Positions 1-64,000 of a DNA stretch of 64,000 nt are shown piece after piece. Made by a program: the position numbers and the translations under genes. Within the stretch, counting starts at the first letter, position 1, and the number at the start of each line of letters is the position of its first letter. Source of the stretch: Chitinophagales bacterium. Its GTDB lineage: Bacteria > Bacteroidota > Bacteroidia > Chitinophagales > UBA8649. The notes below the pieces were generated by a model. That model had not been told where the DNA came from, made no database searches, and saw only the letters and a program-made list of their open reading frames with translations. Location of the stretch: positions 178,674 through 242,673 of the forward strand of contig JASJJC010000009.1 of NCBI GenBank assembly GCA_037624485.1. Direction: 5' to 3'.

Positions 1-24
1 AGGTTCCAAATTAAAAATTAAGAA

Positions 25-1227
25 ATGCAAATTATATTTTTTAGAGCGTATGCTACTTTGCCAGAATTTTTTAATTCCTTGTTTAATACGGATATTATAC
101 CAGATATTCCGGTAAATACTTATGGCTTTTTTGTAGCGATGGGTTTCATGGTAGCGGCTTTTGTGACGGCTAAAGAACTGAGAAGAAGGGGAGCTATTGG
201 TATGATTAAAGATATACCAAGTAAGGAAGTTGTAGGAGCCAAACCGACCTGGAAAGATTTGATTTCCCCAATAATCATGGGTTATTTTATCGGAATGAAA
301 ATTATCGGTGCATTGATCAATGATCCTTCTTTGCTAACGCAAGGACAAAAAACAGTGAGTTACTTATTTTCAGGATATGGCTTTCATATTTATGGGGCAA
401 TTGTTGCCGCCATTGCGGCTGGATATACCTACTATACAATTAAAAAAGAGGCCTTGCCCGAACCTATCGAGAAAGAGTTACAGCTTAAACCGGAAGATTT
501 AGTTGGTGAGCTGGTTTTCGTTGCGGCAATTTTTGGTGTGATTGGTGCAAGTGTATTTGAATTGATACAGCCTAATTCCGACATGACCTTGTTCGAGTTA
601 TTTAGCGATCCTATGAATTTTTTAAGTGGGTTAACCATTTACGGAGGACTTACCTTTGGCATTATTGGTGTTTCCATTTATGCATGGCATCGAAAGTTGA
701 AGCCATTCATTTTGTTCGACTCTATTTCGCCAGGATTTATTTTAGCTATGGCATTTGGACGAATGGGTTGTCACTTCAGTGGAGATGGTGATTGGGGAAT
801 AGTTAGCTCTAGCCCTGCTCCAAGTTGGTTGCCGGAATATTTTTGGAGTAATCATTATGCATACAACGTGATTGGTGATGGGGAGAGGATTGCCGGTTGT
901 ATAGGTAAATATTGTACACAGTTAGTTCCGGGCGTATATCCAACTGCAATCTATGAGATTTTCATGTTTTTTGTCTTTTTTGCAGTTATGTGGAGCTTCA
1001 GAAAGCAATTTACGCACCTTCCTGGTTTTATGTTTATGGTGCTTTTTGTGGTAAGTGGAATCGAAAGGTTCCCAATTGAAATGATACGAGTTACGGATAG
1101 ATTCCCTTCATTTTTTAATCTCTCACAAGCTCAAATTATATCTATTTGTATGGTCATATTTGGTGCTACAGGGATGATTTATCTTTGGAATAAAAACAAA
1201 ACTAAACATCCTTTAACCAAGCATTAG
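25..1227 (+). CDS. Lgt-family polytopic membrane protein (long, divergent paralog of prolipoprotein diacylglyceryl transferase)
   Basis: 400-aa ORF with many hydrophobic spans. Blocks resemble Lgt by eye (NTYGFFVAMGF, LTIYGGLTFG, FGRMGCHFSGDGDWG, YPTAIYE), but canonical positions are substituted. Confidence 0.55.
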   Translation: MQIIFFRAYATLPEFFNSLFNTDIIPDIPVNTYGFFVAMGFMVAAFVTAKELRRRGAIGMIKDIPSKEVVGAKPTWKDLISPIIMGYFIGMKIIGALINDPSLLTQGQKTVSYLFSGYGFHIYGAIVAAIAAGYTYYTIKKEALPEPIEKELQLKPEDLVGELVFVAAIFGVIGASVFELIQPNSDMTLFELFSDPMNFLSGLTIYGGLTFGIIGVSIYAWHRKLKPFILFDSISPGFILAMAFGRMGCHFSGDGDWGIVSSSPAPSWLPEYFWSNHYAYNVIGDGERIAGCIGKYCTQLVPGVYPTAIYEIFMFFVFFAVMWSFRKQFTHLPGFMFMVLFVVSGIERFPIEMIRVTDRFPSFFNLSQAQIISICMVIFGATGMIYLWNKNKTKHPLTKH

Positions 1228-1248
1228 AGTTTGGCAATAAAGAGCGTG

Positions 1249-1884
1249 CTAAAAAAAAGGATTGTTTTGTTTTTCAAATCCAATACTCGTCTTTTGACCA
1301 TGTCCATTATAGACAATGGTTTCTTCAGGTAAAGTAAATAGTTGCTCACGGATTGAATGCAATAAGGCCTCATGGTTTCCACCTGGAAGATCTGTTCGAC
1401 CAATACTCATAAAGAATAAGACATCTCCAGCAATTACAAACTTATCTTGCGCACTAAAAAAACTAATACTAGCGGGTGAATGTCCAGGTGTGAGTAGAAT
1501 ATCTAAAACACTATTGCCAAATTTAACTTGTTCACCTTCCCTTAAATACTTTTCAATACTTGGCGAAGGGTCAAACACGAATCCATACATTCGACCATGA
1601 TCAATAGAAGCATCTAGGACTACTTTTTCACCTTGGTGAGCCTCAAGAATTAGCTTGTATTCCTCGGCAATAAAAGCATTACCACAAATATGATCTAAAT
1701 GACAATGGGTATTTATAAGTCGAACAGGCAGGAGTTCATTTTTTCGAATAAATGACGTCAGTTGTTTGCGTTCATTCGCGGTATAACAACCCGGGTCAAT
1801 AATAATACATTCCTTTGTTTCATCATACAGAATATAGGTGTTTTCTTGAAATGGATTAAATGTAAAGGATGCAACATGAATCAT
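1249..1884 (-). CDS. MBL-fold metallo-hydrolase (glyoxalase II-like)
   Basis: 211 aa. HxHxDH motif (HCHLDHICG), downstream GHSPASISF and a C-terminal NGHG, typical of the metallo-beta-lactamase fold. Confidence 0.8.
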   Translation of the reverse strand: MIHVASFTFNPFQENTYILYDETKECIIIDPGCYTANERKQLTSFIRKNELLPVRLINTHCHLDHICGNAFIAEEYKLILEAHQGEKVVLDASIDHGRMYGFVFDPSPSIEKYLREGEQVKFGNSVLDILLTPGHSPASISFFSAQDKFVIAGDVLFFMSIGRTDLPGGNHEALLHSIREQLFTLPEETIVYNGHGQKTSIGFEKQNNPFF

Positions 1885-1975
1885 AATCTATCGTTTTAGT
1901 ATGGTACCCTCAAATTTTACAAAATTAAATTACAGGAAACAAACTATTATCAGTAATTTTCGTTTTTAATCTACA

Positions 1976-4900
1976 ATGAATTTTTCCTTGAAAAATATCT
2001 TCAACTTATACGTAGTCTTAGCGATTTTGTTTTGTTCAGGGGGAACCATGGCTTTCAGCCAACAGTCTCAAATTACCTTTGGTAAAAACAGGGTGCAGTA
2101 TAAGGATTTTGATTGGCAATTTTATGAAACGGATAACTTCCGTATATATTTTTACCAAGGTGGTCAGGACATGGGTAAATATGCTATTATGGCATCGGAA
2201 AAATGCTTAATCGAAGTCAATGATCTATTAAATGTTAAGCTTGCCGAAAAGTTGGATTTGATTGTCTATAATGATATTTCCGACATGCATCAAACCAATA
2301 TTGGTTTGGCAGAAGATGTGGAGTCGATAAGTGGTACTGTCCAGCTAAAAAACAATAAACTCTTTGTTTATTTTAATGGTGAACACAGCGATATAGATCG
2401 TCAAATAAAAGAAGGAATTACACGTATTCATATTGGCAAATTATCCAAAGGAAGTGGTTTCCAAGAAGTTATTCAAAATAGCTTGTTGTTAAATTTGCCG
2501 GATTGGTTTACAGAAGGCCTCGTGCAATATGCCGGCACGCCCTGGAGCACTCAATTAGATAACGAACTGAGGGAAGGCATCCTATCGGGAAGATTTAGTA
2601 ATCTAAGTAACTTGTCTTCTGATGAAATGCGCTTGGTGGGTCATTCCTTATGGAATTATGTTGAAGAAGTATTTGGGATGGACGCCGTTGGAAACCTCTT
2701 ATATCTTACCAAAGTAAATAGAAGTGTTGAAGATGGAATTCTATTTGTTACCGGGATGTATCAGGATCGTTTTCTAGAACAATGGTATTACACCTATTTA
2801 GAAAAATTTAAAAATGAACAAGCCTTGTATGATTCTATCAATGAGTCATCGATCTTGCCACTTAAGAAGCATAAATCATTCATTAAGCATCAGGCGAAGT
2901 TAAGCCCAGATGGAAAGTATGTCGCATACACCATTAATGATTTAGGTCGTTGGAAAGTCCAAGTGTATAACTTAGAAACGGAAGAAACAATAAGCCTAAA
3001 AAAAGGGGGATTTCGAACGACCTCCTTGGAAACGGATTTGTCCAACCCTTTAGTCGCTTGGGAGCCTAAAGGAAAAAAACTAACAGTAATCTATGAGAAG
3101 AAAGATTTGTTTAATATCATTCATTATACCGCTGAGGATTTTAAACGAGAAGCAAAACCAAAACCTATGCGCAAATTTCAAAAGGTTTACGATTTCAGTT
3201 ATGCGGAAGACAGTCGAAATTTATTGTTATCTGCCATGCAAATGAGCCAAATTGATATTTTTAAATATTACATGCCGACCAATAGGGTGACGAAGATAAC
3301 AGACGATTTTTATGACGACTTACAACCAAGCTATGTGTCCCTAAATGGACGCAGTGGTGCTTTGTTTATATCGAATAGACCTTCAGATGAACTGGTTTCA
3401 GGAAGATTGGATACGATTTTACCAAATAGTACTTTCGATGTATTTTTCTATGATTTCAATAACCCCATCCAAGCTTTTTCTCAAATCAGTTTCACGCCTT
3501 TAGCAAATGAAAAATATCCGCAAGGGTTTACCGATAGTTCTTACACTTTTTTGAGTGATGCAAGTGGTATATACGCTCAATACGAAGGGACATTAGAAAG
3601 AACGCGCACAGCCGATAGGGTCAAGTATGTCTATACAATCGAAGAGGACTTAGGGGCGACCGATTCCGTGGTTCTTGATCAAGGAATTTTATTAGAGGAT
3701 GCGCTCCCTTCGAAACAAACCTTAAAAGCAATCAAAAACCAGGAAATTGTTGCAGTATATAAGATGCAAGGAGCAAACCAACTATTCAAACAATACAATA
3801 GGAATATTGAAGAGCTTAGTATAGGGAAATTGGATGAATCTCAAGTAGAGCTTTTAAGTATAGATGGTGCGGTAGTTCTTCTCCAAAGTGATATTGATTA
3901 TACCTATATCCAATCAACTTTAAGTACGAAATTCATGATTCGACTTAAGGATGAATTTGAAATTGAACAAAACAAGAAGACTTTTTCGACTAAGCTTTTG
4001 GAAGTAGATACCACTAGCCAAGAAGTAGAGAAAGCAATCATCTATCAAAGTAAATTTGATGGCTGGGAGACCCTGTCCGAAGCGCATAAGCGGGCATGGC
4101 TAAATGAAGGATCTAGTCTTGCACAAAACACGAGTGATGGATATAAGCTTAGTCGAACAAGACAGTATTTTATTAAATTTATGACCGATAATGTTTCGGT
4201 GGGTCTTGACAATTCTTTGCTGGTAAATAATTATCAGCCTTTCAACCCATCAGATCCAACATTTACTCAGCCAGGTTTAAATCCTATGCTTCGATTTGGA
4301 ATTACTGATTTGTTCGAAGACCATAAATTATATGGAGGTATTCGTATGCCTTTATTTGGCAATCTAAATCCGCAAGTCAATGGTCAAAGTCTTCCTTTCA
4401 AGATTGGAATTTTCGAAAACATGGAGCTTTTTGTAAGCTATGAAAATTACAAAAAGAGGTGGGATAAAAGTCTTACATTTTACCACAAAAACTTAAGCGA
4501 GATAAGGAATATATTCTATCCAACGGTAAATTTAAATACGCTTGGTGTATTGAACACGAAAACGAATTTGGTAGAATCAAAATTTACCTACCCATTCAAT
4601 CAGTTGAACAGCCTGCGTGTTAAAGTTGGTTTTAGGAATGATCGATTCATTGTTAAAGCTACAGATTTTCTGACTTTGAATACTGCAAATAGCAGCCAAA
4701 ACTGGTTATATAATCGTGTAGAGTATGTGCATGATCATACCTTAGCCGTTGCGAAGAATGTGAAGTATGGTTTTAGAGCTAATGTATATTTTGAATTTCA
4801 AAAAGAGTTTCCAACGCGGGAAGACACCATTTTGAAACAGCAAGTGCAGGTTCCAATTTTTAATAACTCTTATTTAATGCTTTGGGGAGTGGATGCAAGG

Positions 4901-5485
4901 CATTATCAAAAGGTTTATAAAACCATAATTTGGGCCAATCGGTTTGCCTATAGTACCTCAATAGGTACAAATAAAATGGTTTATTATTTAGGTGGGACTG
5001 AAGGTATGTTATTGCCAGGATTCAATGAGAACAGTATTGTGAGTGCTGAAAACAACTATGCCTACCAAAGTCTAGCTGTTAATATGCATGGCTTTCAACA
5101 TAACATTCGAAATGGGAATAGTTTTGCAGTGATTAATAGTGAATTGAGAATTCCCATTTTTTCAACCTTTAGTCGTCGAGAACTAAAATCAAGCCTATTA
5201 GAAAACTTTCAAATTATTGGATTTTTTGATGTGGGAACAGCTTGGGAAGGGTTTTCTCCATTTGGTAATGGGAATATAGCCCAAGAGAATAGACAAAATT
5301 CGGTTGAGAATCCTACTGCAATAGCTAGACTAGACGTGTACAAGGAGCCTATTGTGATGGGCTTTGGAACAGGCTTTAGAATGGAATTAATGGGTTATTA
5401 TATTCGAGCGGATATTGGTTGGGGCTATGATACGGGGAAAGTCAATAAGCCACGTTTTCAGTTTGCTTTAGGATATGACTTCTAG
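1976..5485 (+). CDS. Large secreted/outer-membrane protein: TolB-like beta-propeller region plus C-terminal Omp85 (D15 surface antigen)-like beta-barrel
   Basis: 1169 aa. N-terminal signal-like segment (VVLAILFCSGGTMAFSQQ). SPDGKYVAY-type propeller blades. The C-terminus (NSELRIPIF...FFDVGTAW...GFGTGFRMELMGYYIRADIGWGYD...FALGYDF) looks like an Omp85 barrel ending in Phe. Confidence 0.55.
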   Translation: MNFSLKNIFNLYVVLAILFCSGGTMAFSQQSQITFGKNRVQYKDFDWQFYETDNFRIYFYQGGQDMGKYAIMASEKCLIEVNDLLNVKLAEKLDLIVYNDISDMHQTNIGLAEDVESISGTVQLKNNKLFVYFNGEHSDIDRQIKEGITRIHIGKLSKGSGFQEVIQNSLLLNLPDWFTEGLVQYAGTPWSTQLDNELREGILSGRFSNLSNLSSDEMRLVGHSLWNYVEEVFGMDAVGNLLYLTKVNRSVEDGILFVTGMYQDRFLEQWYYTYLEKFKNEQALYDSINESSILPLKKHKSFIKHQAKLSPDGKYVAYTINDLGRWKVQVYNLETEETISLKKGGFRTTSLETDLSNPLVAWEPKGKKLTVIYEKKDLFNIIHYTAEDFKREAKPKPMRKFQKVYDFSYAEDSRNLLLSAMQMSQIDIFKYYMPTNRVTKITDDFYDDLQPSYVSLNGRSGALFISNRPSDELVSGRLDTILPNSTFDVFFYDFNNPIQAFSQISFTPLANEKYPQGFTDSSYTFLSDASGIYAQYEGTLERTRTADRVKYVYTIEEDLGATDSVVLDQGILLEDALPSKQTLKAIKNQEIVAVYKMQGANQLFKQYNRNIEELSIGKLDESQVELLSIDGAVVLLQSDIDYTYIQSTLSTKFMIRLKDEFEIEQNKKTFSTKLLEVDTTSQEVEKAIIYQSKFDGWETLSEAHKRAWLNEGSSLAQNTSDGYKLSRTRQYFIKFMTDNVSVGLDNSLLVNNYQPFNPSDPTFTQPGLNPMLRFGITDLFEDHKLYGGIRMPLFGNLNPQVNGQSLPFKIGIFENMELFVSYENYKKRWDKSLTFYHKNLSEIRNIFYPTVNLNTLGVLNTKTNLVESKFTYPFNQLNSLRVKVGFRNDRFIVKATDFLTLNTANSSQNWLYNRVEYVHDHTLAVAKNVKYGFRANVYFEFQKEFPTREDTILKQQVQVPIFNNSYLMLWGVDARHYQKVYKTIIWANRFAYSTSIGTNKMVYYLGGTEGMLLPGFNENSIVSAENNYAYQSLAVNMHGFQHNIRNGNSFAVINSELRIPIFSTFSRRELKSSLLENFQIIGFFDVGTAWEGFSPFGNGNIAQENRQNSVENPTAIARLDVYKEPIVMGFGTGFRMELMGYYIRADIGWGYDTGKVNKPRFQFALGYDF

Positions 5486-5563
5486 GGACGAGTAAATTAT
5501 TGATAGGCAATCCCTTTTAATATTAAATTATTTATACTTTTACTTCACAAAAGGTAGATAAGA

Positions 5564-6436
5564 ATGAAGAAGTTTTTTCAATTTGAGCTTTTTACTTGGA
5601 ACGAGCATGTATTTTATTTTGGCAATGTTCTTCTTGCCGGATTTGTATTAGCCATCCTACCTCTTCTTTTTTTGCTGTTTAACAAGTTTATTCTCAATCC
5701 CTATTTCCGAAGAAAAGGTGTTGACCCGGGTCGGAGATATGCAATTGCACAATTGATTAAGTATGTCGTGTATACGCTTACATTTATGCTCATTTTTCAA
5801 AGTTTGGGGTTTAAACTTTCAGTCCTATGGGCTGCTGGAGCTGCTCTTTTGGTTGGAATAGGTTTAGGATTACAACAAACGTTTAACGATTTTGCATCTG
5901 GAGTAATTTTACTGATGGAAGGGACAGTCCAAAAAGGAGATTGGATTGAAGTAGGACATAATACGATGGGTGAAGTGAAAAAAATTGGACTTCGAACATC
6001 TTTGATTACAACTAGGCGAAATATTTCTATTATTGTCCCTAACTCAAAAATAACAGTAGATAATGTAATTAATCTGAGTCACAACAATAACACTGTCCGA
6101 TACACTGTCGCAGTGGGCGTGGCTTATGGTAGTGATGTTCAATTGGTGAAAAGAGTGCTATTAGAATGTGCGGAAAGACACAGTAAGGTTCTTCCGGGAG
6201 CTTTCGTTCGCTTGGTAGAATTCAATAATTCTTCTATAGACTTTGAATTGTTGTTTTGGTCCAATGAATATCAACTAATTGAAGATGTTCGAAGCGATTT
6301 ACGCTTTATGATTGATCATGGATTTAGAAGATATGGTGTCGTTATTCCTTTCCCTCAGAGAGATTTGCATATCAAAAACTTCCCAGCTACGATGAATGAA
6401 CCCAGTGACACGCAAGCAAAAGGTAGCAAAGGTTAA
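5564..6436 (+). CDS. Mechanosensitive ion channel, MscS family
   Basis: 290 aa. Three N-terminal TM helices, then an MscS beta-domain signature (GDWIEV...G.V..IGLRTSLITTRRNISIIVPNSKI). Confidence 0.8.
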   Translation: MKKFFQFELFTWNEHVFYFGNVLLAGFVLAILPLLFLLFNKFILNPYFRRKGVDPGRRYAIAQLIKYVVYTLTFMLIFQSLGFKLSVLWAAGAALLVGIGLGLQQTFNDFASGVILLMEGTVQKGDWIEVGHNTMGEVKKIGLRTSLITTRRNISIIVPNSKITVDNVINLSHNNNTVRYTVAVGVAYGSDVQLVKRVLLECAERHSKVLPGAFVRLVEFNNSSIDFELLFWSNEYQLIEDVRSDLRFMIDHGFRRYGVVIPFPQRDLHIKNFPATMNEPSDTQAKGSKG

Positions 6437-6439
6437 TAC

Positions 6440-7423
6440 CTAAAAGAATAAAAACAGGTTAATCTTCAAGAAAGACCCCACAACAAAGAATATATACAAC
6501 AGTAAGAAAAGTACTCCAAAACTTCGTGGAGTAACTTTGAAAAAACTTACTAAAACTAAAAGCAAAGTCGCAAAGAGCATAAGGGGGATTGCAAATTGAT
6601 TAAATCCATCATCATCGACAAAGTAAGGTTTCTGACTGAATACACCCACAACTGTAGGTATTGCTAATACGGCTAGTAGGTTAAATATATTGGAGCCCAT
6701 CACATTTCCTAAAACGATTCCAAATTGCTTTTTTCGCGCAGCAGCCACTGTAACCGCAAGCTCTGGTAAGGACGTCCCCAAGGCAACTACTGTTTGAGCA
6801 ATCACATCGTTACCAAGCGAAAGCATCTGGCTAATGTTAGTAATGGCATCTATGGTGTATTTTGCGCCAAGCCAAACGCCGAAGCTACTCAATGCAAAAA
6901 GTGTGTATTCCTTTTTATGAATTATGGTTTTATTATGCTTAGAATGTTCAAAATTTTTGTTTGAAAACCAAACCACATAAACTAAGTATATCGCTAATAA
7001 AACTAGGCAAATTAATGCTTCAATAAGCTTGAATGATTTATCCCAAAGGAAACAAGCGCATAAGATGGTAGATAAAATAAGTAGTAAAAATTCTATCCTA
7101 TGCTCGTCAAACCTGATAACAAATCCGGTACTTATCAAAATTGCAATTCCCGTTATAAAAAGGATGTTACTTACACTTGAGCCCACGACCGTACCCGTAA
7201 TAATATCTGGCTCACCACCTAAAATGGATGTTATGCCCACTGCAAGCTCGGGTAAGGACGTGCCAAAAGCAACAACTGTAGCTCCTATAATGAAGGCATG
7301 AATGTTAAACTTATTGCCTAATTTCTCAGCAATACAGACAAAGTAATCAGCCGATTTTAAGAGAATTATTAACGCGATAAATAAAACTACAAACCAAGCT
7401 GAGATAACAACAATAGGAGACAT
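6440..7423 (-). CDS. Ca2+/Na+ antiporter, CaCA (YrbG-like) family
   Basis: 327-aa polytopic protein with two alpha-repeat motifs: GTSLPELAVGITS and GTSLPELAVTVAAA. Confidence 0.8.
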   Translation of the reverse strand: MSPIVVISAWFVVLFIALIILLKSADYFVCIAEKLGNKFNIHAFIIGATVVAFGTSLPELAVGITSILGGEPDIITGTVVGSSVSNILFITGIAILISTGFVIRFDEHRIEFLLLILSTILCACFLWDKSFKLIEALICLVLLAIYLVYVVWFSNKNFEHSKHNKTIIHKKEYTLFALSSFGVWLGAKYTIDAITNISQMLSLGNDVIAQTVVALGTSLPELAVTVAAARKKQFGIVLGNVMGSNIFNLLAVLAIPTVVGVFSQKPYFVDDDGFNQFAIPLMLFATLLLVLVSFFKVTPRSFGVLFLLLYIFFVVGSFLKINLFLFF

Positions 7424-7473
7424 ATAGCAAATTTAATCTAGAGGTAAGAAGGATGTCAATGATTGTCTATATT

Positions 7474-8076
7474 TCACCCTGCTTCAGCAACAACTTCAGT
7501 TACTTGAGGAATCATTCTTTTCAGCATAGCTTCAATCCCATCTTTCAAAGTAGCACTACTACTTGGGCATCCAGAGCAAGCACCCTGCATAATTAAAGTT
7601 ACAATACCATTATCAAATGACTTAAAAGCGATATTTCCACCATCCATTTCAACCGCAGGCTTTACATATTTATCCAGCAATTCGATTATCTGAGCATCGA
7701 TGCCAATAACTTTTGCATTTTCAGCTTTAAGATTTTTTTGTTGTTCAAAAAAAGCTGGACTTACGATCTCTTTATCCGATAAAATATACTCCTTAAGAAA
7801 AGATTTCAATTCAAAACTTAGTTCAAACCACTCTTCCTCTGTTTCCTTTTTTGAAAGGGTAACAAAATCATTGGAAATAAATACACTATCAATATATTCA
7901 AATTCAAATAAGGCCTGGGCAAGAGGCGAAAGCGAAGCTTCTTGCACGCTTTTGCACTCTAACATTTCATTAGGCAATAAAACACTCGTAGACACAAACT
8001 TTAACATCTTAGGGTTTGGAGTGCTTTCTGTATAAATTTCAACAAATTTCACTGTCTCTTTTTCCATTATCATCAA
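7474..8076 (-). CDS. NifU/Nfu-type Fe-S cluster assembly scaffold protein
   Basis: 200 aa. Nfu_N-like N-terminus (TESTPNPKMLKFV) and a C-terminal NifU domain with CSGCPSS. Confidence 0.75.
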   Translation of the reverse strand: MMIMEKETVKFVEIYTESTPNPKMLKFVSTSVLLPNEMLECKSVQEASLSPLAQALFEFEYIDSVFISNDFVTLSKKETEEEWFELSFELKSFLKEYILSDKEIVSPAFFEQQKNLKAENAKVIGIDAQIIELLDKYVKPAVEMDGGNIAFKSFDNGIVTLIMQGACSGCPSSSATLKDGIEAMLKRMIPQVTEVVAEAG

Positions 8077-8085
8077 TTATATTTG

Positions 8086-8093
8086 CAAAGGTA
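8086..8093 (-). promoter_or_regulatory. Candidate Bacteroidota -7 promoter box (TACCTTTG on minus strand) for the nfu gene
   Basis: Plus-strand CAAAGGTA is TAnnTTTG on the minus strand, 10-19 nt upstream of the candidate start codons. Confidence 0.35.
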
Positions 8094-8136
8094 ATCCACA
8101 ATTGTATAATATTGGCTTATTAAATATCATTTTATC

Positions 8137-8144
8137 TACCTTTG
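8137..8144 (+). promoter_or_regulatory. Candidate Bacteroidota -7 promoter box (TACCTTTG) for purF
   Basis: Exact TAnnTTTG, 14 nt upstream of the purF ATG. Confidence 0.45.
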
Positions 8145-8157
8145 CACTTTTACAACT

Positions 8158-10056
8158 ATGAGTGATTCTATAAAGCACGAATGCGGCATTGCCTATTTAA
8201 GACTTCTTAAACCACAGCAGTACTACATTGACAAGTATGGCACGGCCTCTTATGCCGTAAATAAGATGTACTTGTTAATGGAGAAACAGCACAATAGAGG
8301 TCAAGATGGCGCTGGCCTAGCTTACATTAAATTTGACACTCAACCTGGGGAGCAATATATTAATAGACATAGGAGCGTTAAGCAACAGCCTTTGCAGGAT
8401 ATTTTCAAAAGAGTATTTAAAGAGTTTAATGAAAAAACAAAGAATGTATCAAAAAGTCAATTGAATGCAAGTTGGTTGAAGAGCAATTTATCCTCAGCCG
8501 GCGAAATATTTCTTGGGCATTTGCGATATGGCACACATGGAGGAAACAGTATTCAATCCTGTCACCCATTTATTAGAAAGAATAATTGGAGAAGTAGAAA
8601 TTTGGTCATGGCTGGCAATTTCAACTTAACCAATGTAGATGAGTTGATTAACTTCTTGGTTGAAATAGGACAGCACCCTATCCAAAAACGCGATACCGTC
8701 ACGGTAATGGAAAAAATTGGGCACTATGTAGATCGGGATGTTCAGCGTATTTTTGACAAGTATAAAGCTGAAAATTATGACCACAAAACCGTATCTACTT
8801 TTATTGAAAAAGAATTGGATATAGAAAACATTCTTAGGATGTCTGCGAAGGACTTTGATGGAGGTTATTTAATGGCAGGTCTAGTAGGTCATGGAGACTC
8901 TTTTGTTTTGAGAGACCCCAACGGTATACGCCCAGGATACTATTACATAGATGATGAAATTGTTGTGGTAGCTTCAGAGCGTCCGGCAATTCAAACGACG
9001 TTTAATGTCAATTCTGATAAGGTTAAAATAATCCCTCCGGGTAATGCGCTAATCGTAAAAAAAGACGGGCAAATTTACTTGAAGGAATGTGTTGAACCCA
9101 AGGAAGTTCTTTCTTGTAGTTTTGAGCGCATCTATTTCTCTCGTGGCACGGATACTGAAATTTATAAAGAACGTTTGGATTTGGGTTATCGACTCACAGA
9201 GCGTGTGATGAAAGAGGTGGAATATGATTACGAGAATACCGTATTTTCCTTTATTCCAAATACGGCTGAAGTAGCTTTTTACGGTTTATTAAAAGGAATA
9301 GAAGAGCACATCAATGCACACAAACAAAAAGAAATTGAGAAAAATCCTGAAATAAGGGGTGCTGAACTTAATCATCTACTTAATTTAAGACCACGCGTGG
9401 AGAAAATTGCGGTGAAGGACGTCAAGATGAGAACTTTTATCACCGATGATGCCGCTAGAGATGAAATGGTTTCTCACGTGTATGATATTACTTATGATTC
9501 AATTAATAGAAATACAGACACCCTGGTCATGTTGGATGATTCTATTGTTCGAGGGACTACTTTACAAAAAAGTATTTTATCAATTTTAGATCGTCTGGGT
9601 CCAAAGAAAATTGTTGTCGTTTCATCTGCTCCTCAAATACGGTATCCAGATTGTTACGGAATTGATATGAGTAAAATGCAAGATTTTATTGCTTTTAGGG
9701 CACTATTAGCTCTTTTAAAAGAAAGGGGATTGATGGGTAAAATTGATGATGTTTACCAGAAATGTAAGCACGCTTTAAAAGAAGGCACAGCGAAAGAGAA
9801 AAACTATGTAAAAGAATTGTACGCCTTATTTACAGATGATGAGTTATCTGATAAGATCAGTGAGATTGTTCGACCAGAACATATTTTCTCCAAGGTGAAA
9901 GTTATTTTCCAAACGGTAGAGGGCTTGAATAAGTCTTGTCCAAAAAATTTAGGTGATTGGTATTTCACTGGAAACTATCCAACGCCTGGAGGCAACAAAG
10001 TGGTGAACAAGGCTTTTGTATATTTTGTCGAAGGTAGAAACGAAAGAGCGTATTGA
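8158..10056 (+). CDS. purF: Amidophosphoribosyltransferase (long Bacteroidota-type glutamine PRPP amidotransferase)
   Basis: 632 aa. Short propeptide followed by the Ntn Cys (MSDSIKHE-CGIAYL). PRPP-binding loop DDSIVRGTT. Confidence 0.85.
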   Translation: MSDSIKHECGIAYLRLLKPQQYYIDKYGTASYAVNKMYLLMEKQHNRGQDGAGLAYIKFDTQPGEQYINRHRSVKQQPLQDIFKRVFKEFNEKTKNVSKSQLNASWLKSNLSSAGEIFLGHLRYGTHGGNSIQSCHPFIRKNNWRSRNLVMAGNFNLTNVDELINFLVEIGQHPIQKRDTVTVMEKIGHYVDRDVQRIFDKYKAENYDHKTVSTFIEKELDIENILRMSAKDFDGGYLMAGLVGHGDSFVLRDPNGIRPGYYYIDDEIVVVASERPAIQTTFNVNSDKVKIIPPGNALIVKKDGQIYLKECVEPKEVLSCSFERIYFSRGTDTEIYKERLDLGYRLTERVMKEVEYDYENTVFSFIPNTAEVAFYGLLKGIEEHINAHKQKEIEKNPEIRGAELNHLLNLRPRVEKIAVKDVKMRTFITDDAARDEMVSHVYDITYDSINRNTDTLVMLDDSIVRGTTLQKSILSILDRLGPKKIVVVSSAPQIRYPDCYGIDMSKMQDFIAFRALLALLKERGLMGKIDDVYQKCKHALKEGTAKEKNYVKELYALFTDDELSDKISEIVRPEHIFSKVKVIFQTVEGLNKSCPKNLGDWYFTGNYPTPGGNKVVNKAFVYFVEGRNERAY

Positions 10057-10125
10057 CATCAAAGAAGAAGTGAAGAAAGCTTCCGCATCCCATTGAAAGG
10101 TGAATTTGTATGATACATTGATAAG

Positions 10126-10452
10126 TTATTCTGGAGCTATTTCTAAGGACAATCCATTTAACTCACTATTGATATTTATCTGACAACTTAATCGGCTGTT
10201 CTCTCTCACATGAAAGGCTTCTGATAACATGGCTTCCTCTTCAGCTTCCATTTCTGGTAATGGGTGAGATGATTCGATATAACATTGACAAGAAGCGCAC
10301 ATAGCCATTCCGCCGCAGATACCTATGGTACCCTCTTCTGCTAACTCGTATAAGCGAATAACCTCCATTAAATTCATGGATATATCTACAGGGGCTTTAA
10401 TGCTGTGTGACTTGCCCTTTCTATCTTTAATCAAGATATTTATATCTGACAC
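10126..10452 (-). CDS. [2Fe-2S] ferredoxin, adrenodoxin/putidaredoxin-like
   Basis: 108 aa. Cys pattern C-x5-C-x2-C (CGGMAMCASC) plus a distal RLSCQI Cys. Confidence 0.8.
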   Translation of the reverse strand: MSDINILIKDRKGKSHSIKAPVDISMNLMEVIRLYELAEEGTIGICGGMAMCASCQCYIESSHPLPEMEAEEEAMLSEAFHVRENSRLSCQININSELNGLSLEIAPE

Positions 10453-10454
10453 AT

Positions 10455-11507
10455 CTAATTATTTATGGATTGAATGACTGGTTTTTTTGCTTCCTTTCTA
10501 GATCCATCAAAACCATTAACTCCACTTACAGTTGTATATCTAAAGACATTTTTCTTATCTGGATGTATGATTTTGTGTGCGGATTGACACATCAATGTTG
10601 CCTCATGAAAGCCGCATAAAATAAGTTTCAATTTACCTGGATACGTATTAACATCTCCAATAGCAAAAATTCCAGGAATATTAGTTTGATAATCATAGGT
10701 GTCAACTTTAATTGCATTTTTCTCGACTTCGAGACCCCAATTGGCAATTGGACCTAATCGAGGTGAAAGCCCAAAAAGAGGGATGAAATGATCAGCTAAA
10801 TGCTCTGTTTCAGTGCTATTTGTTGTGATAGTTAAACTTTCTAATTTATCTTTTCCACTAATCTTGGTGACTTCTGCTGGAGTTATGACATTGATTTTAT
10901 TTTTATTTTTTAACTCACGTACTTTTTCAACCGAATCTAGGGCTCCTCTGAACTCATTTCTTCGGTGAACTAGCGTAACGTCAGCATCTATATTTGCTAG
11001 GAAAATACTCCAATCTAATGCGGAGTCACCGCCACCAGCAATAGTAACTTTTTTACCTCTATATATTTCAGGTTCCTTGATTATATATTCAACTCCTTTA
11101 TCTTCATAAAATTCTAGCTTGTCCAAGATGGGTTTTTTAGGCTCAAAACTTCCAAGACCCCCAGCGATAGCTACAACTGGTGCGTGATGTTTTGTTCCTT
11201 TATTTGTTGTGACAACAAAAGTGCCATCTTTCTTTTTTATGATTTCTTCAGCTCTTTCCCCTAAAGTGAAACCGGGTTTAAACTGCTTGCACTGTTCCAA
11301 TAAGTTCTTTGTTAGATCCCCTGCTAGTATTTCAGGAAAACCTGGGATATCATAAATTGGCTTTTTGGGATATATTTCTGAGCATTGTCCTCCCGCTTGG
11401 GGAAGGGTATCAATTAAATGACATTTCAACTTTAACAAGCCTGCTTCAAACACTGTGAAAAGTCCAGTGGGTCCTGCGCCAATAATTATGATATCAGTTT
11501 TAATCAT
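10455..11507 (-). CDS. Ferredoxin-NADP+ reductase, thioredoxin-reductase-like type
   Basis: 350 aa. FAD GxGxxG (IIIGAGPTGLF), GGQCSEIYPKKPIYDIPGFP, and a second dinucleotide fold (TIAGGGDSALDW). It ends 2 nt upstream of the ferredoxin gene. Confidence 0.8.
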   Translation of the reverse strand: MIKTDIIIIGAGPTGLFTVFEAGLLKLKCHLIDTLPQAGGQCSEIYPKKPIYDIPGFPEILAGDLTKNLLEQCKQFKPGFTLGERAEEIIKKKDGTFVVTTNKGTKHHAPVVAIAGGLGSFEPKKPILDKLEFYEDKGVEYIIKEPEIYRGKKVTIAGGGDSALDWSIFLANIDADVTLVHRRNEFRGALDSVEKVRELKNKNKINVITPAEVTKISGKDKLESLTITTNSTETEHLADHFIPLFGLSPRLGPIANWGLEVEKNAIKVDTYDYQTNIPGIFAIGDVNTYPGKLKLILCGFHEATLMCQSAHKIIHPDKKNVFRYTTVSGVNGFDGSRKEAKKPVIQSINN

Positions 11508-11539
11508 CTATAAAATTCTGAGGGAGTAAATTTAGACTG

Positions 11540-11547
11540 CAAAAATA
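11540..11547 (-). promoter_or_regulatory. Candidate -7 promoter box (TATTTTTG on minus strand) for the FNR-ferredoxin operon
   Basis: Plus-strand CAAAAATA, 33 nt upstream of the FNR start. A second match, CAAACTTA, lies at 11548-11555. Confidence 0.3.
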
Positions 11548-11786
11548 CAAACTTATATAATTAATAGACTTGTTTGATTAATAATTTTGACTTTATAACA
11601 GTTAAAATTATTCTTTTATCTGTCAATATGACTTTTTAAAGAGAGTATTTTGTTTTAACATATTTGTCATTTTTTAAAGATTTAAACCGATGACATCACT
11701 ATCCTAAATATCATTTCAACTTTAATAAAAAGTTAATTATTTTTTATAAAAGCTCAACATAAGCTTGTTTACTGCAATTATAAGTT

Positions 11787-11794
11787 TAAATTTG
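11787..11794 (+). promoter_or_regulatory. Candidate -7 promoter box (TAAATTTG) for the OmpA-family gene
   Basis: Exact TAnnTTTG, 26 nt upstream of the ATG at 11820. Confidence 0.4.
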
Positions 11795-11819
11795 CTCATT
11801 AATTATAATATTTAAGGCT

Positions 11820-13745
11820 ATGAGAAATTTATTTACATTATTTATTTTCATCTTCATTTCATGCGGTGCATTTGCACAAGAAGCTGAAATCAATGAAAAA
11901 AAGACTAAGAAAAAAAGCAAAAGTTCTGACGTTCAAGAGTCTTCAGATGAAAAAGTAAACGATAAAAAGGATGATGCATCTGTTTTTATTGGCGAACCGG
12001 AAGATGGCACATACTCACTCGAAAGTCGTAGAGCAATATCTTCCCCTTCAATGCCTCTTTATAACATAGAACAAAAGTTTAACGATAAAAAGAAAAAGAA
12101 AAAGCAGCAGGACGCATATCTGAATGATGATTATTACTTTCCAGCAAAGCCTAAGAATGCATGGCAAATAGGAATTAGAGGTGGAATATCTCAAGTTAAT
12201 GGTGATATTAATCAAGCATTCTTCAAGGGTAGTAAGCATTCCATTCCAGGCTATACATTTGGAGCAACAGTCATCAAACCATTTTCATACATGTTCTCCA
12301 TGCGTCTCAACTATGACTTTATGGAGATGTGGAATCAAGATTGGCAGCAGTCTCAATTAACGGAAGATTTGATAAGGGGAACTGATTATAATTTAGCTAA
12401 TTATATCAACAATAATCCCAATGGAAGTCAACAATTAATTTATCACAACTCTCATACCGTGGCGCATGATTTGACGATGGATGCCGTTGTATCGTTTGGT
12501 AATATCCGCTTTCACAAGGAACGTTCAAAATTTGTTTTTAATACCTTTATTACCGGGGGTGGTTTTATTTATCAAACTTGGTATGATCATTTAGATGCTA
12601 ATGGCGATCCGTATGACTATGGTAGTATCACCTCAATTGCTGATGGAGCGAGTAAAAAAGAAGTTTTACAGGAGTTAGATGCAATGAGAAATGGGGTTTA
12701 TGAAACACTAGCTGAAGGGCATCCGGATTCTAAAAATGGTAGTTTCATTAATAATTACAGCTTTAGGCCTGTTTTCGGAGGTGGTGCTGGTTTTACGCTC
12801 CGTCTCAACAGAGTAATGAATTTTGATTTCCAAGTGAGAATGATGTTTACTAGAGATGACCTGGTTGACGGTCATAGATGGCAAGAGCCAGATGGAAATT
12901 CGACGGTGAATTTACCAACACGTTATGGAAGAGGTAAGGTTCAAACAAGTAGAGGTCTGACAAGAAGTTATGATACTTATACCAATACAACAATGGGTAT
13001 AACCTTTAAGTTGGTAAGTAAGAAGAAGACTGAATCTACAACATTGCTCAATCCAATACATTACACTTATCAGAAGATTGCTGAAAATGATCCAGAGAAG
13101 GCAATTCAAGAGTTGCTCATGGATGATGATAAAGATGGTGTTCCAAATAGATTAGATCAAGAAGAAAATACGCCAGAGGGAGCTCCGGTTAGCCCGAAAG
13201 GAATTGCTTTAGATAGTGATGCTGATGGAATTATCGATTTGAATGATGATGAGCCATTTTCGCCACCGGGATTGCCTGTTAATTTAAAAGGTGTAGCTCA
13301 ATTGCCGCCTTCTTGTTGTGATGAAATGATGTCGGTAGCATGCAGTAATGTTCTTCTTCCATCCGTTCATTTTGATAAGGATAAATTTAATATCAAACCT
13401 GAATTTTATGCACATCTTCATGTTTTGGCTTCTAAAATGGCTGATTGCCCAGACTTAATTATTCGAGCTACTGGAATGACGGACAAAGATGACAATCAGA
13501 AATATAATGAGCAATTATCTTGGAACAGATCTAATGCGGTTATAGATTATTTAACTGAGAAATATGGCATTAACAGAGATAGATTTATTGTGAAGTTTTC
13601 TGGAGAATCTAACGCTGAAGGTTCTTCAAATATCGAACAGTATAAAGAACGTAAAGTTTCTTTAGAACAGGCTGATGCTGATGAAGTTGGTGAGAGCAAC
13701 CCTGCACCTCCTCATCCAGGGCTGAAAGCTGGAACGAACGATTAA
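11820..13745 (+). CDS. OmpA-family outer-membrane protein with thrombospondin type-3-like Ca-binding repeats
   Basis: 641 aa. Signal peptide and Lys-rich low-complexity N-region. D-rich repeats (DDDKDGVPNRLD, DSDADGIIDLNDDEP). C-terminal OmpA domain (NEQLSWNRSNAVIDYL). Confidence 0.75.
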   Translation: MRNLFTLFIFIFISCGAFAQEAEINEKKTKKKSKSSDVQESSDEKVNDKKDDASVFIGEPEDGTYSLESRRAISSPSMPLYNIEQKFNDKKKKKKQQDAYLNDDYYFPAKPKNAWQIGIRGGISQVNGDINQAFFKGSKHSIPGYTFGATVIKPFSYMFSMRLNYDFMEMWNQDWQQSQLTEDLIRGTDYNLANYINNNPNGSQQLIYHNSHTVAHDLTMDAVVSFGNIRFHKERSKFVFNTFITGGGFIYQTWYDHLDANGDPYDYGSITSIADGASKKEVLQELDAMRNGVYETLAEGHPDSKNGSFINNYSFRPVFGGGAGFTLRLNRVMNFDFQVRMMFTRDDLVDGHRWQEPDGNSTVNLPTRYGRGKVQTSRGLTRSYDTYTNTTMGITFKLVSKKKTESTTLLNPIHYTYQKIAENDPEKAIQELLMDDDKDGVPNRLDQEENTPEGAPVSPKGIALDSDADGIIDLNDDEPFSPPGLPVNLKGVAQLPPSCCDEMMSVACSNVLLPSVHFDKDKFNIKPEFYAHLHVLASKMADCPDLIIRATGMTDKDDNQKYNEQLSWNRSNAVIDYLTEKYGINRDRFIVKFSGESNAEGSSNIEQYKERKVSLEQADADEVGESNPAPPHPGLKAGTND

Positions 13746-13770
13746 AGAGCTTTTAAACTCCAAATTAAAA

Positions 13771-13798
13771 AGGCATCACTCAATAGTGATGCCTTTTT
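13771..13798 (+). terminator. Rho-independent terminator after the OmpA-family gene
   Basis: Perfect 10-bp stem AGGCATCACT/AGTGATGCCT, 4-nt loop, then a T-run. Confidence 0.75.
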
Positions 13799-13909
13799 AA
13801 TTTGCTTATGATTTTCACTGATAGTTCTTCAAAAGTCTTTCTTTCTTTTATTTGGACACTTTAGGTAATTTTTGTGAATAACATTTAACGTTTCTAATTA
13901 AAATATTTT

Positions 13910-13917
13910 TAGATTTG
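13910..13917 (+). promoter_or_regulatory. Candidate -7 promoter box (TAGATTTG) for the TonB-dependent receptor
   Basis: Exact TAnnTTTG, 23 nt upstream of the ATG at 13940. Confidence 0.4.
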
Positions 13918-13939
13918 CTTTAACCAAATTTAACAATAA

Positions 13940-16765
13940 ATGAAAAAAGTCTACTTATTACTCATATGTATCCTAGGTATGTACGGATTAATAGCACAAT
14001 CGGTCAATGGGACTGTAACTGATGAAAATGGAGATCCTCTCTTTGGAGTTAATGTGATTGAAAAAAATACTTTTAATGGCACTACTACAGATTTTGATGG
14101 GAAATATACGTTAGCCTTAACGTCGGAGAAACCTTCGGTAGTTTTTAAGTTTGTGGGGTATCGTGACAAAACGGTTGTCTTCACTGGAGCTAAGATTAAT
14201 CATCAAATGAAGGTGGATGCAATAGGCCTAGATGCGGTCGTGGTTTCTGCATCTAAAAGAAAAGAAAGATTACTGGATGCACCTGCTTCTGTGACTTTAA
14301 TTAGTTCAGAAAAGATTCAGAATACTGCTGCTGTAGTAGCAACGGATAATTTAAAAAGTATTCCAGGAGTGGACATAATTCCCACAGGCCTAGTTTCGGC
14401 AAATGTCGCTGTGAGAGGATTTAATGGTATTTTTTCCGGCTCTATGTTGACTATGGTTGATAATCGTATAGGTCAGGTCCCTTCTCTTAAGGTTAATGCT
14501 TTTCAGCTAATGCCAGGGTCAAACGACGATATCGAAAGAATCGAGATTGTACGTGGACCGGGTTCAGCTTTGTACGGACCAAATGCTGCGGATGGTGTTA
14601 TGCATATCATAACGAAGTCACCATTAGATATTCGTGGAGATCATAATACTGAAACTACAATAAGCTTCACCGGTGGAAGTCGAAGCGTTTGGGCACCAAA
14701 CATTCGTCATGCACAAAAACTAAGCGATAAAGTGGGCTTTAAAATTTCTGGGGGCTACATGCAAGGGCATGATTTCCCTAACTATGACCCTAGGGAACCT
14801 ACTCCAGGTACTAATTTTGTCTTCGGAACGGTTAGAGATGGTGTAAAATTTGAAGTTGATTCTGCTGCAGGTTTGCAGACATTTGATAGAGATTTCTTTA
14901 TTCAGAAATATAATTTTGATGCAAGGATTGACTATGCGGTCAATAAGGATGTTGATTTTACTTTTAGTGGAGGTTATGCCAACACAACCAACCTAGAGCT
15001 TACAGGTTTGGGCGGTGCTCAAGGCGTAGGATGGGGTTATACTTATGCACAGGTAAGAGCGAGATATAAAAGCTTGTTTGTTAACTATTTTATGAATTCT
15101 AGTAATTCAGGAGACACATACCTCATTAGTCAACTAGATGGAAGTGAGCCTCAACCTTATCAATTCCAAACTTTGCTCGACAAGTCAAAACTTCATGGGA
15201 TTCAGATTCAACATAATTCTAGTATTAAACAATTAGTTGATTTTACATATGGTTTCGATGCAATTTTGACACGTCCAGTTTCGGATGGTACTATTTACGG
15301 TAGATATGAAGATGATGATGCTATCAATCAATTGGGTGTATATGGTCAAGCGGAATATCATATATCAGAAAAATTTGATCTTCTAGCGGCTTTAAGAGGT
15401 GATTACCAAGATAGAATTGGTGAGTTCTTCCTATCCCCTAGGGCAGCGATTGTATATAAGCCATCTAGTCGCCACACTGCACGTTTAACTTATAACCGAG
15501 CATTTAGCGCACCTTCAGCCTTAAATACTGCATTGGATTTACCGCAATTATTTGTCCCTAATGGTATTACTGCAAGAGGTTTAGGTAATCCTTCTGGCTT
15601 CAATTTTAATTATGGTTCAGACGGCTTCGCACAGTTTAGAAGTCCATATGATAATGGGTGGTATGATGTTGCTGATTTATCTAACAATCATGTACATTTT
15701 GACGGCTTTTTAAATTCTTTATCTAATCTAATTGCAACTACCTTATATGGTACAGATTATGATGCTGCGCAGTTTGATTTTGTTAAGGGTGATTTGGTTT
15801 CATTAACAGGCGATTTATCATCAGCTTCTTCTTCTTTGAATAATAACGTAGAAAGAAAGGTGATTGATTTTATCAGTAATGAAGAGTTTGATTATACGCA
15901 AATTTCAGATTTGGAATCGATTAAGAGTACAGTGACACAGACGATGGAGATAGGTTACAAAGGAATTATTAAAGATAAATTTTTCTTGTCTGCTGATTTG
16001 TATTACACAAGAATTGACAATTATGTTAGTCCATTATCTCCTGCCTCTTATCGAGTGTTGTTTGATGATGATCAATTAGCTCAAGAGTTGGTTCCTGTTT
16101 ATCAGAGCAACGCGGGAACTACACAATCTGGTATTATAGAGGGTGCATTGGCTGGTTTAGCAGGAGAGGCGGGAGTTTCAGTCGGCGAATGGCTTGTTGG
16201 AGCTATGCAAGGTTTTTCACTAGGAACAGTTGCTCCAGAAGATGATTTAGTTAATTCTGATTTGATCTTGACCTACATTAATCTCGGAGAAGTTGACATC
16301 GCAGGTGCTGATTTAGGGGCTACTTATGTTGAGAATTTTAAAGAAAGTACGCTTAAAATTTCGGGAATGTTTTCTTTTATGAATAAAGATAGAATTTCGT
16401 TAGCAGGAGCCTCAGGAGGTTATATTGCTTTGAATGCGCCTAAGTACAAGACCTCACTTGCTGTTGAAGGATTAAATATTGGAAATACAGGTATTGGTGC
16501 CGGTATTAATTGGAGATGGCAAGATGCCTTCCCTGCAAATTCTGCGGTTTACGTCGGGGAAGTAGTTGCTGCAAATCTTATTGATTTGAGTATATCCTAC
16601 AGACCAAATTTTTCAAAGAATACGATCTTGAGTGGTACATTCTACAATATAACAAATAATGAATTTCAGCGTTTTCCAGGAACACCTTTCATCGGTTTTT
16701 ATACAATGATGAAATTGTCACATACTTTCAAGTATTCCATTGGAGGCAAGAAAAGCAAGAGCTAA
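13940..16765 (+). CDS. TonB-dependent receptor with N-terminal carboxypeptidase-regulatory-like domain
   Basis: 941 aa. Signal peptide, CarboxypepD_reg-like segment (VNGTVTDENGDPLFGVNV), plug domain (IERIEIVRGPGSALYGPNAADGVMHIITK) and a long beta-barrel. Confidence 0.8.
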   Translation: MKKVYLLLICILGMYGLIAQSVNGTVTDENGDPLFGVNVIEKNTFNGTTTDFDGKYTLALTSEKPSVVFKFVGYRDKTVVFTGAKINHQMKVDAIGLDAVVVSASKRKERLLDAPASVTLISSEKIQNTAAVVATDNLKSIPGVDIIPTGLVSANVAVRGFNGIFSGSMLTMVDNRIGQVPSLKVNAFQLMPGSNDDIERIEIVRGPGSALYGPNAADGVMHIITKSPLDIRGDHNTETTISFTGGSRSVWAPNIRHAQKLSDKVGFKISGGYMQGHDFPNYDPREPTPGTNFVFGTVRDGVKFEVDSAAGLQTFDRDFFIQKYNFDARIDYAVNKDVDFTFSGGYANTTNLELTGLGGAQGVGWGYTYAQVRARYKSLFVNYFMNSSNSGDTYLISQLDGSEPQPYQFQTLLDKSKLHGIQIQHNSSIKQLVDFTYGFDAILTRPVSDGTIYGRYEDDDAINQLGVYGQAEYHISEKFDLLAALRGDYQDRIGEFFLSPRAAIVYKPSSRHTARLTYNRAFSAPSALNTALDLPQLFVPNGITARGLGNPSGFNFNYGSDGFAQFRSPYDNGWYDVADLSNNHVHFDGFLNSLSNLIATTLYGTDYDAAQFDFVKGDLVSLTGDLSSASSSLNNNVERKVIDFISNEEFDYTQISDLESIKSTVTQTMEIGYKGIIKDKFFLSADLYYTRIDNYVSPLSPASYRVLFDDDQLAQELVPVYQSNAGTTQSGIIEGALAGLAGEAGVSVGEWLVGAMQGFSLGTVAPEDDLVNSDLILTYINLGEVDIAGADLGATYVENFKESTLKISGMFSFMNKDRISLAGASGGYIALNAPKYKTSLAVEGLNIGNTGIGAGINWRWQDAFPANSAVYVGEVVAANLIDLSISYRPNFSKNTILSGTFYNITNNEFQRFPGTPFIGFYTMMKLSHTFKYSIGGKKSKS

Positions 16766-16789
16766 TCGCATTAATAATAAGATTAAAAA

Positions 16790-16818
16790 GGGCTATTCTG
16801 AAAGGAATAGCCCTTTTT
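16790..16818 (+). terminator. Rho-independent terminator after the TonB-dependent receptor
   Basis: Stem GGGCTATTC/GAATAGCCC followed by TTTTT. Confidence 0.75.
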
Positions 16819-16961
16819 AATTTAACTCGTATGACCTTTAGATTAAGGTAAAAAAGATGTTGTTCTTCTTTAAATTTTCGTATTTATTATAGTTTTACTT
16901 AATGGTGGATTTCTTGGGGATAAATTAGACAAAATATTTTTTGATTTTAATTCTTACTTGT

Positions 16962-16969
16962 TATTTTTG
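16962..16969 (+). promoter_or_regulatory. Candidate -7 promoter box (TATTTTTG) for pyc
   Basis: Exact TAnnTTTG ending only 5 nt before the pyc ATG (16975). This implies a very short or absent 5' UTR. Confidence 0.3.
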
Positions 16970-16974
16970 TTGAA

Positions 16975-19900
16975 ATGGTGGATTTAAAAATTAAACGACT
17001 CCTCGTTGCAAATCGCGGGGAAATTGCAATAAGAATATTTAGAGCAGCTACAGAGCTAAAAATAACAACAGTTGGGTTGTATACCTATGAGGATAGGTAC
17101 TCTCTGCATCGTTATAAGGCTGATGAAGCTTACCAAATAGGGGCTTCCGAGGAGCCCTTAAAGCCCTATCTTGATATTGAGGAGATCATTGCACTTGCTA
17201 AATCAAAGGGTGTCGATGCTATTCACCCTGGTTATGGCTTTCTCTCAGAGAACGTAAATTTTGCAATAAGATGCCGTGAGGAAGGTATAATTTTTATCGG
17301 TCCTTCACCCGAATCAATGAACCAACTTGGCGATAAAGTGGCAGCAAAGAAAATCGCGCGAGCCACTAATGTTCCCGTTATAGAAGGTAGTCAATTAGAC
17401 GTTGATGGGGCTGCAGATGCATTGAAAGAGGCACAGACGATAGGTTATCCAATAATGGTAAAAGCTGCTGCTGGTGGCGGTGGTCGCGGAATGCGTGTGG
17501 TAAGAAGTGATGATCAATTAGTACAGGCATTTAACGAGTCAAAAAATGAGGCTAAAAAGGCTTTTGGAATTGATACTATATTTTTAGAAAAATTCATTGA
17601 AAATCCAAAACATATAGAGGTTCAATTGCTTGGGGATCATCATGGAAATTTGGTGCATTTATATGAGCGTGATTGCTCTGTTCAGCGACGTTTTCAAAAA
17701 GTGGTAGAAGTTGCTCCTGCTCCCTCTTTAAAGCAGAAGACTAAAGACAAGTTATATGAATATGCAATACGAATTGGCAAGCATGTTGGATATTATAATG
17801 CAGGAACGGTTGAATTTTTAGTTGATGCTGAAGAAAATATATATTTCATAGAGGTTAATCCAAGAATACAAGTTGAGCATACGATAACAGAAGAGGTGAC
17901 GGGTATAGACATTGTAAGAACGCAAATTCTAATAGCCGATGGCTTACCCTTAAGTCATTCAAGTATTTTCATTAATGAGCAAAGTGATATTAAATTAGAC
18001 GGATTTGCCATCCAATGTAGAATAACCACGGAGGACCCCTTAAATAATTTTCAACCGGATTATGGGACCATAATTGCCTATAGAAATGCTGCGGGGATGG
18101 GAATACGCCTCGATGAAGGGAGTTCTTATCCTGGGGTTACTGTTTCGCCATTTTTTGATAGTATGTTAGTGAAGGTTTCTGCTTGGGGTCGAACTCTTCG
18201 CGGTGCAGCAGAAAGATTAGATAGAGCGCTCATTGAATTTAGAATACGGGGTGTTAAGACGAATATACCTTTCTTGCAAAATGTAGTGAAACACCCGGTT
18301 TTTGTGAGTGGCAAACAAAATGTTGGATTTATAGATGCACATCCGGAGTTGCTTGAGTTTGGTAAGAAAAGAGATCGGGCAACGAAGACATTGACGTATA
18401 TCGGAAACATTATATTAAATGGAAATAGCGATGTAAAGTTTGTTGATGAAGGGAAGGTGTTAAGAGTACCTAAGGTTCCGAGTTACGATAAATCAAAAGC
18501 CTACCCAAGAGGCAGTAAAGATATTTTGTTAGAGAAGGGGCGAGATGAGTTTTGTAAATGGATGAAAGAAGAGCCGGGTATATTTTATACGGATACAACA
18601 TTCAGAGATGCACACCAGTCTTTACTGGCAACTCGAGTAAGGACTAGAGATATGTTGATGGTTGCTGAAAGTTTCGCGAAAAATCATCCAGAAATCTTTT
18701 CTATGGAGATCTGGGGTGGAGCAACTTTTGATGTTTGTATGCGCTTTTTAAAGGAAGATCCTTGGATGCGACTGCAATTATTAAGGGAGGCAATGCCTAA
18801 CATTTTAACTCAAATGTTGTTAAGGAGTAGTAATGCCGTGGGCTATGCGGCATATCCAGACAATTTAGTGGCTAAATTTATAGAGAAAGCTGCCGAAAAT
18901 GGTATGGATGTGTTTAGGATATTTGACTCCTTAAACTGGACCAAATCAATGGCATTGAGTATTAAAACCGTGCGAGATGAAACCAACAGCTTGGCTGAGG
19001 CTTGTATCTGTTATACGGGAGATATCCTAGATGAGAGTAAGACTAAATTTAATCTACAATATTATATAGATTTAGCGCGGGAGTTAGAAGATATGGGAGC
19101 ACATATCCTAGGAATAAAGGATATGGCCGGATTGCTTACTCCGTTTGCTGCAGAGAAGTTAATCACGAACTTGAAAAATGCAGTAGATATTCCTATACAT
19201 CTTCACACTCATGATACTTCATCTGTTCAATCTGCCACCTACTTAAAAGCAGTTGAGGCAGGGGTGGATGCCGTGGATGTAGCATTGGCAAGTATGAGCG
19301 GTCTGACCTCTCAGCCAAACTTTAACTCCATTGTTCACATGCTAAAAGGTCATGAAAGAGAAACAAAAATAGACCTTCAAACACTGAATCAATTTTCAAA
19401 TTATTGGGAAGATGTGCGGGAGTATTATTACCCATTCGAATCTGAACTAAAAGCGGGTACTGCGCAAGTTTATGAAAATGAAATTCCAGGAGGGCAGTAT
19501 TCCAATTTGAGACCGCAAGCCCGTGGACTCGGTATTGAGGATCAGTTTGAAACAATCAAACAGAATTATCAAATTGCTAATGAGTTGTTTGGAGATGTGG
19601 TTAAGGTTACTCCTTCCAGTAAGGTAGTTGGCGATATGGCTATGTTTATGACCAGTAATGCTTACACTCGGGAGGATATTCTTACGAAAGGAGAAGATAT
19701 TTCATTTCCAGATTCAGTGATTAATTTCTTTAAAGGAGATATTGGACAACCACATGGCGGATTTCCGCAAGAACTTCAGCAAATAATTTTAAAAAATCAA
19801 GAAGCCTATACTGATCGGCCAAATGAGCATTTAGAGCCTGTAGATTTTGAAAGGGAATTGGTGCAATTCAAGAGGCAGTTTGGGAAACATAAAACAGAAT

Positions 19901-20421
19901 TGGATTTCTTAAGCTATAAGCTGTACCCTAAAGTTTATAAAGATTTTCATGATTTCAATGAAGTAAATGGAGATGTTTGGGTTATTCCAACACCTACTTT
20001 TTTCTATGGAATGAAGCAGAATGAAGAAATAATGGTAGAAATTTCTGCGGGTAAAAGTATGATTGTAAAATATTTAAATACAACTGCACCAGATGATGAG
20101 GGTAATTGTCAAGTTTACTTTAAGCTGAATGGTCAAAATCGGCATATTCAGCTAAGGAATGAAAAGCTGAATATAGAAATAAAGACACATCGGAAAGTTG
20201 CTGCAGAAAATGAAATAGGGGCACCTCTGCAAGGTAAGCTTACGCAGATATTGGTTAAAAAAGGGGATGAAGTAAAAAAGAACTCTCCTTTATTCTTAAT
20301 AGAAGCTATGAAAATGGAAAGTACTGTAGTTGCTCCATTTGATGGTCATATTGAAGAAGTATTGCTAGAGGGCAACCAAATGGTGCATCAAGATGACCTT
20401 GTGGTGATAATAGCGCAATAA
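16975..20421 (+). CDS. pyc: Pyruvate carboxylase (single-chain, biotin-dependent)
   Basis: 1148 aa. Biotin carboxylase N-terminus (KRLLVANRGEIAIR), carboxyltransferase TIM-barrel region, and a C-terminal biotinyl motif EAMKMES. Confidence 0.9.
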   Translation: MVDLKIKRLLVANRGEIAIRIFRAATELKITTVGLYTYEDRYSLHRYKADEAYQIGASEEPLKPYLDIEEIIALAKSKGVDAIHPGYGFLSENVNFAIRCREEGIIFIGPSPESMNQLGDKVAAKKIARATNVPVIEGSQLDVDGAADALKEAQTIGYPIMVKAAAGGGGRGMRVVRSDDQLVQAFNESKNEAKKAFGIDTIFLEKFIENPKHIEVQLLGDHHGNLVHLYERDCSVQRRFQKVVEVAPAPSLKQKTKDKLYEYAIRIGKHVGYYNAGTVEFLVDAEENIYFIEVNPRIQVEHTITEEVTGIDIVRTQILIADGLPLSHSSIFINEQSDIKLDGFAIQCRITTEDPLNNFQPDYGTIIAYRNAAGMGIRLDEGSSYPGVTVSPFFDSMLVKVSAWGRTLRGAAERLDRALIEFRIRGVKTNIPFLQNVVKHPVFVSGKQNVGFIDAHPELLEFGKKRDRATKTLTYIGNIILNGNSDVKFVDEGKVLRVPKVPSYDKSKAYPRGSKDILLEKGRDEFCKWMKEEPGIFYTDTTFRDAHQSLLATRVRTRDMLMVAESFAKNHPEIFSMEIWGGATFDVCMRFLKEDPWMRLQLLREAMPNILTQMLLRSSNAVGYAAYPDNLVAKFIEKAAENGMDVFRIFDSLNWTKSMALSIKTVRDETNSLAEACICYTGDILDESKTKFNLQYYIDLARELEDMGAHILGIKDMAGLLTPFAAEKLITNLKNAVDIPIHLHTHDTSSVQSATYLKAVEAGVDAVDVALASMSGLTSQPNFNSIVHMLKGHERETKIDLQTLNQFSNYWEDVREYYYPFESELKAGTAQVYENEIPGGQYSNLRPQARGLGIEDQFETIKQNYQIANELFGDVVKVTPSSKVVGDMAMFMTSNAYTREDILTKGEDISFPDSVINFFKGDIGQPHGGFPQELQQIILKNQEAYTDRPNEHLEPVDFERELVQFKRQFGKHKTELDFLSYKLYPKVYKDFHDFNEVNGDVWVIPTPTFFYGMKQNEEIMVEISAGKSMIVKYLNTTAPDDEGNCQVYFKLNGQNRHIQLRNEKLNIEIKTHRKVAAENEIGAPLQGKLTQILVKKGDEVKKNSPLFLIEAMKMESTVVAPFDGHIEEVLLEGNQMVHQDDLVVIIAQ

Positions 20422-20611
20422 GCTGATCTAAGGGCAGGTGAGTGCTGTGAATAAGTTGTTTCTTTCTGTTAAACGCCATGAGCATAAGTAGCCTTTCTAT
20501 TCTTTCTTTTCAGTAAAAAATTACTGATCACATGTAAAATGCTAATTCTTTCAGTGATGACGATAGACCCTGAGGTTACTTTTTAGGCCACACCTTATTC
20601 ATATTATTCAA

Positions 20612-21070
20612 TTAGTACCTATTTTTTATACGATCTAATTCTCGTCTGGTATCTTTTTCTTTGATGCTATGTCGTTTGTCAAAGCTTTTTTTACCTCGTG
20701 CTACGCCAATGTCTAACTTTGCCAATCCTCGTTCGGATAGAAATAAACGAAGTGGGATAATCGTAAGCCCTTTCTCAGTTATCTTTCTATCAATCTGTTT
20801 TAACTCCCCCTTGTTTACTAAAAGCTTTCTTGGTTGGTTCGGCACATGATTGTAGTGGGTGCCAAATGTATACTCAGCAATATGCATATTAACAACAAAT
20901 AATTCCCCTCTACGCATCTGGCAAAAGGCTTCATTGATATGTGCTTTGCTTGATCGAATTGCTTTAATCTCAGTGCCTGTCAATTGTATTCCCGCAGTAT
21001 ATGTTTGAAGAATCTCAAAGTCGAATTTAGCTCGCTTATTCTTAATATGTATAGGTGTTTGCTTCACCAT
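20612..21070 (-). CDS. smpB: SsrA-binding protein SmpB
   Basis: 152 aa. NKRAKFDFEI...GIQLTGTEIKAIR is characteristic of SmpB. Confidence 0.9.
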   Translation of the reverse strand: MVKQTPIHIKNKRAKFDFEILQTYTAGIQLTGTEIKAIRSSKAHINEAFCQMRRGELFVVNMHIAEYTFGTHYNHVPNQPRKLLVNKGELKQIDRKITEKGLTIIPLRLFLSERGLAKLDIGVARGKKSFDKRHSIKEKDTRRELDRIKNRY

Positions 21071-21385
21071 TCAAAGGTAGCAAAAAGAACATCAATCGTA
21101 GGCGTAGAATTTATATCTGCCCAATTGTGATTATTGAGGAAGTATTCTCTAGTTAATGGTGGTAAAATATACTTGGATCATCCTTTACACGTAAATATTA
21201 GCCAATGTTTCTTAAAGCAATTTCCCCGTGATTTAAAATGCGGGCAATGTTAATGTGAGTAAACTTATAAACTTTTACAAGTAACTTATAACCAGCAACT
21301 TACAAGCTTACTTCCACAACATGAGCATCGATATCCACATCTTCCAATGTTGGTTATCCACAAAAATAACTATGGTTTTGCATAA

Positions 21386-21478
21386 AATGTGAGTAAATAT
21401 TGGTGGTAATAAATGGGTAAATGTGGGAAAATGTGTCAAAAGTGTATACTTTTGTGAAAGATTTAAAAACATAGTGGA
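21386..21478 (+). promoter_or_regulatory. Phased GTG(G/T)-repeat array over the mraZ promoter (candidate MraZ operator)
   Basis: GTG-core pentamers start at 21389, 21403, (TGGGT 21414), 21423, 21433, 21442, 21454 and 21474. Four consecutive 10-bp units are AAATGGGTAA/ATGTGGGAAA/ATGTGTCAAA/AGTGTATACT. Confidence 0.45.
21447..21454 (+). promoter_or_regulatory. Candidate -7 promoter box (TACTTTTG) of the dcw operon (Pmra)
   Basis: Exact TAnnTTTG, 30 nt upstream of the mraZ ATG, embedded in the GTG-repeat array. Confidence 0.45.
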
Positions 21479-21484
21479 TAACTA

Positions 21485-21955
21485 ATGAGCTTTTTAGGAG
21501 AATATGAATTAAAGTTGGATGCGAAAGGTCGTATGCGTTTGCCAGGTGCTCTAAAGCAGCAGATTAATCCTGAGGCTAAAGGCCGTTTTGTGGTTAATAG
21601 AGGTTTTGAGGAGTGTTTGGAGATTTATCCTATTGATGTTTGGCAGCAGGTTCGAAAAAAGGTTGAACGTTTAAATCAATTTAAGAAAAAAGAAAGAGCG
21701 TTTATTCGTTACTTTCTGCGCGGAGCGACGGAGGTGGTTTTAGATAGTGCAGATCGTTTAAATGTCCCTAAGCATTTATTGGATTATGCTGGAATCAAAG
21801 GAGCGGCAATTATTACTCCTGGGAAAAATACTCTAGAACTCTGGAATAAAGAAAAATACGAAAATGAACTGGCATTGGATTCTGACTCATTTGCGGATCT
21901 CGCTGAGGATGTTTTGGGTGATTTTGATATAGATGTAGAGGATACAAAAGAATAG
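21485..21955 (+). CDS. mraZ: Transcriptional regulator MraZ
   Basis: 156 aa. Two SpoVT-AbrB-like halves, each with a DxxxR motif (DAKGRMRLP, DSADRLNVP). First gene of the dcw cluster. Confidence 0.9.
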   Translation: MSFLGEYELKLDAKGRMRLPGALKQQINPEAKGRFVVNRGFEECLEIYPIDVWQQVRKKVERLNQFKKKERAFIRYFLRGATEVVLDSADRLNVPKHLLDYAGIKGAAIITPGKNTLELWNKEKYENELALDSDSFADLAEDVLGDFDIDVEDTKE

Positions 21956-21961
21956 GGGGAT

Positions 21962-22870
21962 ATGGAAAATCACGATTATCATATATCCGTTCTTTTACAA
22001 GAGTGCATTACTGCCTTAAATATAAATCCATCCGGTCGATATGTCGACGTTACATTTGGCGGGGGAGGGCACTCCAAGGAAATACTTAAATATCTTACTG
22101 ATGGTCGTTTGTTTGTCTTTGATCAAGATGAAGATGCGATTGCAAACATTCCAGCTAACACACAGTTAACTTTTGTGGGCCACAACTTTAGATTTCTTAA
22201 GCGATTTCTTGCTTATCATCAGGAAATTCCAGTGGATGGAATTTTAGCTGACCTCGGGATAAGCTCGTATCAAATTGATTCAGGAAGTAAAGGCTTCTCT
22301 ACTCGTTTTGAAGGGCCAATGGATATGCGGATGAATCAAAATTCAGGCCTTACTGCAAGTGATATTTTACACGACTATAATGAAATTGAGTTAGTGCGCA
22401 TATTTTCAGAATATGGAGAGGTGAGGAATTCAAAAACTCTTGCATCTGCTATCGTTGCAGCAAGGCAAAATGGTGTCCGCTTCGAAAGCACATTGGCATT
22501 CATTGCATTTTTGGATAACTACACCATGGGAGGAAATCCAAACAAGTATTATGCACAGGTCTTTCAGGCGCTAAGGATCGAGGTTAATGATGAAATGAAC
22601 GCTTTAAAGGATATGTTAACTCAGAGCTATAATGTCTTGGGTAAAGGGGGGCGATTGGCGGTGATTACCTTTCATTCATTGGAGGATCGGATTGTCAAAA
22701 ATTTCATGAAATCAGGGAATTTTGAAGGAATTCGGATAAGCGACGAATATGGCAAAAGCAAGAAATATTTTAAGTTGATCAGCAAAAAGCCAATTGAGGC
22801 CAGTAAAGAAGAGTTGAAGCTAAACAAGCGTTCACGGAGTGCAAAATTAAGAATTGCTGAAAAGATATAA
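21962..22870 (+). CDS. rsmH: 16S rRNA (cytosine1402-N4)-methyltransferase RsmH
   Basis: 302 aa. HISVLLQE, SAM motif TFGGGGHS, ITFHSLEDR. Confidence 0.9.
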   Translation: MENHDYHISVLLQECITALNINPSGRYVDVTFGGGGHSKEILKYLTDGRLFVFDQDEDAIANIPANTQLTFVGHNFRFLKRFLAYHQEIPVDGILADLGISSYQIDSGSKGFSTRFEGPMDMRMNQNSGLTASDILHDYNEIELVRIFSEYGEVRNSKTLASAIVAARQNGVRFESTLAFIAFLDNYTMGGNPNKYYAQVFQALRIEVNDEMNALKDMLTQSYNVLGKGGRLAVITFHSLEDRIVKNFMKSGNFEGIRISDEYGKSKKYFKLISKKPIEASKEELKLNKRSRSAKLRIAEKI

Positions 22871-23232
22871 TGGAGAATTTAGACGAACATAAAGCTGAAG
22901 AAGCTGCCGTTTATTCTTGGGAAGATCGATTGAAAGAAGTCTTGCGATTTGATGAGAAGAATTGGTTTAATAATCTTCCGCTTATTTTATTTATTGCCGC
23001 ATTGGGAGTTCTTCATGTAGCCAACAATCATACTGCTATTAATAAAATTCGACAAAGTAATTCATTAGAGCAAGATATAAAGGAATTGCGCTGGACTTAT
23101 ATGACTTCTAAATCAGAACTCATGTATAAAAGTAAGCAGAGTGAGGTATCTAAAATGGTTAATGCCATGGGCTTGAAAGAGTTAACAAAGCCTCCATTCA
23201 AAATAGTAATTAATAACGATGACTATAAATAA
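22870..23232 (+). CDS. ftsL: FtsL-like cell-division protein (single-TM)
   Basis: 120 aa, one TM helix followed by a coiled-coil-like segment. Conserved position between rsmH and ftsI. TAATG start/stop overlap with rsmH. Confidence 0.55.
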   Translation: MENLDEHKAEEAAVYSWEDRLKEVLRFDEKNWFNNLPLILFIAALGVLHVANNHTAINKIRQSNSLEQDIKELRWTYMTSKSELMYKSKQSEVSKMVNAMGLKELTKPPFKIVINNDDYK

Positions 23233-25357
23233 ACGAAAGGAAATAGTTTGGCGCATGTGGGTTGCGATACTGATACCAGTATTAGCAGGCTTGGCTATTG
23301 TTTCTCAGTCATTTAAAATACAAGTATATGAAGGTCCCGCTTTACGTCAGCTAGCAGATAGCCTGACTATTGTATCCCGGTCTATTGATGCAGAGCGCGG
23401 CAATATTTACACTGAGGATGGAAGCTTGTTGTCCACTTCTTTGCCGTTTTTTGAAATTAGGATGGACTTTAAGTCTGAACCAATGACAGACAAAATTTTT
23501 AACAATAATGTAGACTCTCTTGCTTATATGTTGAGTGTTTATGTTGGTGCTAAATCTCAAACAGCTTATAAAGACCAGTTAATTGCTAATCGGCAAAAGG
23601 GTAATAGGTATTATCTCGTCAAGCGAAATGTTACTTATCCAGAGTTAAAGAAAATGTATGATTGGCCGTTTTTTAGATTAGGACGATACCAGTCGGGGAT
23701 GATTGTTTTGCAGAAAAACAAAAGAATTACACCTTTCGGGATTTTGGCTGAACGGACGATTGGATGGAAGCGAATTGTGCCAAATCCGGATATTGATGGT
23801 AAGATGGATACTATTCGTGTGGGTATCGAAGGAAAGTTTGATGAATACCTTGCAGGTATAGAAGGTCAAATGTTAATGCAGCGAATTTCAGGTGGTGATT
23901 ATATCCCCTTGAATGGTCAGGGAGATATTGAACCTAAGGCTGGTAATGATGTAAAAATGACACTCGATATCAATATTCAAGATGTGGCAGAGTCCGCTTT
24001 GAAAAAAGCACTCATTGCTAGAAATGCCGATAATGGATGTGCGGTTGTAATGGAAGTCAAAACGGGCAAGATAAAAGCAATTGCCAATCTCACTTACCGG
24101 AAGGATGTAGGTGGTTATAAGGAGTATTATAATTACGCGGTTGGAGCAAATACAGAGCCTGGTTCTACTTTTAAGTTGATGTCGATGGCGGCATTGTTAG
24201 AGGATGGACTTTTGACTAATGTCAACGAAGAAACTGTGGACGTTGAGGGTGGAGTTAAGCATTATGCAGATAGAACAATGCGGGATGTACATGTTTTCTC
24301 AAATGACACCATCACGGTAAAGGAAGCGTTTGCATATTCTTCCAACGTGGCAATTTCGAAGTTAGTAACTGAACGCTATGGTGATAATGTTTCTAAGTTC
24401 TATGATAGGCTGCTTAAAATGCATTTACAGAATCCAGTGGGCATTGAAATTACGGGTGAAACTGCACCAACTATTCACCCGCCTTCAACTTGGAGTTTGG
24501 TTTCCTTGCCTTGGATGAGCACGGGCTACGAAATTCAAATGAGCCCTTTACAAATTCTAACTTTTTATAATGCCATTGCAAACGATGGGAAAATGATGAA
24601 ACCTTACCTTGTTTCTGGCATAAAAGATTTGGACGAAACCATCAAGGAGTTCGGTCCTGTGGTGATCGATGATGCCGTGGTCAGTCTTTCAACGGTAAAA
24701 GAATTGAAAAATCTTTTAAATGGCGTTTTTGAATTTGGTTCTGCTAGACATCTAAAGTCAGGCGGTCAACTGACAATGGCTGGCAAAACCGGTACAGCCA
24801 GAATTGCCAATGCGATAACTCAGTATAAAGATAAAGTTTATCAAGCTTCATTTGTTGGATATTTCCCTGCTGATTATCCCCTATATTCCTGTATTGTGGT
24901 TATAAATAATCCTAAAAATGGATATTATGGTGGAGCTGTTGCAGGTCCGGTCTTTGCTGAAATTGCAAATAAAATTTATGCCAATGGTATAGAGATGCAT
25001 CAAAGTATTCAAACCAATCCTCTTGTAAGCGACTATACTATTCCAAGAATTGGCAATCTTCAGAGTAAAGACGCTCAAGTGATCTACAATAAGCTAGGTT
25101 TCTCTTTCCATTCAGATATCAACGCGGATTATGGGATTGCAAAAAAGGCAATCAATTCAATGTCCATGAATGCCAATAATCTTATTGGGGGGCTAGTACC
25201 CAATTTGTTGGAAATGGATTTAAAAGACGCCTTGTATGTAGCTGAAAATGCAGGATTAAAGGTGCAAGTAAATGGTGCAGGGAAAGTGAAAAAACAAAGT
25301 TTAACTGCTGGGAGATCTTGTTCGCCAGGGCAAAATATAATATTGGAATTATTTTGA
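23219..25357 (+). CDS. ftsI: Penicillin-binding protein (FtsI/PBP3-type transpeptidase) with C-terminal PASTA-like region
   Basis: 712 aa. N-terminal TM anchor and transpeptidase motifs STFK, SSN and KTGT. Confidence 0.85.
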   Translation: MTINKRKEIVWRMWVAILIPVLAGLAIVSQSFKIQVYEGPALRQLADSLTIVSRSIDAERGNIYTEDGSLLSTSLPFFEIRMDFKSEPMTDKIFNNNVDSLAYMLSVYVGAKSQTAYKDQLIANRQKGNRYYLVKRNVTYPELKKMYDWPFFRLGRYQSGMIVLQKNKRITPFGILAERTIGWKRIVPNPDIDGKMDTIRVGIEGKFDEYLAGIEGQMLMQRISGGDYIPLNGQGDIEPKAGNDVKMTLDINIQDVAESALKKALIARNADNGCAVVMEVKTGKIKAIANLTYRKDVGGYKEYYNYAVGANTEPGSTFKLMSMAALLEDGLLTNVNEETVDVEGGVKHYADRTMRDVHVFSNDTITVKEAFAYSSNVAISKLVTERYGDNVSKFYDRLLKMHLQNPVGIEITGETAPTIHPPSTWSLVSLPWMSTGYEIQMSPLQILTFYNAIANDGKMMKPYLVSGIKDLDETIKEFGPVVIDDAVVSLSTVKELKNLLNGVFEFGSARHLKSGGQLTMAGKTGTARIANAITQYKDKVYQASFVGYFPADYPLYSCIVVINNPKNGYYGGAVAGPVFAEIANKIYANGIEMHQSIQTNPLVSDYTIPRIGNLQSKDAQVIYNKLGFSFHSDINADYGIAKKAINSMSMNANNLIGGLVPNLLEMDLKDALYVAENAGLKVQVNGAGKVKKQSLTAGRSCSPGQNIILELF

Positions 25358-26817
25358 GAAAACTAGTTGACATATTAAAAGCTGTAAAGTTTAAAGAGAT
25401 TGTAGGGGATAGCAATAAAAACATTCTTGGCTTGACTCTTGACTCTAGAGATGTTCGTGAAGCTTCAATCTTTGTTGCAATAAAAGGGAGTCAAACAGAT
25501 GGACATGCATATGTCTCTGAGGTTGATGGTGTTGCAGCTGCAGTAATTTGTGAAGTGTTGCCTGAGTCCATGAAAGCATCATGCACCTATGTGTTAGTGG
25601 AGGATTCTTCCAAATCTTTAGGTCTCATTGCCTCAAATTTTTATGGTAACCCTTCTGCTCAATTGAAATTAGTAGCTGTCACTGGCACAAATGGAAAGAC
25701 TTCTGTGGCGACTATGCTTTTTCAATTGTTTAAGCAAATGGGATATCAATGTGGTCTATTATCAACTGTTGAGAACAGAATTGGAAATCAGCTTATTCCT
25801 TCTACTCATACGACTCCTCATGCAATAGCAGTTAACTCTTTATTAGCTAGGATGGTTGAAAATGGCTGTTCTCATTGCTTTATGGAGGCTAGCTCTCATG
25901 CAATAGATCAAAATAGAATCCATGGATTGGATATTGACGGGGCTATATTCACCAACTTGACTCATGACCACTTAGATTATCACAAGACTTTTAAAGAATA
26001 CCTAAAAGCTAAGAAGAGCCTGTTTGACGGATTGAGCAAAAACGCCTTCGCTCTGAGCAATGCGGATGACAAAAATGCCAAGGTGATGTTGCAAAATACC
26101 GCAGCTAAAAAGCTTTACTATGCATTAACTGGAAATGCAGAATTTTCTGGCCGTGTTATAGAAAGCGATTTCAATGGTATGATGTTGAACATGAATGGCC
26201 AAGAATTGCATGTCAAGTTGATTGGGTCTTTTAATGCCTATAATTTATTGGCTGTTTATGGCGCTGCTTTGCTGTTGGGTGAAGACGAAACAGAGGTGCT
26301 TGTTGCGATGAGCACGATTGAAGGTGCAGAAGGAAGATTTGAATATATGCTTTCTTCTCAAGAAAGAATAGTTGGAATAGTCGATTATGCCCACACGCCA
26401 GACGCTTTAAAGAAGGTTTTGGAAACGATAAATCAGCTGAATACACAACGGAATCAATTGATCACGGTAGTTGGATGTGGAGGTGATAGAGATAAAAGTA
26501 AACGCCCACTTATGGCCGCTATTGCCGCAAGATTAAGCAGCAAGGCGATTTACACTTCAGACAACCCTCGGTCAGAAGACCCCAATATCATATTAGATGA
26601 GATGCAAGATGGTGTTGGCGTGCTGGATAAGAAGAAAGTATTAGTTATTGAAAATAGAAAACAAGCGATTAAAACTGCTTGTATGATGGCGAATACAGAA
26701 GATATTATTCTTGTGGCTGGTAAAGGGCATGAGAGTTATCAAGACGTCAAGGGAGTGAAATCTCATTTTGACGATAAAGAGGAATTGGAAGCAGCTTTTA
26801 AACAATTGAATAAATAG
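25318..26817 (+). CDS. murE: UDP-N-acetylmuramoyl-L-alanyl-D-glutamate--2,6-diaminopimelate ligase
   Basis: 499 aa. P-loop VTGTNGKTS and a DNPR motif (SDNPRSEDP). The ATG at 25318 overlaps ftsI by 40 nt. An alternative TTG at 25354 overlaps the ftsI stop (TTTTGA) and gives a more typical N-terminus (RKLVDILK). Confidence 0.88.
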   Translation: MFARAKYNIGIILRKLVDILKAVKFKEIVGDSNKNILGLTLDSRDVREASIFVAIKGSQTDGHAYVSEVDGVAAAVICEVLPESMKASCTYVLVEDSSKSLGLIASNFYGNPSAQLKLVAVTGTNGKTSVATMLFQLFKQMGYQCGLLSTVENRIGNQLIPSTHTTPHAIAVNSLLARMVENGCSHCFMEASSHAIDQNRIHGLDIDGAIFTNLTHDHLDYHKTFKEYLKAKKSLFDGLSKNAFALSNADDKNAKVMLQNTAAKKLYYALTGNAEFSGRVIESDFNGMMLNMNGQELHVKLIGSFNAYNLLAVYGAALLLGEDETEVLVAMSTIEGAEGRFEYMLSSQERIVGIVDYAHTPDALKKVLETINQLNTQRNQLITVVGCGGDRDKSKRPLMAAIAARLSSKAIYTSDNPRSEDPNIILDEMQDGVGVLDKKKVLVIENRKQAIKTACMMANTEDIILVAGKGHESYQDVKGVKSHFDDKEELEAAFKQLNK

Positions 26818-26823
26818 ATCACT

Positions 26824-28077
26824 ATGCTATACGAACTATTTCAATATTTAAATCAACATACTCACTTGCCTGGCATGGGTCTTTTTGAATTTCTATCATT
26901 CAGAGCAGCTATGGCTGCGGTATTTTCCTTGGTGATTTCCATTCTACTGGGGGATATGGTGATTAATAAGCTGCGCAATCTTCAAATTGGAGAAACCGTA
27001 AGAGACTTAGGATTGGAAGGGCAAAAGGAAAAACAAGGGACGCCTACCATGGGAGGGATTCTAATTTTGTTAGCCATTTTAATTCCAACTCTATTACTAG
27101 CAGATTTAGGCAATATCTATATTATTATAATGATAGTTTCCACGCTTTGGATGGGTGCTATTGGTTTTTTAGATGATTATATCAAGGTATTTAAAAAGAA
27201 TAAAGAAGGCTTAAAAGGGAAGTTTAAAGTAATTGGCCAAATTGGTCTAGGACTTTTTGTTGGAGCAATGATGTATTTCCATCCGGATATATATGTGAAG
27301 CAAGAGGTTTCCTATGAGGAGGCACAAAAATTCCCTGTTGATCAAATTTCAACCCATGAGGATATGCAAGGTGTTGAGCATTTTATGGCTAAAATTGATG
27401 CACCGATAACAAACATACCTTTCTTAAAAGGCAATGAGTTTAATTATGAGAAGGTCTTGACATTAATTAATCCATCATGGAAAAGGTTTGGCTGGTTAAT
27501 TTTTATTCCAGCAGTTATTTTTATCATAACTGCTGTTTCCAATGGCGCGAATTTAACGGATGGAATTGATGGTTTAGCAACAGGAACTTCCGCGATTAGT
27601 GGCTCCGTACTGTTCTTGTTTGCCTATATATCTGGTAATATTATTTTTGCTGAATACCTCAATATTCTATATATCCCATATGCTGCAGAGCTAACCATTT
27701 TTATTGCTGCATTTATCGGAGCATGTATCGGCTTCTTATGGCAAAATTCATACCCAGCAAAAGTGTTTATGGGTGACACTGGTAGTCTTGCTATTGGTGG
27801 CATAATTGCAACTATAGCTATCCTAACAAGGAAGGAATTATTACTTCCTATTCTAGTAGGTGTTTTTCTCGCAGAAAATTTATCAGTAATCATTCAAGTT
27901 GGATACTTCAAATACACGAGGAGAAAATATGGTGAAGGACGAAGGGTCTTTCTGATGTCACCTTTACACCACCACTATCAGAAAAAGGGATATCATGAAT
28001 CTAAAATTGTAACACGATTTTGGATTGTAGGTATACTTTTAGCCATTATAGCTGTAGCAACCTTAAAAATTAGATAA
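26824..28077 (+). CDS. mraY: Phospho-N-acetylmuramoyl-pentapeptide transferase
   Basis: 417 aa polytopic protein. [10 protein letters not shown] and [13 protein letters not shown] motifs. Confidence 0.92.
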
Positions 28078-28089
28078 AGAGAAAAATTG

Positions 28090-29436
28090 ATGACAACTAA
28101 AACTCAAAAAATAGCAATACTCGGGGCTGCAGAAAGCGGTGTTGGTGCAGCTATACTTGCTACTCAGCAGGGTTTTGATGTTTGGGTATCAGATTATAGT
28201 CAAATCCAGCCAAAGCACAAAGAATGTTTAAATAAGTATAAGATCAATTGGGAAGAAGGTAAGCATAGCGAAGAGAATATACTGGATGCACATCTGGTAA
28301 TGAAAAGTCCTGGAATACCAGAAAACGCAGATATTATTCAAAAGATTAGAAAGAAAGGAATAGCAGTGGTCTCTGAGATAGAGTTTGCTTCAAGGTACAC
28401 CGATGCGTTTATAATAGCCATAACTGGCAGCAATGGTAAAACTACAGCAACAAGCTTAACCTATAAAATTTTAAAAGATGCTGGACTAAATGTCGGTGTA
28501 GCTGGGAATATAGGCGTGAGTTTTGCCCAGCAAGTCGCCACCCAGAAATTTGATTACTACGTTTTAGAAGTGAGCAGTTTTCAATTAGATGACATTGATT
28601 CATTTAAACCAAATATTTCCGTATTGCTAAACATAACACCAGACCACTTAGATCGCTATGACTATAAATTTGAAAACTACTTAGCGGCTAAGTTTAAGAT
28701 TACTCAGAATCAAAACGACGAGAATCTTTTCATTTATTGTCAGGACGATAAGTCAATAGCAACCTCACTAATTACAAAAAAAATTCATGCACAATCAATC
28801 CCTTTCACGCTTGAAACTGAAGTAGGTGAGGGCGCATATCTACAAAATAACGAATTAACTATAAACCTAAAAAAAAAAGTTTTTACTATGTCAATTAACG
28901 AAATAGGAATTAAAGGCAAGCATAATGTTTACAACTCAATGGCTGCTTCTATCGTGGCCAGAGCAGTAGATATTAAGAAGGAGAGTATCCGTGAAAGTCT
29001 AGCGGATTTTAAAAATCTAGAGCATCGAATGGAGAAGGTGCTGAAAATAGGCGGAGTTGAGTTTATCAATGATTCGAAAGCCACTAATGTAAACTCCACC
29101 TGGTACGCTCTAGAGTCTATCCAAAATCCAGTAGTTTGGATTGCGGGAGGGGTAGACAAGGGAAATGATTATGAGGTGCTTAAATCTTTAGTGCGCGCCA
29201 AAGTTCATACCGTTATTTGCTTAGGTAATGATAGTAGAAATTTGCACGAAGCTTTTTCTCATCAAACGGATTTGATGATAAATGTGCATGATATGAAAGA
29301 GGCCGTTAGAATCGCCAATCATTTTGCCAATAAAGGGGATGCAGTACTATTATCACCAGCTTGCGCAAGTTTTGATTTGTTTGAAAATTATGAGGATAGA
29401 GGAAATCAATTTAAAGCATCAGTGCGCAATTTATAA
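28090..29436 (+). CDS. murD: UDP-N-acetylmuramoylalanine--D-glutamate ligase
   Basis: About 448 aa. ITGSNGKTT P-loop. The ATG at 28090 is preferred over the TTG at 28087 used by the ORF track. Confidence 0.9.
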   Translation: MTTKTQKIAILGAAESGVGAAILATQQGFDVWVSDYSQIQPKHKECLNKYKINWEEGKHSEENILDAHLVMKSPGIPENADIIQKIRKKGIAVVSEIEFASRYTDAFIIAITGSNGKTTATSLTYKILKDAGLNVGVAGNIGVSFAQQVATQKFDYYVLEVSSFQLDDIDSFKPNISVLLNITPDHLDRYDYKFENYLAAKFKITQNQNDENLFIYCQDDKSIATSLITKKIHAQSIPFTLETEVGEGAYLQNNELTINLKKKVFTMSINEIGIKGKHNVYNSMAASIVARAVDIKKESIRESLADFKNLEHRMEKVLKIGGVEFINDSKATNVNSTWYALESIQNPVVWIAGGVDKGNDYEVLKSLVRAKVHTVICLGNDSRNLHEAFSHQTDLMINVHDMKEAVRIANHFANKGDAVLLSPACASFDLFENYEDRGNQFKASVRNL

Positions 29437-29457
29437 AAGCTAGAAATCTAGAAAGAA

Positions 29458-30666
29458 ATGTTTGAAAAAATAACCAAAAACATAAAAGGAGATAAATACA
29501 TATGGGTCATTGTGCTCATCTTGTCTTTGTTTTCTCTTTTGGCTGTTTACAGTTCTACCGGGACCTTAGCCTATAAATATAGAGCTGGCAATACGGAGTA
29601 TTATTTGATGAAGCAAGTTCTTATTATCGGTGGTGGTCTGGTTTTAATGTACCTGACTCATTTAATTAATTACAAATATTTCTCAAGAATCTCTCAAATA
29701 TTATATTACTTAAGTATTATCCTTTTGGTGCTAACCTTATTTTTTGGCACTGACATAAATGAAGCGAAAAGATGGATTACCCTTCCTGGGGTAAACCTTA
29801 CTTTTCAAACATCTGATTTAGCTAAATTTGCATTAATCATGTATTTAGCCCGCATGCTATCAAAGAAGCAAGACATGGTGCGTTCTTTTAGCGAGGGATT
29901 TTGGCCTACGATATTCCCGGTATTTATTATTTGTGGATTAATAGCTCCTGAAGATTTGTCATCTGCCTTGGTGTTATTCTCAACCAGTGTATTGGTAATG
30001 TTTGTGGGAAGAATTCACATAGCTTACATTGTTGGTTTAATTGGTCTTTCAGTAATTACGATAGGCATGTTTGTTACCTTGCTTTTCACTTTGCCAGAAG
30101 AGAGTATGCCGGGAAGAATGACAACTTGGAAAGCAAGAATAGAATCTTTTATGAATACGGATGGAGAAGAGCCGTATCAACTTGTTCAATCCAAAATTGC
30201 TATAGCTAAGGGTGGGTTTATTCCGAATGGCCCTGGTAATAGTACGCAACGCAATTTCCTTCCTCATCCTTATTCGGATTTTATTTATGCAATTATTATA
30301 GAAGAGTATAGCTTCTTTGGAGGAGTGTTTGTTGTTTTTCTTTACCTCGCATTCTTAATACGTTCAGGACTTATAGTTAGAAAAGCACCAAAAGCATTCG
30401 GTGCATTGTTATCCTTTGGATTGGCCTTAAGCCTAACTATTCAAGCAATGATTAATATGGGGGTTGCCGTCGGTTTATTGCCAGTCACGGGATTGACCTT
30501 GCCTTTGGTGAGTATGGGAGGGAGCTCTACCATCTTTGTAAGTCTTGCTTTTGGAATAATCCTCAGTGTAAGTCGAGATATTGAACAATTAGAACTAGGT
30601 ATAGATGAAAGTGAAATGTCGCTAGAAGATTTAATTATGGGTTCAGAGGAAATTGAACAGGAATAA
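29458..30666 (+). CDS. ftsW: SEDS-family peptidoglycan polymerase / lipid II flippase FtsW
   Basis: 402 aa polytopic protein. LPHPYSDFIYAII and GLLPVTGLTLPLVSMGGSS are SEDS hallmarks. Confidence 0.85.
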   Translation: MFEKITKNIKGDKYIWVIVLILSLFSLLAVYSSTGTLAYKYRAGNTEYYLMKQVLIIGGGLVLMYLTHLINYKYFSRISQILYYLSIILLVLTLFFGTDINEAKRWITLPGVNLTFQTSDLAKFALIMYLARMLSKKQDMVRSFSEGFWPTIFPVFIICGLIAPEDLSSALVLFSTSVLVMFVGRIHIAYIVGLIGLSVITIGMFVTLLFTLPEESMPGRMTTWKARIESFMNTDGEEPYQLVQSKIAIAKGGFIPNGPGNSTQRNFLPHPYSDFIYAIIIEEYSFFGGVFVVFLYLAFLIRSGLIVRKAPKAFGALLSFGLALSLTIQAMINMGVAVGLLPVTGLTLPLVSMGGSSTIFVSLAFGIILSVSRDIEQLELGIDESEMSLEDLIMGSEEIEQE

Positions 30667-30684
30667 ATAGACGCTAAAAAGAAA

Positions 30685-31770
30685 GTGAAGAAGAATTTAA
30701 AAATATTGATGAGTGGCGGAGGAAGTGGTGGACACGTTTTTCCAGCAATTGCTATAGCAGATGCTATTAAAAAAATATCCCCTGAGACAGAGTTTTTGTT
30801 TATTGGGGCAAAAGGTAAAATTGAAATGACTGCAGTGCCTAAAGCGGGATACGAAATAAAAGGGCTGACAATTGCGGGATTTCAGCGAAAACTAAGCGTA
30901 AAAAATTTACTTTTTCCATTTAAGCTGCTAGTGAGTCTGGTAAAGGCATGGGTTATCGTAAAAAATTTTAAACCAAATGCGGCAATTGGCACAGGTGGAT
31001 ATGCAAGCGGAGCAGCTTTGAAGGTAGCGCAATGGCAGGGGGTTGCAAGTTTTATTCAAGAACAAAATGCATTTCCCGGAATAACAAACAAACTATTGGC
31101 TAAGAAGGCAAGAAAAGTATTTGCTGCCTATAATGGTCTGGAACAATATTTTGAAAAATCAAAGATACAACTTACAGGAAATCCTTTGAGAGGTAGTATA
31201 TCACTGGATGGGGTAGATCGAAAATTGGCCTGCGAGCATTTCGGTTTGGATGGAAAAAAACCAATAGTATTTATCACTGGAGGAAGCCTAGGTGCTAGTG
31301 CTATAAATAAAGCTATTGCGGGAAAAATTAATCGTTTTGACGAAGAAGGAATTCAATTGATTTGGCAATGTGGTAGAATCTATGAAGCGGAGTATGCTAG
31401 TTTAAACTCACCCATGGTTAAGGTTCTAAGCTTTATTGACCGAATGGATTATGCCTACACGGCTGCAGATGTAATAGTCTCTCGAGCAGGTGGAACCATA
31501 TCAGAGCTAGCAATAATTGGAAAACCAACCATATTACTACCATCTCCAAATGTTGCTGAAGACCACCAAACCAAAAATGTAATGGCTTTAGTGGAAAAGG
31601 AGGCAGCAATTTTAATAAGGGATAATGAGGCCGTTGAAGCACTTGTTCCGGCATGTATCGACTTGCTAAGTAACACTGAATTGAAAGAAAAAATAAGTAA
31701 TAACATTAAGCAATTTGCTAAACCAAACGCAGCTAAGGAGATTGCTCAAAGTATTTTGTCAAGCATTTAA
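30685..31770 (+). CDS. murG: UDP-N-acetylglucosamine--N-acetylmuramyl-(pentapeptide) pyrophosphoryl-undecaprenol GlcNAc transferase
   Basis: 361 aa, GTG start. G-loop GGGSGGHVFPAIAIA and C-terminal HQTKN. Confidence 0.9.
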   Translation: MKKNLKILMSGGGSGGHVFPAIAIADAIKKISPETEFLFIGAKGKIEMTAVPKAGYEIKGLTIAGFQRKLSVKNLLFPFKLLVSLVKAWVIVKNFKPNAAIGTGGYASGAALKVAQWQGVASFIQEQNAFPGITNKLLAKKARKVFAAYNGLEQYFEKSKIQLTGNPLRGSISLDGVDRKLACEHFGLDGKKPIVFITGGSLGASAINKAIAGKINRFDEEGIQLIWQCGRIYEAEYASLNSPMVKVLSFIDRMDYAYTAADVIVSRAGGTISELAIIGKPTILLPSPNVAEDHQTKNVMALVEKEAAILIRDNEAVEALVPACIDLLSNTELKEKISNNIKQFAKPNAAKEIAQSILSSI

Positions 31771-33128
31771 TGAAAGACTTAAAAGACATATCAAAAGTAT
31801 ATTTTCTGGGTATTGGAGGTATCGGTATGTCTGCACTTGCGCGATATTTTAATGAGCAAGGCCTCAGCGTGAAAGGCTATGATAAAACATCATCTCCACT
31901 AACAGACAAGTTAATGCAAGAGGGAATGGATATCCATTTTGATGATGATTTAACGCTATTGGATAAAGAAGCTGATTTAGTCATATATACGCCGGCAATA
32001 CCTCAATCGCACAAGCAATTGAATTGGTATAAGGAAAATGGATACGAACTCTACAAACGGTCAGTAGTTTTAGGCATGATTTCAAGCAATCATTATTGTA
32101 TCGCTATTGCTGGTTCTCATGGGAAGACAACTGTTTCGTCTATGCTTGCTCATATATTAAATGGTGCAGGAGGATGCATAGCTTTTTTAGGAGGAATTGC
32201 CAGTAATTATAACTCCAATTATATCCATACATCTAATCGTTTTATGGTTGTTGAAGCAGATGAGTTTGATCGGTCTTTTCTTACTCTACATCCCAATATA
32301 GCGGGGATAACTGCAATTGATAGTGACCATTTGGAAGTGTATGGTAGTTTAGAAAATATTGAAGAAGAATTTATTCAATTTGCAAAACAAATAGTACCGC
32401 AAGGTCAGTTGATTTTAAATGAGCACTATTCGCATATTTTATCAAGATTACCCAAACACTTGGAGGTGTCACAATATGGCCATGAAAAGCAGGCGGATTA
32501 TTCGCTGACTAATTACAGTGTTGAGAACGGGGAGTTTGTTTTTACTGTAACGACACCAAACGGTGTTATTGAAAATCTTACCGCCAGCTTTGGAGGGATT
32601 CATAATTTAGAAAATGCCACTTTGGCGATTTCAATTTGTGAAAAATTAGGTATCTCTAATCGGGATATCCGAAAAGGAATACGCTCTTTTAAAGGAATTA
32701 AAAGAAGATTTGAAAAGCACGTAGATATCGATGGCACAATCTATATAGATGATTATGCACACCATCCTATGGAGATAAAAGCGCTGGTAAAATCACTTCG
32801 GTTTTTATACCCTGATAAAGAAATATTAGCAATTTTTCAACCCCATTTATTCTCAAGAACCAAGAATTTATATGAAGAATTTGCGCATGAGTTAGCTCAG
32901 GTGGATGATTTAATTCTCTTGCCAATATACCCTGCCAGAGAAGAGCCTATTGAAGGGGTAAGTTCAGAATTAATCTTGAATAAAGTAGCGCTTAAAAACA
33001 AGGCAATTATTGATAAGACATCGCTAATAGATTCACTTAGAAATAAAGTAAAGAACAAAGTGGTCGTCACCATCGGTGCAGGAGATATAGATAGATTTGT
33101 TGAGCCAATAAAAGAAATGCTTCAATGA
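31770..33128 (+). CDS. murC: UDP-N-acetylmuramate--L-alanine ligase
   Basis: 452 aa. GIGGIGMSALA and IAGSHGKTTVS. TAATG overlap with murG. Confidence 0.9.
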   Translation: MKDLKDISKVYFLGIGGIGMSALARYFNEQGLSVKGYDKTSSPLTDKLMQEGMDIHFDDDLTLLDKEADLVIYTPAIPQSHKQLNWYKENGYELYKRSVVLGMISSNHYCIAIAGSHGKTTVSSMLAHILNGAGGCIAFLGGIASNYNSNYIHTSNRFMVVEADEFDRSFLTLHPNIAGITAIDSDHLEVYGSLENIEEEFIQFAKQIVPQGQLILNEHYSHILSRLPKHLEVSQYGHEKQADYSLTNYSVENGEFVFTVTTPNGVIENLTASFGGIHNLENATLAISICEKLGISNRDIRKGIRSFKGIKRRFEKHVDIDGTIYIDDYAHHPMEIKALVKSLRFLYPDKEILAIFQPHLFSRTKNLYEEFAHELAQVDDLILLPIYPAREEPIEGVSSELILNKVALKNKAIIDKTSLIDSLRNKVKNKVVVTIGAGDIDRFVEPIKEMLQ

Positions 33129-33901
33129 AAAAGACGACAAAAAAATACATCATTCAAGGCTTGAAGGTTGCATTAATTGCGGTTTTTGGTGTGTTGTTTA
33201 TTGCCATTTTAATCAAGGCTCGTTTGCAGGCTGGTGAGTCTGTCTGTAATGAAATTCAGGTGAATGTTAAAAATGCAGATAAATTTCAATTTATTGCGGA
33301 AAATGAGATCATTGATTTTATAAACAACAATGGGAAAGATGTGGTGATTAATCAACGATTAAAGGATGTCTCTAAATCGGAAATTGAGGCACGCATTGAG
33401 CAAAGCGAATACATAGAAAAAGCTGATGTTTTCACTAATTTTGAAGGGAAGATGCGCGTAGATGTGACACAAAAAAACCCTATATATAGAGTATTCAACA
33501 ATAATGGTGTTAGTTACTATGTGAGTAACAAGGGTGAAAGTATTCCTATTTCAAGTAAATTTACTCCTAGACTAATTGTTGCTACTGGGAATTTGTCGAA
33601 GCAGCTTACATCAAAGAATCTTAAGATCCGTGAAGACCTACTTGAACTTGTGGCCTTCATCAATGAAAGTTCATTTTGGGAAGCTATGATAGGGCAAATT
33701 GAGGTAGCAAATAATGGTGATTTTTTACTTTATTCTAAGATCGATGAACATGTTGTAAACATTGGAAATACTGATAATCTTGAGGATAAATTTAAGTATC
33801 TCCAGATATTTTACAAAGAAGCAATAAAGAATGTTGATTGGAAACAATATGAAGAAATAAATCTAAAGTTTAAAGGACAAATAATCTGTAAAAAAAAATA
33901 A
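33125..33901 (+). CDS. ftsQ: Cell-division protein FtsQ-like
   Basis: 258 aa. Single N-terminal TM helix followed by a POTRA-like region. ATGA overlap with murC. Conserved position before ftsA. Confidence 0.65.
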   Translation: MKKTTKKYIIQGLKVALIAVFGVLFIAILIKARLQAGESVCNEIQVNVKNADKFQFIAENEIIDFINNNGKDVVINQRLKDVSKSEIEARIEQSEYIEKADVFTNFEGKMRVDVTQKNPIYRVFNNNGVSYYVSNKGESIPISSKFTPRLIVATGNLSKQLTSKNLKIREDLLELVAFINESSFWEAMIGQIEVANNGDFLLYSKIDEHVVNIGNTDNLEDKFKYLQIFYKEAIKNVDWKQYEEINLKFKGQIICKKK

Positions 33902-33910
33902 CGTAAACGA

Positions 33911-35263
33911 ATGGATGCAAATAATCAAGTAATCGTAGGACTAGATATAGGGACAACCAAGATTTGTGTTTTAGTCACAAAGAAGGATGAGTTGGGTAAA
34001 ACTGAGGTTTTGGGTATTGGAAAAGCACCATCTCATGGAGTTATGCGCGGGGAGGTTGCCAATATCGACAAAACTGTACAATCTATTATACAGGCCGTAA
34101 AAGATGCTGAAAAACAATCTGGTGAAACAATCACCAAGGTTCATGTAGGTATTGCAGGTCAGCACATTAAGAGTATGCAGCACAGAGGTATTCTTACTCG
34201 AAGTGATGCGCAAAGTGAGATTTCCGAAGAGGATATTAAAAGTTTAATTCGCGATATGCATAAGCTTGCAATGAGTCCAGGTGAACGAATAATTCATGTC
34301 TTGCCGCAAGAGTTTATTGTAGATTCAATGCCTGCCAAAAGTGATCCAATTGGGATGTGTGGTAGTCGTCTCGAAGCAAATTTCCATATTATCACAGGAC
34401 GAGTAGCCGCTGCACAAAATATTGAGCGTTGTGTTCAAAAGGCTGGCTTAACCATGGAAGGATTGATATTGGAGCCACTGGCATCGGCCGCTTCAGTTTT
34501 GGATGAGGATGAAAAAGAAGCTGGGGTAGCTTTAGTAGATATTGGAGGAGGCACGACAGATTTAGCCATTTTTCAAGATGGTATAATAAGGCATACATGT
34601 GTTATTCCTTTCGGCGGCAACATTATTACGGAAGATATTAAGGACGGTTGTAAGATTATGAAAAATCAAGCAGAAGCCTTAAAGGTTCGGTTCGGTTCGG
34701 CAGTTTCGGTAGAAGCGAAGGACAATCAAATCATTTCTATACCGGGATTAAAGGGGCGTCCACCCAAGGAAATTTCTATGAAAAACTTGGCAAATATTAT
34801 CCAAGCTAGAATAGAAGAGATCTTCGAACAAGTTTATTTTGAGATAAAAGCTTCTGGATATGCAAAAAAATTGAACGGAGGAATTGTTATAACAGGTGGT
34901 GGATCACAATTGAAATTCATAAAACAATTAGTAGAATATGTCACCGGGCTTGATGCACGGATAGGTTATCCAATAGAGCACTTGGCAACTGATTATAATG
35001 CCGAGCTGAAACACCCAATGTTCGCCACTGGAATAGGCTTAGTAGAGAGAGCCTTTAAGGAAGATAGTAAATCTTCAGACAAAGTTCATATTGACCCCTA
35101 TGATTCAACTATAGAGAGGAAGCAGGAGGAAGTAGAATCAGAAGCTGGTAATAACCTTATCGAAACCGCTCAAACAAATAAAGTTAAGGACTGGTGGAAG
35201 GATATTTTCAAAGGAATACCAGAATGGTTGATGGATGAGAATGACGGAGATTTTAATGATTAA
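33911..35263 (+). CDS. ftsA: Cell-division protein FtsA
   Basis: 450 aa, actin-fold motifs (VGLDIGTTKICV, DIGGGTTDLAIF, ITGGGSQL). Confidence 0.9.
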   Translation: MDANNQVIVGLDIGTTKICVLVTKKDELGKTEVLGIGKAPSHGVMRGEVANIDKTVQSIIQAVKDAEKQSGETITKVHVGIAGQHIKSMQHRGILTRSDAQSEISEEDIKSLIRDMHKLAMSPGERIIHVLPQEFIVDSMPAKSDPIGMCGSRLEANFHIITGRVAAAQNIERCVQKAGLTMEGLILEPLASAASVLDEDEKEAGVALVDIGGGTTDLAIFQDGIIRHTCVIPFGGNIITEDIKDGCKIMKNQAEALKVRFGSAVSVEAKDNQIISIPGLKGRPPKEISMKNLANIIQARIEEIFEQVYFEIKASGYAKKLNGGIVITGGGSQLKFIKQLVEYVTGLDARIGYPIEHLATDYNAELKHPMFATGIGLVERAFKEDSKSSDKVHIDPYDSTIERKQEEVESEAGNNLIETAQTNKVKDWWKDIFKGIPEWLMDENDGDFND

Positions 35264-35293
35264 GATTACAAAAAAGAAAAAATTAAACTAGCT

Positions 35294-36850
35294 ATGAATT
35301 TGCAATTTGACTTACCAAAAGAACAATCATCAATCATTAAAGTGATTGGAGTAGGTGGTGGGGGCAGTAATGCTGTTAATCACATGTATGAAATGGGTAT
35401 TAGAGGAGTTAATTATGTGGTGTGCAACACAGATCAACAAGCTCTTGACCTAAGTCCCGTTCCCAATAAAATCCAATTAGGTCCAGAAATGACCCAAGGT
35501 TTAGGGGCTGGATCTAGACCCGAAATAGGAGAAGAAGCTACGATTGAATCTTCGCAGGACATCCAAGAATTACTGAGTAAGAATACGAGAATGGTGTTTG
35601 TCACTGCCGGAATGGGCGGAGGAACAGGGACTGGTGGAGCTCCTGTAGTAGCCAAACTTGCCCGAGAGATGGGAATATTGACAGTTGGTATTGTCACCAC
35701 TCCATTTAGCTTTGAAGGCCGTCGGAAGTTGATGCAGGCAGATGAAGGGATTAAGAAATTAAAGGATGAAGTAGATAGTATTTTGGTTATCTCCAACGAT
35801 AAGATTCGAGAGATTTACGGAAATTTGTCAAAATCTGAGGCATTTTCAAGAGCAGATGATGTATTGACCATGGCTGCAAAATCAATTTCAGAAATTATTA
35901 CAGTCCCCGGTGAAATTAATGTTGATTTTGCCGATGTTCAGTATGTAATGAAAGAAAGTGGAGTGGCAATAATGGGTGTTGCAGAAGCGGAAGGAGAAGA
36001 TAGAGCCATGCGTGCTGTTCATGCGGCAATAAATTCACCTTTACTTAATAGCAACAATATAACAGGTGCGAGAAAAATATTAATCAATATTAGCTCGGGT
36101 AATGAACAAGTAACTATTGATGAAATTACTGAAATCAATGATTTTGTGCAAGATGCAGCAGGCAATGATACAGATATCATATTTGGTACTTGTGACGATG
36201 ATGCTTTAGGTGAAAAGTTAAGTGTTACAATTATTGCTACTGGGTTCAGTGATGATAATACTGAACCTGTGCAAGTAAAGAAAGAAGTGATTAGTTTGGA
36301 TAATCTTGCAAGAGAAGAGGCTCCGATCAAGCCCGCAGAAGATGTTATGCAGATAAGAGAAGAAACATCAGATAATCCACATACAGGAAATAAAGTAAGT
36401 GATTCTTACACCTTTGATTTGTTCGACGGTCGCAAGGATGAAGAACCAGTTGAACCTACTCAAGTGAATCTGAATAATAATTTTGAGGAGAACTCATTCG
36501 ATTTTGAGATCAAAGAAGTTGACTCTACTCTGCCTGACACTGAATCTTATGGTTTCTATACAACACCAAAAGAAACACCAAGGGAAGATTTGCCCGTCAA
36601 TAAGGAGGAAATCCTTAATGATCGTGTCCGCAGATTAAAAGATGTGAGTTATAAATGGGACAATATGAATAAGATCAAGGAATTCGAGGAAACACCAGCC
36701 TATACCAGACGAGGGATATGTTTGGATGAAACTCCTCATAGTAGTGAAAATAATGTCTCTAGATTTTCGGTAGATAGTTTTGATGTTGAAGGAGAAAAAC
36801 GACCAGAAATTCGAAAGAATAATGGTTTTCTTAATGATAATGTAGATTGA
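35294..36850 (+). CDS. ftsZ: Cell-division GTPase FtsZ with long disordered C-terminal linker
   Basis: 518 aa. GVGGGGSNAVN and tubulin signature GGGTGTGGAPVVA. Confidence 0.95.
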   Translation: MNLQFDLPKEQSSIIKVIGVGGGGSNAVNHMYEMGIRGVNYVVCNTDQQALDLSPVPNKIQLGPEMTQGLGAGSRPEIGEEATIESSQDIQELLSKNTRMVFVTAGMGGGTGTGGAPVVAKLAREMGILTVGIVTTPFSFEGRRKLMQADEGIKKLKDEVDSILVISNDKIREIYGNLSKSEAFSRADDVLTMAAKSISEIITVPGEINVDFADVQYVMKESGVAIMGVAEAEGEDRAMRAVHAAINSPLLNSNNITGARKILINISSGNEQVTIDEITEINDFVQDAAGNDTDIIFGTCDDDALGEKLSVTIIATGFSDDNTEPVQVKKEVISLDNLAREEAPIKPAEDVMQIREETSDNPHTGNKVSDSYTFDLFDGRKDEEPVEPTQVNLNNNFEENSFDFEIKEVDSTLPDTESYGFYTTPKETPREDLPVNKEEILNDRVRRLKDVSYKWDNMNKIKEFEETPAYTRRGICLDETPHSSENNVSRFSVDSFDVEGEKRPEIRKNNGFLNDNVD

Positions 36851-36876
36851 AAGTTAGAATACTAAGACTATATAAA

Positions 36877-36910
36877 AGGCCTACTAAGAATTCTTAGTAG
36901 GCCTTTTTTT
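36877..36910 (+). terminator. Rho-independent terminator ending the dcw operon
   Basis: Perfect 14-bp palindromic stem AGGCCTACTAAGAA/TTCTTAGTAGGCCT, immediately followed by TTTTTT. Confidence 0.85.
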
Positions 36911-37031
36911 GTGGCAAAAACCAGCGTTCAGAACACTAAGTTAGTCCCTCGGTAAATTGCGCTTTTGTGCAGTTTGATTTTTTATATAATCAGTAGCAAA
37001 GGGCTGTGGTAAACAAAATAGCAACAATTTG

Positions 37032-37066
37032 TGGATTTATTCCATCTTTATTTGGATTTATTCCAT
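37032..37066 (+). promoter_or_regulatory. Duplicated 14-bp dyad element (TGGATTTATTCCAT x2), candidate operator of the downstream S24 repressor
   Basis: Exact copies at 37032-37045 and 37053-37066, offset by 21 bp. Each contains the inverted repeat TGGA-N5-TCCA. The second copy ends 22 nt before the ATG. Confidence 0.5.
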
Positions 37067-37087
37067 TAAACGTTTAACTTCGAATGG

Positions 37088-37849
37088 ATGAAAAATAAAT
37101 TACCAATTGAAGCAGAACGGTTTAAGGTTTTAAGAAATTATTTAGGCTTTACACAAGCTAAATTTGCTCAAGACTTAGGTATTAAATCTTCTACCGTTGA
37201 TATTGAGAGAGGCAAGATGCGAATACCTGCTCACGCATTGATTTTCTTGATTAAAAAATATAATATTGATCCACTTTGGCTTTATGGTGAAAGCGAGCAG
37301 ATGCATAGTAAGGTGAGAAAACTAGAGGTTCTACCAAAAGTAATTTTAGTAGATAGTGATGAGAATGAGAATGTCTTAATGGTTAACGCTAAAGCTGCGG
37401 CGGGTTACCCGTCAAACCTATCCAATCATCAATGGTATAGTTCTTTACCCGCTTTTCATATTCCATTACCCAGTTTTAAGGGAGTGAGTATTCGAGCTTT
37501 TCAAGTGGAGGGACATAGCATGCTGCCTATCTTAAAGCCTAACGATTGGGTGTTTGGTAAAGCAATCCTTCATTTAGAAAGCATCAAAGAGGGAGATGTT
37601 TATGTCGTGGTCAGCCACGATTCAGTTTTAGTTAAACGGGTTTATCATAAAGATGCTCAAAATATCATACTAATTTCGGAGAATTCCCAATACCCTGATA
37701 TCATAATGAATAAAACCAAAGTGCAGGAAATGTGGAATTTTGCCAGTAAAATGAGTTTTGACCTAGAACAAAAAGAAGGTCGTTTGACTGCGATAAATGA
37801 TAAAATTGATATCCTCTTAAAAGAGATTAAGAGAGACGAACCGAATTAA
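37088..37849 (+). CDS. XRE/CI-type HTH + S24 peptidase self-cleaving repressor (LexA-like)
   Basis: 253 aa. HTH (LGFTQAKFAQDLGIKSSTVDIERGK), Ala-Gly cleavage-site-like AKAAAGYP, catalytic Ser context GHSMLP, catalytic Lys context VLVKRV. Confidence 0.75.
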   Translation: MKNKLPIEAERFKVLRNYLGFTQAKFAQDLGIKSSTVDIERGKMRIPAHALIFLIKKYNIDPLWLYGESEQMHSKVRKLEVLPKVILVDSDENENVLMVNAKAAAGYPSNLSNHQWYSSLPAFHIPLPSFKGVSIRAFQVEGHSMLPILKPNDWVFGKAILHLESIKEGDVYVVVSHDSVLVKRVYHKDAQNIILISENSQYPDIIMNKTKVQEMWNFASKMSFDLEQKEGRLTAINDKIDILLKEIKRDEPN

Positions 37850-37989
37850 TTTTTTGAGAGCTTGCAAGATTTTAGAAAAGTCGGTTCACACAATAAATCC
37901 AACTTCAAATGCCATTTCTATCTAAGTAAGGGGAAATCTTATGTTTTTAAGGCGCATTCGTCTATTTCTATATCAACAGTTTCGGGCAT

Positions 37990-39276
37990 CTACTTCGCCA
38001 TCAATTCCTCTATCTCTTCAACTGTAATTGGAATGTTGGCCATTAAGTCAAAGTTCTTTCCGTCTTTAACGATAATGTCATTTTCAATACGAACTCCTAT
38101 TCCTTCATCCCGTATGTATATTCCAGGCTCAATGGTGAAGCACATGTTTTCCTCAATTTTCTCATAACGAGCACCTACATCATGCACGTCAATACCCATG
38201 AAGTGACTTGTCCCATGCGGGAAATATTTTTGAGTGAGCTGCTTCCTTTCTTCTTCACTTGCTTGCTTGTCAATTAATTTAATATCCACTAAGGCTGAGG
38301 CCATCATTTTTTTGACCGCTGCATTGAAGTCATTCAGCGTCATTCCAGGACTCATAATGTTCTTTGCTTCATCATGAATGCCTAGACAGGCGTTATATAC
38401 TTCTTTTTGACGATCCGTGAACTTTCCATTTACAGGAATAGTCCGGGAAAGGTCAGAGGCATAACAAGCATATTCCGAACCAAAATCCATAAGTAATAAA
38501 TCTCCATCATTACATACCACGTCATTTTCAATGTAATGCAAGACACATGCATTAGCACCTGAAGCAATAATCGGGGTATATGCATGTCCTGTTGCACCAT
38601 GCCTCATAAAGGTGGAAATGATTTCTGCTTCTACTTCATATTCCATCATTCCTGGTTGGGTAGTTGAGAGCACCCTTCTAAATGCTTGCTCAGTTATGTC
38701 ACAAGCTTTTTGCATTGTCGCCACTTCTTCGGCTTGTTTGATGCTTCGTTGGTATGAAACAATCGGTGCACTGCGCTTGAATTGATGAAGAGGGAACTGA
38801 TCTCTCATTGCTTTGGCAAAACGCTTGTCCTTTGTTTCTACCTTTGAATGGGCTCTGTCATTTTCATTTAAATTAAGATAAAAGGTTTTGACCATATTAC
38901 TTAAATGGCTTACCGTGCTATCAAAAGCAGTATTCCATTTGATGGTTTCAATATTGGATATCTGTTTACCTTGCTTTTTATTTACCTTATCACCTTCCCA
39001 TACCGCGATCATTTCATTTGTTTCGCGCAAAAACAAGATTTCACGTTGTTCCTCATTTGATGCATCAGGGTAAAGAATAAGCATGCACTCCTCTTGGTCA
39101 ATTCCAGTTAGGTAGTAAAAGTCAGGGTTTTGTCGAAATGGGTGGTGTCCATCAGCACTTCTCGGCATGACATCATTAGAATGAAAGATAGCCATGGAGT
39201 TTTTCTCCATTTGTTTCATAAAGGTCTTTCGATTACCGCTAAAAAAACTAGCTGGCATGCGTTCATATCTACTCAT
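37990..39276 (-). CDS. pepP: Xaa-Pro aminopeptidase (M24B family)
   Basis: 428 aa. Metal-ligand blocks DFGSEYACYASDLSRT, HGTSHFMGIDVHD, EPGIY, RIENDI. Confidence 0.85.
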   Translation of the reverse strand: MSRYERMPASFFSGNRKTFMKQMEKNSMAIFHSNDVMPRSADGHHPFRQNPDFYYLTGIDQEECMLILYPDASNEEQREILFLRETNEMIAVWEGDKVNKKQGKQISNIETIKWNTAFDSTVSHLSNMVKTFYLNLNENDRAHSKVETKDKRFAKAMRDQFPLHQFKRSAPIVSYQRSIKQAEEVATMQKACDITEQAFRRVLSTTQPGMMEYEVEAEIISTFMRHGATGHAYTPIIASGANACVLHYIENDVVCNDGDLLLMDFGSEYACYASDLSRTIPVNGKFTDRQKEVYNACLGIHDEAKNIMSPGMTLNDFNAAVKKMMASALVDIKLIDKQASEEERKQLTQKYFPHGTSHFMGIDVHDVGARYEKIEENMCFTIEPGIYIRDEGIGVRIENDIIVKDGKNFDLMANIPITVEEIEELMAK

Positions 39277-39302
39277 AATTTCATCTTATTTAATAGGTAA
39301 TA

Positions 39303-39310
39303 CAAATGTA
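39303..39310 (-). promoter_or_regulatory. Candidate -7 promoter box (TACATTTG on minus strand) for pepP
   Basis: Plus-strand CAAATGTA, 27 nt upstream of the pepP start. Confidence 0.35.
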
Positions 39311-39568
39311 TCCATTTTTTTGCCTCAAAACAAAGTTGAAATTGTAAATTCCTGCATCCTAGACTTGTTGCTTGGCTAGTGACATTATTCCCCTCGAACC
39401 CAATAAAACTCTTGATATTTTCGCATACTTTTGCTGATGGAAGAATTAATAGTCAAATTACACAGCTTGAAGTCAACAGCTGTGGGGCTTTAATCGTCTT
39501 ATACCCAAAAAAAAATAGGAATGACCTAAAAAAATTAAAAATCCGTTTTTTAATTAAAAATCTTTCCA

Positions 39569-39576
39569 TACCTTTG
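39569..39576 (+). promoter_or_regulatory. Candidate -7 promoter box (TACCTTTG) for the str/S10 ribosomal operon
   Basis: Exact TAnnTTTG, 25 nt upstream of the rpsL ATG. Confidence 0.5.
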
Positions 39577-39600
39577 CAGTCCTAAAATTTTAAGCAATTT

Positions 39601-39975
39601 ATGCCTACAATTCAACAATTAGTAAGAAAAGGAAGGAAAGCGATTATAAGCAAAAGTAAATCTAGAGCTTTAGACGCCTGCCCTCAGAAGAGAGGAGTAT
39701 GTACAAGAGTATATACCACTACACCTAAAAAACCTAACTCTGCTTTGAGAAAAGTGGCGAAGGTGAGATTGACCAACGGAATAGAGGTTATTGCCTATAT
39801 ACCGGGTGAAGGTCACAACTTACAAGAGCACTCTATCGTATTGATTAGAGGAGGAAGGGTAAAGGATTTACCAGGGGTGCGTTACCACATCGTTAGAGGT
39901 GCTTTAGATACATCTGGTGTTGAAGGTAGACTGCAGTCAAGATCTAAATACGGAGCTAAGCGCCCGAAAAAATAA
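39601..39975 (+). CDS. rpsL: 30S ribosomal protein uS12
   Basis: 124 aa. [12 protein letters not shown]...[10 protein letters not shown]. Confidence 0.97.
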
Positions 39976-39981
39976 GATAGT

Positions 39982-40449
39982 ATGAGAAAAAGAAAACCGC
40001 AGAAAAGGTATTATCAACCAGATCCAAGATTTGGTGATGAGAATGTAACTTTCTTTGTTAACAATTTAATGTTAGACGGAAAGAAAACGATTGCGTACAA
40101 AATATTTTATGATGCAATGGACTATGCTACGGAAAAAGCTGGGGAAGATGGTTATGAGCTATGGAAAAAAGCTTTAGTAGCAATATCTCCTGGAGTTGAA
40201 GTAAAAAGTAGAAGAATCGGTGGTGCCACTTTTCAAATCCCTTCAGAGGTTCGTCCAGCAAGAAAGCGTTCCGTAGGAATGAAGTGGCTAATAAAATACT
40301 CTCGTGCTCGTAACGGGAAGTCAATGGCTGAAAAGCTGGGTAGTGAAATTATGGCAGCAGCCAAAGGTGAAGGAGCTGCAGTCAAAAAAAGAGAAGATAC
40401 GCAAAGAATGGCGGAAGCAAATAAAGCGTTCTCTCACTTTAAATTTTAA
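39982..40449 (+). CDS. rpsG: 30S ribosomal protein uS7
   Basis: 155 aa. DPRFGD...NNLMLDGKK. Follows rpsL. Confidence 0.95.
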   Translation: MRKRKPQKRYYQPDPRFGDENVTFFVNNLMLDGKKTIAYKIFYDAMDYATEKAGEDGYELWKKALVAISPGVEVKSRRIGGATFQIPSEVRPARKRSVGMKWLIKYSRARNGKSMAEKLGSEIMAAAKGEGAAVKKREDTQRMAEANKAFSHFKF

Positions 40450-40458
40450 TAAACAGTC

Positions 40459-42564
40459 ATGGCTAGAGATTTAAACTACACAAGAAATATCGGAATCGCA
40501 GCGCATATTGATGCAGGTAAAACTACAACAACAGAGCGTATTTTGTACTACACTGGTGTGACTCACAAGATAGGTGAGGTGCATGATGGTGCTGCTACAA
40601 TGGATCACATGGCACAAGAGCAAGAAAGAGGTATTACAATTACTTCTGCTGCCACTACGGTTCACTGGGATTACAGAGGTAAAGAATATCACGTTAATAT
40701 TATTGATACTCCAGGTCACGTGGATTTCACTGTTGAAGTGAATCGGTCATTAAGAGTATTAGATGGTTTAGTGTTTTTGTTTTCAGCGGTTGATGGTGTT
40801 GAGCCACAGTCTGAAACAAATTGGCGTTTAGCTGACAACTATAATGTGCCAAGAATTGGATTCGTTAATAAAATGGATCGTCAAGGTGCTGATTTCTTAA
40901 ACGTGTGCGCTCAGGTTAAGAAAATGTTAGGTAGCCACGCTTTACCACTACAAATTCCTATCGGTGCTGAAGATGATTTCAAAGGTGCTGTTGATCTAAT
41001 CAACTTTAAAGGAGTCGTATGGAATGAAGATGATATGGGTATGACCTTTAATGAAGTGCCTATACCAGATGACATCTTAGAAGAAGCTACCATGTACAGA
41101 GAGCAATTGCTTGAAGCTGTAGCTGAATTCAACGATACCTTAATGGAGAAATACTTCGAAGATCCTGATTCATTAACTGAAAGAGAAATTTTAGATGCTC
41201 TAAGAGAAGCTACTATTGCTGGAAAAGTTATTCCAATGATGTGTGGCTCTGCATTTAAAAATAAAGGTGTTCAGGCTATGTTGGATATGGTCATGGAAAT
41301 TTTACCGTCACCTTTAGATGTAGAAGGAATCATAGGAACAAATCCTGATACGGATGAGCAAGAGGTTAGAAAGCCAAATGTTGACGAGCCCTTTGCTGCC
41401 TTAGCATTTAAAATAGCTACGGATCCTTTTGTAGGTCGTTTGTGTTTCACAAGAGCTTATTCAGGAAAGTTAGATTCTGGCTCTTATGTTTTAAACACAA
41501 GAACGGGAAAGAAAGAGCGTATTTCACGTGTATTTGAAATGCATGCGAACACTCAGAAACAAGTTCCTTTTTTACAAGCAGGAGATATCGCAGCCTTAGT
41601 TGGTTTTAAAGATATTAGAACTGGAGATACATTATGCGCAGAGAAGCATCCTATTGTCTTGGAGTCTATGGACTTTCCAGATCCAGTTATTGGACTAGCA
41701 ATTGAGCCAAAAACTCAAAGTGATGTAGATAAGTTAGGTATGGCTTTAGCAAAATTGTCTGAAGAGGATCCAACTTTTAAAGTTGCATTTGATGAGAATA
41801 CAAGTCAAACTGTCATTAGTGGAATGGGTGAGTTACACCTTGACATTATCTTGGATCGTTTGAGAAGAGAATTTAAAGTAGAGTGTAATCAGGGAGCTCC
41901 ACAAGTAAACTATAAAGAGCAAATATCTCAAACAGTTGAGCATAGAGAGACCTTCAAGAAACAATCGGGTGGTAGAGGTAAATTTGCTGATATCAAGTTC
42001 GAAATGGGACCTGTCGAAGACCCTACCAAACAAGGATTAGAATTTGTAAATGATATTTTTGGTGGATCTATTCCAAGAGAATTTATTCCTGCAATCGAGA
42101 AAGGTTTTAAAGAAGCTATGAAGAATGGTGTTCTTGCTGGTTACGAAGTTGATAGCTTAAAAGTAAGAATTTATGATGGTTCATTTCACCAAGTGGATTC
42201 TGATGCTTTATCTTTTGAATTGTGTGCAAAAATTGGATTTAAAGAAGCTTCGAAAAAAGCGAAGCCTATTATTCTTGAACCAATCATGAAACTAGAAGTT
42301 ATTACTCCAGAAGAAAATACAGGGGATGTAGTTGGTGATTTGAATAGAAGACGAGGTATCATGGAAGGTATGGCTATGAAAGGAACTGGTCAAGTAATTA
42401 AAGCAAAAGTTCCATTATCTGAAATGTTTGGATATGTCACACAGCTAAGAACGATTACTTCAGGTAGAGCAACGTCATCTATGGAATTCCATAGTTACCA
42501 ACCTGCTCCAGATGGTATAGCAAAAACTGTAATTGAAAAAGCAACGGGTAAAGTAACCGCTTAA
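40459..42564 (+). CDS. fusA: Elongation factor G
   Basis: 701 aa. G1 [10 protein letters not shown]3 [12 protein letters not shown]. Confidence 0.97.
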
Positions 42565-42575
42565 TATTAAAGAAA

Positions 42576-42881
42576 ATGACACAGAGAATTAGAATTAAGT
42601 TGAAATCATACGATTATAATTTAGTTGACAAGTCAGCTGAAAAAATCTATAAAACAGTAAAGAATACAGGAGCTATTATTAGTGGACCAATTCCTTTACC
42701 AACGAAAAGAAAAGTCTTTAATATCTTGCGTTCACCTCACGTGAACTCAGATTCAAAGGAACAGTTTCAATTAATGACGTATAAAAGATTATTAGACATC
42801 TACAGCTCTAACTCAAAAACAATTGATGCTTTAATGAAGCTTGAATTGCCGAGTGGAGTCGATGTAGAAATTAAAGTTTAA
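42576..42881 (+). CDS. rpsJ: 30S ribosomal protein uS10
   Basis: 101 aa. IRIKLKSYD...GPIPLPTK. Confidence 0.95.
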
Positions 42882-42959
42882 GCGGGAAACCAATGTCCTT
42901 TCCCTAATTAGGGAAAGAATAAGTTCCATCTGAAACAAATTTTTAAAACAAAAAGACAG

Positions 42960-43580
42960 ATGAAAGCAATTTTAGGAAAAAAGATTGGAATGACTAGCGT
43001 CTTCACTGAAGAGGGATCCAAAATGCCGTGTACGGTATTAAGTATCGGACCTTGCTACGTTACTCAAATCAAAACGGAAGAAACTGACGGATACAATGCC
43101 GTGCAGTTAGCTTACGGAGAAAAGAAAGATAAGAACACGCCAAACCCTATGAAGGGTCACTTCAAAAAAGCAGGAGTGGATTCCAAACACAAGTTATTTG
43201 AAGTTAGAGATTTTGACTTTGAAAAAAATCTTGGGGATGAAATCACTATCGACATCTTTGAAGAAGGTGAAGAAATTGCTGTGGTTGGTACTTCAAAAGG
43301 TAAAGGTTTCCAAGGTGTTGTAAAACGTCACGGATTTAGGGGTGTTGGAATGCAAACCCACGGTCAGCACAATAGAGGTAGAGCGCCAGGATCAATTGGT
43401 ATGGCATCTACGCCTTCAAGAGTACTGAAAGGTCAGCGTATGGCCGGAAGAATGGGTACTGATAGAGTCAAAGTTAAAGGCCTGAAAATTATTAAATTAA
43501 TAGCAGAAGAAAACTTAATGGTTGTAAAAGGAAGTGTTCCTGGCCATAAGGGATCTTACATAATTGTGGAGGGTAAATAA
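42960..43580 (+). CDS. rplC: 50S ribosomal protein uL3
   Basis: 206 aa. ILGKKIGMT...[13 protein letters not shown]. Confidence 0.95.
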
Positions 43581-43581
43581 A

Positions 43582-44196
43582 ATGAAAGTGAAAGTTTTAA
43601 ATACAGCCGGTAAGGAAACTGGAAGAGAGGTAACATTACCAAAAGAAGTTTTCGGTATTGAACCAAATGATCATGCTATTTACTTAGACGTTAAGCAATA
43701 TTTAGCTAACCAACGTCAAGGTACACACAAAGCAAAGGAAAGATCAGAAGTTAAAGGATCTACAAAAAAGATTAGAAAACAAAAAGGTTCAGGTGGAGCG
43801 CGTTTTGGCGATATCAAGAATCCGCTTTTTAGAGGTGGTGGTCGTGTATTCGGTCCTCGTCCTAGAAATTATTCGTTCAAATTGAATAAAAAAGTGAAAG
43901 TATTAGCAAGGCTTTCAGCACTTACATACAGAGCAAAAGAAAATGCTATTGTTGTTGTGGAAGACTTCAAAATGGATGCACCTAAAACCAGTGTCTTCAT
44001 TTCTTTTTTAGGGAATATTGGAGCAGATAAGAAGGGATTATACGTTAACCAAGATGCAGATAGTAATGTCTTGCTTTCTTCTAGAAACTTTCAAGGAGCT
44101 AGAATCACTGAGGTTAACAATTTAAACACTTATGATATTTTAAATTGCCAGAAACTAGTTATCAGTGAAAGCAGCCTAGAATATTTTAATAAATAA
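43582..44196 (+). CDS. rplD: 50S ribosomal protein uL4
   Basis: The ATG at 43582 (MKVKVLN) lies just after the rplC stop. The ORF-track start at 43564 is a TTG inside rpl[10 protein letters not shown] motif. Confidence 0.93.
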
Positions 44197-44204
44197 TTGA
44201 AGCC

Positions 44205-44507
44205 ATGAGAGTAATAGAAGACGTATTAAAAAAGCCTGTTGTGACTGAAAAGTCTAACGAAATGCAAGAAAAGAGTAATCGATTTACTTTTATTGTAGAT
44301 AGAGACGCAAACAAATTAGTCATCAAGAAGGCTATTGAAACGATGTACGGAGTAAGTGTAGATAAAGTATGGACACACGTTATCCCAGCGAAAGCAAAAA
44401 CTCGTTTTACAAAGTCAGGCGTGGCATCAGGAAGAAAACCAGCTTATAAAAAAGCAATTGTGAGTCTTGTGGAAGGCGATACAATTGATTTCTATAGTAA
44501 TATCTAA
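44205..44507 (+). CDS. rplW: 50S ribosomal protein uL23
   Basis: 100 aa, conserved S10-operon position. KPVVTEKS. Confidence 0.92.
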   Translation: MRVIEDVLKKPVVTEKSNEMQEKSNRFTFIVDRDANKLVIKKAIETMYGVSVDKVWTHVIPAKAKTRFTKSGVASGRKPAYKKAIVSLVEGDTIDFYSNI

Positions 44508-44537
44508 TAGGAATAAGAATCCACAAATTAAGAAAAG

Positions 44538-45362
44538 ATGGGAATTAGAAAATTTAAGCCAGTAACACCTGGCACACGTTTTAGAATCGGAAGTGACTTC
44601 GCAGAGGTGACAACTGATAAGCCAGAGAAGTCTCTACTTTTACCTTTAAGTAAAAAAGGTGGTAGAAACTCGAATGGTAGAATCACCACTCGTTATAGAG
44701 GTGGTGGATCAAAAAGAAAATATCGTATTATCGACTTTAAAAGAGATAAGCAAGATATGCCAGCAGAAGTGTTGTCTATTCAGTACGATCCAAACAGAAC
44801 AGCTCGTATTGCATTATTGCAATATGAAGATGGAGTTAAAAGCTACATAATTGCCCCAAACGGTTTAAGTGTTGGTGCAAAGTTAATGTCTGGATCCAAA
44901 GCAGATCCTGAAGTAGGAAATGCATTGTACTTAGCAGATATTCCCTTAGGTTCTGTGGTACACAACATTGAAATGCAGCCAGGTAGAGGTGCTCAAATTG
45001 CTAGAAGTGCTGGTGCCTATGCGCAACTAACAGCACGTGAAGGAAAATATGCAATTTTAAAAATGCCTTCAGGTGAAACAAGAATGATACTTAAAACTTG
45101 TTTAGCGGTTATTGGTTCTGTTTCAAACGGAGACCATAACTTAACTAGGTTAGGTAAAGCAGGAAGAAAAAGATGGTTAGGTATTAGACCACGTACTAGA
45201 GGAGTAGTAATGAATCCGGTAGATCACCCAATGGGTGGTGGTGAAGGCCGTAACTCAGGAGGTCACCCTCGATCTAGAACAGGCGTTTACGCTAAAGGGT
45301 TTAAAACTAGAGACAAAAAGAAATCATCTAATCGTTTAATCATAAGCAAACGTAAAAAATAA
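44538..45362 (+). CDS. rplB: 50S ribosomal protein uL2
   Basis: 274 aa. [14 protein letters not shown]...HPMGGGEGR. Confidence 0.97.
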
Positions 45363-45365
45363 GAT

Positions 45366-45635
45366 ATGGCACGTTCAATAAAAAAAGGCCCTTATATCGC
45401 ACATCACTTACTTAAAAAAGTAGATGTCATGAATGAGGCTGATAGAAAAGCAGTAATTAAAACTTGGTCAAGAGCAAGTATGATTATTCCAGATATGGTA
45501 GGCCATACGATTGCAGTTCATAACGGAAACAAATTTATTCCTGTTTATGTTACGGAAAATATGGTAGGACACAAGTTAGGTGAATTCTCTCCAACTCGTT
45601 CATTTAGAGGACATTCATCGAAGAAAATTAAATAA
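45366..45635 (+). CDS. rpsS: 30S ribosomal protein uS19
   Basis: 89 aa. [10 protein letters not shown]...[23 protein letters not shown]. Confidence 0.97.
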
Positions 45636-45690
45636 GATATAGTTTATCCGATTGAAAAATCGCTTAACTAAAAATCTAAATATTAAAAAA

Positions 45691-46068
45691 ATGGAAGCAG
45701 TAGCAAAATTGAAAAATAATCCTACATCAACGAGAAAAACTCGATTGGTAGCGGATTTGATTAGAGGAATGGAAGTAAATCAAGCACTAAACGTACTGAA
45801 GTTTACAAGCAAGGAATCAGCTCCGAAAATTGAAAAACTGTTATTATCTGCTGTTAATAACTGGGGTCAAAAAAATGAGGCTCAACCGGAGGATCACGAT
45901 TTAATCGTTAAGTCTATTTGGGTTGATGGTGGAAAAATGCTCAAGCGTTTTAGACCAGCGCCTCAAGGTAGAGCGCACAGAATTCGTAAGCGTTCCAACC
46001 ATATAACCTTAGTGGTTGATTCAAAAGTGGCAACCCCTGTTAAAGAGGAAGCGCCAGCAGCCGAATAA
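45691..46068 (+). CDS. rplV: 50S ribosomal protein uL22
   Basis: The ATG at 45691 (MEAVAKLKN) is preferred over the TTG at 45652. Conserved position after rpsS. Confidence 0.92.
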
Positions 46069-46087
46069 AGTATGATTTAAGATAAAA

Positions 46088-46120
46088 GGGATGCCTCCTG
46101 TTGACGGAGGCATTTTTTTT
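46088..46120 (+). terminator. Rho-independent terminator inside the S10 operon (after rplV)
   Basis: Stem ATGCCTCC(46091-98)/GGAGGCAT(46106-13), 7-nt loop, followed by a T7-8 run. An A-run upstream could allow bidirectional function. Confidence 0.75.
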
Positions 46121-46212
46121 GAATGAAAATAAGTATCCACAACAATTGAAAAAGTGTATAAAAAAAATACAAAAAAAATGAATCAAGGGTTTAAATAACC
46201 AATTTTAATCCT

Positions 46213-46220
46213 TACATTTG
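46213..46220 (+). promoter_or_regulatory. Candidate internal -7 promoter box (TACATTTG) upstream of rpsC
   Basis: Exact TAnnTTTG, 43 nt upstream of the rpsC ATG (46263), downstream of the intra-operon terminator. Confidence 0.45.
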
Positions 46221-46262
46221 CACTCCAATTTTATAGAAGCGTTTCAAAATAGAACGAAATTA

Positions 46263-46961
46263 ATGGGACAAAAAATTAATCCAATATCGAATAGGCTAGG
46301 AATCATCAGAGGATGGGATTCAAACTGGTTTGCAGACAAAGACGCTGGTAAAAAGCTAGTGGAAGATGAGAAAATCCGGGAGTACTTACATGCTCGTATT
46401 AATAAAGGGGGTCTTTCAAAAATTATCATTGAGAGAACTTTAAAGAGGGTTACTGTAACGGTTCACACATCGCGTCCAGGTATTATTATCGGAAGGGGTG
46501 GTTCAGAGGTTGATCGTATTAAAGAAGAGTTAAAGAAATTAACTGGTAAGGATGTTCAAATCAACATCGTAGAAATCAGAAGACCTGAGTTAGATGCAGC
46601 AATCGTTGGAGAAAGCGTTGCAAAGCAATTAGAAGGTCGTGTTAATTTTAGAAGAGCTGTGAAAATGGCTATTGCTTCTACAATGAGAATGGGTGCTCAA
46701 GGTATCAAAATTCGTTGCTCCGGTAGATTGGGTGGCGCTGAGATGGCAAGAGCTGAAGAATATAAGCAAGGAAGAACACCGCTTCAAACACTTAGAGCTG
46801 ATATTGACTATGCTTTGGTTGAAGCGAATACCATTTATGGTAAAATTGGTGTTAAAGTCTGGATTTGTAAAGGTGAGGTTCTAGGGAAAAGAGATTTATC
46901 TCCAAACGTGGGCGATCCGAATGCGAAGAAAGGGAAGAAGAAATTTGCTAAGCGTAAATAA
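46263..46961 (+). CDS. rpsC: 30S ribosomal protein uS3
   Basis: True start is the ATG at 46263 ([13 protein letters not shown]). The ORF-track start at 46218 adds 15 non-homologous residues. KH domain GRGGSEVD. Confidence 0.95.
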
Positions 46962-46971
46962 TTAGAGAAAG

Positions 46972-47394
46972 ATGTTATTACCGAAAAGAGTAAAATATAG
47001 AAAACAGCAAAAGGGCAGGATGAAAGGAAATGCCGGTAGAGGTACTGAAGTATCTTTTGGTTCTTTCGGATTAAAGTCACTGGATGTTAGTTGGATTACG
47101 AATCGTCAAATTGAAGCTGCAAGGATTGCGGTGAATAGGTACATGAAGAGAGAGGGTAAGGTCTGGATTAGAATTTTCCCAGATAAACCTTATACAAGCA
47201 AGCCATTAGAAGTGAGAATGGGTAAAGGTAAAGGTGCACCTGAAGGATGGGTTGCAGTTGTTAAGCCTGGAAGAATTATGTTTGAAGTGGATGGAGTTTC
47301 TGCTGAAGTAGCTAAAGAAGCATTAAGATTAGCTGCTCAGAAATTACCAGTTCAGACGAAAGTAGTAACAAGAAGAGATTACGTAGAAGCTTAA
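46972..47394 (+). CDS. rplP: 50S ribosomal protein uL16
   Basis: 140 aa. [19 protein letters not shown]. Confidence 0.96.
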
Positions 47395-47405
47395 ATAATA
47401 AAGCT

Positions 47406-47618
47406 ATGACACTGAATAAAGAAGATATCAAACAATTGACAACTGAAGAATTGTTAGAAAAAGGCCGCGAGACCAAAGTTCTATTGAAAAAAATGGAATT
47501 TAATCACGCAATTTCTGCTATAGAAAATCCATTGCAGATTAGAGCAATGCGCAGAGATGTTGCAAGGTTGTTAACAGAGTTGAGAAGCAGAGAATTGAAT
47601 AATTCTGAAAACGAATAA
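47406..47618 (+). CDS. rpmC: 50S ribosomal protein uL29
   Basis: 70 aa, conserved position. Helical L29-like sequence. Confidence 0.9.
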
Positions 47619-47623
47619 GATCG

Positions 47624-47887
47624 ATGGAAACAGTAGATAGAAAGTTAAGAAAAACCAGAACTGGTGTTGTGAGCAGTAACAAAATGGAAAAAACCATTAC
47701 GGTTTCTGTTGAGCGAAGAGTTATTCACCCGATGTACGGCAAGTTTTTAAAGAAAACTCAAAAGTATACGGCGCACGATGAAACTAACGAGTGCAACGAA
47801 GGTGACTTGGTTAAGATTATGGAAACTCGACCTCTTAGTAAAAACAAGAGATGGAGATTAGTTGAAATTTTAGAAAGAGCTAAATAA
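47624..47887 (+). CDS. rpsQ: 30S ribosomal protein uS17
   Basis: 87 aa. [16 protein letters not shown]...[23 protein letters not shown]. Confidence 0.94.
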
Positions 47888-47888
47888 G

Positions 47889-48257
47889 ATGTTACAACAA
47901 GAATCAAGAGCTGGCGTAGCTGATAACAGTGGTGCTAAAGAGATACTAGTAATTAAAGTACTAGGGGGATCTAAAAGAAGATATGCGTCTATTGGAGATA
48001 AAGTGGTAGTTTCTGTAAAGAAAGCCATACCTAATGGGAATGCAAAGAAAGGTACAGTGCACAAAGCTGTTGTTGTTCGTACGAAAAAGTCTATTAAAAG
48101 AAAAGATGGTTCTCATATTCGTTTTGACGATAATGCAGTTGTGTTATTGAATCCTCAAGAGGAAATGAGAGGCACAAGAATTTTTGGCCCTGTTGCCCGA
48201 GAGTTAAGAGACAGAGATTATATGAAGATTGTTTCACTAGCTCCTGAGGTTATATAA
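47889..48257 (+). CDS. rplN: 50S ribosomal protein uL14
   Basis: 122 aa. [18 protein letters not shown]. Confidence 0.97.
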
Positions 48258-48267
48258 TATTAAGAAG

Positions 48268-48603
48268 ATGAGTAAGAATAGATTTGAACCAAAATTTAAT
48301 ATCAAGAAAGGCGATACAGTGATTGTATTAACTGGAAATGATAAAGGTAAAACAGGAAAAGTTTTAACGGTTTTTACAAAAACATCTAAGGTGATTGTAG
48401 AAAAAGTAAAAATGGTTAAAAAACATACTAAGCCAGACGCTAAGAATCCAGATGGGGGAATTATCCCAATGGAAGCGCCTATTCATATTTCTAATGTTTC
48501 TTTAATTGATCCTAAATCGGGAAAAGCTACAAGAATTAGAAAAGAAAAAGGTGATAAAGGTTGGAATAGAGTTTCTAAGAAATCAGGAGAAATTATAGAA
48601 TAA
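48268..48603 (+). CDS. rplX: 50S ribosomal protein uL24
   Basis: 111 aa. [20 protein letters not shown] (KOW motif). Confidence 0.94.
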
Positions 48604-49151
48604 TGAGTTATACACCGCGATTAAAGAAAAAGTATGATGAGGAAGTAGTTCCTGCAATGACTGAAAAGTTCAACTACTCATCTATCATGGCCGTGCCAAA
48701 GGTAGTTAAGATTGCCTTGAATCAAGGAGTCAATGGTGCTACCAGTGACAAGAAATTAGTTGATGTTGCTGTTAAAGAAATGACAGACATTGTAGGTCAA
48801 AGAGCAGTCGCTACGCTTTCTAAGAAAGCGATATCAAATTTCAAGTTGAGAGAAGATATGCCGATTGGTGCTAAAGTTACTTTGAGAAGAGAGCGTATGT
48901 ATGAATTTTTGGATCGTTTAATTTCTGTTGCCTTACCTAGAGTAAGAGATTTCCAAGGAATTAATAACAAAGGCTTTGACGGAAGAGGAAATTACAATTT
49001 CGGTATTACGGAGCAAATTATCTTCCCAGAAATTGATATTGATAAAGTATCTAGGATTGGTGGTTTTAACATTACGATTGTTACGACAGCTAAGACAGAT
49101 CAAGAAGCAATGGAATTATTAAAATTAATGGGTCTTCCATTTAAAAAATAA
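48603..49151 (+). CDS. rplE: 50S ribosomal protein uL5
   Basis: 182 aa. [13 protein letters not shown]...[12 protein letters not shown]. Confidence 0.96.
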
Positions 49152-49154
49152 ATT

Positions 49155-49424
49155 ATGTCTAGAAAATCAGTTGTAGCAAGACAAAAGAAAAGAGAAAGAA
49201 TGGTTGCGAAGTTCGCAACTAAGCGTAAGGCTTTAAAAGAAGCAGGTGACTATGAAGCATTAGATAAGTTGCCAAAGAATGCTTCTCCTGTAAGATTGAA
49301 AAACAGATGTGGACTTACTGGTAGACCAAAAGGATATGTTAGGTTTTTCGGAATTAGTCGTGTAAAATTTAGAGAATTGGCTTCTGCAGGTAGACTACCT
49401 GGTGTAACAAAAGCAAGTTGGTAA
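49155..49424 (+). CDS. rpsN: 30S ribosomal protein uS14 (long, non-zinc form)
   Basis: 89 aa. [26 protein letters not shown]...ASW. Confidence 0.94.
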
Positions 49425-49442
49425 CAATAAAATATTAAAGAA

Positions 49443-49844
49443 ATGTATTTCGATACTGTAGCAGATTATTTAACAAGAATTAGAAACGCTCAAATGGCTC
49501 AACATCGTATGGTGGAGATTCCGGCGTCTAACTTGAAAAAGAGAATTACCGAAATCCTTTATGATAAAGGATATATCCTTAAGTATAAGTTTGAGGGCGA
49601 AGCTTTTGGTGGACAAGGGAAAATTATGATCGCATTGAAATACGATGGTAATATGGTTCCTGTGATGAAGGCTATCAATAGAGCTTCAAAACCTGGTAAA
49701 CGTGTTTACAAGAACTCGAAAGAGATTCCTCATGTGTTGAATGGTCTAGGAGTTGCGATAATCTCTACGTCAAAAGGTGTTATGACTGATAAAGAAGCTC
49801 GTAACCTGAATGTAGGTGGTGAGATTTTGTGTGAAGTATATTAA
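49443..49844 (+). CDS. rpsH: 30S ribosomal protein uS8
   Basis: 133 aa. DTVADYLTRIRNA...GGEILCEVY. Confidence 0.96.
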   Translation: MYFDTVADYLTRIRNAQMAQHRMVEIPASNLKKRITEILYDKGYILKYKFEGEAFGGQGKIMIALKYDGNMVPVMKAINRASKPGKRVYKNSKEIPHVLNGLGVAIISTSKGVMTDKEARNLNVGGEILCEVY

Positions 49845-49865
49845 AGAACAGAAAAAGAATCAATC

Positions 49866-50417
49866 ATGTCTAGAATAGGAAAAGCACCAGTTGCAATCCC
49901 AGAAGGAGTAGAAATTAAAGTTGATGGCGCAATTGTTACCGTGAAAGGTAAGAATGGTGAGTTGAAGCAAGCTATTGATAAAGATATGTCCGTTAAAATA
50001 GAAGGCGGTTTTTTAACTCTAGAGCGTCCAACTGAGCAAAAACGTCATAAAGCATTACACGGTTTATATCGTTCATTGATTAACAATATGGTGACAGGTG
50101 TTTCTGAAGGTTATTCTAAAACATTGGAATTGGTTGGTGTAGGTTTTCGTGCCTCTTCTTCTGGTCAATTATTGGAAATGGCATTAGGATTTTCTCACCC
50201 AATTGTCTTCCTATTACCAGATGAGGTGAAGGTCGAAGCAATAATGGAAAAAGGGAAGCCGCCAAGAGTTGTCTTGAATAGCAACGATAAGCAATTAATA
50301 GGACAGATTGCAGCAAGAATCAGAGCAGTTAGAAAACCTGAACCATATAAAGGTAAAGGTATCAGATTCGCAGGCGAAGAAGTGAGAAGAAAAGAAGGTA
50401 AATCAGCTAAAAAATAA
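49866..50417 (+). CDS. rplF: 50S ribosomal protein uL6
   Basis: 183 aa. [16 protein letters not shown]. Confidence 0.96.
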
Positions 50418-50422
50418 TAGAA

Positions 50423-50773
50423 ATGGCTTTTAGTAATATCAAAAGAAGAATAAGAATTAAGAGAGGTATCCGGAACAAAGTTTCAGGTACTGCTCAAAGA
50501 CCTAGGTTGTCTGTTTTTAGAAGTAACAAGGCTATTTATGCTCAGTTGATTGATGATGCAACAGGAAACACATTGGTTTCGGCTTCATCAAAAGATACTT
50601 CAGTTGGTGGCGGAACGAAAGTAGATCAATCAAAGAAAGTTGGAGTAATGTTAGCTGAGAAAGCAAAGGCTGCCAAAATCGAAGCAATTGTTTTCGATAG
50701 AAACGGTTTTAGGTTTCACGGGCGTATCGCCGCTTTAGCGGAAGGTGCGAGAGAGAATGGTTTAAAATTCTAG
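50423..50773 (+). CDS. rplR: 50S ribosomal protein uL18
   Basis: 116 aa. [20 protein letters not shown]...[12 protein letters not shown]. Confidence 0.95.
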
Positions 50774-50791
50774 ATAAATAAATTAAGTAGA

Positions 50792-51307
50792 ATGTCAGCA
50801 AAAGGAAATATGTTAAGAGCCTCCGAGCTTGATTTGAAAGAGAAAGTGGTTAGCATCCGTCGAGTTGCTAAGGTTACCAAGGGTGGAAGAACTTTTGGTT
50901 TCTCTGCTTTAGTTGTAGTAGGCGATGGCAATGGTGTAGTTGGTCACGGAATGGGTAAAGCTAGAGAGGTGACAGAAGCTATTCAAAAGGCGATTGATGA
51001 TGCAAAGAAAAGTTTAGTAAAGGTTCCGATTTTGAAAGGAACTATCCCACATGAGCAGTTAGGTAAGTTTGGGGCAGCTAAGGTATTAATGCGTCCTGCT
51101 TCTGAGGGTACTGGCGTAATAGCTGGTGGTGGAATGAGAGCGGTTTTGGAAGCTGCAGGTGTTCATAATGTATTAGGAAAATCTAAAGGCTCAAATAATC
51201 CGGCAAACGTGATTAGAGCAACGGTTGATGCACTCATGAAAATGAGAGATCCATATACCGTGGCTAGAGATAGAAGAGTTTCATTAAAGAAAGTTTTTAA
51301 CGGATAA
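50792..51307 (+). CDS. rpsE: 30S ribosomal protein uS5
   Basis: 171 aa. [26 protein letters not shown]. Confidence 0.96.
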
Positions 51308-51312
51308 GAATC

Positions 51313-51492
51313 ATGGGAAAAGTTAGAGTTACTCAGGTTAAGAGTGTAATCGATAGACCAAAAGATCAAAAAGCAACAATGGTTGCTTTAGGATTAAGAA
51401 AAATAGGTCGCAGTAATGAGTTAGAGCGCACACCGCAAATTGATGGGATGATCAACAAGGTGTCACATTTAGTTAAAATTGAAGAAATATAG
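51313..51492 (+). CDS. rpmD: 50S ribosomal protein uL30 (not in the supplied ORF track, under 60 aa)
   Basis: Hand translation gives 59 aa, [59 protein letters not shown]. It fills the gap between rpsE and rplO. Confidence 0.9.
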
Positions 51493-51494
51493 TT

Positions 51495-51941
51495 ATGAAC
51501 TTAAGTAGTTTAAAACCAGCAAAAGGTTCTACGCATAACTCGAAGCGAGTAGGTAGAGGTCAAGGATCAGGTAAAGGTGGTACTTCCACAAGAGGTCATA
51601 ATGGTGCTCAATCTCGTTCGGGATACTCAAGGAAAATCGGATTTGAAGGTGGTCAAATGCCTTTACAAAGAAGAATACCAAAGAGGGGTTTCAAGAATAT
51701 CAATCGTAAAGAGTATGCTGTTCTTAACTTAGCAATGATTCAACATTATGCAGATAAGTATAAGGTGAAGGAGATTGATTTGAATTTCTTGAAAGAAAAC
51801 AACATAATCAAAAACTCTGAAATCGTTAAGGTGCTGGGTAATGGTGAATTGACAACAAAAGTAAAGGTTACTGCTCATGCAATAAGCGCTACTGCTCAGG
51901 CTCAAATTGAGAAAGCAGGTGGGTCTTTTACTAAAATATAA
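51495..51941 (+). CDS. rplO: 50S ribosomal protein uL15
   Basis: 148 aa. LKPAKGS...RVGRGQGSGKGGTSTRGHNG. Confidence 0.96.
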   Translation: MNLSSLKPAKGSTHNSKRVGRGQGSGKGGTSTRGHNGAQSRSGYSRKIGFEGGQMPLQRRIPKRGFKNINRKEYAVLNLAMIQHYADKYKVKEIDLNFLKENNIIKNSEIVKVLGNGELTTKVKVTAHAISATAQAQIEKAGGSFTKI

Positions 51942-51951
51942 TATTTAGATA

Positions 51952-53304
51952 GTGAAGTTTATTGAAACGATAAAAAATATTTGGTCCATTAAGGAATTGA
52001 GAGATAAGATTTTATTTACCTTATTATTAGTTTTGGTTTATAGAATTGGTTCTTACGTGGTTCTTCCTGGTGTTGACCCTTCAAGTTTAAATGCTCTAGC
52101 AGATAAAGCAGGGTCAGGTATACTTGGTATGGTTAATATATTTGCAGGTGGTGCTTTTAGTAGAGCTTCTATTATGGCCTTAGGTATTATGCCTTATATT
52201 TCAGCATCGATTGCAGTTCAACTTCTAACTATTGCAGTTCCTTACTTCCAAAAATTACAAAAGGAAGGTGAAAGTGGACGTCGTCAGATTAATCAAATCA
52301 CTAGAATTTTAACCATTATTGTGACAATGGTTCAAGGTGCTGGTTACCTTACACTTTTGAATTCTCAAGGTATTCAAATAGTGGAGGGGTATTCTCCTGC
52401 TTTGTTTACTTTTACTGCAATGATAGTTCTGTCTACAGGTACTTTGTTTGCCATGTGGATTGGTGAAAAAATAACTGACAGCGGAATTGGTAATGGTATT
52501 TCCTTATTAATTATGGTCGGTATTATCGCTGCACTTCCGGGATCATTTGCAAGTGAATTAGCTGCTCGCTTTGGAGCAAGCGGTGGAGGTTTAGTTATCT
52601 TTATTTTTGAACTAGTTATCTTATTCTTAATAATTATTGCATCAATAGCCTTAGTTCAAGCGACAAGAAGGGTAGCGATTCAATACGCTAAAAGAAATGT
52701 CGTTCAAGGGGCTCAATCACTTCAGGCAGGTGGTAATAGACAATATTTACCTCTTAAAGTAAATGCGTCAGGTGTTATGCCGATTATCTTTGCTCAAGCG
52801 ATTATGTTCTTGCCGTCTATGGTTTACCAATTCTTTACGGATAATCAGTCTAGTTGGTTTGTACAAGCCTTTTCTGACCCAACGAGTTGGGCATATAATA
52901 TTTTTACGTTCTTATTGATTGTGGTGTTTACATACTTCTATACAGCAATGGTAGTTAATCCAGTTCAAATTGCGGATCAATTAAAAAAAGATGGTGGTTT
53001 TATTCCAGGTATTAAGCCAGGTAAAAATACAGCTGAATACGTAGATACTGTTGTTTCAAGAATTACATTACCAGGTTCAATATTTTTAGGAATTATTGCC
53101 ATCCTTCCGGCTTTTGCAATGTTGGGTGGAGTAAATACTGGTTTTGCTTATTTCTTTGGTGGTACTTCCTTGTTAATTATGGTGGGAGTAATTTTAGATA
53201 CGCTTCAACAAATTGAAAGTCACTTAATGATGCGTCATTATGATGGCTTAATGAAAGGTGGAAGTAAATTGAGAGGAAGACAAAGTGTGGGGGCTTCCAT
53301 TTAA
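51952..53304 (+). CDS. secY: Preprotein translocase subunit SecY
   Basis: 450 aa, GTG start, 10-TM protein. NIWSIKELRDKILFT. Confidence 0.95.
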   Translation: MKFIETIKNIWSIKELRDKILFTLLLVLVYRIGSYVVLPGVDPSSLNALADKAGSGILGMVNIFAGGAFSRASIMALGIMPYISASIAVQLLTIAVPYFQKLQKEGESGRRQINQITRILTIIVTMVQGAGYLTLLNSQGIQIVEGYSPALFTFTAMIVLSTGTLFAMWIGEKITDSGIGNGISLLIMVGIIAALPGSFASELAARFGASGGGLVIFIFELVILFLIIIASIALVQATRRVAIQYAKRNVVQGAQSLQAGGNRQYLPLKVNASGVMPIIFAQAIMFLPSMVYQFFTDNQSSWFVQAFSDPTSWAYNIFTFLLIVVFTYFYTAMVVNPVQIADQLKKDGGFIPGIKPGKNTAEYVDTVVSRITLPGSIFLGIIAILPAFAMLGGVNTGFAYFFGGTSLLIMVGVILDTLQQIESHLMMRHYDGLMKGGSKLRGRQSVGASI

Positions 53305-53308
53305 AAAG

Positions 53309-54106
53309 ATGGTGAAGTCACCAGCAGAAATTGAGTTAATTAGAGAGAGTTCTTTACTTGTTTCAAAAACCTTAGCTGAGTTAGCTAATCATATAAAACC
53401 TGGTGTTACACCATTGTTTTTAGATAAGTTGGCCGAGGAGTTTATCAGAGATCATGGCGCTGTGCCTGGATTCAAAGGATATGGGGATTTCCCTAACACA
53501 CTTTGTTTTTCAATAAATAGTGCGGTGGTTCATGGGATACCGAATAATACAGTAATCAATGAGGATGATGTATTGTCGATTGATTGTGGTACGATAATGA
53601 ACGAATTTTATGGTGACCAAGCTTTTACATTTGCTATGGCAGGTGTCGAAATGGAAATCTTAAAGCTTCTTCAAGTAACACGGAAGTCGTTAAGCCTCGG
53701 AATAGAGCAAGCCATTGTTGGCAAGCGTACAGGGGATATCGGTTTTGCAATACAGCAATATTGTGAAAATGAGCATGGATATGGTGTGGTTCGGGAGTTG
53801 GTTGGACATGGTTTAGGAAAGTCATTACATGAAGATCCTGAAGTACCCAACTACGGAAGAAAGGGCCAAGGAACTAAATTGTTGGAGAATATGGTTTTAG
53901 CTATTGAACCGATGATTAATCTCGGAACACGTGATGTTGTTTCAGCTCAAGATGGTTGGACAATATTGACAAAGGACGGGAAGGTTAGTGCACACTACGA
54001 GCATGATATTGTAGTAAAAAAAGAGAAAGCGGAAATCTTAACTGATTTTGGAGTTATAGATCAAGCAATAAAAAAGAGTAATTACCTACAGGACATCGTA
54101 GAATAA
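53309..54106 (+). CDS. map: Type I methionine aminopeptidase
   Basis: The ATG at 53309 (MVKSPAEIELIRES) lies after the secY stop. The ORF-track GTG at 53285 overlaps secY. Metal ligands in SIDCG, HGLG, LAIEPM, YEHD. Confidence 0.93.
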   Translation: MVKSPAEIELIRESSLLVSKTLAELANHIKPGVTPLFLDKLAEEFIRDHGAVPGFKGYGDFPNTLCFSINSAVVHGIPNNTVINEDDVLSIDCGTIMNEFYGDQAFTFAMAGVEMEILKLLQVTRKSLSLGIEQAIVGKRTGDIGFAIQQYCENEHGYGVVRELVGHGLGKSLHEDPEVPNYGRKGQGTKLLENMVLAIEPMINLGTRDVVSAQDGWTILTKDGKVSAHYEHDIVVKKEKAEILTDFGVIDQAIKKSNYLQDIVE

Positions 54107-54113
54107 ATAAAAT

Positions 54114-54332
54114 ATGGCAAAACAAGATTTAATAAAACTAGATGGTATCATAACAGAAGCATTATCCAATGCGATGTTTAGGGTAAAACTAGAAAATGGA
54201 CATGAGATTGTAGCGCACATCAGTGGAAAGATGAGAATGCACTACATTAAGATCTTACCAGGCGACAAAGTCGCTGTGGAAATGTCACCATATGATTTGG
54301 ATAAAGGAAGAATAACGTATAGATATAAATAG
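54114..54332 (+). CDS. infA: Translation initiation factor IF-1
   Basis: 72 aa. [41 protein letters not shown]. Confidence 0.97.
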
Positions 54333-54338
54333 AGTATT

Positions 54339-54455
54339 ATGAAAGTTAGAGCATCTATAAAGAAGCGAAGCGTTGATTGTAAGGTAGTGCGTAGGAAAGG
54401 ACGTCTATATATCATCAACAAGAAGAATCCAAGATTTAAACAAAGACAAGGATAA
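54339..54455 (+). CDS. rpmJ: 50S ribosomal protein bL36 (not in the supplied ORF track)
   Basis: Hand translation gives 38 aa, [38 protein letters not shown]. Lies between infA and rpsM. Confidence 0.92.
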
Positions 54456-54465
54456 ATTTTTAGTA

Positions 54466-54843
54466 ATGGCAAGAATAGCAGGAACAGATTTACCAAGAAA
54501 CAAGCGAGGCTTAGTTAGCTTAACGTATATTTTTGGAGTCGGAAGAACAAGAGCATCGGAAATTTTAGCAACGCTAAAAATTGATGAAAACAAGAAAGTT
54601 GAAGAGTGGACTGATGATGAAGTCGCAGAGCTTAACAAATATATTGGCGACAATATAAAGGTTGAAGGTGAGTTGCGTTCAGAAGTGCAGTTAAGTATTA
54701 AACGTTTGCAAGATATCGGATGCTATAGAGGTATTCGTCATCGTAAAGGTTTACCTCTAAGAGGACAACGTACTAAGAATAACTCTAGAACGAGAAAAGG
54801 AAAGAGAAAAACTGTTGCTAACAAAAAGAAAGCAACTAAATAA
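54466..54843 (+). CDS. rpsM: 30S ribosomal protein uS13
   Basis: 125 aa. [14 protein letters not shown]...[18 protein letters not shown]. Confidence 0.97.
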
Positions 54844-54864
54844 TAATTAAAGGAGCACTGAATT

Positions 54865-55260
54865 ATGGCTACACAAAAAAAAGCGTCAAAAGCTAAAAAA
54901 AGAGTTGTAAAAGTTGATGCTGAGGGTAAGGTTTTTATTAAAGCTACTTTCAACAACATCATTATTACTTTTACAAACAACCAGGGACAAACGATTTCAT
55001 GGGGATCTGCAGGTAAAGCAGGTTTTAGAGGTTCCAAAAAGAACACGCCCTATGCTGCACAGATTGCAGTTACTGATGCTGCGAAAGTTGCGCATGATGC
55101 TGGACTTAGAAAAGTTGAAGTGTATGTGAAAGGTCCTGGATCGGGAAGAGAGTCTGCTATCAGAACAGTTTATAGCAGCGGTATTGAGGTTACAACTATT
55201 AAAGATGTTACGCCAATCCCACATAACGGTTGTCGTCCTCCAAAAAGAAGAAGAGTTTAA
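54865..55260 (+). CDS. rpsK: 30S ribosomal protein uS11
   Basis: 131 aa. [22 protein letters not shown]...[13 protein letters not shown]. Confidence 0.97.
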
Positions 55261-55285
55261 TAAATAATATTCAAGTTTAAGAACC

Positions 55286-55891
55286 ATGGCAAGATATATC
55301 GGTCCAAAGACCAAAATCGCTAGAAAATTCGGTGAAGCAATTTACGGAGATGACAAGTATTTCGATAGAAGAAAATATTCTCCAGGTCAGCACGGGTCTT
55401 CGAAAAGAAGAAAATCTGTTTCTGACTACGGTGTGCAGTTGAAAGAAAAGCAAAAAGCAAAATATACTTACGGTCTTTTAGAGCGTCAGTTTAGAAATAC
55501 CTTTAAAAAGGCTTCTAGAAAAGAAGGTGTTACAGGTGAAAACTTATTACAAGCATTGGAGTCTAGATTGGACAACGTTGTTTATAGAATGGGAATTGCT
55601 AAAACAAGAACGCAGGCTAGACAATTTGTTGGTCACAAGCACATTTTAGTAAACGGTGATATCGTTAATATTCCTTCTTTTCATGTTCGTCCAGGAGACG
55701 AGGTGGAAGTTCGAGAACGTTCTAAATCAATGGATCCTATTCAAGAAGCTATTGCCGGATCAAACAATGACTTCGCTTGGATACAATTTGATACTAAAGT
55801 AATGAAAGGTAAATTGCTAGAATTACCTGCTAGAGAAGATATTCCAGAAAATATCAATGAGCAGTTAATTGTAGAGTTATATTCTAAATAA
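55286..55891 (+). CDS. rpsD: 30S ribosomal protein uS4
   Basis: 201 aa. [17 protein letters not shown], and an S4 domain ([27 protein letters not shown]). Confidence 0.97.
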
Positions 55892-55911
55892 TATTAAAAA
55901 AAGGAAACTAA

Positions 55912-56907
55912 ATGGGATTATTAACATTTCAAAAACCTGATAAAATTGTTCTTCAAAAAGCAAATGACTTTGAAGGTACTTTCGAGTTCAAACCTTTAGA
56001 GCAAGGTTTTGGAGTAACAGTAGGTAATGCTTTAAGAAGAGTTTTGTTATCATCTTTGGAAGGCACAGCAATTGTAGGAGTAAAAGTGAGTGGTGTTGAC
56101 CATGAGTTTTCTACTATTAGAGGTGTACTAGAAGATATTACAGAAATCATTTTAAATCTTAAGCAAGTTCGTCTTAAGAAAATAATGGATGATGAGAATG
56201 CTTCTGATAAGATCTTTATTACCATTAAAGATAAAGAGACTTTTACAGCTGGTGACATCGAAAAGCATACAAACGTTTACCGTGTAATGAATCCTGACTT
56301 AGTGATTTGTAACATAGAGCCAGTGGTGACCTTAGAATTGGAGATTACTATCCAAAGGGGTAAAGGTTATGTTCCTGCAGAGGAGCATGATTTTGCTGAA
56401 ACATCAGTTGGGTTTATTCCTGTAGATGCGGTTTTCACTCCAATCAAGAATGTGAAATACAACATAGAAAATACACGGGTTGAACAAAGAACAGATTATG
56501 AGAAGTTAATGCTTGATGTAACGACTGACGGAACCATACATCCTGAAGAAGCAGTAAAAGAAGCAGCTCGTATTTTGATTCAACACTTAATGTTAATTTC
56601 AGATGAGAATATCACTTTTGACACTTCAGAGAATAAAGTGGATGATATTGTAGATGAGCATGTATTGCAAATGAGAAAACTTTTAAAAACAAATCTTGAG
56701 GATTTAGATTTATCAGTAAGAGCATACAACTGCCTAAAAGCAGCTAAAATTAATGGCCTAGAGGAATTAGTTAGGTTCAATACGAATGATTTGTTGAAGT
56801 TTAGAAACTTCGGTAAGAAATCTCTAGTTGAGATTGAAGCGATGTTGATTGAGAAGGGCTTAAGTTTTGGAATGGACATTTCAAAATACCAATTAGACGA
56901 GAATTAA
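55912..56907 (+). CDS. rpoA: DNA-directed RNA polymerase subunit alpha
   Basis: 331 aa. GNALRRVLLSSLEG, and C-terminal domain LDLSVRAYNCLK...NFGKKSL. Confidence 0.97.
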   Translation: MGLLTFQKPDKIVLQKANDFEGTFEFKPLEQGFGVTVGNALRRVLLSSLEGTAIVGVKVSGVDHEFSTIRGVLEDITEIILNLKQVRLKKIMDDENASDKIFITIKDKETFTAGDIEKHTNVYRVMNPDLVICNIEPVVTLELEITIQRGKGYVPAEEHDFAETSVGFIPVDAVFTPIKNVKYNIENTRVEQRTDYEKLMLDVTTDGTIHPEEAVKEAARILIQHLMLISDENITFDTSENKVDDIVDEHVLQMRKLLKTNLEDLDLSVRAYNCLKAAKINGLEELVRFNTNDLLKFRNFGKKSLVEIEAMLIEKGLSFGMDISKYQLDEN

Positions 56908-56936
56908 TAGATTAATTAAGATAGACATTTGAAGTA

Positions 56937-57515
56937 ATGAGACACGCAAATAAAATAAATAAGTTAAGTAGAAAAACAGCGCATAGAAAGGCAATGTTCG
57001 AGAATATGTCTTCTTCTCTTATCTTAAACAAGAGAATTTTTACGACTGTTGCAAAGGCAAAGGCACTTAGAGTGTATCTCGAGCCTGTTGTTACTAAAGC
57101 TAAAAAGAACGATACGCATAACAGAAGAACGGTATACCGTTACTTAGGTAGTAACAGTTTAGGTAAAGAAGCGTCTAAAGAATTATTCGATGTAATTGCT
57201 CCTAAAGTTGGAGAACGTCCAGGTGGTTATTTAAGAATCATCAAAACGGATCATAGAGCTGGTGATAATGCTGAGATGGCAATGATTGAATTCGTAGACT
57301 TCAATGACATATATACACAGTCTGCTGATAGCAAACCTGCTAAAAAGAAAAGTAGAAGAGCTGGTAAAAAGAAAACACCTACTGCAACTAGTGAAGTAAC
57401 TGATGTTGTAGAAGCTGTGGATGTTGTGGAAGCTGTGGAAGAGGAGATAGATGAATCTCCTGCAGAAGATCAGGCAGAAGAAACTTCTACCGAAGACCAA
57501 GCGAAAGCGGAATAG
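56937..57515 (+). CDS. rplQ: 50S ribosomal protein bL17 with acidic C-terminal extension
   Basis: 192 aa. The L17 core ([20 protein letters not shown]...GGYLRIIK) is followed by a Lys-rich and then Glu/Asp-rich tail. Confidence 0.95.
57402..57437 (+). repeat. In-frame 18-bp tandem duplication in the rplQ tail
   Basis: GATGTTGTAGAAGCTGTG followed by GATGTTGTGGAAGCTGTG (17/18 identical), encoding DVVEAV twice. Confidence 0.85.
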
Positions 57516-57539
57516 CATGCAGAAATAATTTATATAAAA

Positions 57540-57567
57540 GGGATAAGCGAAAGTTTATCCCTTTTTT
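57540..57567 (+). terminator. Rho-independent terminator ending the alpha operon
   Basis: Stem GGGATAAGC/G(T)TTATCCC, GAAA loop, followed by TTTTTT. Confidence 0.8.
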
Positions 57568-57638
57568 GTTTATATCCTCTTGATAAGATTTTTTAAAACA
57601 TGTAATAATTGCATTAATTTCGCCACAATCTATAAAAC

Positions 57639-58730
57639 ATGGAAAATAATAAAGCATATTTACTCTTAGAAGACGGCACTTTTTTCGAAGGAAATTCAGT
57701 AGGACGCAAAGGAACTACCTATGGTGAGATCTGTTTTAATACTGGCATGACCGGATATCAAGAGGTTTTTACTGATCCTTCGTACTTTGGACAAATGATA
57801 ATAATGACCAATCCGCATATTGGAAATTATGGTGCGATGGCTTTAGATAAGGAATCAAAGCAAGCTCAAATTTCCGGATTAATATGTAAGAAGTTCTCTA
57901 GTAAATTTTCTAGATTACAGGCAAATACTTCATTGAATGATTTTTTGGAAGACAACAATATCGTGGGTATTTCGGATATTGACACCCGTGCATTGGTTAC
58001 CCAAGTTCGAAGTAAGGGAGCTATGAATTGTATTATTTCTTCAGATTTAGATACAGTCGATCAACTCAAAAATGAGTTGGCCAAAGCACCAAATATGGAT
58101 GGCTTGGAGTTGGCCTCTAAAGTGACTACAGAGGTGCCATATACGCTAGGTAATAATGATGCAAAGTATCGGGTGGCTGTACTTGATTTAGGAATTAAGC
58201 GAAATATATTGAAATGCCTAGAAGAGCGTGATTTTTATATTACAGTATTTCCAGCAAAAACTGATTTTAAAACAATGAGTGCCTTTAATCCGGATGGATA
58301 TTTTGTATCAAATGGACCTGGAGATCCATCTGCCGTGGGTTATGCAGTAAAAACGGTGAAGGAGATTATGGCAGCTAATAAGCCATTATTTGGAATTTGC
58401 TTGGGCCATCAAATTTTGGCTTTAGCTAATGGTGTATCTACCTATAAAATGCATCACGGCCATCGTGGGTTAAATCATCCCGTTAAGAATCTTATTACAG
58501 GTCAATGTGAGATTACCTCCCAAAATCATGGTTTTGAAGTTAATAGAAAAGATATCGAATCTAGTGAGCAAGTAGAAATTACGCACATAAATTTGAACGA
58601 TCAAACCGTAGAAGGAATACGTATTAAAAATAAAAAAGCTTTTTCTGTTCAGTATCACCCTGAGTCGTCCCCTGGACCACACGATTCTCGATATTTGTTT
58701 GAACAGTTTGAAGATTTAATGAACGAATAA
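57639..58730 (+). CDS. carA: Carbamoyl-phosphate synthase small (glutaminase) subunit
   Basis: 363 aa. GATase triad context GICLGHQ and VQYHPE. N-terminal CPSase small-subunit domain. Confidence 0.92.
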   Translation: MENNKAYLLLEDGTFFEGNSVGRKGTTYGEICFNTGMTGYQEVFTDPSYFGQMIIMTNPHIGNYGAMALDKESKQAQISGLICKKFSSKFSRLQANTSLNDFLEDNNIVGISDIDTRALVTQVRSKGAMNCIISSDLDTVDQLKNELAKAPNMDGLELASKVTTEVPYTLGNNDAKYRVAVLDLGIKRNILKCLEERDFYITVFPAKTDFKTMSAFNPDGYFVSNGPGDPSAVGYAVKTVKEIMAANKPLFGICLGHQILALANGVSTYKMHHGHRGLNHPVKNLITGQCEITSQNHGFEVNRKDIESSEQVEITHINLNDQTVEGIRIKNKKAFSVQYHPESSPGPHDSRYLFEQFEDLMNE

Positions 58731-58741
58731 AAACAAATTGA

Positions 58742-60031
<1,290 letters not shown>

Positions 60032-60036
60032 GTTTC

Positions 60037-60819
60037 ATGCAGGAATACTTCGTTTGGAGTCCAGATCCAATAGCTGCTGATTTTGGGTTTTTACGGATAA
60101 GTTGGTATGGTTTAACCTGGTCCTTGTCTATTTTGCTTGCCTACTTCATGGGCATGAAAGTATTTAAGCGAGAACAAAAAGATACCGAACTGGTCACTCT
60201 TTACATACAATATGTTTTCATTGGAGCATTGCTTGGTGCACGTATTTTTGATATTCTATATTATCATTTTGATGCATTTGTTGAACGCCCAATGTTAATG
60301 CTGGAAGTAATGAATGGCGGATTATCTAGTCACGGGGCTATGATTGGAGTTCTTTTGGCTTTATTACTTTTTTCTAAAAGACATAAGGAGTTTACTTTTA
60401 TTTGGCTAGTAGACCGCACGGCACTTGGTATGCCGCTTTTAGGTGGACTGGTTCGAATTGGCAATTTTATTAATAGTGAGTTGTATGGCAAGGTTACCGA
60501 AGTCTCATGGGCAGTTATTTTCCCTTTATCAGATCCAGCTAAATTGCCAAGACATCCTATTCAATTGTATGAAGCTTTATGGTTGTTTTCTTGTTCTGCT
60601 GTGTTTTGGTTCCTTTATAAAAAGAAACAACTCGCTGGTGGTTCGTTTGCAACTTTATTCTTAGTCGTGGTTCTCGGTGGTCGATTGGCTTTAGAGTTTA
60701 TGAAAGATAGTTCTACCTATTATGGTCCACTAAGCAATACGCAGTGGTTAAGTCTGCTCGGGGTTATTATAGGATTAAGCTTACTGTATAAAGTAAAGAA
60801 CAAGTCGTCAGTAACTTAA
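60037..60819 (+). CDS. lgt: Prolipoprotein diacylglyceryl transferase (canonical)
   Basis: 260 aa. ISWYGL, GLSSHGAMIG, RIGNFINSELYG, RHPIQLYEA. Confidence 0.88.
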   Translation: MQEYFVWSPDPIAADFGFLRISWYGLTWSLSILLAYFMGMKVFKREQKDTELVTLYIQYVFIGALLGARIFDILYYHFDAFVERPMLMLEVMNGGLSSHGAMIGVLLALLLFSKRHKEFTFIWLVDRTALGMPLLGGLVRIGNFINSELYGKVTEVSWAVIFPLSDPAKLPRHPIQLYEALWLFSCSAVFWFLYKKKQLAGGSFATLFLVVVLGGRLALEFMKDSSTYYGPLSNTQWLSLLGVIIGLSLLYKVKNKSSVT

Positions 60820-60841
60820 GAATCCTACTCTTTACTCCGTA

Positions 60842-62341
60842 TCAATGCCCATGACCATCTCCTTCACTGTGCTCTTCTTCTGCAGTGAATGCATCTTCAT
60901 CAAAAATGAAGTTCTTATAATTTTCATCTCCTTCATTTTTCATGTATTGATGAAAGAATCCTTCTATCTGTTCTGCGGCAATTCGTTTGGCAATGATTTT
61001 TTTATCTTTATCTAAAATGAAAATCTGTGGTGTACTGGTAACATCATAAATCGTTCTAAAATTAGTTTGATGGTATAAGTCACTCACATTAATCCAATTT
61101 AAATCATGCGTTTTAATAAACGATTTCCATTCTTCAATTTGCTCAATATTCGACGTGGTTATTGCATAGACACTTAAACTTTCGTCTAAATGATTTTTAT
61201 AGAATGCACTTAATTTTGGAGTAACTTTTTTACAATGCCCACAATCTGGATCCCAAATATAAAGAACTGTATAATCCGTTTTGATGTCGTGTAGACTATA
61301 GAACTTGTTAATACTAGTATCTCTTAAGCTTAGGTTAGGAGATGTTTTCCCTATAAGTAGTGGCTCGATAGCTTTTCTTCGCTCAATCATCTTGTCTAGT
61401 TGCACTGAATCTATCCATGGGGTTTCACCAGCTTCGTAATAGTTCTTGACCAAGTGCACATATACGGCATCATCTCCCATTACTTTGCTGTTTGCATACT
61501 TATTTAACAAGGTGACTAATGCATATTGAAAAACATTAGGATTAGCCATAGCTTTCTCTAGTACAATGTCACAAGATTGTATAATAGAGTCTTGACTTTT
61601 GACTGTGTATTTATCAAAGTAATCGATTAGTTTACCTTTCAGCACAGGAGTACGTATGATACCTTCTTCATTAAAAAAAGTATAGTCCCAATAGTGTTGC
61701 TTAAAATAGTGAAACCTGAAGTTAGGGTCGACTTCATCTCCATTTTCATCTACCGGAGGTTCTGGAATTTTAATTTCTCTTAACATTCCTAGAATAGCGG
61801 AGTATAATAGCTCAGGGTTTTCTTCCATAATGGCTATACGATTAGCCGTGTAGTCGTTATTTAATTGAGTATACTCAGCGGTTAGTGCTTCCTTTTCTTT
61901 ATCCTCTTGGGCCAACTTTATTTTACCTTCCAATACTTGAGATTGTTGTCTTATCTCTTTCATCGCATTCATGTCGAATTGAAAAATTTCATTATCCAGA
62001 GAATTAGAGAAGATAACATTATCAAAATTATTGGTGTCAGGGAGTTCAATCCCAAAGTATTGATTTTTTACAATGAACTCAAAATATTTGTTTTTTAGTC
62101 GAGGGAAAACTGCCAAGTAGACACCGTGATCCAAGTTCTCGTCTCCTCGTATCATCAACTGCCCCTTATTATCAAAGGTAAGTGTATCAGCAATGAACTG
62201 TTTATCTTCATAATGATAGGCGAGATAAAAATCTTCATTAGCCATTTGAGGCACATTCAAGGAGATATTATGGCCTTTTTTTTGAGCATTTAATTCCCCA
62301 CTAAATAGGAGGACAATCAATACTAATATTATATTTTTCAT
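60842..62341 (-). CDS. Secreted TlpA/AhpC-like thioredoxin-fold protein with N-terminal extra domain and His-rich C-terminal tail
   Basis: The start at 62341 (MKNIILVLIVLLFSGELNAQ signal peptide) is preferred over the ORF-track start at 62383. Active site WDPDCGHCKK. The tail is EEEHSEGDGHGH. Confidence 0.7.
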   Translation of the reverse strand: MKNIILVLIVLLFSGELNAQKKGHNISLNVPQMANEDFYLAYHYEDKQFIADTLTFDNKGQLMIRGDENLDHGVYLAVFPRLKNKYFEFIVKNQYFGIELPDTNNFDNVIFSNSLDNEIFQFDMNAMKEIRQQSQVLEGKIKLAQEDKEKEALTAEYTQLNNDYTANRIAIMEENPELLYSAILGMLREIKIPEPPVDENGDEVDPNFRFHYFKQHYWDYTFFNEEGIIRTPVLKGKLIDYFDKYTVKSQDSIIQSCDIVLEKAMANPNVFQYALVTLLNKYANSKVMGDDAVYVHLVKNYYEAGETPWIDSVQLDKMIERRKAIEPLLIGKTSPNLSLRDTSINKFYSLHDIKTDYTVLYIWDPDCGHCKKVTPKLSAFYKNHLDESLSVYAITTSNIEQIEEWKSFIKTHDLNWINVSDLYHQTNFRTIYDVTSTPQIFILDKDKKIIAKRIAAEQIEGFFHQYMKNEGDENYKNFIFDEDAFTAEEEHSEGDGHGH

Positions 62342-62363
62342 AATGTAATCTTTAATACTATTC

Positions 62364-62726
62364 TTATTTTTTTTCTTTTTCATCTTCCCAATCGGATGTT
62401 TGTTTAGCTAAATCTTCGCAGAATTTCTGCATTAGCTTTTGAGCAAAAGGATTTTTTGTTGCTTGAATATAGCTATTGGTCATATTCATTAAGGTCCTGA
62501 AATAATGGGAATGCATCTCATCAACTCTTAAATCTGTCGTCCACAAGTTGATTCCCAGGGAATTGTTTTCAACAGGATCCCAAATGGAAATATTGATGGA
62601 TTTACAATCATTTAAATTCTGATGCTCAGAATCGGTAGCCATCCATTTTAAATCGATAGGCACGTTGTTTTGATCTAAACCAACCTTTACTTTTATCTCT
62701 GAAGTTTTTACTACTTTATCGTTCAC
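62364..62726 (-). CDS. gldC: Gliding-motility-associated protein GldC-like
   Basis: 120 aa, GTG start 1 nt after the upstream stop. By recollection it resembles the GldC family (about 110 aa; WxAxDS...IWD...LGINLWTxDLRVDEM...F). Not verified by search. Confidence 0.5.
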   Translation of the reverse strand: MNDKVVKTSEIKVKVGLDQNNVPIDLKWMATDSEHQNLNDCKSINISIWDPVENNSLGINLWTTDLRVDEMHSHYFRTLMNMTNSYIQATKNPFAQKLMQKFCEDLAKQTSDWEDEKEKK

Positions 62727-62727
62727 C

Positions 62728-63321
62728 TTATTTATTTTTCTTAATTAATTCTAATAACTCTTGCTGTAATGCCTCACTTCCATACTTTCTATACCATTGG
62801 TGTGCCAATTTAAGCTTTTCGTCATATGGACCGTTGTTATTTAACAAGTTTTTAATTTTCGCTTGTAATTCTTGAGGCCTAGGCCCCCATTGAAAGATTT
62901 CCATCAAATGCTCATCCAATACAATCAGTTTAGGTATCGACTTCCCTCCATCGGTTAAATAGGCATTCATCATAGATTTTTCTTTATCCCGTAGTGCAAT
63001 TTTCAAATCAATGTCTCCAGCCAAACATACTGCCTCTATAATGGGTTGGGTAAAAGAGGCATCCCCGCACCATGGTTCAGTGATTAAGATCCAAGTCCAA
63101 TTCTCTGTGCCACTATTTAATTCGTTGTATAGCTTTTTGTCTAGGTTAACTTTTGTACGAATTTTGTTACTGCGCTTAAAATTAGCAATTGTATACAACA
63201 GAAAATCCTCATCATCATAAGGAGCTTCCGTGCCTTCTTGAGTGCTAACTTTTTCAAAGAACTTGTGATAGTCTTCTAAGTCGAGTAAATTATTGATTAT
63301 TTCTTTTGTAAATTCGAACAT
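62728..63321 (-). CDS. Thioredoxin-fold protein with monothiol WCGDA motif
   Basis: The ATG at 63321 (MFEFTKEII) is preferred over the TTG at 63330. The TEPWCGDA motif aligns with Trx WCGPC, with the second Cys replaced. Confidence 0.65.
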   Translation of the reverse strand: MFEFTKEIINNLLDLEDYHKFFEKVSTQEGTEAPYDDEDFLLYTIANFKRSNKIRTKVNLDKKLYNELNSGTENWTWILITEPWCGDASFTQPIIEAVCLAGDIDLKIALRDKEKSMMNAYLTDGGKSIPKLIVLDEHLMEIFQWGPRPQELQAKIKNLLNNNGPYDEKLKLAHQWYRKYGSEALQQELLELIKKNK

Positions 63322-63419
63322 CCTCGGCAAAAATAAGATTATAATTGTAGCTATTGAATTTGTAAACGATTGAATGCTTAAAAAGTTTGTTAAAAAGGAG
63401 TAAAATTAAAAATTGAAAA

Positions 63420-64000
63420 ATGGAATATAGAAGAATGGGTAAATCCGGTTTGCAGCTAAGTGCTTTATCTTTTGGTTCTTGGGTGACATTTGGCAGTCAG
63501 ATTCAAGACAATACAAGTGAGCAGCTTATGCAAATAGCATATGAAAATGGCGTAAATTTTTTCGATAATGCGGAAGCCTATGCTTCTGGAAAAAGCGAGG
63601 AAGTTATGGGGCAAATTCTTAATAAAATGAATTGGGATAGATCCACTTTTATAGTATCGAGTAAAGTATTTTGGGGTGGAGATAAACCCAATCAAAAAGG
63701 CTTAATGCGTAAGCATGTTGTGGAAGCTTGTCATGCTGCTCTTAGAAGACTTCAAGTGGATTATTTAGATTTGTTTTATTGTCATCGTCCAGATATAGAT
63801 ACACCTATAGCTGAAACTGTATGGACTATGCATAACTTGATACAACAAGGTAAAATATTGTACTGGGGAACAAGTGAATGGAATGCTCAGCAAATTACAG
63901 AGGCACATTTGGTAGCAGAAAAATATAATTTGATTGGCCCGAGTATGGAGCAGCCACAATACAACTTGTTTGAGCGAAGTAAATTAGAAAAAGAGTACTT
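63420..64000 (+). CDS. Aldo/keto reductase (Kv-beta-subunit-like), 3'-truncated by the window edge; not in the supplied ORF track
   Basis: Hand translation from the ATG at 63420 gives MEYRRMGKSGLQLSALSFGSWVTFG...FFDNAEAYASGKSEEVMG...LDLFYCHRPD...GKILYWGTSEW. The frame stays open to the end of the window. Confidence 0.85.
   Translation, partial: MEYRRMGKSGLQLSALSFGSWVTFGSQIQDNTSEQLMQIAYENGVNFFDNAEAYASGKSEEVMGQILNKMNWDRSTFIVSSKVFWGGDKPNQKGLMRKHVVEACHAALRRLQVDYLDLFYCHRPDIDTPIAETVWTMHNLIQQGKILYWGTSEWNAQQITEAHLVAEKYNLIGPSMEQPQYNLFERSKLEKEY

Follow-up and report, generated by a model that had tools for sequence, protein, structure and literature searches.

The S24 repressors of the Bacteroidetes that carry a lambda-CI-like helix-turn-helix (HTH) are specific to this phylum and were described as 'non-canonical LexA' by Sanchez-Osuna et al. 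(2021; NAR 49:11050, PMC8565304). The family falls into two clusters, one of the GGA-N5-TCC type, the other of the CTAA-N5-TTAG type. The first was found 'primarily in the Flavobacteriaceae', and binding of GGA-N5-TCC by the Salegentibacter agarivorans protein WP_075324850.1 was established by EMSA and site-directed mutagenesis; the reference for the second is WP_025606010.1 of Pontibacter actiniarum, and the published EMSA and RT-qPCR data cover S. agarivorans and P. actiniarum only. An extra helix at the C-terminus is a described feature of the family, and several of the regulated promoters hold at least two instances of the motif. The motif-bearing SOS genes include dinB/dnaE2, SRAP, splB, umuDC, recA and others, with the dinB-like, SRAP and dnaE2-like genes making up the core of the GGA-N5-TCC regulon. 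A phage origin has been proposed for the family, and contracted regulons have been reported in some of its clades (PMC8565304).

Here we analysed a gene of this kind in a 64-kb stretch of DNA (called the window below, at its full length) from an uncultured marine bacterium of the Chitinophagales. We conclude that the product of the gene is very probably a non-canonical LexA of Bacteroidota from the GGA-N5-TCC cluster, a dimeric repressor that is predicted to repress its own synthesis and to be relieved by RecA. The positions of its features are collected in Table 1.

Table 1. Features of the repressor gene and its upstream region, in window coordinates
Feature	Position	Strand	Remarks
Intrinsic terminator of ftsZ	36878..36910	+	15-bp perfect stem, loop AAUU, U7 tail; RNA fold
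Distal candidate operator TGGATTTATTCCAT, GGA-N5-TCC dyad	37032..37045	.	G of GGA at -55 from ATG
Predicted -33 element TTTG	37051..37054	+	Read from sequence; 20 nt upstream of -7 box
Proximal candidate operator TGGATTTATTCCAT, GGA-N5-TCC dyad	37053..37066	.	G of GGA at -34 from ATG
Predicted sigma-A -7 box TAACTTCG	37075..37082	+	Bacteroidota consensus TAnnTTTG
Gene for probable non-canonical LexA, GGA-N5-TCC cluster	37088..37849	+	253 aa, ATG start
XRE/CI-type multi-helical HTH DNA-binding domain, residues ~7-66	37106..37285	+	HTH_19/HTH_3, model helices
Peptidase_S24 domain, residues 102-211	37391..37720	+	Pfam E 8e-14
Codons Ala105-Gly106, predicted scissile bond	37400..37405	+	Invariant in alignment
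Predicted catalytic Ser144 codon	37517-37519	+	Invariant
Predicted catalytic Lys183 codon	37634-37636	+	Invariant
Terminal alpha-helix, residues 232-249, past S24 fold	37781..37834	+	AlphaFold, pLDDT ~55-58

Protein domains and family membership

The exact protein has already been deposited as NCBI MEJ6694671.1, 'MAG: LexA family transcriptional regulator [Chitinophagales bacterium]'; JGI names it 'SOS-response transcriptional repressor LexA', and it recurs across Tara Oceans and other marine assemblies. Pfam assigned residues 102-211 to Peptidase_S24 (PF00717) with 51.7 bits against a cut-off of 23.3. The HTH matches, which span residues 10-66, were to HTH_19 (E 3e-6, 27.4 bits against 30.2), sub-threshold yet significant, and to HTH_3 (E 5e-4), also under its gathering score; LexA_DNA_bind gave no match in the 253-residue protein. 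The AlphaFold model, of moderate confidence overall (mean pLDDT 68.6), consists of a confidently predicted helical N-terminal domain at residues 7-65 (helices 7-19, 23-29, 37-40, 48-58 and 62-65; pLDDT 80-91), a disordered linker at 76-98, a beta-rich C-terminal domain at 135-222 and, after the end of the last beta-strand at residue 222, the helix at 232-249, which has low confidence. The best Foldseek matches in the PDB were the C-terminal domains of LexA and of the lambda CI repressor; a sequence search of the PDB gave a single weak HTH match, 8tac, and NCBIfam gave weak matches to LexA, UmuD and signal peptidase models in the C-terminal part only.

When the protein was aligned with 13 homologues, the putative recognition-helix motif S-T-x-D-I-E-R-G was nearly invariant, and all four residues of the predicted self-cleavage machinery were invariant, namely Ala105-Gly106 in AKAAAGYP, Ser144 in GHSM and Lys183 in VKRV. 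In the published alignment Ala105-Gly106 lines up with the Ala-Gly of LexA and lambda CI (PMC8565304). An earlier reading of this DNA, made from the sequence only, had recognized a 253-residue ORF with an XRE/CI-like HTH and an S24 domain, and within it the Ala-Gly site and the Ser/Lys dyad; the ORF and all of these elements were borne out by the Pfam matches and by the invariance of the residues in 13 of 13 homologues. That reading had also described a helical C-terminal extension of about 45 residues: the length was roughly correct, with ~42 residues beyond the S24 match, and the helical part was overstated, being ~18 residues. The C-terminal region aligns by BLASTP with the same segment of the published family sequences, as far as residues 247-249.

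The C-terminal domain was compared by BLASTP with C-terminal-domain sequences taken from Supplementary Data S5 of PMC8565304, six from the GGA cluster and six from the CTAA cluster. Its identity to the six GGA-cluster proteins was 40-46% (E 1e-36 to 1e-50, 116-153 bits), and over the C-terminal 160 residues it was 45% identical (E 5e-46) to the EMSA-validated WP_075324850.1; with the six CTAA-cluster proteins the identity was 25-36% (40-91 bits). The C-terminal domain of lambda CI matched at E 0.009, and that of E. coli LexA gave no BLASTP match at E <= 10. Judged by these BLASTP scores, the protein appears to group with the GGA-type and not with the CTAA-type regulators. Canonical LexA was rejected as its identity: the TIGR00498 model scored 22.5 bits against a cut-off of 110.95 and covered residues 126-212 only, and there was no winged-helix match. 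The profile searches and the comparison with the published family, both suggested with the sequence-only reading, thus put S24 above its cut-off, HTH below it, and the GGA cluster nearest. That reading had assigned the protein to the CI-like S24 non-canonical LexA reported by the Erill and Barbe groups, an assignment supported by the identity to the GGA cluster, by the upstream motif and by the sites found in homologues.

Candidate operators

The 14-mer TGGATTTATTCCAT occurs exactly twice upstream of the gene, the copies being 21 bp apart with 21 nt between the proximal copy and the ATG, and no further copy is present in the 64-kb window. The dyad in it, GGA-TTTAT-TCC, is an instance of the published GGA-N5-TCC motif (PMC8565304), the motif which the sequence-only reading had been unable to recall. 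In its extended form, TGGA-N5-TCCA, the dyad is found five times in the 64 kb where 0.95 would be expected (~5-fold; 0 of 100 shuffles reached five), and the three copies outside the promoter sit within long coding ORFs. We also scanned the window with a position matrix made from 244 GGA-N5-TCC sites in the promoters of homologues, none of them from the window itself. The matrix ranked positions 37052-66 first (20.8 bits) and 37031-45 second (14.4 bits) in the 64 kb; the next matches in the window scored ~10 bits and were all intragenic, so that no credible GGA-N5-TCC site was detected in the 64-kb window beyond the gene's own promoter. Chance repetition was ruled out by the occurrence of the 14-mer only twice, by the enrichment of the dyad, and by the matrix, which independently ranked both sites at the top.

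A recent 21-bp tandem duplication was not supported as the origin of the pair: the 7-bp stretches that follow the two copies (CTTTATT and TAAACGT) are unlike, the stretches before them are also unlike, and the copies are not identical in a strain whose protein is 97% identical. In this homologue, L087, the sites read ATGGATTAATTCCAT and TAGGATTTATTCCAT and are again 21 bp apart, with the GGA/TCC cores alone conserved; they differ from those of the window by one flanking T and one spacer base. Changes of this kind match the tolerance seen in the published mutagenesis (PMC8565304), and the exactness of the duplication is therefore incidental. The 'exactly duplicated dyad' of the sequence-only reading accordingly holds for this stretch, which has the exact 14-mer twice, but not as a general trait, since it is strain-specific.

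GTDB species representatives were scanned for homologous loci, giving 80 loci with homologues 42-48% identical, mostly from Flavobacteriaceae such as Flagellimonas, Arenibacter, Maribacter and Muriicola, with several from Dyadobacter. Within 250 nt upstream of the gene, 77 of the 80 loci had one to five GGA-N5-TCC sites, usually three or four in tandem; the density of the motif was 12.8 per kb upstream versus 0.31 per kb in the remainder of these loci. Neighbouring sites were mostly 18 or 23 bp apart in these loci and a spacing of 21 bp was rare, and CTAA-N5-TTAG occurred once among the 80. The match to the published motif and the presence of sites in 77 of 80 homologous loci support the proposal, already made from the sequence, that the dyads form an autoregulatory operator, and we treat both copies as candidate operator sites.

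Promoter and proposed mechanism

The intrinsic terminator of ftsZ was missed by the terminator scan and its hairpin was folded separately; with a folding energy of -26.3 kcal/mol and z = -6.3, it was more stable than any of 200 shuffles, and it bounds the repressor's transcription unit on the upstream side. An Rfam scan of the window gave nothing at the gathering threshold. A sigma-70 promoter scan is irrelevant for Bacteroidota, and the promoter was read directly. The TTTG at the position given in Table 1 fits what we take to be the consensus and spacing of the Bacteroidota -33 element. Downstream of it, the box TAACTT[TC]G ends 5 nt before the ATG and keeps the same distance in all clade relatives. 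The flavobacterial sigma-A -7 box TAnnTTTG spans -12 to -5 (PMC9723704), and this placement together with the conserved box leads to a predicted transcription start at ~37087, from which the mRNA is predicted to be leaderless or to have a 1-nt leader. The proximal candidate operator overlaps the predicted -33 element, through its left arm, as well as the spacer; the distal candidate operator abuts the same element immediately upstream. The position of the proximal site over the predicted -33 element implies autorepression, and the overlap of the one site and the abutment of the other make promoter occlusion the most likely mechanism.

By analogy with the published system, we propose that in undamaged cells dimers of the repressor would occupy both GGA-N5-TCC sites, perhaps cooperatively. 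With the proximal site covering the -33 element and spacer of its own sigma-A promoter, one or two dimers would bring about self-repression by occlusion of that promoter. After DNA damage, RecA-ssDNA filaments would stimulate the predicted self-cleavage at Ala105-Gly106, carried out by Ser144 and Lys183; cleavage would part the DNA-binding domain from the dimerisation domain and so derepress the gene's own promoter, plus any other GGA-N5-TCC promoters. Binding and inducibility here are inferred from the family, as is the putative cleavage.

Locus context and alternative readings

The gene order at the locus is ftsA, ftsZ, repressor, pepP (an M24 Xaa-Pro aminopeptidase gene, convergent on the minus strand), rpsL, rpsG and fusA. 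All 11 of 11 independent assemblies of the window species have ftsA-ftsZ-repressor-pepP, with promoters that are identical or nearly so. Relatives at 72-83% protein identity, some of which keep pepP-rpsL-rpsG-fusA downstream, have, divergent from the repressor gene and upstream of it, an operon for a Y-family polymerase (IMS), in some cases 23S_rRNA_IVP, an SRAP peptidase and a DNA_pol3_alpha protein of ~1000 residues (dnaE2-like), and two GGA-N5-TCC sites lie in the ~100-nt intergenic region common to the repressor and this operon. When a relative's Y-family polymerase was used as query, seven of the eight contexts recovered adjoined their own S24 regulator, and the eighth was on a 1.8-kb contig, too short to tell; none of the eight could be placed in the MAG of the window. 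No homologue of IMS, SRAP or dnaE2 was detected by tblastn in the 64-kb window, and no recA, dinB, umuDC, dnaE2 or SRAP gene is present in the 64 kb. The window species lacks the ancestral divergent dinB-like/SRAP/dnaE2-like partner operon at this locus. The status of SOS-type master repressor, inferred in the sequence-only reading, found no support in the 64 kb, where the gene's own promoter is the sole SOS target.

Nucleotide homology to the relative L081 begins at 37052, that is, at the proximal candidate operator. All clade relatives examined share a GGA-N5-TCC site at exactly -34. Lineages that bear the cassette have their distal site at -76, near the dinB-like start codon, whereas the window species has it at -55, the pair having shifted from -34 and -76 to -34 and -55. 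The lineage L085 is likewise without a cassette, and decay has turned its distal site into GGG-N5-TCC.

These observations raise the possibility, which we consider real if somewhat unlikely, that the protein is an orphan or minimal regulator, one that has lost its main target cassette and controls itself or a very small regulon instead of acting as a global SOS master. In favour of it are the divergent adjacency of the cassette in every related lineage that has one, set against its absence from the 64-kb window, the constant position of ftsA-ftsZ upstream in all 11 assemblies of the species, the loss of the cassette and decay of the distal site in L085, and the contracted regulons reported in some clades (PMC8565304). 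Against it, neither the gene nor either operator is damaged and strains share the operator cores, which argues for continued function, and other parts of the genome may carry the cassette or further targets such as recA, uvr genes or splB. Such a restricted role refines the explanation given above, a GGA-type autorepressing LexA, and does not contradict it. How the present arrangement arose is a separate matter: we put forward with considerable doubt that the window species excised or relocated the error-prone polymerase cassette, which lies divergently from the repressor gene in most related lineages examined, leaving the repressor at the end of the dcw cluster, and that the -76 site gave way to a new one at -55 with the sequence of the proximal site. 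If the cassette is absent genome-wide, the species would offer a natural example in which an SOS repressor has outlived the core of its regulon; the repressor would then be an orphan that regulates itself, or it would have been rewired to new targets.

The CI/XRE-like N-terminal domain, the phage origin proposed for the family (PMC8565304) and the location of distant relatives (25-36% identity) at the termini of predicted viral contigs would all suit a CI repressor of a lysis-lysogeny switch carried by a prophage or other mobile element. We nevertheless find this highly improbable here: the gene is surrounded by ftsZ, pepP and genes for ribosomal proteins, with neither an integrase nor any phage gene among its neighbours, it holds the same position in 11 assemblies, and a search of 50,697 phage genomes returned no close homologue, the best match being 27.5% identical over 60% of the protein. 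The relatives at prophage ends have no GGA-N5-TCC sites; the lone viral-contig match at 43% identity does have GGA sites, and it lies in the host flank, among genes for an M16 peptidase, a P-type ATPase and a KDO transferase. The sequence-only reading had placed the gene between the ftsZ terminator and pepP with no phage genes nearby and did not regard it as an obvious prophage CI; the neighbouring genes and the hairpin fold confirmed the first point, and the stable chromosomal context and the phage genome search agreed with the second.

A checkpoint regulator linked to division, either co-transcribed with the dcw cluster or regulating it, has in its favour the adjacency to ftsZ, found in the window species only, and is scarcely tenable, as a strong terminator separates ftsZ from the repressor gene, no credible GGA-N5-TCC site lies upstream of any dcw gene (the next-best matches, at ~10 bits, are inside ORFs), and sister lineages do not conserve the adjacency. 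The suggestion, made from the sequence, that a position directly after ftsZ points to a link between SOS and division did not hold up: the position is a species-specific rearrangement, other lineages have the divergent cassette there, and the terminator is strong.

Significance

Earlier descriptions already cover the operator, the architecture and the extra helix, and existing annotation puts the protein in the LexA family. Mildly new are the taxon, the loss of the polymerase cassette at this locus and the altered pair of operators. As far as sequence comparison can tell, the GGA-N5-TCC non-canonical LexA, known mainly from the Flavobacteriaceae, would extend to an abundant group of uncultured marine Chitinophagales (Tara Oceans). 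The locus also offers a clean example of a candidate operator that overlaps a predicted Bacteroidota -33/-7 promoter. The cassette's loss at this locus is a minor evolutionary point that could help in asking how SOS regulons contract. Beyond annotation the importance is small, and no open question becomes newly testable.

Comparison with known systems

The closest described system is the GGA-type LexA of S. agarivorans, with which the window protein shares the CI-type HTH, the Ala-Gly linker, the S24 Ser/Lys pair and the extra terminal helix, as well as tandem GGA-N5-TCC sites in its own promoter. In the close relatives of the window gene the likeness to the published GGA regulon extends to the divergent dinB-dnaE2-type operon and the SRAP gene. 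The window gene departs from the GGA cluster in three respects: its host is an uncultured marine 'Chitinophagales' MAG and not a member of the Flavobacteriaceae, its two sites are 21 bp apart whereas the cluster usually has three to four sites spaced by 18 or 23 bp, and in the window species the locus has no polymerase cassette.

The CTAA-N5-TTAG cluster of P. actiniarum is a sister clade within the family and resembles the window protein in overall architecture and in the terminal helix; it differs in sequence, at 25-36% identity, and no CTAA-N5-TTAG site is found upstream of the window gene. With canonical LexA the protein has in common an S24 domain with Ala-Gly and Ser/Lys, LexA structures being its top fold matches, and a palindromic operator of fixed spacer, and predicted autoregulation and RecA*-dependent inactivation; in contrast to canonical LexA, it has an XRE/CI multi-helical HTH in place of the winged helix, the extra terminal helix and another operator. 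Finally, lambda CI, HdiR and the phage S24 repressors (COG2932) are alike in the type of HTH, in the S24 domain and in having tandem operators, whereas the window gene is not phage-borne, its dyad has a fixed 5-bp spacer, and the matches of its product to Phage_CI_repr (E 0.19) and to the lambda CI C-terminal domain (E 0.009) are marginal.

Gene content around the repressor locus

Related Chitinophagales lineages carry, divergently oriented to the repressor gene, an operon for a Y-family polymerase (IMS), an SRAP peptidase and a dnaE2-like DNA_pol3_alpha protein of approximately 1000 aa, to which a 23S_rRNA_IVP protein gene is sometimes added. In the window species this cassette was absent both from the repressor locus and from the rest of the 64 kb. 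It was also missing from the lineage represented by homologous locus L085, whose repressor is 72% identical; there, a glutathione peroxidase gene stands upstream of the repressor in place of the polymerase operon. The L085 distal site, GGGATATTTCC (region L085:5740-6000), differs by one mismatch from the GGA-N5-TCC motif, a variant consistent with decay once the divergent promoter was lost.

Among related genomes the repressor-polymerase pair occupied at least four distinct neighbourhoods (contexts L081, L088, L094 and L105), namely pepP-rpsL, Peptidase_M14, abhydrolase/TetR and purK. The Y-family polymerase of the pair shares about 70% identity with Flavobacteriaceae DinB, whereas the identity between the repressor and its Flavobacteriaceae counterparts is only about 45%. 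These varied neighbourhoods and unequal identities may be a sign of horizontal movement of the cassette within Bacteroidota.

In the L081 lineage, an inserted AbiH-family (abortive infection) gene separates the repressor gene from pepP (L081:6926-7903); the corresponding interval in the window is intergenic and merely 140 nt (37850-37989). The 101-aa ORF that begins within it had no Pfam match and is probably not a gene.

Coordinates of the divergent operon regions in homologous loci and of the ORF antisense to pepP
Feature	Location	Strand	Remark
IMS-SRAP-DNA_pol3_alpha operon region	L081:169-5899		divergent
IMS-SRAP-DNA_pol3_alpha operon region	L086:231-5899		divergent
IMS-SRAP-DNA_pol3_alpha operon region	L091:5001-10254		divergent
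IMS-SRAP-DNA_pol3_alpha operon region	L088/L089/L092:5001-9900		divergent
101-aa ORF, TTG start	window 37862-38167	+	antisense to pepP 3' end

Upstream sequences and the wider window

As a conserved -7 box ends 5 nt ahead of the repressor ATG (window 37075-37090), the repressor transcript is predicted to be leaderless; in Flavobacterium psychrophilum, leaderless mRNAs were reported to make up only about 5.5% of mRNAs (PMC9723704). Between the ftsZ terminator and the operators there is a second, weaker terminator-like hairpin with a T-run (36953-36985), and its sequence is kept only in part in the 97%-identical relative, L087. Judged by position and ORF sizes, window 21485-36850 seems to hold a full dcw cluster, starting at a small mraZ-like ORF and ending at ftsZ, followed by what look like ribosomal protein operons (39601-57515); within these regions Pfam was run on ftsA, ftsZ, rpsL, rpsG and fusA only. 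An Rfam scan of all 64 kb at the gathering threshold gave zero RNA families.

Possible relationship to viral repressors

HTH-S24 proteins with 25-36% identity were encoded on IMG/VR contigs (L107-L121), a few kb or less from the ends of these predicted viral contigs, and no GGA-N5-TCC sites were found upstream of their genes. This pattern agrees with the phage origin that has been proposed for the non-canonical LexA family.
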